Assembly: GCF_000189295.2 (NCBI RefSeq)
Contig: NC_016803.1
Location: 2,490,001 to 2,522,000, forward strand
DNA length: 32,000 nt
DNA from: Pseudodesulfovibrio mercurii
GTDB taxonomy: Bacteria; Desulfobacterota; Desulfovibrionia; Desulfovibrionales; Desulfovibrionaceae
Direction of reading: 5' to 3'
Below, one piece after another: positions 1 to 32,000 of this stretch (position 1 is its first letter; each line of letters starts with the position of its first letter). A program made the translations under genes and the position numbers. A model generated the notes under the pieces. It saw nothing but the letters and a program-made list of their open reading frames with translations, was not told the DNA's origin and did not search any database.

Positions 1-239
1 TCGAGGATTTCCCCTTCTCGGTGGAGACCTGGGACGGGTGCTGCGCCCTGTGCGGGGCCACGGACAGCTACCTGGACGAGGTCATCCTCAACGACGCGGG
101 CGAGCGCATGTTCGTCTGCTCGGACACCGACTACTGCGCCACCCGCCGCGCCCAGGGGCACACCGGCCCCATGGCCGACCGCGAGGAGCTGGCCGAACTC
201 ACGGGCAAGCGGCCCGGCAAGGAGGGAAGCAAGGCATGA
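1..239 (+). CDS. phnJ: C-P lyase core subunit PhnJ, 3' fragment (5' end lies outside the window)
   Basis: Frame 3 is open from the window edge to TGA 237-239. The translation ...[45 protein letters not shown]... carries the C-terminal cysteine cluster (CxxC ... CSDTDYC) characteristic of PhnJ. The stop overlaps the phnK start (ATGA). Confidence 0.85.
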
Positions 240-1018
240 CCACTGTGCCGCAACCCATGATCCGCGTGCGCGGCATCACCAAGAAATACGGCGAGATGAT
301 CGGCTGCCGGAACATCTCCTTCGACCTCTGGCCCGGCGAGGTCATGGGCATCGTGGGCGAGTCCGGCTCGGGCAAGTCCACCCTGCTCGGCTGCCTGTCC
401 GGGCGCATGGAACCGACCTCCGGGTCGGTCCGCTACGCGTCCCGCGAGTTCGGCGAGATCGACGTGCACGGCTGCGCCGAGCCCGTCCGGCGCAAGCTGC
501 TGCGCACCGAGCTGGGCGTGGTCCACCAGAACCCGCGCGACGGGCTGCGCCTGGGCGTGACGGCCGGGGCCAACCTGGGCGAACGGCTCATGGCCGTGGG
601 CGCGCGCCACTACGGGAACATCCGGGCCGAGGCCCTCAGGTGGCTGGCCGAGGTGGAGATCGAGGCCGGGCGCATCGACCACTTTCCCAAGACCTTTTCC
701 GGCGGCATGCAGCAGCGTCTGCAGATCGCCTGCAACCTGATCACCCAGCCCAGGATCGTGTTCATGGACGAGCCCACGGGCGGCCTGGACGTGTCGGTCC
801 AGGCGCGGCTGCTGGACCTCCTGCGCAACCTGGTCTCGCGCCTGGGGCTGTCGGTCATCATCGTCACCCACGACCTGGCCGTGGCCCGGCTCCTGGCCCA
901 CCGGCTGATGGTCATGCAGGGCGGCGAGGTGGTCGAGACCGGGCTGACCGACCAGGTCCTGGACGATCCCCAACACCCCTACAGCCAGCTGCTGGTCTCC
1001 TCGATCCTGCAAGCCTAG
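236..1018 (+). CDS. phnK: C-P lyase system ATP-binding protein PhnK
   Basis: ATG 236 overlaps the phnJ stop. Walker [13 protein letters not shown] signature FSGGMQQR, Walker [12 protein letters not shown]. No membrane partner, and it sits between phnJ and phnL. Confidence 0.85.
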
Positions 1019-1026
1019 GAGCTTCC

Positions 1027-1721
<695 letters not shown>

Positions 1722-1725
<4 letters not shown>

Positions 1726-2888
1726 CCCGCGAACGCATCCTCAAGAACGCCCGCATCGTCCTGCGCGACGAGATCATGACCGGCGCGGTCCGGCTGGCGG
1801 ACGGGGTCATCACGTCCATCGACCCCGGCACGTGCAACGTGACCAACGCCGAGGACATGGGCAACGACTACCTCCTGCCCGGCTTCGTGGAGCTGCACAC
1901 CGACAACCTGGAGCAGGAGTTGGAGCCCCGGCCGGGCGTGTTCTGGCCCGATCCCCTGGCCGCGGTCCTGGCCCACGACAACACCATGGCGGGCGCGGGC
2001 ATCACCACGGTCCTCGACGCGGTGTCGCTCGGCGAATACCACGACGGACCCAAGCGCGCGCAGATGATGGACCTGTCCCTCAAGGCCCTGCGGCGGGCCC
2101 GGGCCACGGGCATCCTGCGGGCGGACCACCGGCTGCACCTGCGCTGCGAATTTTCCGACCCCAAGGTCCTGGACATGCTCCGGCCGCACATAGACGACCC
2201 GGTGCTCATGCTCGTCTCGCTCATGGACCACACGCCGGGCCAGCGCCAGTTCACGGACACGGACAAGTACCGGACATACTACAAGAAAGGCTGGAGCGAC
2301 GAGGAGTTCGCCGAGATCGCCCGGCGTCTGCGGGCCACCCAGGCGGCCTGCGCCGCGAGCAACCGACAGGCCATCGTGGACCTGTGCCGCGCGCGGACCA
2401 TCCCCATGGCCAGCCATGACGACACCCTGCCCGAGCACGTGGCCCAGGCCGTGGCCGAGGGCATGGCCATCGCCGAGTTCCCGACCACGCGCACGGCCGC
2501 CCGGCTGGCCCGCGAACACGGCATCCGTATCGTCATGGGCGGCCCCAACCTGGTCCGGGGCGCGTCCCACTCGGGCAACGTCTCGGCCCGCGAACTGGCC
2601 GAGGCCGGGCTCCTGGACATCATCTCCTCGGACTACGTACCCGGCAGCCTGGTGGCCGGGGCCTTCGCCCTGCACCGCCAGACCGGCCTGTCCCTGCCCG
2701 ACGCCGTGGCCCGGATCAGCGCCAACCCGGCCGACGCCGTGGGTCTGACCGACCGGGGGCGCATCGCCTGCGGCCTGCGCGCGGACCTGGTCCGGGTGCG
2801 CGAGATCGAGGGCGTGCCCGCCGTGTTACGGACGTGGTCGGTCGGATGTTCGGGGAAGCTCGAAATCACAACAAAAAACGCGGCCTGA
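1722..2888 (+). CDS. phnM: PhnM, alpha-D-ribose 1-methylphosphonate 5-triphosphate diphosphatase (amidohydrolase fold)
   Basis: ATG 1722 overlaps the phnL stop (ATGA). ELHTDNLE metal-binding motif, MASHDD and SSDYVP motifs, ~388 aa, position after phnL. The ORF-track start at 1140 is an artefactual upstream extension. Confidence 0.85.
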
Positions 2889-2912
2889 TTGTTACGGCGG
2901 CAAGCGACGATT

Positions 2913-2936
2913 CCGTCAAACCGTCACCCGGTCACC
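2913..2936. promoter_or_regulatory. Three tandem 8-bp units (CCGTCAAA CCGTCACC CGGTCACC) in the phnM-phnC spacer; possible regulator binding site
   Basis: Read directly from the sequence. Located ~110 bp upstream of the phnC ATG. Function not established. Confidence 0.25.
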
Positions 2937-3043
2937 ATACCCCCGTTGCAGGGACCGTGTAGACCCTTCACGGTGAGGGAAGCCGTCGTCTCCGGACCGG
3001 GCCTTCCCCGAAAACACCCAAAAGATCGAGTCGGGAGGCTTCC

Positions 3044-3865
3044 ATGAAATCCATCGACATCCGCAAGCGGCAGCAGCGCGAGGCCATCCAGGCCAAGGGG
3101 CTGAGCAAGGTCTACCCCAACGGCACCGTGGCCCTCAGGGACGTGTCCGTGACCGTCAACGCGGGCGACTTCTGCGTCGTCATCGGGCTGTCCGGGGCCG
3201 GAAAATCCACGCTGCTGCGCTGCATGAACCGGCTCATCCGGCCCACCCAGGGGTCCATCGCCCTGTTCGGCGAGGACGTCACCCGAGTCAACGGCGGGCA
3301 GCTTCGCCAGGTGCGCCGCCGCGTGGGCATGATCTTCCAGCAGTTCAACCTGGTGCGCCGCCTGACCGTGCTCGACAACGTCCTGGTCGGCCGCCTGCGC
3401 TTCAACGCCCACCCGGTCAAGCGCTGCCTGTCCATGTTCCGCCAGTTCCCGAAGGACGAGCGGGAGTTCGCCTTCGACTGCCTGCAACAGGTGGGCATCG
3501 GGGACCTGGCCTTCCGCCGGGCCGACGCTCTGTCCGGCGGCCAGCAGCAGCGCGTGGCCATCGCACGCGCCCTGGCCCAGGAGCCCGAGGTCTTCCTGGC
3601 CGACGAGCCCATCGCCAGCCTGGACCCGCGCAGCTCCGAGACGGTCATGCGGATCCTGGCCAGGATCCACGAGGACAAGGGCATCCCGGTGCTCGTGAAC
3701 CTGCACCACATCGACTTCGCCCAGCGCTACGGCAAGCGCATCCTGGGCATGTCCAAGGGCGAACTGATCTTCGACGGCACGGCCCGCGACCTGGACGCCG
3801 AGACCGTGTCCCGCATCTACGGCGACAAGGCGGAGGAGGCCCTGGAAGAGCTTTCGGCCGCCTGA
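3044..3865 (+). CDS. phnC: Phosphonate ABC transporter ATP-binding protein PhnC
   Basis: GGGAGG RBS at 3034-3039. Walker [10 protein letters not shown], signature [15 protein letters not shown], Walker [12 protein letters not shown]. Followed by phnD and phnE. Confidence 0.9.
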
Positions 3866-3939
3866 TCCATAACGGCAGCGAACCGGCCGCCGATCGGCAA
3901 GTACTGCATCAACCTCAACGACTCACAGGAGATTTCCCC

Positions 3940-4824
3940 ATGCTCTCGAAACTGTCCAAAGTGCTCATGATGGCGGCCCTGGTCCTGACCGTGGCCCTGC
4001 CCGGCCTGGCCAACGCCGGCCCCTCGGAATGGCCCACCACCCTGAAGCTCGGCTTCATCCCCACCGAAGGCGCGGCCGACTCCGCCAAACGGGCCAAGCC
4101 CATCGCCGCCCAGCTGGAAAAGGACCTCGGCGTCAAGGTCGAGATCTTCACCGCCTCCGACTACAACGGCATCCTGACCGCCATGGCCAACAAGCACATC
4201 GACCTGGCCTACTACGGCCCCAAGAGCTACGTGGAGGCCACCGAGAAGGCCAACGCCGAAGCCATCGTCATGGAGCTGAACAAGGACGGCCAGCCCGGCT
4301 ATACCGGCATCATCATCACCAGGAAGGATTCCGGCATCACCGACATGGACAAGGCCAAGGGCAAGACCTTCGCCTTCACCGATCCCAACTCCACCTCCGG
4401 CTACCTGGTGCCCAACGTCATCTTCGCCCGCGACATGAAGATCGACCCCGAGAAGTACTTCGCCGAAGTGCGCTTCTCCGGCTCCCACGGCGCGTCCATC
4501 CTGGCCGTCAAGAACGGCTCCATCCAGGTGGCGGCCACCAACAACATCGACATGGACCGCATGATCGAGAAGGGCGCCGCCTCCCTGGACGACTTCAACA
4601 TCATCAAGCGTTCCGACATGATCCCCGGCGCGCCCATCGCCGTGCGCAAGGACCTGCCCGAGAGCCTGAAGTGCGCCATCGCCGGTTCCCTGCTCAAGAT
4701 CAACGATGATCCCGAGGCCCTGGAAATCCTCCAGAACGGCGGCTACCGCCACACCTCGGACAAGGACTACGACATGGTCCGCTACCTCAAGCGCCTCAAG
4801 GCCGAACTGGCCAAGAAGAAGTAA
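3940..4824 (+). CDS. phnD: Phosphonate ABC transporter substrate-binding protein PhnD
   Basis: AGGAG RBS. N-terminal signal peptide (MMAALVLTVALPGLANA). LKLGFIPTE ... FTDPNSTSGYLVP motifs typical of PhnD-family binding proteins. Confidence 0.9.
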   Translation: MLSKLSKVLMMAALVLTVALPGLANAGPSEWPTTLKLGFIPTEGAADSAKRAKPIAAQLEKDLGVKVEIFTASDYNGILTAMANKHIDLAYYGPKSYVEATEKANAEAIVMELNKDGQPGYTGIIITRKDSGITDMDKAKGKTFAFTDPNSTSGYLVPNVIFARDMKIDPEKYFAEVRFSGSHGASILAVKNGSIQVAATNNIDMDRMIEKGAASLDDFNIIKRSDMIPGAPIAVRKDLPESLKCAIAGSLLKINDDPEALEILQNGGYRHTSDKDYDMVRYLKRLKAELAKKK

Positions 4825-4826
4825 CG

Positions 4827-5927
4827 ATGACCGATCTGACACTCGATCAGGTCACCCCCAGGCGGAGCTTCCCGCAGAAGCTCGCCCTGGGGGGCCTGGT
4901 GACCATCATCCTGGCCGTGCTCGTGGCCTCGTACATCTCCACGGACATCGACCCGTTCAAGCTGTACGCCAAGCGCCAGAACGCCTTCGAATACCTGTTC
5001 GGCAGACAACTCAACGACGCCGACAAACAGGCGGCCCTGGACCAGGCCAAACGGCTGCCCGCCATCATCGCCTTCGAGGAGTCCTACCAGGCGGTCAAGG
5101 CGGAATACACGGCCACCGGCAAGACGCTCGACCCCGTGGCCATGCAGCGCGAGGCCCAGAAACGGGCCGACGCCCACATCAAGGCCATGAGCCCGGCGGA
5201 CCGCGAGCGTATCGTCCGGAGCGAATACGACCGCATCGCGGACGAGAAGTCCGGTGGCTACTTCCCGCCCGAAACGGCCTGGCCGCACCTCCTGGAATAC
5301 TCCAAGGCGCTCATCGAGACCGTGGCCATCGCCATCTGGGGCACGCTCATCGCCTTCATCGCGGCCATCCCCATGGCCATGTTCGCGGCCAGCAACACCC
5401 TGGAACTGATGGTCCAGGGCGACGGAATCTGGCAGCGCGCACTGCGCTGGTTCGGCCAGTTCGCGGCCCGGCGCGTGCTCGACTTCTGCCGCGGCTTCAA
5501 CGAATTCGTCATGGCCCTCATCTTCGTGGCCGTCATCGGGCTCGGCCCCTACGCGGGCGTCCTGGCCCTGGCCATCCACACCTTCGGCATCCTGGGCAAG
5601 GTCTTCTCCGAGGCCATCGAACAGATCGAACCCGGCCAGGTGGAGGCCGTCACCGCCTCGGGCGCGGGCCCGGCCCAGATTATGGCCTTCTCCGTCATCC
5701 CGCAGGTCATGCCGCTCATCGTCAGCTATACCCTGCTGCGCTTCGAATCCAACGTCCGCTCCGCCACCATCCTCGGCTTCGTGGGCGCGGGCGGCATCGG
5801 CTTCCTCATGTTCGACAAGATCAACGGCTACCTCTACCGCGAAGTCTGCACCATGATGATCATGGTCATCATCTCCGTCACCCTCATCGACTACCTCTGC
5901 GGCATCCTGCGCCGAAGGTTCGTGTAG
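4827..5927 (+). CDS. phnE: Phosphonate ABC transporter permease PhnE (with a long N-terminal extension)
   Basis: ATG lies 2 nt after the phnD stop. Multi-TM C-terminal half with an EAIEQIEPGQVEAVTASGA EAA-loop motif. A ~140-aa charged region follows the first TM. Confidence 0.85.
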   Translation: MTDLTLDQVTPRRSFPQKLALGGLVTIILAVLVASYISTDIDPFKLYAKRQNAFEYLFGRQLNDADKQAALDQAKRLPAIIAFEESYQAVKAEYTATGKTLDPVAMQREAQKRADAHIKAMSPADRERIVRSEYDRIADEKSGGYFPPETAWPHLLEYSKALIETVAIAIWGTLIAFIAAIPMAMFAASNTLELMVQGDGIWQRALRWFGQFAARRVLDFCRGFNEFVMALIFVAVIGLGPYAGVLALAIHTFGILGKVFSEAIEQIEPGQVEAVTASGAGPAQIMAFSVIPQVMPLIVSYTLLRFESNVRSATILGFVGAGGIGFLMFDKINGYLYREVCTMMIMVIISVTLIDYLCGILRRRFV

Positions 5928-5946
5928 GGAGACGCCTCCGGCGGCC

Positions 5947-6001
5947 GGGGGAAGGGGAGAGGGAAACCCTTTGAAAAGGGTTTTCCCTCTCCCCTTCCCC
6001 C
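5947..6001. repeat. Long near-perfect inverted repeat (26/27-bp arms, GGGGGAAGGGGAGAGGGAAACCCTTT / AAAGGGTTTTCCCTCTCCCCTTCCCCC) just after the phnE stop
   Basis: Arms differ by a single A. The core AACCCTTTGAAAAGGGTT recurs at 6219-6236 and, as a variant, at 23070-23088. It may also act as the phnE terminator hairpin, though there is no T-run. Confidence 0.8.
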
Positions 6002-6014
6002 GGACCCCCATCCC

Positions 6015-6241
6015 CTCTCCCTTCCTAAACTTTTTGGCGCCGCTGCGCGGGGTCGTAGCGCGTAAAATCACCAATTTCCCCACCGTCCCGACACGTCGCC
6101 CTGACACACTTCCTTTTCCCTCGCCCCTCCCGGCGGCGCGAACCCTCCGGGACACCGCCTGTCCCGCGCCCGCACGCCCCTGCCGAAGGCACACAAAAAG
6201 TTTGGGAGAGTCCAGAGAACCCTTTGAAAAGGGTGCTCTGG
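6015..6241. repeat. MITE-like repeat element, copy 1 (TIR-like ends 6015-6050 and 6180-6213), plus a flanking palindrome at 6212-6241
   Basis: Left end CTCTCCCTTCCTAAACTTTTTGGCGCCGCTGCGCGG resembles the reverse complement of the right end (GGACTCTCCCAAACTTTTTGTGTGCCTTCGGCAG). A homologous inverted copy lies at 23064-23247. No coding capacity is apparent. Confidence 0.55.
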
Positions 6242-6436
6242 TCCCCCCGACAAATCCGCAGGACAGCGGATTTGGACCGCGCCTGGAAAGGCGCGACCCC
6301 GCAGGGGTGAGCCCCAGGACGGGGCGAATCAAGGGGCCGCCGGAGGCTTCCCCCCGCTCTGCCTCTCCGTCGCCCCCCATGTGCGCCCTGTTGCAGTTGG
6401 TTGCGACCACCGCCGGGGGCGCGTATAGGTGCTGGT

Positions 6437-7153
6437 ATGAAATTCGTGGGCGTGGACGGATGCAGGGCCGGTTGGTGCGCGGCGTGGGTGGCGGACGGCC
6501 GGTGGGACGTGGGCGTGTATCCGTTGTTCGCGGACCTGTGGAGCGAGCACGAGGATGCCGAGAGCGTGCTGGTGGACATCCCCATCGGGCTGGCGGACGA
6601 CGCGAACCGGCGGGCCGAGGGGCTGCTCCGGGCGAGGCTCGGCCCGAGAAGGAACAGCGTGTTCAATACGCCCGCCAGGGCGGCCCTCCATGCCGGGTCC
6701 AAAGCGGCGGCAAAGGCAAGCAACCGAAAAGCCGCCGGTAAGTCCTTATCCGAACAATCATTGGGCATTATGAACAAGATTGCGGAAGTGGATATATTTC
6801 TGGTCGACCATCCCGAGGCTGTGGAAAAGGTGTTCGAATCGCACCCGGAGCTGTGCTTCGCCATGGCCGGGGGAGCGCCCATGGGGTATGCCAAGCGGGA
6901 CACGCCCGGGGTGGTGGAGCGGTACGACATCCTGCGGCGGTTCGTGCCGGACGTGCGCGGATTGCTGGACCGGGTGCGCGGGACGCATCCGGCATCGAAG
7001 GTGGCCGGGGACGACGTGTTCGACGCGTTGATCCTGGCCGTGAGCGGGCGGCGGGGCGCGGGCGGACGGCTCCGGTCCCTGCCCGATCCCGTGGAGCGGG
7101 ACGCCGCCGGGCTGCCCATGGCCATCTGGTACGCGGAATTCGACAACCAATGA
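6437..7153 (+). CDS. DUF429-family protein (function unknown)
   Basis: ATG 6437. The N-terminus MKFVGVDGCRAGWCAAWV matches the G(I/V)DGC+GGW start typical of DUF429 proteins. Good G/C3 bias. The ORF-track start at 6401 is an upstream extension. Confidence 0.6.
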   Translation: MKFVGVDGCRAGWCAAWVADGRWDVGVYPLFADLWSEHEDAESVLVDIPIGLADDANRRAEGLLRARLGPRRNSVFNTPARAALHAGSKAAAKASNRKAAGKSLSEQSLGIMNKIAEVDIFLVDHPEAVEKVFESHPELCFAMAGGAPMGYAKRDTPGVVERYDILRRFVPDVRGLLDRVRGTHPASKVAGDDVFDALILAVSGRRGAGGRLRSLPDPVERDAAGLPMAIWYAEFDNQ

Positions 7154-7160
7154 GGTTTGC

Positions 7161-8477
7161 ATGATCGAGCATATGTTGCGCGCCGCCCGAGGGGCGGCAT
7201 GGCTATTGTTGGCCGGTCTGGTCCTGGCCCTGGGGGCGTGCGTGAAGAGCGGCCCCGGCATGCGGGCGGACGCGGTGGAGACGCCGGACCTGTCCGTGAC
7301 CTTCCTGCCGCAGAAGGGCGAGTTCATCTCGGCCTACGGCGCGCCGCTCTCCCTGGGCGCGGTCAAGGCCATGGCCGAGGGGTGCGACTACGTCCTCATC
7401 GGCGAGGGGCACCGCAACCCGGTGGACCACCGGGTGCAGCAGGAGCTGCTGGAGGCCCTCTCGGACAACGGCGACGGGCTGTCCCTGGGCCTGGAGATGG
7501 TCGGCGCGGACAGGCGGCAGGAGCTGGACGACTTCTGCGAAGGCCGGGTGACCCTGGAGGAGCTGCCCGGCGAGCTGGATTGGAAGGAGAACTGGGGCTA
7601 TGATTTCGGGCTGTTCCGCGACCATTTCGCCATCGCCAAGCGCAACGGCGTGCCCGTGGCCGGGCTGAACGTGCCGTCCGGGGTGGTCCGCAAGATCATG
7701 AAGGACGGACTCGACGGGCTGAGCGACGAGGAGAAGGCGTGGCTGCCCGGGGAGATCGTGCCGCCCGCCACGGACCAGCGCGCCTTCCTGGACGCGGTTA
7801 TGGCCATGCACAAGGGCAAGGACGCCGGGGACGAGAAGGAGCGCGAGCGGTTCTACCTGGTCCAGTCCATCTGGGATTCCAAGATGGCCGAGGAGGCCGT
7901 GCGGCTGCGCAAGCAGTATGACTGGCCCGTGCTGGTGGTGGCCGGGTCCGGGCACGTGGAATACGGCTGGGGCATCGCCAAGCGCATCCGCTGGTTCGAC
8001 CCGGCGGCGCGCATCCTGACCATCGTGCCGTGGCGCGGCGGTCCGTTCGACTCCGAGGCCGGGGACGTGTTCTTCTATGCGCCGGAAACCTACCGTTCAC
8101 GCATGGGCATGGTCCTGTCCGGCCAGGCGGACGGCATCCTGGTGGAATCCGTGTCCAGGGGCTCGCGCGCGGACCGGGCCGGGCTGCGGCCTGGCGACAT
8201 GCTCATCGAGGCCTCGGGCGTTCCGCTCCTGGGGCTGTTCAGCCTGCACGTGGCCGGGACCACGGCGCACGACGCGGACGAGCCGCTGATCTTCACGGTC
8301 CGGCGCGGCGGCGATATCTTTGACGCGGACCTGGGCAAGCTCGGCACCACCCGGCCCAAGGCCAAGGCCGCGCCCAAGGTCGCGGTCGAACCCATGACGG
8401 AATCCAAGGGAGAGTCGGGGGCGCAGGCCCAGCCTGAACCCGCGGCCGCCGAGACGCCGAAAACGGGGGGCAAATAG
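7161..8477 (+). CDS. ChaN-like (Tiki/haem-binding-uptake superfamily) lipoprotein with C-terminal PDZ domain
   Basis: Lipobox LALGAC. YVLIGEGHRNPVDH ... VVAGSGHVEYGWGI motifs resemble the ChaN family. PDZ-like GILVESVSRGSRADRAGLRPGDMLIEASG. Low-complexity K/A/P/E tail. Confidence 0.7.
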   Translation: MIEHMLRAARGAAWLLLAGLVLALGACVKSGPGMRADAVETPDLSVTFLPQKGEFISAYGAPLSLGAVKAMAEGCDYVLIGEGHRNPVDHRVQQELLEALSDNGDGLSLGLEMVGADRRQELDDFCEGRVTLEELPGELDWKENWGYDFGLFRDHFAIAKRNGVPVAGLNVPSGVVRKIMKDGLDGLSDEEKAWLPGEIVPPATDQRAFLDAVMAMHKGKDAGDEKERERFYLVQSIWDSKMAEEAVRLRKQYDWPVLVVAGSGHVEYGWGIAKRIRWFDPAARILTIVPWRGGPFDSEAGDVFFYAPETYRSRMGMVLSGQADGILVESVSRGSRADRAGLRPGDMLIEASGVPLLGLFSLHVAGTTAHDADEPLIFTVRRGGDIFDADLGKLGTTRPKAKAAPKVAVEPMTESKGESGAQAQPEPAAAETPKTGGK

Positions 8478-8963
8478 ATGCGCCGCGCCTGCCTGACCCT
8501 GCTGTGGGTGCTCGCGCTGGCCGCGCCCCTGGCCGCCGGCACCACCGACGACCTGTCCGAACTGTTTCCCGCTTCCGTTGGGCCGCTTGAGCGCGTGGGG
8601 CTCGTCACCGGGGACGAGGCCCAGACCGAGGTGGACAAACTGCACGGCAAGGCGCTCCGGGCCGAGGCCAGCGCCATCGCCCACTATGCGGAGCAGGGCG
8701 GCAGGCCCGCCGAGGCGTGGGTCTCGCGGGTCGCGTCCGAGGCCGAGGCGCGCCGCCAGACCGGGCTCATGGTCCACAAGATGTTCGAAAACCCCCGGTC
8801 GCCCTTCAGCCACCCGTCCAGGGTGGACCACAACGGCGTGGCCGTGTACCGCTTCACCGGCATGGGCCGGGCGCACCTCATCTGGTACGCGGGCGACCTG
8901 GTCTGGTGGGTCAGCGCGGACCCGGATCGGGAGCGGGACTTCCTCGACGCCCTGTGCCGCTAG
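8478..8963 (+). CDS. Secreted hypothetical protein
   Basis: ATG directly abuts the upstream TAG. Signal peptide MRRACLTLLWVLALAAPLAAG. Coding-like G/C3 bias. No family recognised. Confidence 0.55.
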   Translation: MRRACLTLLWVLALAAPLAAGTTDDLSELFPASVGPLERVGLVTGDEAQTEVDKLHGKALRAEASAIAHYAEQGGRPAEAWVSRVASEAEARRQTGLMVHKMFENPRSPFSHPSRVDHNGVAVYRFTGMGRAHLIWYAGDLVWWVSADPDRERDFLDALCR

Positions 8964-8983
8964 ACCGGCCGGGCACGGGAAAC

Positions 8984-9030
8984 GGCGCAGCCGGGGACGA
9001 TGTGTCCTCCCCGGCTGCGCCGCTTTTTTT
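8984..9030 (+). terminator. Rho-independent terminator between the convergent plus-strand operon and the RND gene
   Basis: 14-bp perfect stem GGCGCAGCCGGGGA (8984-8997) / TCCCCGGCTGCGCC (9008-9021), followed by GC and T7 (9024-9030). Confidence 0.8.
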
Positions 9031-9063
9031 CGATCAGTCTAGACTTTCTCTAAATAACCTGGA

Positions 9064-12000
9064 CTACCTGGCCGCCGCCAGGGCCGCCTCCCGTTGCCGC
9101 TGCCGTTCCGCGCGCCTCTCCTCGCGCCTGCGCTCCTTGCGCTCCCTGCGCCGCGTGACCAGGTCCCAGAGCAGGGGCATGACCAGCAGGGTCATGCCCG
9201 TGGCCACGCACAGGCCGGTGACGAAGGTGGTGGCCATGGTCCCCCAGACAACGGAGTAGTAGGGGATGCCCAGGGCCATGGGCAGCAGCCCCAGGGTGGT
9301 GGTCAGGGTGGTCAGGAGGATGGGCCGCAGCCGCACGCGCACGGCCTCGCGGATGGCGTCCATGCGCTCGTAGCCCTTGGCGTAGAGGCGGTTGATGAAG
9401 TCAAGCAGGACCAGGGAGTCGTTGACCACGACCCCGGCCACGCCCACCGTGGCGATGAAGCTGTTCACCGTGAACAGGGAGCGGGTCAGGAAGGTGCCGA
9501 AGACCACGCCGATGAGGGCGAAGGCCACGGCGGACAGGATGATGGCCGGCTGGACGTAGGATTGGAACTGGCAGGCCAGGATGGTGTACATGACCAGGAT
9601 GGCGATGCAGAAGGCGTACATGAGCGAGGTGAAGGACCGGCCCGTGGACTCGTACTCCCCGGCGAAGCTCAGGGTCGCGCCGGGATAGTCGTCCTGGATG
9701 GTCCGGTAGTAGGCCCGCACGTCGTGGACCACGCTCGGGGCGCTGACCGGCGCGCCCTCGCGGATGTTGGCGGTCAGGGTCACGGCCCGCTGGCCCTGGA
9801 AACGGTTGAGCTGGCCGGGCTCGCGGTAGGCGCGGACCTCGGCCAGGTCGCCCACGCGCACCGGGCCGGTGTCGTTCTGCAGGATGGGGATGTCCAGCGC
9901 GTCCTCGGGCCTGGACAGGAAACGCTTGTCGATCTTCATGCGCAGGTCCACGTCCTCGTCCGCGGCGCGGAACTTGCCCACGAACCGGCCGTCCAGGATG
10001 CCGCCCGCCAGGGCGACCACCTGAGCCGGGGTCAGCCCGTACTCGGCCACCAGGCTCGGCACCGGGATGAACCGGAAGACGCGGTTGTCCGTGCCCGTGT
10101 CCGTGGCCAGGTCCTCGAGATGCGGGGCCAGCCGCTTGTTGGCCCGTATCCAGTCGAAGACGTTGTTCTTGAGGGCCATGACCGCGTCCTGGTCCGGGCC
10201 GAGGACGCGGATGTTCACGTCCTTGCCCGCGGGCGGGCCGCCCTGTTCGGGCCAGACGCGCAGCCGCCAGCCGTTCACGGCCAGGGGTTCGAGCCGCTTG
10301 CGGATGGTGTCCAGCAACAGTTGCGGGTCGTTGTCCGGGTTGTCCACGAAGGCCTGCTCGCCCTGGCGGGGCAGCTCCACGATGACGATGGCCCGGTTGG
10401 GGCCGAAGATGTTCTCGTAGTCCTCGTTGATGTCCATGCCGCCCAGGCCGGAGCAGGACTTGGTGGTGCCGGGCCCCAGGGCCATGAGGGTCCTGGAGAC
10501 CTCCTTGGCCTTGGCCGACGCGGTGTACACGTCCGTGCCCACCGGGCCTTCCATGGACACGTAATACAGGGTGTATTCGTCCGGGAAGAACTTGATGCGC
10601 AGCAGGGGCATGACCCCGGAGACCGAGACCCCGAGCATGACGATGGCCATGACGAAGGCCGTGACGACCAGGGTCAGGGTCTTCCAGCGGTGGCGCAGGG
10701 TGATCCGCAGGAGCGCGTCGGTCACCCGCTTCAGCCAGCCCATGAAGCGAGGGTCGCGGGCCTGGAGGTGCTCGGCGGCCTGCTCCTCGAGCCTGGTCGC
10801 GCCGGGCCAGTCCAGGAAGTGCAGGGGCAGGATGGCCAGGCACTCCACCAGGGAGGCGATGATGGCGAAGGACACGGCCTTGGGCACCAGGGCGAAGAAC
10901 TCGCCGGTGGACCCGGTCATGATCAGCATGGGCATGAACGCGGCCACGGTGGTGGAGGTGGCCGCCACCACGGGCAGGAAGACCTCGCTGGCCCCGTCCA
11001 CCACGGCCTCGCGCAGCCCCTTGCCGTCCTGCACGTGGCGGTAGATGTTCTCGACCACCACGATGGCGTCGTCCACGATGATGCCGCTCACCAGGACGAA
11101 GGAGAACAGGGTGATTTCATTGATGGAATTGCCGGTGATCCACATGATTATCATGGTCACCAGGAAGGAGAAGGGCACGCCAACGGTGGTCAGCATGGCG
11201 TTGCGGAAGCCCATGAACAGCCAGATGCAGGCGCAGACCAGGACGATGCCGACCAGCAGGTTGGAGCCGAGCGTGTTGATGTTCTCGCGGATGGGGATGC
11301 GCTGGTCCTGGGTGACCACCGCCTGGACGCCCTCCTTGTCGAGCACGGGCCGGTATTCGGCGACCACCTTTTCCACGGCCGCCCCGATGTCCAGGGAGTT
11401 GCCCTCGGGCGACTTGAGGACCTTGACCGAGACCGCGTCACGGCCGTCCACGGACGAGACCACGAACGGGTCGCGGTAGTCCATGCCCGCCGAGCTGAGC
11501 ACGTCGCCCACGGTCACGAAGGAGCCATCCAGGTCGCGCCGGACGATGGTCCGGGCCACCTCGTCGCGGGACCGGAACTTCTGGTCGGCCACGATGACGT
11601 ATTCCCCGGAATCACTGATGAAATCGCCCGCCGGGACCGACACGTTGGCCCCCTCCAGGGCCTGGCCCACCTGGTCGAAGGTGACCCCCAGGCGCATCAT
11701 CTTCTCCGGGTCCAGGTTGACGTGGAACTCGCGGGTGTACTCGCCGCTGATCTGGACCTCCTTGACCCCGGGGATGGATTGCAGGGGCAGTTTGAGCTCG
11801 TCGGCCATGAGGCTGAGCGCCCGGTTGGAGCGCTCCCCGAGGAGGTTCACGGACAGGACCGGCAACCACTCGGACACGCGGATGACCGTGAAGTCCGGCG
11901 GGTCCATGTCGCTGGGAAGGTCATTCTGAATGGACAACACCTTGAAGCGCAATTCGTCATACAGTTTGTCGTAATCGGTGTCGTCCAGGAACTTGACCAT

Positions 12001-12294
12001 GATGGAGCAGCGCTGGCGGAAGGAGCGGGAGCGGATGAACTCCACGTTCTCCAGGTCCTCGAGCGCGTCCTCGATCTTGCGCGTGACCAGGGTCTCCACC
12101 TCGTCCGGGCTGGCGCCGGGCAGGAAGGCGGAGATGACCACCTTGCCCATGCGCACGTCCGGATAGCGCTCCACCGGCAGGTCGAAGACGCAGAACACGC
12201 CGACCACCATGAGCAGGATGAACATGAGGTTGACGAAGACCTTCTGGCCCAGGGTGAACCGGATCAGGGCCTGGGTGGGCGAATCCTTGTGCAT
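9064..12294 (-). CDS. RND efflux transporter inner-membrane permease (AcrB/HAE-type)
   Basis: 1076 aa. N-terminal TM then a large periplasmic loop. Conserved TM4/TM10-type motifs GIIVDDAIVVVENI and VVVNDSLVLLDFIN. Arg/Glu-rich C-terminal tail. Confidence 0.9.
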   Translation of the reverse strand: MHKDSPTQALIRFTLGQKVFVNLMFILLMVVGVFCVFDLPVERYPDVRMGKVVISAFLPGASPDEVETLVTRKIEDALEDLENVEFIRSRSFRQRCSIMVKFLDDTDYDKLYDELRFKVLSIQNDLPSDMDPPDFTVIRVSEWLPVLSVNLLGERSNRALSLMADELKLPLQSIPGVKEVQISGEYTREFHVNLDPEKMMRLGVTFDQVGQALEGANVSVPAGDFISDSGEYVIVADQKFRSRDEVARTIVRRDLDGSFVTVGDVLSSAGMDYRDPFVVSSVDGRDAVSVKVLKSPEGNSLDIGAAVEKVVAEYRPVLDKEGVQAVVTQDQRIPIRENINTLGSNLLVGIVLVCACIWLFMGFRNAMLTTVGVPFSFLVTMIIMWITGNSINEITLFSFVLVSGIIVDDAIVVVENIYRHVQDGKGLREAVVDGASEVFLPVVAATSTTVAAFMPMLIMTGSTGEFFALVPKAVSFAIIASLVECLAILPLHFLDWPGATRLEEQAAEHLQARDPRFMGWLKRVTDALLRITLRHRWKTLTLVVTAFVMAIVMLGVSVSGVMPLLRIKFFPDEYTLYYVSMEGPVGTDVYTASAKAKEVSRTLMALGPGTTKSCSGLGGMDINEDYENIFGPNRAIVIVELPRQGEQAFVDNPDNDPQLLLDTIRKRLEPLAVNGWRLRVWPEQGGPPAGKDVNIRVLGPDQDAVMALKNNVFDWIRANKRLAPHLEDLATDTGTDNRVFRFIPVPSLVAEYGLTPAQVVALAGGILDGRFVGKFRAADEDVDLRMKIDKRFLSRPEDALDIPILQNDTGPVRVGDLAEVRAYREPGQLNRFQGQRAVTLTANIREGAPVSAPSVVHDVRAYYRTIQDDYPGATLSFAGEYESTGRSFTSLMYAFCIAILVMYTILACQFQSYVQPAIILSAVAFALIGVVFGTFLTRSLFTVNSFIATVGVAGVVVNDSLVLLDFINRLYAKGYERMDAIREAVRVRLRPILLTTLTTTLGLLPMALGIPYYSVVWGTMATTFVTGLCVATGMTLLVMPLLWDLVTRRRERKERRREERRAERQRQREAALAAAR

Positions 12295-12312
12295 GGCTCG
12301 TCTCGCCGGGGG

Positions 12313-13431
12313 TTAGGGGTGGAGCAGGTACACGGCGCCGGGGCGCACGTCCGGGCCGGACACGCGGCGCAGACCGTCGCCAGCCGAGCCGAGCAGGACC
12401 ACGCGGACCCGCTGGTGATCCGGGGTCATCAGGAAATACTCCTCGTAGGCCTTGACCAGGGCGGACTCGGGCACGACCACGGCCCCGCCGGGATCGGGCA
12501 GGGCCAGGTCCAGCTCGGTGCGGATGCCGCCCCGGAACTCGAAGTCCCCCCTGGCGATCTCCAGGTCCACGTTGATCTTGCGCGTGACCGGGTCGAAGCC
12601 GGGCGAGACGCGGGCCACGCGGGCCTCCACCGTGCCGCCCAGGTCGGTCAACCGCAGGGCGACCTCGTCCCCCAGCGCCTTGAGGGCGCGGTACTCCTCG
12701 CTGGTCAGGGCAAAGGGCACGAGCAGGACGTCGTAACGCCCGAGCTGGGCCACGGTCTCGCCCTTGGTCACCCATTCGCCGGGCTCGATGTCGCGGGCCA
12801 CGACCTTCCAGCCCGGAGGGCCGACCAGGGAGAAGCGCTCAAGACGCTCCAGAAGGACCTGTTCCTCCACCTGCTTGGCGCGCAGCTGCTGGAGGGCGGC
12901 CTGGTGGGCGCGGACGTTGGCGTCCAGGGTGGACTGGGGCGCGGTGTCGGTCTTGACCAGGGCCTGGTAGCGGTCCAGCTCCTTCTTGTTGTAGGCCAGG
13001 TCGCTCTTGAGCCGCGCCTGGTCCGCGCGGTTGGCGGCCAGGTCCAGCTCGATGAAGGTGGTGTCCAGCTCGGCGAACAGCCCGTCCGGACCGAGCGCGT
13101 CGCCCACGTCGGCCAGGACCTTGACCACCCGGCCGGACTCCTCGGCCACCAGGCTCATGGCGTTGCGCGCACGGGTGAAGCCGGTCAGGGAGGACTTGCG
13201 GTCCGCGGACCGGACCGTGAAGGTCTCGGTGGAGCCGGTCTCGGCGGGGGCGGGGGTGGGGACCTCGGCCTGGGCCGCCTCGGCCAGGGCGCTGCCCGGC
13301 ACCACCGTCTTGCCGGAATCCGTCTCGCCGAGCCGGTCGTTGCCGCATCCGGCCGTCAGCAGCAGGGCCGACAGCAGGGCCGTCAACAGGACCGGCAACG
13401 AGGCCGGAAGGAAATGGCCTATCCGTTTCAT
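12313..13431 (-). CDS. RND periplasmic adaptor (membrane fusion protein, HlyD/AcrA family) lipoprotein
   Basis: ATG at 13431 (MKRIGHFLPASLPVLL...LLTAGC lipobox). Coiled-coil segment (LKSDLAYNKKELDRYQALV ... LQQLRAKQVEEQVLLERLE). Its stop lies 18 nt upstream of the RND start. The ORF-track start at 13707 is an extension into the TetR gene. Confidence 0.85.
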   Translation of the reverse strand: MKRIGHFLPASLPVLLTALLSALLLTAGCGNDRLGETDSGKTVVPGSALAEAAQAEVPTPAPAETGSTETFTVRSADRKSSLTGFTRARNAMSLVAEESGRVVKVLADVGDALGPDGLFAELDTTFIELDLAANRADQARLKSDLAYNKKELDRYQALVKTDTAPQSTLDANVRAHQAALQQLRAKQVEEQVLLERLERFSLVGPPGWKVVARDIEPGEWVTKGETVAQLGRYDVLLVPFALTSEEYRALKALGDEVALRLTDLGGTVEARVARVSPGFDPVTRKINVDLEIARGDFEFRGGIRTELDLALPDPGGAVVVPESALVKAYEEYFLMTPDHQRVRVVLLGSAGDGLRRVSGPDVRPGAVYLLHP

Positions 13432-13442
13432 GGGTACCGCCT

Positions 13443-14078
13443 TTATGCGTTCTTCGGAAATTCGTTGTCGCCGGGGACCGGCCGCAGGCCGAACTCGATG
13501 ATCCGGCCCACCAGGTCGTCCAGGTCCTCGCCGTCGTTCAGGGCCGCCACCTGCCCGGTGGCGATGAGGTGGACCAGGCCGTGGAGCTGCCCCCACAGGG
13601 CGAAGACCAGGGCGTTGACGTCCAGGCCGCCGAACCGGCCCGTGGCCACGCACTCGGCCACCGTGTCCCGGAAAAGCCGGAACGAGCGGATGGAGCTGGC
13701 GGCCCATTCACCGTCCAGGTCCACCTGGTCGCAGGTGGTGCTGAACATGAGATGGTAGTTGTCCGGCTCCTCCAGGGCGAAGCGGATGTATTCCCGCGCC
13801 CCGGCCCGCAACCGCTCCACCGGGTCCGGGAACCGCTCCCGGCCCCTGTCCTGGCGCTCCACGAACCCGGCGAAGCCCTCCTCGCGCAGGGCGGAGAGGA
13901 TCTCCCGCTTGTTCCGGAAATAGCGGTAGAGCGCGGCCGGACTGTATTCGATGCGCGAGGCGATGCGCCGGAGCGACACGTTGTCGAACCCCTCCCGGAC
14001 GAAGAGCTGGCGCGCCGCGTCCAGGATGCGCCGCCGCATCCGTTCCCTGTCCCGTTCCCGTCGTTTTCTGGTGTCCAT
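13443..14078 (-). CDS. TetR/AcrR-family transcriptional regulator (first gene of the efflux operon)
   Basis: ATG 14078 preceded by GAGG. The ORF-track start at 14093 is a TTG. HTH FDNVSLRRIASRIEYSPAALYRYFRNKREIL. Its stop lies 11 nt before the MFP start. Confidence 0.85.
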   Translation of the reverse strand: MDTRKRRERDRERMRRRILDAARQLFVREGFDNVSLRRIASRIEYSPAALYRYFRNKREILSALREEGFAGFVERQDRGRERFPDPVERLRAGAREYIRFALEEPDNYHLMFSTTCDQVDLDGEWAASSIRSFRLFRDTVAECVATGRFGGLDVNALVFALWGQLHGLVHLIATGQVAALNDGEDLDDLVGRIIEFGLRPVPGDNEFPKNA

Positions 14079-14098
14079 GCCCGCCTCTAGCAAATGCC

Positions 14099-14113
14099 GT
14101 TAACTTTGTAAAC
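14099..14113. promoter_or_regulatory. Imperfect palindrome GTTAACTTTGTAAAC upstream of the TetR-MFP-RND operon; candidate operator
   Basis: Half-sites GTTAAC / GTAAAC (reverse complement GTTTAC) lie 21 nt upstream of the TetR ATG. Assignment is by position only. Confidence 0.3.
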
Positions 14114-14176
14114 GCTGTTCACACAATCGTACGCCCGTCGTGGCCCAGGCGTCGCCCTAACCGGTATGAACCGGTG

Positions 14177-14698
14177 TTATCCGCGCTCCCGGCCCAGGAA
14201 CGAGCGCATGGCCGCGTGGACCACCAGGTGGTGGAAGGGGCGGATGAGGTTGAAATAGACCGCCCCGGCCCGGTTGCGGTAGCGGACCACGGTGACCACG
14301 CGGAACCGGCTCCGCCCGTCCGGCCCCTCCGAAAGCGATTCGCCGCAGACCGCCACGGCCGCGTCCAGGTGGGACTCCTTGCCCTCGCCGATCCAGTAGG
14401 TCTCGCCGTCCGTCCGGACCACGGTGAAGATCCCGGCCCGATCGCCCGGGGCGCGGGGCAGGGTCTCGGCGGTCAGGACCGCCCGGTCCGGCACCGCGCG
14501 TTCACCCTGGCCCAGGGTCCGGAGCAGGGCTACGCGCACGCGCCACAGCCAGGCCATCCACGCCGGGCGGTAGGAGAGCAGACCGGCGGCCAGACCGAGG
14601 ACCGTGCCCCGGCCGTCCATGGTGTGCACGTCCACGTGGTCCGCGCCGTCCAGGAGCCCGGCCATGCCCGACAGCCGCTCCAGATCACGCCGGTCCAT
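14177..14698 (-). CDS. DUF2867-like protein
   Basis: ATG 14698. C-terminal ...HLDAAVAV ... RNRAGAVYFNLIRPFHHLVVHAAMRSF resembles the conserved Y(L/F)xxIxPFHxLIV end of DUF2867. Overlaps the upstream TetR gene by 14 nt. Confidence 0.55.
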   Translation of the reverse strand: MDRRDLERLSGMAGLLDGADHVDVHTMDGRGTVLGLAAGLLSYRPAWMAWLWRVRVALLRTLGQGERAVPDRAVLTAETLPRAPGDRAGIFTVVRTDGETYWIGEGKESHLDAAVAVCGESLSEGPDGRSRFRVVTVVRYRNRAGAVYFNLIRPFHHLVVHAAMRSFLGRERG

Positions 14699-15326
14699 GT
14701 CCGCCTCCCGTCACGTCGGCCAGCACCCCGGCCAGGACCACGTCCAGCAGGCCCATGACCGAGGCCACCTGGCCCTCCACGTCGAACCGTTCCCGGTTGA
14801 GCCCGTCGATGAGCCCGCCGGCGTACAGGGACCAGCACACCATGGCCAGTTGAAGACCCGACACGTCCGACCGGACCTCGCCGGTCGCCTTGCGCGCCTC
14901 GATCAGACCGGCCACCTCGCCGACGATCTCCCGCAACTGCCCGTCGAAACGGGCCTTCCACTCGCCGGTGGCGAACAGGGCCTCCTTGACCACCGAACGC
15001 AGGAACAGGGTGTGCTCGCCGTAGTAGCCGTACATTGTGCGGAGCATGTGCCGGAATTGTTCGCGCAGGGGCACGTCCCGCGGCGCGCTCGCGATGGCCC
15101 GGCGCGAGACCTCGCCGATGTCGTCGAAAAACGAGGAGAAGAGCAGGGAGGTCTTGTCCCGGAAATGCAGGGCGATGGTGCCCACGCCCACCCCGGCCGC
15201 CTGGGCCAAATCGCGCATGGTCGTGGCCTCGAACCCCTTTTCCGCGATCAGGGTCCGGGCCGCCGCCTGAATCCGACGGCGGGTCTCGGCCTTGCGCTCC
15301 TCGCGCAGGGATGCGTCCTTGGCCAT
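14685..15326 (-). CDS. TetR/AcrR-family transcriptional regulator
   Basis: AGGAGG RBS. HTH FEATTMRDLAQAAGVGVGTIALHFRDKTSLL. Confidence 0.85.
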   Translation of the reverse strand: MAKDASLREERKAETRRRIQAAARTLIAEKGFEATTMRDLAQAAGVGVGTIALHFRDKTSLLFSSFFDDIGEVSRRAIASAPRDVPLREQFRHMLRTMYGYYGEHTLFLRSVVKEALFATGEWKARFDGQLREIVGEVAGLIEARKATGEVRSDVSGLQLAMVCWSLYAGGLIDGLNRERFDVEGQVASVMGLLDVVLAGVLADVTGGGHGPA

Positions 15327-15343
15327 GGCTCCTCCTTGATTTA

Positions 15344-15376
15344 ACTGAACACGTTCATTTACTGAACATGTTCATT
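15344..15376. promoter_or_regulatory. Two tandem palindromic operator-like sites (ACTGAACACGTTCATT and ACTGAACATGTTCATT, 17-bp period)
   Basis: TGAACACGTTCA at 15346-15357 (5-bp arms, 2-nt centre) and the perfect 12-bp palindrome TGAACATGTTCA at 15363-15374. They start 18 nt upstream of the TetR ATG at 15326. Confidence 0.6.
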
Positions 15377-15527
15377 AAACTCCTTTGGCCGAACCGTCAA
15401 GGGGGCGGGACGGCCAAGGGCGGCGCGTCTCGATAATCGTGCGGGGGATGGGGCGAATGGCCCGCTCCGGGGCGACGCACAGTCGGCTATTTATTTGATA
15501 ACCGACCGTATTAATGAATAAAATGAA

Positions 15528-16748
15528 TCAGGACCTGAGGACGTCCAGAATCTCGATATTGGCGGCCTGCCAGGCGGGGTAGGCCCCGGCGAGCACGCCC
15601 AGAAGGCAGGACCCGGCCAGGGTCACGGCCAGGCTGACCGGGTCGATGATGATCGGCAGCTTGGCCACGGTGCAGCCCACCAGGACCAGGGCCACGGTCA
15701 CGGCCACGCCCAGGCCGCCGCCCACCGCGGCCATGAGCCCGGACTCGAACAGGAACTGGCGGACGATGTCCCGCCTGCGGCCGCCCACGGCCCGGCGCAC
15801 GCCGATCTCCACCCGCCTGGAGCGAACCACCAGGATCATGATGGACAGGATGCCCAGGCCGCCCACGGCAAAGGAGATGGTCGAGGTGATCCCGCCCAGC
15901 GTGGTCATCAGGTCCAGGGCCTGGCGTTGCAGCTTGATGGCGTCGGCCGCGGACATGGAGCTGAAGTCGTCCTTTTCGCCGGGGTCGATGCGGTGCCGTT
16001 CGCGCATGATCGCGTTCACCGAGTCGTTGACCTGGGTCAGGCCCGCGTCCTTGGCCAGACGCATGTATACACCGGAAACCCAGCGCTGGTTGCTGGCCCG
16101 GCGCATGTAGGTGGTCAGCGGCATGAGCAGGATCTCGTCCTGGTCCGTGCCGGACACGTCGCGGCCCTTCTCCTCCATGACCCCGAGGACCCGGAAGCTG
16201 GCCCGGAACATGTAGATGTCACGGCCCACGGCCTGCTCGGGGCGGCCGAACAGCCGCTGGGCGATCTTGCGCCCGAGCACGCAGACCTTGGCCCGGTCGT
16301 CCACGTCGCTCCAGGTGAAGAACCGGCCCACGTCCGGGCGGAAGCTGCGGATTTCCTGGTAGTTGGGCCAGCAGGCCAGAATCTGGGCGTTGACCGCGTT
16401 GCCGTTGCCGCGCACGGCCATGGTCGCGGTGACGAAGGGCGTGCCGTCCAGGACCGAGGGCACGGAGTCGATCAGGGCCTGGGCGTCGGCCAGGACGAAG
16501 TTGCGCGAGTTGCCGTTGATGCGCACGCCCCCGCCCCGGGTGAAGCGGACCGATCCGGCCAGGACCGCATACAGGTTCGGGCCGAGCTTTTCGGTCTCCA
16601 TCTCGGCCTGTCGGACCATGATCTTGGACACGTGCTGCACCCCGGTGAAGGCCAGGGCGCCCAGGAAAACCCCGAGCATGGCCAGCACGGCGCGGAGCTT
16701 GTGGGCCGACAGGGAGGACACGGCGATGGTCAGGTTCAGGGGCAGCAT
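15528..16748 (-). CDS. FtsX/MacB-type ABC transporter permease (no adjacent ATPase)
   Basis: GGAGG RBS 5 nt upstream of ATG 16748. One N-terminal TM, a ~240-aa periplasmic domain and three C-terminal TMs. Conserved RRVEIGVRRAVGGRRRDIVRQFLFES helix typical of MacB/LolCE-type permeases. Confidence 0.8.
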   Translation of the reverse strand: MLPLNLTIAVSSLSAHKLRAVLAMLGVFLGALAFTGVQHVSKIMVRQAEMETEKLGPNLYAVLAGSVRFTRGGGVRINGNSRNFVLADAQALIDSVPSVLDGTPFVTATMAVRGNGNAVNAQILACWPNYQEIRSFRPDVGRFFTWSDVDDRAKVCVLGRKIAQRLFGRPEQAVGRDIYMFRASFRVLGVMEEKGRDVSGTDQDEILLMPLTTYMRRASNQRWVSGVYMRLAKDAGLTQVNDSVNAIMRERHRIDPGEKDDFSSMSAADAIKLQRQALDLMTTLGGITSTISFAVGGLGILSIMILVVRSRRVEIGVRRAVGGRRRDIVRQFLFESGLMAAVGGGLGVAVTVALVLVGCTVAKLPIIIDPVSLAVTLAGSCLLGVLAGAYPAWQAANIEILDVLRS

Positions 16749-16758
16749 GGGACCTCCG

Positions 16759-17430
16759 CTACTCGTACCGGGCCCGGTTCCAGGCCGTGTTGCCGTTGAA
16801 GACGTGCTGCCACAGCCGCTCGAAGGCGTGGCCGGTATTGCCCGCGTCCAGCGGGTCGTCCTCGATCAGGCGCAGGCAGAATTCGTAGAAGGATTTCGGC
16901 CGGGTGCGGATGCGCTCGCCGGTCACGCAGAAGTTGCCCGTGGGCGCGCGGCAGATGATCTCGTCCGGCATGGCGACGCCGAAGAGGCGTTCGAACAGCT
17001 CGCCCACCGGGATGTCCCGGCCCCAACCGGCCCAGCGGCCCTCGTTCTCGGGCTTGCGCAGGTCGTGCGGACGGCCCAGGCGGTCGCTCTTCAGCTTGAA
17101 CCAGGCCAGCCCCCGGAAGGGCACGCCCCTATCCGCAACGTCCTCCAAGGTCTTCCGCAAGGTCTCCACCGTGGTCCGGCCGCGATCATCCAGGTGATCG
17201 AAGGGGTCGCCCTGGAGAAAGACGTTCAGGGGGGCCAGGGCGTCGTACTCGTTGACGATGTGCGTGAAATAGGTGTGGGCCTCGCGCCCGATGTTCGGCA
17301 GTTTGCGGGCATCCGGGCCGAGATCGCCGCCCTTGTCGTAGACCGTGTGGGGGCACCCCAGCCGGCTTGCCCAGGACACGTCCTCGCGGTACCTGGCGAT
17401 GATCACCCGGATGTCGTCACGCACGTTCAC
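16759..17430 (-). CDS. DUF3431-like protein (function unknown)
   Basis: GTG 17430 overlaps the larC stop (GTGA). IIARYREDVSW ... LPNIGREAHTYFTHIVNEYDAL ... FLQGDPFDH resembles the NKGREA..YLT.I...YD core of DUF3431. The ORF-track 471-aa version is an out-of-frame shadow over larC. Confidence 0.55.
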   Translation of the reverse strand: MNVRDDIRVIIARYREDVSWASRLGCPHTVYDKGGDLGPDARKLPNIGREAHTYFTHIVNEYDALAPLNVFLQGDPFDHLDDRGRTTVETLRKTLEDVADRGVPFRGLAWFKLKSDRLGRPHDLRKPENEGRWAGWGRDIPVGELFERLFGVAMPDEIICRAPTGNFCVTGERIRTRPKSFYEFCLRLIEDDPLDAGNTGHAFERLWQHVFNGNTAWNRARYE

Positions 17431-18194
17431 GCTCCACGCGGGGGTTCGGGTTCCGCAACCTTCTCCAAGACCATGGCCCGGACATAGGTGGGCTGCTCGT
17501 CCGAGGACCGCCCGCCCGAGCCGTAGCCCACCCCCAAAAGACGTCCCAGGGGCAGGGGACCGAAGTCGTCCGCAACAATCCGCAGGATGGCCAGGCCCGT
17601 GGGGGTGGCCCGCTCCATGGCGCAGTCGGAGCCGAAGGTGGTCAGCCCCCTGGCCAGTTCCGCGCAAGCCGGTGCCGGGACAGGCATTTTGCCGTGGGCG
17701 CACTGCACGAACCCGGACCCCAGGTCCACCGGGCTGCAGACCACGCGTTCGGCCTCCAGGGCGTCCAGCAGGAGCATGGTTCCGCAAATATCCGCAAGGG
17801 TGTCCACAGCGCCGATCTCGTGGAAGTGGACCTGCTCCAGGTCCACGCCGTGGACCTTGGCCTCGGCCTGGCCCAGAAGGCGCAGGGCCCGGACAGAGCG
17901 TTCCCCGGCCCGACCGGACAGGCCGCTTCCCTCGATAATCCGGCAGAGGTCGGTGTAGTGGCGCAGGGGCTGCTCCCGGGTCTGGAGCACGTCCACGTGC
18001 GTGGTCCGGATGCCCGCGATGCGCTTTTCCGTCCATTTGAGCCCGAAGCCGTCCAGGCCGAGCCGGGCCAGCTCCCGCTCCAGGAAGGCGAACCCCAGGC
18101 CGGGGCCGCGCCACTCCTCCAGGGCGTGGCTCAGGGCGGCGAGGAGCATGTCCCCGCTCACGCCCGTGGAACAATCGAGATATACCGTGTGCAT
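17427..18194 (-). CDS. larC: LarC-like nickel insertion protein, N-terminal (LarC1/DUF111) domain only
   Basis: MHTVYLDCSTGVSGDMLLAAL start and HFHEIGAVDTLADICG motif of DUF111/LarC. The ORF ends after 255 aa at the usual inter-domain boundary. Confidence 0.8.
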   Translation of the reverse strand: MHTVYLDCSTGVSGDMLLAALSHALEEWRGPGLGFAFLERELARLGLDGFGLKWTEKRIAGIRTTHVDVLQTREQPLRHYTDLCRIIEGSGLSGRAGERSVRALRLLGQAEAKVHGVDLEQVHFHEIGAVDTLADICGTMLLLDALEAERVVCSPVDLGSGFVQCAHGKMPVPAPACAELARGLTTFGSDCAMERATPTGLAILRIVADDFGPLPLGRLLGVGYGSGGRSSDEQPTYVRAMVLEKVAEPEPPRGA

Positions 18195-18200
18195 GGGTTC

Positions 18201-18953
18201 CTATCCGTCCCGCCCGCCGACGGCCAGCATGTTGATCTTGTGGGCCAGGTAGCCCGCGCCGAAGCCGTTGTCGATGTTCACGACCCCGATGCCCGGCGCG
18301 CAGGAATTCATCATGGTCAGCAGGGCGGCCAGCCCCTGAAAACTGGCCCCGTAGCCCACGCTGGTGGGCACGGCCAGGATGGGCGGTAGGGCCAGGCCGC
18401 CGATGACCGAGGGCAGCGCCCCCTCCATGCCCGCCACGGCGATGATCACCGAGGCGTCGTTGAGATCGTCCATGACCGAAAAGAGGCGGTGGATGCCCGC
18501 CACCCCGCAGTCGAAATGCCGATCCACGCGGCTACCCAGGAACTCGGCCGTGCCCGCGGCCTCCTCGGCCACGTCCAGGTCCGAGGTGCCCGCCGAGACG
18601 ACCACCACCTTGCCCGCCGGGTCCGCCACCGGCTCCCCGATGGACAGCAGCCCGGACACCGGGTCGAAGCGGGCGTCCGCAACGGCCCGCACGGCCTCGA
18701 AATGGGCGTGATCGGCCCTGGTCCCCAGGACCCGTCCGTTGTGGCGGTTGAGGTGATCAAAGATCGAGGCCACCTGATCGGGCGTCTTGCCAGCGCAGTA
18801 GACCACCTCGGGCCCGCCGGTGCGCAGCTCGCGCAGCTGGTCGATCTTGGCGCAGCCGGTTTCGATGAAGGACTGCCGGAGCAATTCCTTCTTCAGCTTG
18901 TCCCGCGAAATCTGTCCGGCTTCGAAATCGTCGAGCAGACGGTCCAGGCTCAT
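18201..18953 (-). CDS. larB: LarB, pyridinium-3,5-biscarboxylic acid mononucleotide synthase (PurE-like)
   Basis: VVVVSAGTSDLDVAEEAAGTAEFLG and AVAGMEGALPSVIGGL PurE/AIR-carboxylase-like motifs. ATG 18953 overlaps the larE stop (ATGA) and has GGGAG upstream. An alternative in-frame ATG lies at 18977. Confidence 0.85.
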   Translation of the reverse strand: MSLDRLLDDFEAGQISRDKLKKELLRQSFIETGCAKIDQLRELRTGGPEVVYCAGKTPDQVASIFDHLNRHNGRVLGTRADHAHFEAVRAVADARFDPVSGLLSIGEPVADPAGKVVVVSAGTSDLDVAEEAAGTAEFLGSRVDRHFDCGVAGIHRLFSVMDDLNDASVIIAVAGMEGALPSVIGGLALPPILAVPTSVGYGASFQGLAALLTMMNSCAPGIGVVNIDNGFGAGYLAHKINMLAVGGRDG

Positions 18954-19711
18954 CCGGCCCACTCCCTGAAGGTGCATGATTCCAGCCCGATCCGATTCGC
19001 CAGCGCCACGATTTTATCACGGTTTTCCTGTATGATTTCTGCGTACTGCGGAAGGTACTCCACGGTTGCCATCAGATTATCAGGCCGGACGCGGACCGTG
19101 TGCACGCCGATGGTGTGCAGGTAGGATTCCAGGGCGTTCACCCGGCCGAGGTCGTCGGCATTCAGGGGCACGCCCGTGGGGATGCGCGTGGCCAGGCAGC
19201 TCTCGGACGGGGCCTCCCAGTTGGACAGCCCCGCCTCGCGCGCCAGCCCCCGGATCTCGGCCTTGCCCAACCCCGCCGCCAGCAGGACCGAATAGACGTG
19301 GAACTCCTGCAGGGCCCGCAGGCCCGGCCGGTTGGGGTCGTCGTCAGCGTTGGTCCCGTCCAGGAGCAGGCAACCCGCCCCGAAGGCGTCCCGCATGGTG
19401 CGGAGAATCAGGCACTTGCAGTGATAGCAGCGGTCGTCCAGGTTGCGCCGCACCTCGGGCACGACCAGGGCCGAAATCTGGATGACCCGGTGCTCGATGC
19501 CGATGTGGGCGGCCACGCGTTCGGCGCGCTTCAGGTCCCGGTCCGGGGTCAGTTCGCTGACCACGGTGCAGGCCATGGCGCGCGGGCCGAGGGCGAGGTG
19601 CGCCGCGGCGGCCACCAGGCTGCTGTCCACCCCGCCGGACAGGGCCGTGACCGCGCAGCCGACGTCGCCCGCGCGCGCGGCGATGAGGGAGGCAAGATGA
19701 TCGAGGCTCAT
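18950..19711 (-). CDS. larE: LarE, ATP-dependent sulfur transferase (PP-loop ATP pyrophosphatase)
   Basis: PP-loop SGGVDSS. LDGTNADD ... RPGLRAL. SESCLATRIP corresponds to the catalytic Cys loop of LarE. There is an additional CYHCKC motif. Confidence 0.85.
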   Translation of the reverse strand: MSLDHLASLIAARAGDVGCAVTALSGGVDSSLVAAAAHLALGPRAMACTVVSELTPDRDLKRAERVAAHIGIEHRVIQISALVVPEVRRNLDDRCYHCKCLILRTMRDAFGAGCLLLDGTNADDDPNRPGLRALQEFHVYSVLLAAGLGKAEIRGLAREAGLSNWEAPSESCLATRIPTGVPLNADDLGRVNALESYLHTIGVHTVRVRPDNLMATVEYLPQYAEIIQENRDKIVALANRIGLESCTFREWAG

Positions 19712-19742
19712 GAATAAAGCCTAGCCCACCCGAAAGCCCGGT

Positions 19743-21140
19743 TCAACCCCTTTCGGGCTTTTCGCGGCCTATGAGATCGATGCGCCGCCAGGGGCCCTTG
19801 CGGAAACGGGTCATGAAGGTGGAGGCCAGGATGACCACGTAGAGGAGCAGGAACATCCACGGCCCGTGGATGCTGGTGATGCCCAGTCCGTTGAGCACCA
19901 GCAGGGGGATGACCAGGCAGACGATGGAGCCGGTGCCCATGACGAACATGATGAACCGGGTGTCGCCCGCGCCCTTGAGCCCGCCCATGTAGACGATGGC
20001 CAGGGCGTCGAGCAGGGTGAACACGGCGCAGTAGCGCATGAGCACCCCGCCCATGGCCAGGACCGCGTTGAAATCGATGCCGGTCACGTCGCGGGGCCGG
20101 AACAGGTTGAGCAGGAATTCCGGCATGACCCAGAAGACAACGGCCATGACGCCCATGTAGGCCAGGGCGATGTGCAGGACCGAGTGGGTGCAGAAGGCCG
20201 CACGGTCCGGGTTGCCGTCGCCCATGGCCTGGCCAACCATGATGCTGGCCGCCACGTGCAGGCCGATGGTCGGCAGGAAGGCCAGGTTGTAGATGGAGAA
20301 GACCGCGCTTGTGGAGGCCAGTTCCACGGGACCGAAGCGGCCGATGATGAAGACGAAGAACGAAACCGCGAACATGTCCAGGAAGAACTGGACCCCGCCG
20401 GGCAGGCCAAAACGCAGGAACCGGGCGAACAGGGCGTGGTCGAACCGCCAGGCGGACCGGACCCGGAACAGGGCTTCGTTCTTGCGGGTGAAGATCAGCC
20501 GGATGTAGACGATCAGCGGCACGATGAAGCCGATGACCGTGGCCAGGCCCGCACCGGCGATGCCCATCTCCGGGAAGGGCCCGATACCGTTGATCAGACA
20601 GTAATCCAGCGGAATGTTGATGAAGATAGAGCCCAGACTGATGAGCATGACCGGCTTGGTCAGGCCGCGCCCGGCAAAGAAGTTGGACAGGCACATGCCG
20701 AGCAGGCAGGGCAGGCTGCCCACCGTGAGGATCTGGAAATAGACGATCTCGAGACGCCGGATGGACTCGGGGTGGCCGACCAGCCCGAACAGCGGCTCCG
20801 CGAAAAAGGCCAGGGCCGCGAGCAGCAGCCCGGACGGCACGCAGAACCAGAGGCCCACCCACAGGGCGCGGCCCACGTCCGCCGGACGGCACGCGCCCGT
20901 GTACTGGGCGATGAACACGTTGACGTACTCGGACACGCCCATGAAAAAGGACAGGAACAGGAAGGCCATGACGTTGGCCGGCAGGGAGGCGCCCAGGGCC
21001 TCCAGGGAGTAGTTGCCCAGAAATATTCGGTCCGTGAAGGTCATGACCGTGTTGGAGACCATGCTGACGACCAGGGGCAGCCCGATATTGAGGGCCTCCC
21101 GATACCCGCCTTGCGCACGCCAACGTTCCACCAGATACAT
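19743..21140 (-). CDS. MATE-family efflux transporter
   Basis: ATG 21140 preceded by GAGGA (5-nt A spacer). ~465 aa, 12 predicted TMs. N-terminal ...EALNIGLPLVVSMVSNTVMTFTDRIFLG typical of MATE/NorM proteins. The ORF-track start at 21197 is an extension. Confidence 0.85.
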   Translation of the reverse strand: MYLVERWRAQGGYREALNIGLPLVVSMVSNTVMTFTDRIFLGNYSLEALGASLPANVMAFLFLSFFMGVSEYVNVFIAQYTGACRPADVGRALWVGLWFCVPSGLLLAALAFFAEPLFGLVGHPESIRRLEIVYFQILTVGSLPCLLGMCLSNFFAGRGLTKPVMLISLGSIFINIPLDYCLINGIGPFPEMGIAGAGLATVIGFIVPLIVYIRLIFTRKNEALFRVRSAWRFDHALFARFLRFGLPGGVQFFLDMFAVSFFVFIIGRFGPVELASTSAVFSIYNLAFLPTIGLHVAASIMVGQAMGDGNPDRAAFCTHSVLHIALAYMGVMAVVFWVMPEFLLNLFRPRDVTGIDFNAVLAMGGVLMRYCAVFTLLDALAIVYMGGLKGAGDTRFIMFVMGTGSIVCLVIPLLVLNGLGITSIHGPWMFLLLYVVILASTFMTRFRKGPWRRIDLIGREKPERG

Positions 21141-21203
21141 TTTTTTCCTCGTTTGTTGCGGACCGCCCGCGACAGGGCATCGGTCCGGCATTGGCAACCT
21201 ATA

Positions 21204-21220
21204 CCGGCGCGGCGCGCCGG
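21204..21220. promoter_or_regulatory. Perfect 8+1+8 palindrome CCGGCGCG-G-CGCGCCGG in the MATE/marR divergent promoter region
   Basis: Read directly from the sequence. Lies between the MATE ATG (21140) and the MarR ATG (21268). Function unknown. Confidence 0.3.
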
Positions 21221-21267
21221 TAAAGTGGAATCATGCCCCGTTCACATCTTGTCATTTAAAATACAGC

Positions 21268-21825
21268 ATGCTATGGAACATCCGGTACCAACCTGTAATC
21301 CTGGACGAATACGTGGACCAGAAAGCGGAATACCTGTTTTATCCGGCCATGTCCCGATTCCAGCGCCTGTACACCAAGGGGTTGTCCAAGCGGCTGGACC
21401 CGCATGGCGTGAAACCCGGCTACCTGGAGGTGTTCTTCCGCCTCTGGGAAGGGGATGGCATCACCCAGAAGACGCTGCACGAAAGCCTGGACGTGGAACA
21501 GGCCACCCTGTCCAACACCCTCAAGCGGATGGAGCGGGACGGCTTTCTGACCTGCGAACGCAACCCCAGGGACCGGCGGCAGTCCATCATCGTCCTGTCC
21601 GACACGGGCGCGGGGTTGCGCAAACTGGTTCTGGCGGCCATCGACGACCTGCAAAAGGTGGTCAACCACCGGTTGAGCATCAACGACCGCCGCTATTTCC
21701 GACGCATCCTCACCCAGATGAACGACCAGCTCGTCTCGGACCTGGACGACGCCACTCTGGTCCTGCTCGACGAGGTGAACGAGGACGACGGCATGGTCAT
21801 GCTCGTGGACGAAATCAAAAAGTAG
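21268..21825 (+). CDS. MarR-family transcriptional regulator
   Basis: ATG 21268. Winged-HTH ITQKTLHESLDVEQATLSNTLKRMERDGFLTCERNPRDRRQSIIVLSDTG. Divergent from the MATE gene. The ORF-track start at 21013 runs antisense through the MATE gene. Confidence 0.8.
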   Translation: MLWNIRYQPVILDEYVDQKAEYLFYPAMSRFQRLYTKGLSKRLDPHGVKPGYLEVFFRLWEGDGITQKTLHESLDVEQATLSNTLKRMERDGFLTCERNPRDRRQSIIVLSDTGAGLRKLVLAAIDDLQKVVNHRLSINDRRYFRRILTQMNDQLVSDLDDATLVLLDEVNEDDGMVMLVDEIKK

Positions 21826-22250
21826 GCGGAAATTCGAACCGCAACCAACCACAAATACGCTTGCAGACCATATTTCCCCGCCTGACGAGCCTTGCGCACC
21901 GCATTTACCGCCCGGCTCCACACTCCACCGCATGGTTCCCCATAAACCGCTTCTTCGCGTACCCCATTAATTGTCCCCAGCGAATATTCTTTTTTAATCT
22001 ACTGAAACCATAATCTTTTTCGATAACATGTCCACCTGCGGCCATTGACGCGGCGATTTGCCGCATGCTACGCGTGCGGGGCCGGAAGTGACCGGGGAAA
22101 GTCCGATTCGTGGTTTTTTCCCATTATTTTTTCCGGCGGAATCTGCTATGGCTTCCCTAATTAACAACAACGTCCTGTAATTCCTTTTTATAGGTTTCTT
22201 TCTAGAATAACTCTAGACAATATGGGACAACGTTGTACTTTGTTGACAAT

Positions 22251-22271
22251 CTTTGACACCCTATGTCAAAG
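22251..22271. promoter_or_regulatory. Inverted repeat CTTTGACA-cccta-TGTCAAAG spanning the first ATG of the HTH gene, next to a second TTGACA (22243-22248)
   Basis: Perfect 8-bp arms read from the sequence. Candidate autoregulatory operator or -35 region if the real start is ATG 22302. Confidence 0.35.
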
Positions 22272-22553
22272 AATGAACATCATAGGTCGGATTGTGACAT
22301 TATGGACAACGCAAATGCACCCAGGCCGCCGATCCTGCTTACCGTGCGGGAAGTCGCGGACTATTTGCGGGTTCACCAGAGAACGGCCTACCGGTTGATC
22401 ACCAGCGGCGACATCAAGGCCATCAAGATCGGCAGCCAGTGGCGCGTGCCCGAACAGGCCTTGATGGAATTTTTAGAGAGTGGAATGAAGGCGGCGGCCC
22501 CTTCGGGCAAGAGGAAGACCGCGCCGGACCAATTCAAACTCCCTCTGGACTAA
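22263..22553 (+). CDS. Excisionase-family (MerR-like HTH_17) DNA-binding protein
   Basis: LLTVREVADYLRVHQRTAYRLITSGDIKAIKIGSQWRVPEQALMEFL is a typical HTH_17 core. The first 13 codons are AT-rich, so the true start may be ATG 22302 (MDNANAP...). Confidence 0.7.
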   Translation: MSKNEHHRSDCDIMDNANAPRPPILLTVREVADYLRVHQRTAYRLITSGDIKAIKIGSQWRVPEQALMEFLESGMKAAAPSGKRKTAPDQFKLPLD

Positions 22554-22563
22554 GGAGAGCGGC

Positions 22564-22968
22564 ATGTCGAAAAGAACGGTTGGCGGTTATGACGGGGGCG
22601 ACCCGATCCTGAACGTTACCCTGCCCAATGATTTCGGCGAGGACATCGCGGTCACCGGCCAACTCATCGGCGAGGAAATGTACTTCGACGACGGCACCGG
22701 CATGCTGACCATGGAAAAGCTGTACCGTGCCCAGGACGACAAGCTCGTCTACGGCATCATCTCCGCCATCGGACACGCCCGCGAACGCCGCGCCTACCGC
22801 GTGGAAGAGGGCGAGGACAGCTGCATCGTCACCAACGGCAGCCTGAGCCTCGAATTCAACTACGACCAGCTCTTCGAACTCCTGGCCGTGGCCCTGGAAT
22901 CCGAAAAGGAAGCCGCAGGCGCACAGGTCAGCGAACAGGTCCGCCGCAAACTCGCCGTGAACGAATAA
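22564..22968 (+). CDS. Hypothetical acidic protein, 134 aa
   Basis: Strong AAGGAGAG RBS overlapping the upstream stop. Coding-like G/C3 bias. No family recognised. Confidence 0.6.
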   Translation: MSKRTVGGYDGGDPILNVTLPNDFGEDIAVTGQLIGEEMYFDDGTGMLTMEKLYRAQDDKLVYGIISAIGHARERRAYRVEEGEDSCIVTNGSLSLEFNYDQLFELLAVALESEKEAAGAQVSEQVRRKLAVNE

Positions 22969-22980
22969 ATTCGCATAGGA

Positions 22981-23023
22981 AAGGTAATAAAAAAGGGGCC
23001 AATGGCCCCTTTTTTATTACCTT
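22981..23023. terminator. Bidirectional rho-independent terminator (perfect 21-bp arms)
   Basis: AAGGTAATAAAAAAGGGGCCA / TGGCCCCTTTTTTATTACCTT. A GGGGCC/GGCCCC core is flanked by A6/T6 runs on both strands. Confidence 0.8.
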
Positions 23024-23063
23024 TTTACTGCCTACGGCGGCCGGGGCGCTGCTTCGGACCCCG

Positions 23064-23247
23064 CCAGAGAACCTTTTGTAAAAGGTTCTCTGGACTCTCC
23101 AAAACATTTTATCGCCGCTACGCGGGCTCCGTGCAAACTCGGTTATCCTATTTCCCAATACCTCTCTCGAATTTCCCGCCAAGCGGCAGGTCCCGGCGGG
23201 GCTTGTCGCACTCGCGTAGCGCACGAAAAATTCTGGAAGGGAGAAGG
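23064..23247. repeat. MITE-like repeat element, copy 2 (inverted relative to copy 1), with flanking palindrome 23064-23093
   Basis: CCAGAGAACCTTTTGTAAAAGGTTCTCTGG has perfect 14-bp arms. The adjacent ACTCTCCAAAACATTTTATCGCCGCTACGCG (23094-) is mirrored by CGCGTAGCGCACGAAAAATTCTGGAAGGGAGAAGG (-23247). The reverse complement aligns by eye with 5996-6241. Confidence 0.55.
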
Positions 23248-23276
23248 AATGGGAGACCGGGGGCATCATTCTTCCT

Positions 23277-24572
23277 CTACTTGAGATACTCGCGTTGCCC
23301 GGTGGCTTCCATGACGGAGGCCCACCAGTCGGAGTTGATGTTGATGCGGCGGCGTTCGGTGGCCACCAGGTCCAGGGGCAGGTGGACCATGCTCGATTTG
23401 AGCCGGGAGACGACCATGGCGGTCTTGCCGGCCATGGCCGCGTGCACGGCGTTCTGCCCGAGGAATCCGCAGTAGACCCGATCGCCCGCATTGGCCGGGA
23501 CGGATCGAATCAGGTAGCTGGGATCAATGAATTTTATGTTGATCTCAAAATCCTTGGACAGGGCGTATTTCTCGAGTTCGGAGACGATGAGGCCGCAGAT
23601 GTCGCCCAGTTTGGGGTTGCCCGAGGGGTCTCGTTCGAGTTCCCCGCCGAGCAGATCCTGGCCCGCGCCCTCGGCGCAGACGATGATGGAATGCTTGCGT
23701 TCCTTGAGCCGGGTCTCCACGGCCTCGAGCAAGCCGCCCGGTCCGGCCAGGGTGAAGGGCTGTTCCGGGACCAGGAGGAAGTTGACCTCCTGCATGGCCA
23801 GGGTGGCCTGGGCCGCGATGAAGCCCGCTTCCCGGCCCATGAGCTTGACCAGACCCACGCCCATGTCGATGCCGGTGGCCTCCACGTGGGCGCACTGGAT
23901 GACCTCGGCGGCCTTTTCCACGGCCGTGTCGAAACCAAAGGAGCGGGTGATGAAGTTGATGTCGTTGTCGATGGTCTTGGGGATGCCGATGACGGCGATG
24001 TTCCGCTTGCGCTCGGATATCTCGTTGACGATGGACCTGGCCGCGCGCATGGCGCCGTCGCCGCCGATGACGAACAGGATGTTGATGTTCAGCCGCTCCA
24101 GTGAATCGACGATCTCCACCGGGTCCTGAAGCCCGCGCGACGAACCCAGGATGGTCCCGCCGAACTGGTGGATGTGTGAGACGGTCTCCGGGGTGAGTTC
24201 CTTGATGTCGTAGCCGTACTTGGGAATGAAGCCGCGCAGCCCGTTGGTGATGCCGAGCACGTGGCGCACGCCGTAGTGGTAGTGGGCCTCGTGCACGATG
24301 GCCCGGATGACGTCGTTGATGCCCGGGCAGATGCCGCCGCAGGTGACGACGGCGCAGCGCGCCTTGGAGGTGTCGAAATAGACCTGCTCGCGCGGTCCGG
24401 CCTTTTCGAAATCCTTTTGCAGTACGTCGGTGTCCAACTCGGTCAGCTCGCCCGAGGTAAGCATCAGCGTCACCGGAATCGACTCGTCCACGAACCGGGC
24501 GTTCTTCAGCGGCGATTTGATCTTGGCCTTGCCGAGATTCGGTATTTCCGTAACGAAATCCAGGCGTTTCAT
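23277..24572 (-). CDS. pfk: 6-phosphofructokinase (long PFK group; ATP-dependent type suggested by GGDG)
   Basis: TCGGICPGINDVIR, VIGGDGAMRAA and IPKTIDNDI motifs. 431 aa. GGDG rather than GGDD argues for ATP rather than PPi dependence (a rule of thumb, not proof). Confidence 0.85.
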   Translation of the reverse strand: MKRLDFVTEIPNLGKAKIKSPLKNARFVDESIPVTLMLTSGELTELDTDVLQKDFEKAGPREQVYFDTSKARCAVVTCGGICPGINDVIRAIVHEAHYHYGVRHVLGITNGLRGFIPKYGYDIKELTPETVSHIHQFGGTILGSSRGLQDPVEIVDSLERLNINILFVIGGDGAMRAARSIVNEISERKRNIAVIGIPKTIDNDINFITRSFGFDTAVEKAAEVIQCAHVEATGIDMGVGLVKLMGREAGFIAAQATLAMQEVNFLLVPEQPFTLAGPGGLLEAVETRLKERKHSIIVCAEGAGQDLLGGELERDPSGNPKLGDICGLIVSELEKYALSKDFEINIKFIDPSYLIRSVPANAGDRVYCGFLGQNAVHAAMAGKTAMVVSRLKSSMVHLPLDLVATERRRININSDWWASVMEATGQREYLK

Positions 24573-24610
24573 AATATTACGCTCCGTATTCCCTCATGGA
24601 TGACAGCTGG

Positions 24611-25624
24611 TCATTCCGTCCAGGCGGTCACCTGGGGTTCCGGCAGTTCCGCAATGGTTTCGTCGAGATCCTCGGGGGTTGCCGAGGCCGCGCCCACCTG
24701 GCCCACGACCACGCCCGCCGCGTAGTTGGCCAGGGTGCAGGCGGTCAGCAGGTCCATGCCCGCCGCCAGGGCCAGTGCGGCGGTGGCGATGACCGTGTCG
24801 CCCGCGCCGGTGACGTCGAAGACCTTGCGCGCAAAGGTCGGGATGTGCCGGATGGAATCCCGGCCCTCGAACAGGGCCATGCCGTCGGGCCCGAGGGTGA
24901 TCAAAAGGTTGCGGCAATTAAGCCGGTCGAAGATGGCCCGGCCCGCCGCGATGATGGACGAGCGGTCCGAGACCGGCAGGTTGGCGCCCTCGCTGGCCTC
25001 CTTGGTGTTGGGAGTGAGCAGGTCCACGTCCCGGTAGAGGTCGTAATTCACGGTCTTGGGGTCCACCAGGACCAGGGGCGGGGTGGAACGGGCCTGGACC
25101 AGGGGCATGAAGCGGTCCATGAACGCCTTCGAGATGAATCCCTTGCCGTAGTCGGACAGGATGATCACCGGAAAATCAGGCAGGTTCTCCTCAAGGATGA
25201 GGAACAGGGTGTCCATCTCGGCCGGAGAGAGGGGGCCGACGCGTTCCTGGTCCACGCGGACCACCTGCTGGTTGTGGGCGATGATCCGGGTCTTGACCGT
25301 TGTGGGCCGGCCGCCGTCCTGGATGAGCCGCGTGCTCAACCCCGCATGTTCGCATAAACTCTCGAGAATTTCCCCGTTACGGTCCGTGCCCACGGCCCCG
25401 ATGAGCAGGGGCTTGCCGCCCAGGTCCGCGATGTTCCGGGCCACGTTGCCCGCGCCGCCCAGAAGAAAGGATTCCTCCTTGACCTGGACCACCGGCACCG
25501 GCGCCTCGGGGGAGATGCGCTCCACGCCGCCCATGAGGTAGTGATCCAGCATGAGATCGCCGATGATCATGACCTTGTGCCCCTTGAGGGCCTTGACCGC
25601 TTCCAGAATCATTGCATGTGACAT
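24611..25624 (-). CDS. D-glycero-beta-D-manno-heptose-7-phosphate kinase (RfaE/HldE domain I only; PfkB family)
   Basis: IIGDLMLDHY, ISPEAPVPVV, LGGAGNVARNIADLGG and DVTGAGDTV motifs. No adenylyltransferase domain. The ORF-track start at 25639 is a TTG; the first ATG is at 25624. Confidence 0.8.
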   Translation of the reverse strand: MSHAMILEAVKALKGHKVMIIGDLMLDHYLMGGVERISPEAPVPVVQVKEESFLLGGAGNVARNIADLGGKPLLIGAVGTDRNGEILESLCEHAGLSTRLIQDGGRPTTVKTRIIAHNQQVVRVDQERVGPLSPAEMDTLFLILEENLPDFPVIILSDYGKGFISKAFMDRFMPLVQARSTPPLVLVDPKTVNYDLYRDVDLLTPNTKEASEGANLPVSDRSSIIAAGRAIFDRLNCRNLLITLGPDGMALFEGRDSIRHIPTFARKVFDVTGAGDTVIATAALALAAGMDLLTACTLANYAAGVVVGQVGAASATPEDLDETIAELPEPQVTAWTE

Positions 25625-25789
25625 ATTGTAAACAACCAATTTTTTCCCGTTGTTGTCGTCAATTTACAAACGATCGCCGTCACGCCGCGCTCCGGGGCTC
25701 TGCCTTCGAATCCCAGGCTGCGTGATCGCAGCGTATCACTCACCGCTCACGAAGGGCCGCATTCGGCGGCAGGGGAGGGACCCGGCTAC

Positions 25790-26707
25790 CTACGCGAACT
25801 CGACCCCGAACCTTTCCGCAACGGACCGCAAGTCATCTTCAGCCGCGTAACTAACCGTCAATTTACCTTTTTCCGGGGAGCCGGAGATTTTGACCGTAAG
25901 GCCCAACAAATCGGAAAGTTCGCCCTGGAGGGTCTCCAGGCGGGGGTCCAACGGCCGAGGTTCGGACTTGGCCGAGCGGGAGGAGGGCGCGGCCCCGATC
26001 TCGTCCGCGCCGGGCAGCCGTCCGTGCTGCTTGAAGAAAGAGGCCTGGGCCTCGGCCTGGCGCACAGTCAGGCCGTTCTCGGCGATGCGGCGGTGCAGTT
26101 CGGCCTGGGGCTCGGGAGCGCTCACGGCCATGATCGCCCGACCGTGCCCGGCGGACAGGACGTTCTGCTGGATGGCGGTCTGCACGCTTTCCGGCAGGTT
26201 GAGCAGACGCAGGGAGTTGGCCACGGCGGAACGGCTCTTGCCCACCTGACGGGCCAGTTCCTCCTGGCTCAGCCCGAACTCCTGCTGCAACCGCTGGTAG
26301 CCGAGCGCCTCTTCCACGGCGTTCAGGTCCTCGCGCTGCAAATTCTCGATCAGAGCGATGGCCAGGCTCTCCTGGTCGGTCATCTCCCGAACCAGGGAGG
26401 GGATGTCCGTGAGCCCGGCCTTCCTGGAGGCGCGCAGCCGCCGCTCACCGGCGACCAGCTCGTATTTGCCCTTGCCAAGGGGGCGGACCAGGATGGGCTG
26501 GAGCACGCCGCGCGTCTCGATGGAGGCGGCCAGGTCGTTCAGGGCCTCCTCGGAGAATTCGCGCCGGGGCTGGTGCGGGTTGGGGGTGATGGCCCCCACC
26601 GGAATCAGGCGCACCTCGGCGGCATCGGCCGTGACCTTTTCATCCTCGCGCACGCCGCCCAGCAATGCATCCAATCCCCGTCCAAGTCCCCTGTTCGTCG
26701 CTGTCAT
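25790..26707 (-). CDS. parB: Chromosome partitioning protein ParB/Spo0J
   Basis: AGGAG RBS. GLGRGLDALL N-terminus. LVAGERRLRASR box. HTH SQEELARQVGKSRSAVANSLRLLNLP. Confidence 0.9.
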   Translation of the reverse strand: MTATNRGLGRGLDALLGGVREDEKVTADAAEVRLIPVGAITPNPHQPRREFSEEALNDLAASIETRGVLQPILVRPLGKGKYELVAGERRLRASRKAGLTDIPSLVREMTDQESLAIALIENLQREDLNAVEEALGYQRLQQEFGLSQEELARQVGKSRSAVANSLRLLNLPESVQTAIQQNVLSAGHGRAIMAVSAPEPQAELHRRIAENGLTVRQAEAQASFFKQHGRLPGADEIGAAPSSRSAKSEPRPLDPRLETLQGELSDLLGLTVKISGSPEKGKLTVSYAAEDDLRSVAERFGVEFA

Positions 26708-26796
26708 ATATGACTCCTGTCTCGCTGGTAATTCAATCCTTGCCCAAAAATGCTTGAGTGCCTATAACGCCCCGAAGAAAACCATACGGAGCGAAC

Positions 26797-27231
26797 ATGT
26801 CCGATCAGATCAACGAACTCTTCGACAAGGACGGCAACCTCATCGGCGCCCTGCTGACCGCCGAGGCCTGGACCACGGTCCGCGCCCTGGTCATGGATGC
26901 CCTCGGGGTGAACGAGAACGACGCGCCCGACGCGCCCGAAGTAAAGCCCGAGCCGCTGGCCGACTGGGAAACCCTCACGCAATATTGGGATTTCCCGTAT
27001 GCCGTGGACATGGACGTGGCCTGCGAAAACTGCGGCAACCGCACCGAGGACTGGTCCTCTGATGAGCCGCGTAAGTTCCGCCTGACCAGCGCGAACCTCG
27101 CCGGGCTGGTGGCCTTCCAGTGCATGGACTGCCGGGCCAAGGTGGTCAAGAAGCACTTCAAGGACGAGATCGTCACCGAATGCACGCCCTACCGCGAGGA
27201 GAAGATCACCTCCAAGGAAGGGCGGTACTGA
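26797..27231 (+). CDS. Hypothetical zinc-ribbon protein, 144 aa, encoded opposite to and between parB and parA
   Basis: GGAG 5 nt upstream of ATG 26797. Pronounced G/C third-position bias. CENC-x29-CMDC motif and an acidic N-terminal half. The overlapping minus-strand ORFs translate to S/R/G/H-rich low-complexity sequence. Confidence 0.6.
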   Translation: MSDQINELFDKDGNLIGALLTAEAWTTVRALVMDALGVNENDAPDAPEVKPEPLADWETLTQYWDFPYAVDMDVACENCGNRTEDWSSDEPRKFRLTSANLAGLVAFQCMDCRAKVVKKHFKDEIVTECTPYREEKITSKEGRY

Positions 27232-27295
27232 TCACCCATCGCTCACGCCCGCGCCGCTCGATCATCACGATGCGGCGCTCCCGTCAAAGAACCCG

Positions 27296-28093
27296 TCAGG
27301 CCCCGGCCGTGGAGCTGCGCTCCACTTCCTGGGCCAGCGCCAGGTACGCCTCCGCACCCCGCGACTTGATATCGTAATTGATCACCGGTTTACCGAAGCT
27401 CGGCGCCTCGGACAGACGCACGTTCCTCGGAATGATCGTCTCGAACAGGTGCTGGGGGAACGCCTTGCGTACCTCGTTTTTCACCTGCCACGACAGCCGG
27501 TTTCTCGAATCGTACATGGTCAGGACCACGCCGAGGATATCGAGCCCCGGATTGAGCCGCTTGCGGACCAGCTCGTAGGTCATGAGCAACTGCGCGATGC
27601 CCTCCAATGCGTAATACTCGCACTGCAACGGCACGAGCAGCTCGTCGGCCGCGCACAGGGCGTTGACCGTCAGCAGGCCGAGGGAGGGGGGGCAGTCGAT
27701 GAGGATGAAATCATACTCGGGGTCCGCCTGGTCGATGAGTTCGCGCAGGTAGAACTCACGTCCGAACTTGTCCACCAGCTCGATCTCCGCGCCGACCAAG
27801 TCCTGCGTTCCGGGCAGGATGTCCAGGTAGGGTATGCCGGTCGGGAGGATGGCCTTGCCGATGTTCTTCGGCTCGAAGAGCACGGTGTAGATGTTTTCGC
27901 GCTTATCGCCGGGGTAGAAGCCGAGCCCGCTGGAGGCGTTTCCCTGGGGGTCGCAGTCAACCAGCAGGACGCGCTTTTCCATCACGGCCAGGGAGGCCGC
28001 CAGGTTGATGGCGGTGGTGGTCTTGCCCACGCCGCCCTTTTGATTCGCAATCACGATTCTTCTCGCCACATGACCCTCGCTTTCGAGCTGCAT
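27296..28093 (-). CDS. parA: Chromosome partitioning ATPase ParA/Soj
   Basis: Deviant Walker A NQKGGVGKTTT. LLVDCDPQGNAS. 265 aa from ATG 28093. The ORF-track start at 28135 is a TTG inside the parS palindrome. Confidence 0.9.
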   Translation of the reverse strand: MQLESEGHVARRIVIANQKGGVGKTTTAINLAASLAVMEKRVLLVDCDPQGNASSGLGFYPGDKRENIYTVLFEPKNIGKAILPTGIPYLDILPGTQDLVGAEIELVDKFGREFYLRELIDQADPEYDFILIDCPPSLGLLTVNALCAADELLVPLQCEYYALEGIAQLLMTYELVRKRLNPGLDILGVVLTMYDSRNRLSWQVKNEVRKAFPQHLFETIIPRNVRLSEAPSFGKPVINYDIKSRGAEAYLALAQEVERSSTAGA

Positions 28094-28118
28094 TCGGTGC
28101 GTTCGAGACTCCGTCGTT

Positions 28119-28134
28119 TGTTTCACGTGAAACA
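28119..28134. promoter_or_regulatory. parS: parS site 1 (TGTTTCACGTGAAACA)
   Basis: Perfect 16-bp palindrome identical to the canonical chromosomal parS consensus, 26 nt upstream of the parA ATG. Confidence 0.85.
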
Positions 28135-28154
28135 ATTAACCCCTGAACAGGCGG

Positions 28155-28170
28155 TGTTTCACGTGAAACA
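28155..28170. promoter_or_regulatory. parS: parS site 2 (TGTTTCACGTGAAACA)
   Basis: Second identical 16-bp palindrome, 36 bp centre-to-centre from site 1. Confidence 0.85.
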
Positions 28171-28242
28171 TTGTCCTCTTGTCGTTTCGATTGTCGTAGG
28201 CGGAAAAAAAGGCAAAGGCAAGGGGAGAGGGTGGAATAGGGA

Positions 28243-28279
28243 GAAAAAGACACAAAAAAGGGCGGCTGACGCCGCCCTT
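28243..28279 (-). terminator. Rho-independent terminator of the epimerase gene
   Basis: On the minus strand, AAGGGCGGC-GTCA-GCCGCCCTT (28258-28279) is followed by TTTTTGTGTCTTTTT. Confidence 0.75.
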
Positions 28280-28300
28280 GATGATCGTGATGATCAGCGC

Positions 28301-29308
28301 CTATTTGCCGTAGTATTCGTGATACCACTCGATGAACTTGCGGATGCCTTCCTCGATGGTGGTGTCCGGCTTGAACCCGACGTCGGCCTGAAGGTCGGAG
28401 ACGTCCGCCTCGGTGGCCGGGACGTCGCCCGCCTGCATGGGCATGTAGTTGTAGATGGCCTTCTTGCCGACAACCTCTTCGATGACCTCGATGTACCGAG
28501 ACAGCTCGACCACGGTGTTGTTGCCGATGTTGTAGATCTGGTAGGGGACCGAGCTGGTGCACGGGTCCGGATGGTCGCCGTCCCAGTCGGGGTTCGGGGT
28601 GGCGGTGCGCTGCATGACCCGGACAACGCCCTCGACGATGTCGTCGATGTAGGTGAAGTCGCGGCGCATCTTGCCGTAGTTGAAGACGTTGATGGGCTTG
28701 TCCTCGATGATGTTCTTGGTGAACAGGAAGAGCGCCATGTCCGGGCGGCCCCACGGCCCATATACCGTAAAGAAGCGCAGCCCGGTGGTGGGCAGGTTGT
28801 AGAGGCTCGAATAGGAGTGGGCCATCATCTCGTTGGACTTTTTGGTGGCCGCGTACAGGCTCATGGGATGATCCACGCCCTCGTGCGGGTTGAGCGGCAT
28901 CTTGGTGTTCATGCCGTAGACCGAGGAGCTGGAGGCGTAGACCAGGTGTTCGACCTTGTTGTGGCGACAACCCTCAAGAATGTTGAGAAATCCGACCACG
29001 TTGGAGTCGATGTAGGAGCGGGGGTTCTCGATGGAGTAACGGACGCCCGCCTGGGCCGCCAGGTTGACCACGTGGGTGAACCGTTCGGCCTGGAACAGCT
29101 CGCTCATGGGCTGGGCGTCCTCGAGATTGATGTTCACGTGGCGGAACAAGGGGGACTGCTCAAGGATCTTGAGGCGGTCCTTCTTCAGGTTGACGTCGTA
29201 GTAGTCGTTCAGGTTGTCCAGGCCAATGACTTCATGGCCCGCATCGGTCAGCCGCTTGGAAAGATGAAAGCCGATGAAGCCCGCGGCTCCGGTGACAAGT
29301 ATCTTCAT
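28301..29308 (-). CDS. NAD-dependent nucleotide-sugar epimerase, UDP-glucuronate 4-epimerase-like (SDR family)
   Basis: [12 protein letters not shown] Rossmann motif. [22 protein letters not shown] catalytic motif. ATG 29308 has better AGGA spacing than the in-frame ATG at 29314. Confidence 0.8.
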
Positions 29309-29697
29309 ATGCATGGTCCTTATGCCTGATTGTGCTCAGGTGTTTTTGGCGAGGTATGCGGCGCGCCATCATGGGGCGGTGCGCGCCGCCACAAGCTCAT
29401 ACTCCATTTCGTGCCCCCAGGGCAAGCGCGCAATATTTGGTTTTCGAAGACCCCTCCCGACGAGGGGCCCCCCGGAGGGCCGGAGGGTGTCAATCTTGTC
29501 CCAAACGACCGCAAACCGTTGGGGGCCGGGGGTTTGCGGGGCATCGCCGGAAACGGCCCGGACAGCGCCTTTCGCATAAAATCCGGACACGGGCCTGCCG
29601 CACCACGCAAAGTGCGTCCAGGGGCGATTCCGGGCGAAATTCGGAGAAAAAGGCGGGACGGGCTGGCGGCGAAGGGGCAATGGGTCGAAAAAACGGG

Positions 29698-30468
29698 CTA
29701 CAGACGGATGCCGGCGATGGAATCCACGGCCATCTGTTGTTCGTGGGGGAGCATGTCCACCAGCCGGGCCAGGGGGGGCAGCTTGTGGACGATGACGGTC
29801 TCGAGCAGGTGGGTGACCACCTGCGGGTCCGCATCGGGCAGGACGACCCGCAGGGCCTCGTCGCCGAAGCAGACGATGTGCGGGGTGCGCCACAGCTCCC
29901 AGCCGCGCCAGAACATGGCCGTGTCGGGCTGGAGCGCGCCGCCGGTCAGGGCGGCCACGGGCCAGAAGTTGATGGTCCCGGCGGGCCACTTCAGGTGCGC
30001 CTGGAGATTCTTGAGCACGCCGCGCCGCCTGGGGTCGGACTGCCCGGACAGGTCCAGGCCGAGCTCCATGTAGGTCATGACCACGCGCGCGCCCGGTTTG
30101 GTGAAACGCAGGAACGCGGACCACGGGTCCGGGAAATTCGGGGCCGGGGCGGAGGCGGGAGCGGACGGAGCCGGGGAGGGCGGTGTCGCCTGCGGCCGGG
30201 CCACGGTCGGACGGGCCGCCTGCCGAGCCGGTTGTTGCTGCGGCTGCCGGGCCGGTTGTTGCGACGGACGGGTCCGGGGCTGCGCCTCGGGTTTGGGCTG
30301 AGCGGCAATGGGTTCGCGTTGCGCGTCCACAACGCCGGGCTGCGCCGTCACGGGTTCGGGCTGCGCCTGGGCGGCCATGCCGCCCGGCGCGTAGACGAAC
30401 TCCAGGCCGGACTCCAGCCAGGGGCGCAGGCTCTCGCGCAGGTTCAGTCGAGCAGAAGGTGATCCCAT
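29698..30468 (-). CDS. Hypothetical protein with a P/Q/A-rich linker and a ~150-aa C-terminal globular domain
   Basis: The first ATG in frame is 30468, overlapping the coaBC 3' end by 25 nt. Everything upstream in the 520-aa ORF-track entry shadows coaBC. The C-terminal domain has G/C3 bias and normal composition. The start is uncertain; another ATG lies at 30369. Confidence 0.5.
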   Translation of the reverse strand: MGSPSARLNLRESLRPWLESGLEFVYAPGGMAAQAQPEPVTAQPGVVDAQREPIAAQPKPEAQPRTRPSQQPARQPQQQPARQAARPTVARPQATPPSPAPSAPASAPAPNFPDPWSAFLRFTKPGARVVMTYMELGLDLSGQSDPRRRGVLKNLQAHLKWPAGTINFWPVAALTGGALQPDTAMFWRGWELWRTPHIVCFGDEALRVVLPDADPQVVTHLLETVIVHKLPPLARLVDMLPHEQQMAVDSIAGIRL

Positions 30469-31670
30469 AGTCTCCAGGCCACTTCGGTCTTGGGCAGTTG
30501 GGGCCACTGTTCGCGGCGGCCCTTGGCGTCGAGCACGTACATCTCGTTGGTGGCCACGCCGAAGCCGCTGCCCGACTTGCCGATGTCGTTGGTCGCAATG
30601 AGGTCCAGGTGCTTGCTCTCGAGCTTGCGGGCGGCCTCCTCGCGCAGGTTGCCGGTCTCGGCCGCGAAGCCGATGAGCTTCTGGTCCGGCCGCTTGGATT
30701 CGCCCAGGGTCTTGAGGATGTCCGGGTTGGTCTCGAACTCCACGGTGATGCCCGCGCCCGCCGAGGTGGACTTCTTGAACTTGGTCTCGCCGAAGGGCAC
30801 GGGCCGGTAGTCGGCCACGGCCGCGGTCAGGCAGGCCATGTCCATGGACGGCCACAGGTCGGTGCAGGCGGCGAACATCTGCCGGGCGGTGGTCACCGAG
30901 ACCACGGCCACGTCGCAGGGGAAGGTCAGGGCGGTGGGCCCGGCCACCACGGTCACGTCCGCGCCGCGCAGCCAGGCGGCCATGGCCACGCACGCGCCCA
31001 TGGTCCCGCTGGACGGGTTGGACCAGAAGCGCACCGCGTCCCACGGCTCGCGGGTGGGGCCCAGGGTGACCAGGACGTTCCGGCCCGCCAGATCCTGGGG
31101 GGTCAGGGCCTTGAGCACGGCCAGGAAAATCTCGTCCACCGGGGCCAGCCGCCCGGTGCCGGTTTCGCCGCAGGCCACGGAGCCGCACTCCGGGGCCACG
31201 CGGATGTAGCCGAGCTCCCCGAGGGTGGCCCAGTTGCGCTGGGTGGCCGGGGCCGCCCACATGCGCGGGTTCATGGCCGGGGCCACGATCTTGGGGCCGG
31301 GGAAGGCCAGGGCCTGGCAGGAAAGCATGTCGTCGGCCAGACCGAAGGCCAGCCTGGCCAGGGTGTTGGCCGAGGCCGGGGCCACGACCATCGCGTCCGC
31401 GGCCTGGCCCGGTTCCAGATGGCCGAAGGCGGTGTCCGCGTCCGGGGTCTCGGAGAACATGCCCGTGTAGACCGGCGACGCGCCGAGCGCCTCGAAGGAG
31501 AGGGGGGTCACGAACCGGCGGGCGGCGTCGGTCAGGGTGGCCGAGACCATGCAGTCCGCCTGTTGCAGGGCGCGGGCGAGGTCCAGCGCCTTGTACGCGG
31601 CGATGGACCCGGTCACGCCCAGGTGGACGCGCTTGCCCATGAATCCGGCAAAACCGTAATGGGGCTGCAT
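30444..31670 (-). CDS. coaBC: Bifunctional phosphopantothenoylcysteine decarboxylase / phosphopantothenate-cysteine ligase
   Basis: N-terminal flavoprotein motif HLGVTGSIAAYK. PAMNPRMW. C-terminal ligase half (LVTLGPTREPWDAVRFWSNPSSG ... AAVADY ... KKS). 408 aa. Confidence 0.9.
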   Translation of the reverse strand: MQPHYGFAGFMGKRVHLGVTGSIAAYKALDLARALQQADCMVSATLTDAARRFVTPLSFEALGASPVYTGMFSETPDADTAFGHLEPGQAADAMVVAPASANTLARLAFGLADDMLSCQALAFPGPKIVAPAMNPRMWAAPATQRNWATLGELGYIRVAPECGSVACGETGTGRLAPVDEIFLAVLKALTPQDLAGRNVLVTLGPTREPWDAVRFWSNPSSGTMGACVAMAAWLRGADVTVVAGPTALTFPCDVAVVSVTTARQMFAACTDLWPSMDMACLTAAVADYRPVPFGETKFKKSTSAGAGITVEFETNPDILKTLGESKRPDQKLIGFAAETGNLREEAARKLESKHLDLIATNDIGKSGSGFGVATNEMYVLDAKGRREQWPQLPKTEVAWRLWDHLLLD

Positions 31671-31671
31671 G

Positions 31672-32000
31672 CTACTTTCTCTTGGCGTCGGCGTCCTTGA
31701 CCTCCACCGCGAAGATGGTCGTGGTGGCCGAGGCGAAGGTGTCGTCGATCTCGATGACGCAGCTCTTGTTGTACTTCTCGAAGGTCAGGAACTGGACCGA
31801 GCTGGCCTTGTTGTTGGACACCAGGGTCCAGTTGTCCTTGGTCATGTTGTTCAGGAAATACTGGACCAGTTCGGGAATCTCCACGCGGCCCTTGAACTTC
31901 ATGATCGAGGCGCGGAACTTGGCGTTGTCCAGCTTGTAGGAGCCGTCGTTGACGTAGCTGATCTCCTTGGGGATCATGATGTCGTCGAAGTCGAGGTAGT
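31672..32000 (-). CDS. Hypothetical protein, 3' part (5' end outside the window)
   Basis: The frame stays open to the window edge (...YLDFDDIMIPKEISYV...). The stop lies 1 nt before the coaBC ATG. GC looks lower than in neighbouring genes. No family recognised. Confidence 0.45.
   Translation of the reverse strand, partial: YLDFDDIMIPKEISYVNDGSYKLDNAKFRASIMKFKGRVEIPELVQYFLNNMTKDNWTLVSNNKASSVQFLTFEKYNKSCVIEIDDTFASATTTIFAVEVKDADAKRK

Follow-up and report, generated by a model that had tools for sequence, protein, structure and literature searches.

A lar locus of Pseudodesulfovibrio mercurii with a LarC1-only nickel-insertion gene coupled to a DUF3431 gene

The lar locus of the mercury-methylating sulfate reducer Pseudodesulfovibrio mercurii ND132 has a lineage-specific layout, in which a shortened nickel-insertion gene is locked to a sugar-transferase-like gene. 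Two features set it apart: its LarC has no LarC2 domain, and larC1 is coupled to the DUF3431 gene in a conserved way. The locus is a variant of the known nickel-pincer system, for which the occurrence of lar genes without larA is already documented. On balance we favor the view that the operon makes a cofactor for use inside the cell, with nickel inserted by a variant step, and that the enzyme using it is encoded elsewhere.

Organization of the locus

The analysis covered 32 kb of P. mercurii DNA, here called the window, to which all positions refer. The genes for a MATE transporter, LarE, LarB, LarC, a DUF3431 protein and a MacB-type permease are tightly packed on the minus strand, with a MarR gene on the plus strand. 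Pfam and NCBIfam profiles and direct reading of the junctions bore out this gene set and its packing, as proposed in an earlier sequence-only reading. LarB, LarE and LarC1 each scored above their NCBIfam equivalog cut-offs, and codon-position GC favored all six minus-strand genes as coding.

15478..15510, minus strand: hairpin with a 13-bp stem, 18 nt past the permease stop, no U tract
15528..16748, minus strand: MacB-type ABC permease (MacB_PCD and FtsX; Pfam, 119 and 58 bits)
16759..17430 (deposited start GTG 17424), minus strand: DUF3431 protein (PF11913, 71 bits, cut-off 25)
17427..18194, minus strand: LarC1-only nickel-insertion protein, 255 aa (TIGR00299 (LarC1), 188 bits, cut-off 90)
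18201..18953 (alternative start 18977), minus strand: LarB, pyridinium carboxylase/hydrolase (NF033503, 272 bits, cut-off 175)
18950..19711, minus strand: LarE, ATP-dependent sulfur insertase of the [4Fe-4S] CXXC-C type (TIGR00268, 209 bits, cut-off 150)
19733..19761, minus strand: hairpin across the MATE stop codon (RNA fold), no U tract
19743..21140, minus strand: NorM-type MATE efflux transporter (Pfam MatE, 150 bits; TIGR00797, 207 bits)
21198..21225, minus strand: promoter-like element of the operon (CTTTAC, 16 nt, TATAGG)
21268..21825, plus strand: MarR-family regulator, divergent from the operon (Pfam MarR, 45 bits)

The distances of 31 bp from the MATE stop to the larE ATG and of 6 bp from the larB stop to the larC ATG, both given earlier, were found on direct reading of the junctions, as was the order DUF3431 TAG, CGGAGGTCCC, permease ATG. 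Two further junctions had been described as overlaps, and these depend on the start codons. The ATGA overlap of larE and larB requires larB to begin at 18953, which is Met9 of its longest ORF; ATG 18977 would make it 28 bp. The larC TGA does overlap a GTG at 17430 as claimed, yet the deposited DUF3431 protein (P0001, 221 aa) begins one GTG later, at 17424, where a GGAG is better placed (7 nt); the two genes overlap or lie 2 bp apart depending on the GTG chosen. The MATE ORF is open up to a TTG at 21197. Because this TTG abuts a -10-like hexamer, the candidate ATG at 21140 is probably the start.

Upstream of the MATE gene, the related loci L001, L002 and L003 share the CTTTAC and TATAGG hexamers at the same 16-nt spacing, with varying spacer letters between them, and this conserved pair may serve as the promoter. 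In P. mercurii the spacer is a palindrome, TACCGGCGCG-g-CGCGCCGGTA, as found by an inverted-repeat search. A scan of every junction found no terminator-like sites at the operon junctions. The hairpin across the MATE stop codon (-26.8 kcal/mol for the surrounding 71 nt, z-score -1.8) was marginal and was not called a terminator. The hairpin past the permease had a z-score of -2.7, with 1 of 200 shuffles folding equally well, and is the probable end of the transcription unit; separate operator-like palindromes, at 15346-15374, belong to the TetR gene beyond it. We infer co-transcription of the MATE, larE, larB, larC, DUF3431 and permease genes as one apparent operon, from which the DUF3431 gene would be co-expressed with larC1. 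Because the arrangement recurs, in 32 loci of related genomes as well as in contigs of the Desulfovibrio aminophilus type, it is more than chance.

LarC consists of the nickel-insertion domain alone

LarC covers just positions 1-235 of 375 in Pfam Ni_insertion, and its alignment with the full-length cyclometallase LarC of M. thermoacetica (PDB 12BI, 414 residues) spans residues 21-249 of that chain. Every residue of M. thermoacetica LarC1 that mutagenesis proved important (PMC13510736), the histidine patch and the acidic pocket included, is kept; the protein has the equivalents of D15, R71, H72, E104, H108, H116, H118, E119, D124, D128, H160 and E187. What differs is the LarC2 hexamer core, which in the M. 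thermoacetica enzyme binds CTP and CMPylates the substrate. tblastn with three LarC2 queries found no such domain in the gene, the window or 80 related loci (best E = 0.066). In a diverse metagenome sample the same queries detected LarC2 in 70/70 LarC ORFs with 350 aa or more; 70 of the 75 complete LarC ORFs in that sample were full length.

The nearest LarC homologues, 120 of 120, were LarC1-only with 234-323 aa, and LarC had 243-321 aa in all 32 lar-linked loci. Judged by these sequences the whole related clade is LarC1-only. Independent LarC1-only lineages exist as well (L139, L149 and P0237), with no convergent change in LarC1 between the lineages. In the published view CTP-dependent CMPylation by LarC2 is required for nickel insertion, and the literature surveyed describes no LarC1-only protein shown to be active. 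LarC2, whose normal task is to CMP-activate the substrate, is lacking throughout the clade, so nickel insertion would have to follow another route here. The sequence-only reading had named 'larC1' and 'larC2' solely in its lists of checks and refuting results, and gave too little weight to the lost domain and to the larC1-DUF3431 coupling.

LarE and LarB

LarE contains SGGVDS, C95-x-x-C98 and C172, which match the SGGXDS and CXXC-C motifs (Cys92, Cys95, Cys172) of T. maritima LarE (PMC9283937). LarB aligned with L. plantarum LarB (7MJ0) at E = 1e-64 and retains the equivalents of Glu180 and Cys221, while Leu-Pro stands at the position of Asp192-Lys193. One LarB column, that of Asp192 in the L. 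plantarum protein, is conserved to at least 90% where LarC is full length but differs in the Desulfovibrionaceae clade. It is Asp in 10 of 11 LarBs adjoining full-length LarC (the exception is L122), non-acidic in 30/32 Desulfovibrionaceae LarBs and Ser in L149, the sole independent LarC1-only locus with a LarB.

The DUF3431 protein and its coupling to larC1

The distance from the larC1 stop to the DUF3431 start was -17 to +64 bp in 32/32 lar-linked loci, from clades only ~50% identical. The pair holds where thiC is inserted between larB and larC1 (L010, L013) and in L009, where larE and larB are missing. Of the adjacencies that had been proposed for comparison, this one was universal among the lar-linked loci, but a MATE gene lay directly upstream of larE in only 15/25 evaluable loci and a permease directly downstream of DUF3431 (within 300 bp) in only 17/30 evaluable lar-linked loci. 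On the other hand, 48/80 sampled DUF3431 loci had no lar gene within 10 kb; unlinked DUF3431 has uvrB-kch on one side and ligA-dapB-nadE on the other, or adjoins TetR-HlyD-AcrB. No DUF3431 gene was found near larC1 in the independent LarC1-only lineages L139, L149 and P0237.

The AlphaFold model of the protein (pLDDT 88, pTM 0.88) predicts a GT-A (nucleotide-diphospho-sugar transferase) fold, like that of TOD1/MUCI70, RgpF and PLOD-GT and of KdsB and IspD. In the viral library it matched best, at TM 0.71-0.72, a GT-A-type protein of a phage and a fusion protein of Pithovirus; the best PDB matches were CMP-Kdo synthetases, which are cytidylyltransferases (TM 0.32-0.40). The model is closer to glycosyltransferases as a whole (TM 0.43-0.72) than to cytidylyltransferases. 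Unlike the fold, sequence profiles gave no similarity to KdsB or any solved structure; hhalign probabilities were 1% for LarC2 and 0.3% for KdsB. A QG(D)PF(D)H segment follows strand 4, where GT-A enzymes have DxD. The conserved core (E16, K33, N46, R49, E50, H52, H57, Q73, H79, R177, H201, E204, R205) is common to unlinked and Verrucomicrobial homologues, and no residues were specific to lar-linked DUF3431.

The exporter genes in relatives

The MATE-larE adjacency occurs in two deep clades, and the permease also follows DUF3431 in D. aminophilus-type contigs. No ATPase gene partner was present beside the permease gene. The MarR gene has the same position in L001-L015 and is missing from D. 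aminophilus-type and Humidesulfovibrio-type loci; the former also lack MATE. Among the relatives' lar loci some are without MATE, some without the permease and some without both. The P0237 contig carries larE-larB-larC1 alone, with neither exporter nor DUF3431, and L018 has MATE-DUF3431-permease with no lar genes. DUF3431 adjoins efflux genes in the absence of lar in L018, L025, L032 and L037. TetR, HlyD and AcrB come after the lar region, which forms an efflux-rich syntenic block. By this gene-content comparison the exporter genes are dispensable for the lar genes; MarR, MATE and the MacB-type permease would be neighbors in a conserved block that the lar genes do not need. Yet the MATE-larE adjacency in two deep clades, together with the universal larC1-DUF3431 coupling, hints at more than a chance neighborhood.

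LarA, nickel import and the user enzyme

The window holds neither LarA nor a nickel importer, as had been noted: Pfam searches of ~27 window ORFs and tblastn with L. plantarum LarA (a query validated against PDB 5HUQ) found no LarA, and the ABC genes at 38-5927 are PhnK, PhnM, PhnC, PhnD and PhnE. Nor did the scanned ORFs include an AKR (PF00248) or ornithine cyclodeaminase gene or another candidate for the user enzyme. It is no longer accurate to regard lar clusters as built around LarA. In about 15% of genomes larB, larC and larE occur and larA does not (PMC11796402), 2,108 of 11,067 LarC neighborhoods have LarB and LarE while LarA is missing within 20 ORFs, and an AKR-type protein, NphT, and an ornithine cyclodeaminase are proven users among the non-LarA users described in 2025-26 (PMC13524815). 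The absence of larA is therefore not in itself surprising.

The L. plantarum lar operon comprises larA, larB, larC1/C2, larE and a nickel transporter. LarB, LarE and the LarC1 domain are clearly homologous between the two species, and their catalytic residues are conserved. In contrast, the P. mercurii window has no larA, LarC2 or nickel transporter, its LarE is of the [4Fe-4S] CXXC-C and not the sacrificial single-Cys type, and MATE, DUF3431 and the MacB-type permease are added. The clusters serving NphT or the NPAD ornithine cyclodeaminase (PMC13524815) likewise group larB, larE and larC with no LarA nearby, and they represent an established class. The P. mercurii locus differs from them in its LarC without LarC2, in having no AKR or cyclodeaminase gene among the scanned window ORFs, and in the coupled gene for DUF3431 with its predicted GT-A fold, which goes unmentioned in the available parts of the accounts of those clusters.

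Proposed function and alternatives

In the proposed pathway LarB would carboxylate nicotinic acid adenine dinucleotide, the catalytic LarE would turn both carboxylates into thiocarboxylates and LarC1 alone would form the Ni-C bond. The product would act as an intracellular cofactor of a LarA homologue or a newer non-LarA scaffold, assumed to be encoded outside the window. A nickel-insertion domain with all tested catalytic residues argues for such a metallated cofactor and not for an apo-chelator. A user encoded elsewhere, one of two readings offered earlier, is consistent with all observations and is the literature default. Nickel insertion without LarC2 may proceed on a dinucleotide intermediate needing no CTP or with an activating partner supplied in trans.

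LarB may leave the AMP on, with LarE and LarC1 acting on the adenine dinucleotide to give an NPAD-type pincer cofactor; LarC2 would have been lost because no CTP activation is needed. This would refine the favored explanation and does not exclude it. L. plantarum LarC accepts the AMP-bearing analogue P2TAD, as cited in PMC13510736 (ref. 17), an NPAD-dependent ornithine cyclodeaminase exists, as cited in PMC13524815 (ref. 22), and the LarB Asp192 column is changed in the Desulfovibrionaceae clade and in L149. However, only two independent lineages back this correlation, L122 lacks the Asp next to a full-length LarC, LarC1 has no convergent change and no cyclodeaminase gene was found in the window, so that we regard a dinucleotide cofactor as rather unlikely. 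Another alternative is that LarC1 and DUF3431 work as a pair. DUF3431 could replace LarC2 by nucleotidylating the phosphate of a bis-thiocarboxylate mononucleotide for nickel insertion by LarC1, the chemistry of IspD and KdsB, which belong to the same fold class; or it could tailor or use the pincer nucleotide, e.g. as an NDP-sugar-like ligand, to yield a modified cofactor. The invariant spacing, the persistence of the pair in L009, L010 and L013, the cytidylyltransferases among the PDB matches and the loss of the normal cytidylyl-transfer domain speak for a working pair. Against it stand the many DUF3431 loci remote from lar, the lack of lar-specific residues, the LarC1-only lineages that do without DUF3431, the better glycosyltransferase matches and the negligible hhalign scores, and we consider it unlikely.

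The other earlier reading was that a thiocarboxylated pyridinium nucleotide, or a DUF3431 derivative of it, is secreted as a metal chelator via the MATE and/or MacB-type transporter. The apparent operon under MarR does have an exporter gene on either side of the lar genes, MATE adjoins larE in 15 loci, and, with LarE being of the catalytic type, no sacrificial protein would limit the flux (PMC9283937). The model for such a product, the Pseudomonas siderophore PDTC (pyridine-2,6-bis(thiocarboxylate)), shares the chemical idea alone, a metal-binding pyridine bis-thiocarboxylate. pdt clusters have different biosynthetic enzymes, an outer-membrane receptor and an importer. The P. mercurii window has no receptor or importer of that kind; its lar genes include one for a nickel-insertion enzyme, and the ring would be part of a ribotide. 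The product would be a phosphorylated nucleotide, and the window contains no phosphatase or nucleosidase, no uptake receptor and no re-import system. The permease has no ATPase partner at the locus, and DUF3431 lies beside efflux genes even without lar. Because the modules separate in relatives and the LarC1 active site, pointless for an apo-chelator, is intact, export was not borne out and appears very unlikely. Least probable is a decaying remnant, in which the loss of LarC2 inactivated nickel insertion and operon inertia preserved the lar genes. A domain held to be essential is missing and the window shows no enzyme that would use the cofactor, but the domains are full length and every checked catalytic residue is kept in clades down to 50% (LarC1) or ~60% (LarB) identity. 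Together with reading frames that are intact in 32 loci, this points to purifying selection.

Organization of the gene block

Family scans upheld all gene identities that had been named from the DNA alone (below, the sequence-only reading). The genes are:

Plus strand, divergent from the block: MarR regulator
Minus strand, in order: NorM-type MATE protein
Minus strand: LarE
Minus strand: LarB
Minus strand: LarC
Minus strand: DUF3431 protein
Minus strand, 15528-16748: MacB_PCD/FtsX permease

DND132_2258 and its neighbour of P. mercurii (formerly Desulfovibrio sp. ND132) match the DUF3431 and LarC proteins with 100% identity. The permease gene is without an adjoining ABC ATPase gene, both in the window and in D. 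aminophilus-type loci.

The tight junctions claimed for the block were borne out with an ambiguity at two start codons. Either 18953 or 18977 may be the start of larB, and either 17430 or 17424 that of the DUF3431 gene; 17424 is the deposited start and has the better Shine-Dalgarno spacing. There was no terminator-like site at any junction of the six-gene block, and a hairpin with a 13-bp stem is located 3' of the permease gene. Two 12-nt palindromes, TGAACATGTTCA and TGAACGTGTTCA, at 15346-15374 (20-48 bp 5' of the TetR start) are likely a TetR operator and would mark a separate transcription unit into DUF2867-TetR-HlyD-AcrB. Judged by the terminator-free junctions, the hairpin after the permease gene and the operator-like palindromes of TetR, the six minus-strand genes look like one transcription unit. 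Two Logan contigs of about 1.3 kb (L083 and L087) from public runs of the same strain, SRR3926152 and SRR3926153, cross larB/larC1/DUF3431 and larC1/DUF3431/permease; they would demonstrate co-transcription if the runs are RNA-seq. A hexamer pair, CTTTAC-16 nt-TATAGG, is present 5' of the MATE gene and is kept in three related species despite a differing spacer. The region proposed earlier for a MarR EMSA contains a palindrome, which is the spacer between these two hexamers.

LarB and LarE are intact, LarC consists of LarC1

LarB scored 272 bits with NF033503 (cut-off 175) and aligned end to end with LarB of L. plantarum (7MJ0). AGMEGAL and NSCA are kept, as are the equivalents of Glu180 and the active-site Cys221 (L. 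plantarum numbering). LarE scored 209 bits with TIGR00268 (cut-off 150) and contains SGGVDS, C95xxC98 and C172. LarE proteins are defined by SGGXDS together with a lone Cys or with CXXC-C; by its CXXC-C motif the present one belongs to the catalytic [4Fe-4S] class as in Thermotoga maritima and not to the sacrificial class (PMC9283937).

LarC was recognized by TIGR00299 with 188 bits (cut-off 90). Yet it has a length of 255 aa only, the Pfam match covers positions 1-235 of 375, and on the M. thermoacetica chain, which has 414 residues, the alignment spans 21-249. Thus LarC is the nickel-insertion domain LarC1 alone. Every LarC1 residue that was sensitive in mutagenesis, i.e. the histidine patch and the acidic pocket (PMC13510736), has its equivalent in P. 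mercurii: D15, R71, H72, E104, H108, H116, H118, E119, D124, D128, H160 and E187. Because the substrate is CMPylated by the CTP-binding domain LarC2 before LarC1 inserts nickel (PMC13510736), the absence of LarC2 is the real oddity of the cluster. By its LarB, LarE and LarC1 the cluster qualifies as a Lar biosynthesis system; by LarC2 it does not.

We searched for the missing domain by tblastn with three LarC2 domains drawn from the nearest true full-length LarCs. Neither the window nor any of 80 related loci gave a match. As a positive control, the same queries detected LarC2 in all 70 ORFs of at least 350 aa among the 75 complete metagenomic LarC ORFs listed. This background sample comprises diverse metagenome LarCs among the matches listed in a scan originally aimed at relatives of P0237, a LarC1 protein without a DUF3431 neighbour; four or five of the listed LarCs (~5%) were independently LarC1-only. 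The 120 nearest LarC homologues were all short (234-323 aa), and the nearest true full-length LarCs were at most 50% identical among 50%-identity representatives. On the sequences compared, the apparent loss of LarC2 is clade-wide in the Desulfovibrionaceae. A convergent signature was not found among LarC1-only proteins.

A homologue search with a LarC2 domain gave eight weak matches only and was too insensitive to bear on a stand-alone LarC2 in Pseudodesulfovibrio. In a locus of another organism (L088, 4423-5825) a stand-alone gene for a 190-aa LarC2-like protein precedes larE, without LarC1 in the vicinity. Thus the halves of LarC can be encoded apart, and LarC2 may therefore be encoded elsewhere in the P. 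mercurii genome, outside the window. Three further LarC1 proteins deserve mention. P0241 (412 aa), a close relative with 55% identity, carries an acidic low-complexity tail of about 170 aa in place of LarC2. The independent LarC1-only gene of L139 is situated in an archaeal-type context with archease and diphthamide synthase genes. That of L149 is part of the order larE-larB-larC1, followed by an ADP-ribosylglycohydrolase-like ORF.

Conservation of the neighbourhood in relatives

The window genes were mapped onto 80 genome loci encoding DUF3431 relatives. lar genes were present in 32 of these loci, which fall into two deep clades, one of Pseudodesulfovibrio/Salidesulfovibrio and one of Humidesulfovibrio/Desulfocurvus, and into single lineages. 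The larC1-DUF3431 adjacency, which had been singled out for comparison, held in all 32, with larC1 directly upstream of DUF3431 and a stop-to-start distance of -17 to +64 bp. The pair was intact in two loci with thiC inserted between larB and larC1 (L010, L013), and it was kept in L009 where larE and larB are absent. The other adjacencies were conserved only in part: the MATE gene immediately preceded larE in 15 of 25 evaluable loci, and the permease gene followed directly downstream in 17 of 30 evaluable lar-linked loci. D. aminophilus-type contigs have larE-larB-larC1-DUF3431-permease without MarR or MATE, one contig has larE-larB-larC1 without any other gene of the block, and L018 has MATE-DUF3431-permease with no lar gene at all.

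The remaining 48 loci had no lar genes within 10 kb of DUF3431. There, DUF3431 is accompanied by housekeeping genes (uvrB, a K+ channel gene, ligA, dapB, nadE) or by TetR-HlyD-AcrB.

Genes for glycosylation (YdjC, GT2, TPR-GT2, MptE-like) repeatedly flank the lar-DUF3431 block of relatives (L008, L011-L014, L018, L027, L040, L084, L090; L021, L028, L038, L071), with YdjC plus GT2 as a recurrent pair. In the Humidesulfovibrio clade TPR-GT2, GT1-like and MptE-like genes are located between the MATE gene and larE.

Destination of the product

The sequence-only reading had noted the absence of LarA, the NPN-dependent racemase/epimerase, and of a nickel importer from the window; both statements proved correct. 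A Pfam scan of ~27 window ORFs yielded no LarA/DUF2088, NphT-type AKR or ornithine cyclodeaminase family, and tblastn with L. plantarum LarA (identical to PDB 5HUQ) did not find LarA in the window or in the 80 related loci. A marginal 40-residue match in L019 (E = 0.057) was rejected: the Cys-rich protein concerned (367 aa) does not resemble LarA over its full length. The ABC genes at the left end were ruled out as a nickel importer because they are Phn genes. The region 38-5927 (plus strand) encodes phosphonate C-P lyase and uptake proteins, PhnK, PhnM, PhnC, PhnD and PhnE, each of which exceeds its NCBIfam equivalog cut-off.

Two destinations had been considered, a cofactor for a user encoded elsewhere and an exported thiocarboxylate akin to PDTC. 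The exported product drew its main support from the MATE and permease genes, which occur apart from the lar genes in relatives; thus they are separable and this support is removed. Many orthologous lar loci lack the exporters, no receptor or importer for such a chelator was found in the window, and the P. mercurii cluster has none of the features expected of a PDTC-like secreted chelator system. Export is therefore not supported. A cofactor for an enzyme encoded elsewhere is the conventional reading and is plausible. lar genes without larA are already well documented: they occur in ~15% of genomes (PMC11796402), 2,108 of 11,067 LarC neighbourhoods have LarB and LarE but no LarA, and two non-LarA users of the cofactor, the AKR-type NphT and an ornithine cyclodeaminase, have been characterised (PMC13524815). 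What remains of interest is the clade-wide LarC1-only pathway with a locked neighbour of GT-A fold.

The DUF3431 protein

The predicted structure of the DUF3431 protein (pLDDT 88) has a GT-A (Rossmann-like) fold, and GT-A proteins dominated both fold searches. It matched best (TM 0.71-0.72) a Pithovirus fusion protein and a phage protein whose annotation is GT-A type; plant- and bacterial-type glycosyltransferases came next. The top PDB matches were CMP-Kdo synthetases, yet these were weak (TM 0.32-0.40). A sequence-profile search against solved structures gave no match, nor was there a profile match to KdsB by hhalign. DUF3431 as a homologue of LarC2 was rejected, because the hhalign probability was 1% and LarC2 has a ferredoxin-like fold in contrast to the predicted GT-A fold. 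In the GDPFDH segment Q73, P76 and H79 are invariant, but conservation of the Asp residues does not extend to distant homologues.

A partnership of LarC1 and DUF3431 is attractive, since the fold class predicted by the model would suit nucleotidyl transfer to a sugar phosphate, which chemically is the job of LarC2. The distribution data speak against it. Moreover, the strongly conserved DUF3431 residues are common to lar-linked, unlinked and Verrucomicrobial homologues, and no residue of note is specific to the lar-linked proteins, only G34/S and F146/Y. Thus the lar-linked DUF3431 proteins are not a specialised subfamily. We found no literature linking DUF3431 to Lar; the papers found to mention DUF3431 were fungal. 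Taken together, we consider it unlikely that LarC1 and DUF3431 work as partners. A more elaborate proposal is that LarC2 was lost in the Desulfovibrionaceae, and that LarC1 and the translationally coupled DUF3431 protein would act as a two-protein cyclometallase or make a pincer cofactor with an added nucleotide or sugar, with LarB perhaps no longer removing AMP. This we regard as quite improbable. If true, this would reveal a second route to the Ni-C bond, not described before, and give DUF3431 its first function.

Distant DUF3431 homologues have a glycosyltransferase context or a flavin amine-oxidase-like gene as neighbour. The latter adjoins DUF3431 in a Kuenenia MAG (L078, 7221-10104), and in a Pithovirus protein (BFVD A0A481Z5S5) DUF3431 is fused to a flavin amine-oxidase-like domain. 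This recurring association may point to the real substrate of DUF3431.

Asp192 of LarB and a possible dinucleotide cofactor

LarBs encoded beside full-length LarC were compared in an alignment with those beside LarC1-only genes (L001-L071, L084, L090, L149). Only one otherwise conserved column differed between the groups, Asp192 (with Lys193; L. plantarum numbering). Next to full-length LarC, 10 of 11 LarBs have Asp at this position. The residue is non-acidic in the D. aminophilus type and in 30 of the 32 LarBs from Desulfovibrionaceae, and it is Ser in L149, the sole independent LarC1-only locus with a LarB. In P. mercurii LarB it corresponds to residue 197 when numbering begins with the ATG at 18977. 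An AMP-bearing analogue is accepted by LarC (PMC13510736, ref. 17), and the pincer cofactor is known in an adenine dinucleotide form (PMC13524815, ref. 22). If Asp192 serves AMP release, then LarC1-only pathways would keep the dinucleotide, as far as this small sample suggests. Retention of the dinucleotide together with the tolerance of LarC for an AMP-bearing analogue would explain why LarC2 is dispensable. Pathways to NPAD, the adenine dinucleotide-type cofactor, may use shortened Lar proteins, which we did not count as evidence.

Very few cofactors are organometallic, the nickel-pincer cofactor among them, and CMP activation by LarC2 is treated in current work as obligatory for formation of the Ni-C bond. 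Here selection maintains LarB, LarE and an intact LarC1 in a whole bacterial family, without a visible LarC2. If LarC1-only proteins are active, either the accepted mechanism is incomplete or the dinucleotide cofactor is far commoner than the single cyclodeaminase case suggests. Because P. mercurii ND132 is genetically tractable, the question of activity is directly testable. The larC1-DUF3431 pair is also the first functional lead for a domain found in bacteria, fungi and giant viruses.

Other features of the window

The region 7161-8963 (plus strand) holds the gene of a haem-binding, ChaN-like protein (Cofac_haem_bdg) that has a PDZ domain, followed by a 161-aa ORF with a strong coding signal and no family match. 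The GC content is 0.55-0.58 at 21000-23500 versus ~0.68 elsewhere in the window. This low-GC region holds MarR, two ORFs without a family and an HTH_17 (excisionase-like) gene at 22263-22553, which is syntenic in relatives.

Follow-up and report, generated by a model that had tools for sequence, protein, structure and literature searches.

How a nickel insertase might function while lacking the domain that activates its substrate is the question raised by a lar locus in the 32,000-nt stretch of the Pseudodesulfovibrio mercurii genome analyzed here (hereafter, the window). In canonical LarC, the CTP pocket lies in the ferredoxin-like C-terminal domain, LarC2, which CMPylates the substrate according to the 2026 structural model; the LarC2 core is hexameric and forms without LarC1, and the activity of the M. 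thermoacetica enzyme (LarC_Mt) requires both the LarC2 core and its tether to LarC1. An enzyme consisting of LarC1 only thus requires some explanation. A preliminary description of the locus stated that LarC2 holds the CTP pocket and that larC1 and larC2 of L. plantarum are joined via a programmed frameshift, both in agreement with the published work, and proposed that larC here stops at the domain boundary, leaving three options: a LarC2 partner encoded elsewhere, functional replacement by the product of the following gene, or decay of larC.

The operon reads MATE-larE-larB-larC1-DUF3431-macB-like permease on the minus strand (Table 1), in a genome whose closest relatives are D. caledoniensis and P. 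karagichevae (86-91% protein identity). LarB and LarE, encoded directly upstream of larC1, both exceed the NCBIfam equivalog cut-offs. LarE carries the SGGVDS motif and the CXXC-C cysteines (CYHC...SESC in translation), which place it in the [4Fe-4S] type that this motif defines (PMC9283937), and LarB aligns to L. plantarum LarB (PDB 7mj0, E 1e-64) with the NSCA and MEGAL motifs kept. The true start of larB is likely the ATG at 18953 (Met9), because relatives (L002, L012) carry a stop codon at the position equivalent to codon 8. The MATE gene, which is probably the first of the operon, ends 31 nt before larE and occurs upstream of larE in many, not all, related loci. At the other end, a 10-nt gap separates the DUF3431 gene from the permease gene, which has no adjoining ABC ATPase gene, matches NCBIfam MacB and LolCE only partially and below cut-off, and is the gene after DUF3431 in most loci, also where lar genes are missing. 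An operon scan for promoters and terminators returned nothing above chance.

Table 1. Features of the lar operon, in window positions
Feature	Coordinates	Strand	Basis
MATE-family efflux transporter gene	19743..21197	-	Pfam MatE, E 5.5e-44
larE, PP-loop sulfur insertase	18950..19711	-	NCBIfam TIGR00268 LarE, 208.6 bits vs cut-off 150
larB, NaAD carboxylase/hydrolase	18201..18977	-	NCBIfam NF033503 LarB, 272 bits vs cut-off 175
larC1-only gene, 255 aa	17427..18194	-	PF01969, PDB 12bi alignment, TIGR00299.2
larC1/DUF3431 junction	17422..17435	-	GGAG, GTG overlapping TGA, alternative GTG
DUF3431-family gene, 223 or 221 aa	16759..17430	-	Pfam PF11913, AlphaFold2, Foldseek, conservation
MacB/FtsX-type permease gene, 406 aa	15528..16748	-	Pfam MacB_PCD and FtsX

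The larC product shares a homologous LarC1 domain and the larE-larB-larC gene order with the canonical systems of L. plantarum and M. thermoacetica and differs from them in lacking the whole of LarC2, with its CTP pocket and hexameric core. It matches Pfam Ni_insertion (PF01969) only over profile positions 1-235 of 375 (E 2.5e-72) and M. thermoacetica LarC (PDB 12bi) only over chain residues 21-249 of 414 (E 8e-51), and it scores 188 bits against NCBIfam TIGR00299.2 'nickel_LarC1' (cut-off 90). Both alignments end at the LarC1/LarC2 boundary, as the preliminary description had placed the end of the 255-residue protein. The published interdomain linker of M. thermoacetica LarC spans Mt residues 236-248, which align with approximately residues 244-256 of the window protein, so that the reading frame, terminating in ...GGAGCGTGAACGTGCGTGAC, stops where the counterpart of the linker stops. 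What remains contains the nickel-binding His cluster and the acidic pocket, without the LarC2 CTP-binding domain. Eleven of the twelve functional LarC1 residues that we checked (D15, R71, E104, H108, H116, H118, E119, D124, D128, H160 and E187 in Mt numbering, all needed for LarC_Mt activity) are invariant in 35/35 clade members, the exception being one variable histidine.

This architecture is a property of a clade. The larE-larB-larC1-DUF3431 core occurs in approximately 35 related Desulfovibrionaceae loci, its order recurring in 7 reference genomes, approximately 30 metagenome loci, D. aminophilus, and loci L095 and L097. LarC1 lengths across related loci range from 243 to 315 aa, with LarC2 in none, and the best 120 LarC homologues, which reach down to 55% identity, all measure 234-323 aa; these short LarC1-only proteins are currently annotated as LarC without comment. 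The preliminary description had allowed that orthologous loci might carry an intact full-length larC, and none does: the closest full-length LarC found (P0245, from a larE-larB-larC locus, L101, without DUF3431) is only 49% identical. Three LarC1-only loci have no adjoining DUF3431 gene: L099, in which glycosyltransferase genes sit between larC1 and the permease gene; L103, in which LarC1 has an acidic tail and FtsX follows directly; and L105, an independent lineage with the order larB-larC1-larE.

Two explanations would make the missing domain either illusory or merely distant. Apart from the shortness of larC, nothing favors its being an artefact of sequencing or assembly, or a pseudogene confined to this strain, and we reject that reading: exactly the same 255-aa protein is encoded in an independently obtained Logan assembly, which argues against a sequencing frameshift of the kind the preliminary description had flagged for checking, the architecture is repeated in dozens of loci, larC1 is under purifying selection (dN/dS 0.10-0.21), and no LarC2 remnant persists in any frame. 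The truncation is neither decay nor sequencing error; the suggestion of a decaying larC falls on its clade-wide occurrence, the intact catalytic residues, and the selection acting on it, and we consider the artefact reading to have a negligible chance of being correct. A stand-alone LarC2 gene elsewhere in the genome, CMPylating in trans as one half of a two-gene split LarC, is a more serious proposal that we nonetheless regard as fairly unlikely. It has precedents, as LarC1 and LarC2 of L. plantarum occupy separate reading frames, and locus L098, from another lineage, encodes larC1 (245 aa) followed after 22 nt by a separate ORF with a clear LarC2 N-terminus (beginning VAIVIETNIDDM...GAMDVWF; LarC2 match E 3e-7); LarC2 hexamers, moreover, form without LarC1. 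In these split cases, however, the LarC1 frame stops at this same boundary between the domains and the LarC2 frame comes next, the halves being adjacent, whereas here the next gene is a DUF3431 gene unrelated to LarC2 in sequence and fold. The observation that no LarC2-like sequence follows larC in any frame was borne out by tblastn of the 32-kb window with two LarC2 domains (best E 6), and searches of 7 genome loci extended by 10-kb flanks, of 80 metagenome loci (threshold E<=1e-4) and of the LarC1-only loci among L092-L105 likewise found none. LarC2 is absent from the flanks of approximately 90 related loci; a protein-database query with the LarC2 half of P0245 was uninformative, matching only four fragments of ordinary full-length LarCs. 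Deletion or replacement of the linker also cuts LarC_Mt activity to <10%, which implies that tethering matters and weighs against a partner acting in trans.

The gene that occupies the place of the LarC2 coding sequence is joined closely to larC1. The larC TGA stop (17429-17427) overlaps a GTG (17430-17428) that opens the 223-aa ORF, confirming the GTGA junction noted earlier. Such 4-nt GTGA/ATGA overlaps are common in bacterial operons and unremarkable alone, and in 27 related loci the two genes overlap in 17 and are separated by 3-22 nt in the other 10. A GGAG (17435-17432) precedes both this GTG and a second one (17424-17422), which lies 2 nt past the larC stop and 7 nt after the GGAG and would give a 221-aa product matching the 'MxDxV' N-terminus typical of most DUF3431 homologues. 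The second GTG may be the true start on this sequence evidence, and both starts are plausible because some relatives have ATG at the upstream position.

The assignment of this ORF to DUF3431 stands: it matches PF11913 over profile positions 3-207 of 219 (E 1.5e-19, 71.1 bits vs cut-off 25), DUF3431 being the only Pfam family returned even at E<=10, and all family-wide invariant residues are present, including those within the LPNIGREAHTY core, several His, and one Lys. The protein is predicted to be soluble, with no membrane segment, and its AlphaFold2 model (pLDDT 94.4, pTM 0.92) has a Rossmann-like alpha/beta fold. No LarC appears among the top 50 PDB fold matches obtained with Foldseek, and a PDB sequence search yielded no LarC either, only chance amicyanin matches (E>0.2). 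The model thus indicates, in answer to the fold comparison proposed in the preliminary description, that the DUF3431 protein is not LarC2. Its PDB fold matches (including ArnC at E 2.7e-4, and GtrB) are all of GT-A or nucleotide-diphospho-sugar-transferase fold, with E 3e-4 to 1e-2 and TM-scores of only 0.3-0.4, and its best BFVD matches (TM 0.73) are viral multidomain proteins, among them one named as a Glyco_tranf_GTA_type domain protein (TM 0.73, E 5e-13) and a flavin amine-oxidoreductase fusion. The modeled protein therefore looks like a GT-A-fold, putative glycosyltransferase-like enzyme. It shares the alpha/beta/alpha core of GT-A glycosyltransferases of family GT2 such as ArnC and GtrB, and of the related sugar nucleotidyltransferases KdsB, IspD and GlmU, and has, by inspection, an A-[RK]-Y-x-E motif after the first strand that resembles GT2 P-x-Y-N-E; it differs from the glycosyltransferases in having no DxD motif after the fourth strand, where Q73-G74-x-P76-F77-x-H79 stands instead and D75 falls outside the conserved residue set, and, unlike ArnC and GtrB, in having no membrane segment.

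Genomic context points in a similar direction. Distant DUF3431 homologues adjoin UDP-galactopyranose mutase (glf) in two separate contexts and also adjoin GT2 and GT25 genes; further members occur beside GT1/GT2 genes and, on a Planctomyces plasmid, in the vicinity of glycosyltransferase genes. The window's sub-clade is the only one seen beside lar genes, and in a sister clade (51-56% identity) the gene is flanked by ligA and a K+-channel gene, in the absence of lar genes. Within the lar-adjacent clade itself nest three copies (L015, L027 and L096) in which an intact DUF3431-FtsX pair has no adjacent larEBC1, although genomes with a DUF3431 gene away from lar might hold lar genes elsewhere. 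The invariant polar residues are common to the lar-adjacent, non-adjacent and distant groups, with no clade-specific His, Lys or Cys in the lar-adjacent proteins. The phage collection searched contained no DUF3431 match, the few papers that mention the family report it mainly from fungi, and we found no literature link between LarC and DUF3431.

Whether this neighbor nevertheless contributes to nickel insertion can be weighed on the same evidence. One proposal is that DUF3431 is a nucleotide-binding enzyme recruited to nucleotidylate P2TMN for LarC1, taking over from LarC2 without being homologous to it. The four core genes stay together while both flanks vary (MATE is often missing upstream, and FtsX, MprF, TetR or a restriction-modification gene lies downstream), and the larC1-DUF3431 junction is tight and often overlapping; the nearest full-length LarC lacks DUF3431 and almost all LarC1-only loci have it, so that LarC2 loss and DUF3431 gain coincide roughly. 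The GT-A-like fold is, moreover, common to the cytidylyltransferases KdsB and IspD, and such sugar/cofactor nucleotidyltransferases occur among the PDB fold matches, weakly (E ~2e-3, TM 0.34). MogA/MoeA (Cnx1G/Cnx1E) of molybdenum cofactor synthesis, an analogy that the LarC structure paper itself draws, offers a two-component precedent in which separate proteins nucleotidylate a precursor and then insert the metal, though there is no homology and a second activating protein is here only a proposal. Against recruitment, the gene stays intact without lar genes beside it in L015, L027 and L096, LarC1-only loci L099, L103 and L105 do without it, no residue signature separates the lar-adjacent copies, and the wider family context is glycan synthesis. 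A relationship to KdsB failed in profile comparison (hhalign with the E. coli protein, probability 0.5%), no G-x-G-T-R-type NTP-binding loop is visible in the sequence, and by inspection the N-terminal motif is nearer the GT2 'x-Y-x-E' than that loop. Nor does any LarC1-DUF3431 fusion occur among the 240 homologues listed; an apparent 476-aa fusion in L014 proved to be an ORF-extension artefact, a TAA stop separating the two genes. We therefore find the functional replacement of LarC2 put forward in the preliminary description unsupported, and judge P2TMN nucleotidylation by DUF3431 unlikely. Rather improbable, too, is the broader possibility that the protein is an unrecognised nucleotidyltransferase or other accessory protein that now activates the substrate on behalf of a LarC1-only nickel insertase; if true, it would make the pair a two-component cyclometallase and provide a first function for DUF3431. 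That DUF3431 is instead a client enzyme using the nickel-pincer cofactor, of the class sought beside larBCE where larA is absent, would fit the absence of any LarA, AKR or ornithine cyclodeaminase homologue from the 32-kb window and the several invariant His and one invariant Lys of the protein. These residues are, however, equally invariant in phage, low-GC glycosyltransferase-cluster and lar-free homologues, and the family's reported occurrence mainly in fungi also speaks against this role, which we consider very unlikely.

We favor, with a probability of roughly one half, the interpretation that a LarC1-only cyclometallase and an unrelated glycosyltransferase-like neighbor share one operon, the activation step being bypassed or supplied elsewhere. 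Judged from its sequence, larC would be a natural, functional LarC1-only cyclometallase, a single loss of the whole LarC2 domain presumably predating the diversification of a large Desulfovibrionaceae clade. Its neighbor would fill the LarC2-coding position in a genomic sense only: encoding a typical representative of a family with GT-A fold and glycosyltransferase-like character, the DUF3431 gene would be co-transcribed and translationally coupled with larC1, and its product would most likely take no part in nickel insertion. LarC1 alone would then suffice, and the route we favor, as a conjecture, is that its substrate would already have dinucleotide form. Work on LarC_Mt reports that LarC converts P2TAD without CTP, and a further source describes an adenine-dinucleotide pincer cofactor (NPAD). 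Comparison with three LarBs whose LarC partner is full-length or split revealed no clade-specific LarB change hinting at lost dinucleotide hydrolysis.

A clade that has no LarC2 yet retains LarB, LarE and a LarC1 whose catalytic residues are intact constitutes a natural test of the 2026 LarC model. One of three possibilities must hold: nickel insertion free of CMPylation (for instance, starting from a dinucleotide precursor and leading to cofactors of the NPAD type), activation in trans, or a step taken by another protein. For the DUF3431 family, the recurring link to UDP-galactopyranose mutase and glycosyltransferase genes provides a testable lead to its function. For the lar system, deciding among the three possibilities would define the minimal enzyme that forms a nickel-carbon bond, and would also improve the annotation of the short proteins now called LarC.

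The larC ORF encodes 255 aa and ends at a domain boundary, as the preliminary description proposed. Its match to the Pfam Ni_insertion profile PF01969 is confined to profile positions 1-235 of 375 (E 2.5e-72), and its match to M. thermoacetica LarC (PDB 12bi; cryo-EM, 414-residue chain) to chain residues 21-249 (E 8e-51). The interdomain linker of the latter, residues 236-248 (2026 structural study of 12bi), aligns with residues ~244-256 of the window LarC, so the ORF stops at the equivalent of the linker's end; no LarC2-like sequence, the C-terminal half with the CTP pocket, was found in any frame of the 32-kb window. At the junction (GGAGCGTGAACGTGCGTGAC) the larC1 stop TGA (17429-17427) is overlapped by the GTG (17430-17428) of a 223-aa ORF, which its Pfam score places in DUF3431, both as first described. 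Judging from sequence, the DUF3431 protein may instead start at the next GTG (17424-17422; 221 aa), which lies 7 nt past a GGAG and agrees with the common 'MxDxV' N-terminus, while some relatives have ATG at the upstream position; larC1 and DUF3431 are tightly coupled under either start. A 471-aa open frame across larC1 is the DUF3431 frame extended upstream through GC-rich sequence and not a gene; window GC is 66%, and spurious long ORFs of this sort are numerous on both strands.

Coordinates of features in the window and at related loci (L handles) from other genomes and metagenomes
Feature	Locus	Position	Strand	Remark
MATE	window	19743-21197	-	
larE	window	18950-19711	-	above NCBIfam equivalog cut-off
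larB	window	18201-18977	-	above NCBIfam equivalog cut-off
larB opening 8 codons	window	18953-18977	-	probably untranslated
larC1	window	17427-18194	-	above NCBIfam equivalog cut-off
DUF3431 gene	window	16759-17430	-	Pfam, 71 bits vs cut-off 25
MacB/FtsX-type permease	window	15528-16748	-	
471-aa open frame	window	16759-18174	-	not a gene
TetR, DUF2867 and RND genes	window	9064-15326	-	
parB, parA	window	25790-28135	-	
nadE	L097	1277-2944		
nadE	L096	2273-3946		
thiC between larB and larC1	L006	7644-8948		opposite strand; locus minus strand
thiC between larB and larC1	L007	7640-8944		opposite strand; locus minus strand
MATE-to-DUF3431 gap	L096	5371-6000		
MATE-to-DUF3431 gap	L015	410-796		
MATE-to-DUF3431 gap	L027	5681-6000		
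split larC	L098	6001-6861		
larC1 with acidic tail	L103	450-1688		P0241
larC1 with His-rich tail	L105	485-1291		P0257
DUF3431 beside UDP-galactopyranose mutase	L080	6001-7661		
DUF3431 beside UDP-galactopyranose mutase	L084	3735-5395		
DUF3431 beside UDP-galactopyranose mutase	L089	2752-5067		

Transcription runs from MATE through larE, larB, larC1 and DUF3431 to the permease gene, with intergenic gaps of at most 31 nt; LarA, AKR and ornithine cyclodeaminase genes are all missing from the rest of the window. The LarE cysteine motif CXXC-C (CYHC ... SESC) suggests a catalytic [4Fe-4S]-dependent enzyme like that of T. maritima, rather than one of the L. plantarum type with its single sacrificial Cys. 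The opening larB codons are probably untranslated: in relatives L002 and L012 the codon-8 equivalent is a stop, and homology runs from the second Met (MSLDRLL...). No ABC ATPase gene lies beside the permease gene; farther downstream are two TetR genes, a DUF2867 gene and an RND efflux pair (an AcrB-type protein of 1076 aa and a membrane-fusion protein). The parB and parA genes ~5-7 kb upstream of the operon probably place the locus near the chromosome origin. At L097 and L096 a gene for NadE (glutamine-dependent NAD synthetase) lies just 5' of the MATE-larE position; NaAD is both the molecule consumed by NadE and the substrate of LarB.

The idea that larC is decaying proved wrong. The best 120 homologues of the window LarC, with names including Pseudodesulfovibrio, Salidesulfovibrio and Desulfovibrio, are all short (234-323 aa, identity down to 55%), which disposes of a strain-specific truncation beside full-length orthologues, and a second, independent assembly has the very same 255-aa protein, which speaks against a frameshift error. 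The order larE-larB-larC1-DUF3431 recurs in 7 reference genomes, ~30 metagenome loci, D. aminophilus, L095 and L097, and dN/dS values lie at 0.10-0.21 (larC1) and 0.12-0.33 (DUF3431). Eleven of the 12 LarC1 residues shown or proposed to be essential in M. thermoacetica LarC (2026 study) are invariant in 35/35 clade members (D15, R71, E104, H108, H116, H118, E119, D124, D128, H160 and E187, M. thermoacetica numbering); the remaining one, H72, is not constant among full-length LarCs either. In two marine Desulfovibrio MAGs (L006, L007) thiC splits the lar cluster, with larC1-DUF3431 still together.

The AlphaFold2 model of the DUF3431 protein (pLDDT 94.4, pTM 0.92) has an alternating beta/alpha fold. 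Its weak PDB matches (TM 0.3-0.4) are all of GT-A or nucleotide-diphospho-sugar-transferase fold (ArnC, GtrB, KdsB, GlmU, ADP-glucose pyrophosphorylase, IspD) and include no LarC entry; the 223-aa protein is not LarC2. The closest viral models (TM 0.73) belong to two multidomain proteins, one annotated 'Glyco_tranf_GTA_type domain containing protein' and the other a Pithovirus 'flavin containing amine oxidoreductase' (BFVD A0A481Z5S5) in which a DUF3431-like domain is fused to a flavin amine-oxidoreductase-type domain. Sequence searches with the protein returned no family other than DUF3431, and profile comparison with KdsB was null. UDP-galactopyranose mutase genes directly adjoin distant homologues in a phage contig, with a terminase gene alongside, and in an unrelated low-GC contig, and these neighbours together with the Pithovirus fusion hint that DUF3431 may act on UDP-galactofuranose; others lie among GT2 and GT25 genes, and glycosyltransferase genes are also found near the copy on a Planctomyces plasmid. 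An FtsX-type permease gene lies 3' of DUF3431 in most related loci, lar-less ones included, and a TPR-GT2 gene before the permease in L099, instead of DUF3431, hints at a glycosyltransferase-plus-permease module. Overall, the DUF3431 gene seems to be a regular member of a glycosyltransferase-like family that shares one operon with lar genes.

We consider it unlikely that the DUF3431 protein is a functional partner of LarC1 recruited to substitute for LarC2. The four-gene core larE-larB-larC1-DUF3431 is more persistent than either flank (upstream, MATE is often absent; downstream, FtsX, MprF, TetR or a restriction-modification gene follows), larC1 and DUF3431 overlap at 17/27 non-redundant loci with a 3-22 nt spacer at the other 10/27, and the nearest full-length LarC found (P0245, L101) sits in larE-larB-larC without DUF3431. 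However, L015, L027 and L096 have intact DUF3431-FtsX right after MATE and no larEBC1. These copies nest inside the lar-adjacent DUF3431 clade, pointing to secondary lar-gene loss with DUF3431 kept, and the L096 synteny MarR-NadE-MATE...FtsX-DAC is shared with L097, which has lar genes. The MATE-to-DUF3431 gaps span 320-630 bp, and in L015 the gap may retain a trace of the LarE C-terminus, though the match is weak (41% identity over 41 aa, E 0.48). Members of a sister DUF3431 clade (51-56% identity) are flanked by uvrB plus a K+-channel gene on one side and ligA on the other; another copy stands between GT1 and GT2 genes. Conversely, LarC1-only genes occur without a DUF3431 neighbour: in L099, with a GT-A-like ORF and the TPR-GT2 gene ahead of FtsX; in L103, where LarC1 carries a ~167-aa low-complexity acidic tail, FtsX follows directly and larB/larE are absent upstream; and in L105, an independent lineage (42% identity to the window LarC) ordered larB-larC1-larE. 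The invariant polar residues of lar-adjacent DUF3431 are, without exception, just as invariant in the sister clade that is not lar-adjacent and in homologues of 29-39% identity (invariant positions: E16, W20, Y31, K33, N46, G48, R49, E50, H52, T53, Y54, H57, Q73, P76, H79, H201, E204, R205, W207), and the few positions specific to the lar-adjacent clade include no His, Lys or Cys. DUF3431 probably takes the place of LarC2 in position only.

Alternatively, a LarC2 gene may lie elsewhere in the genome. Adjacent split genes at L098, of an unrelated lineage, offer a precedent: larC1 ends at 245 aa and a LarC2 frame starts 22 nt later, where the contig ends, which is either a genuine split into two genes or a programmed frameshift of the kind seen in L. 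plantarum larC. Against this, LarC2 is absent from the window and all related-locus flanks read. A protein-database query with the LarC2 half of P0245 brought back four fragments of ordinary full-length LarCs. The prevailing model has LarC2 CMPylate P2TMN to P2TCD, after which LarC1 inserts nickel and CMP leaves. As cited in later papers, LarC turns the AMP-containing analogue P2TAD into cofactor (Vucko 2024), and NPAD is a natural adenine-dinucleotide form of the cofactor (Desguin 2025), making a LarC2-free route conceivable: if the precursor stayed a dinucleotide, LarC1 would be sufficient. The window LarB keeps its catalytic motifs and does not differ in any clade-specific way from the three LarBs it was compared with.

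With LarC1 and its gene context present and LarC2 missing, the window protein is best described, from its sequence, as a LarC1-only variant of LarC. Among the 60 closest representatives of clusters at 50% identity, about one in four is without LarC2, some being fragments or split genes, and short forms carry plain LarC annotation. The accessible literature contains no discussion of LarC1-only forms, though a prior description is possible. For specialists, these proteins pose the question of how LarC functions without its CTP domain.
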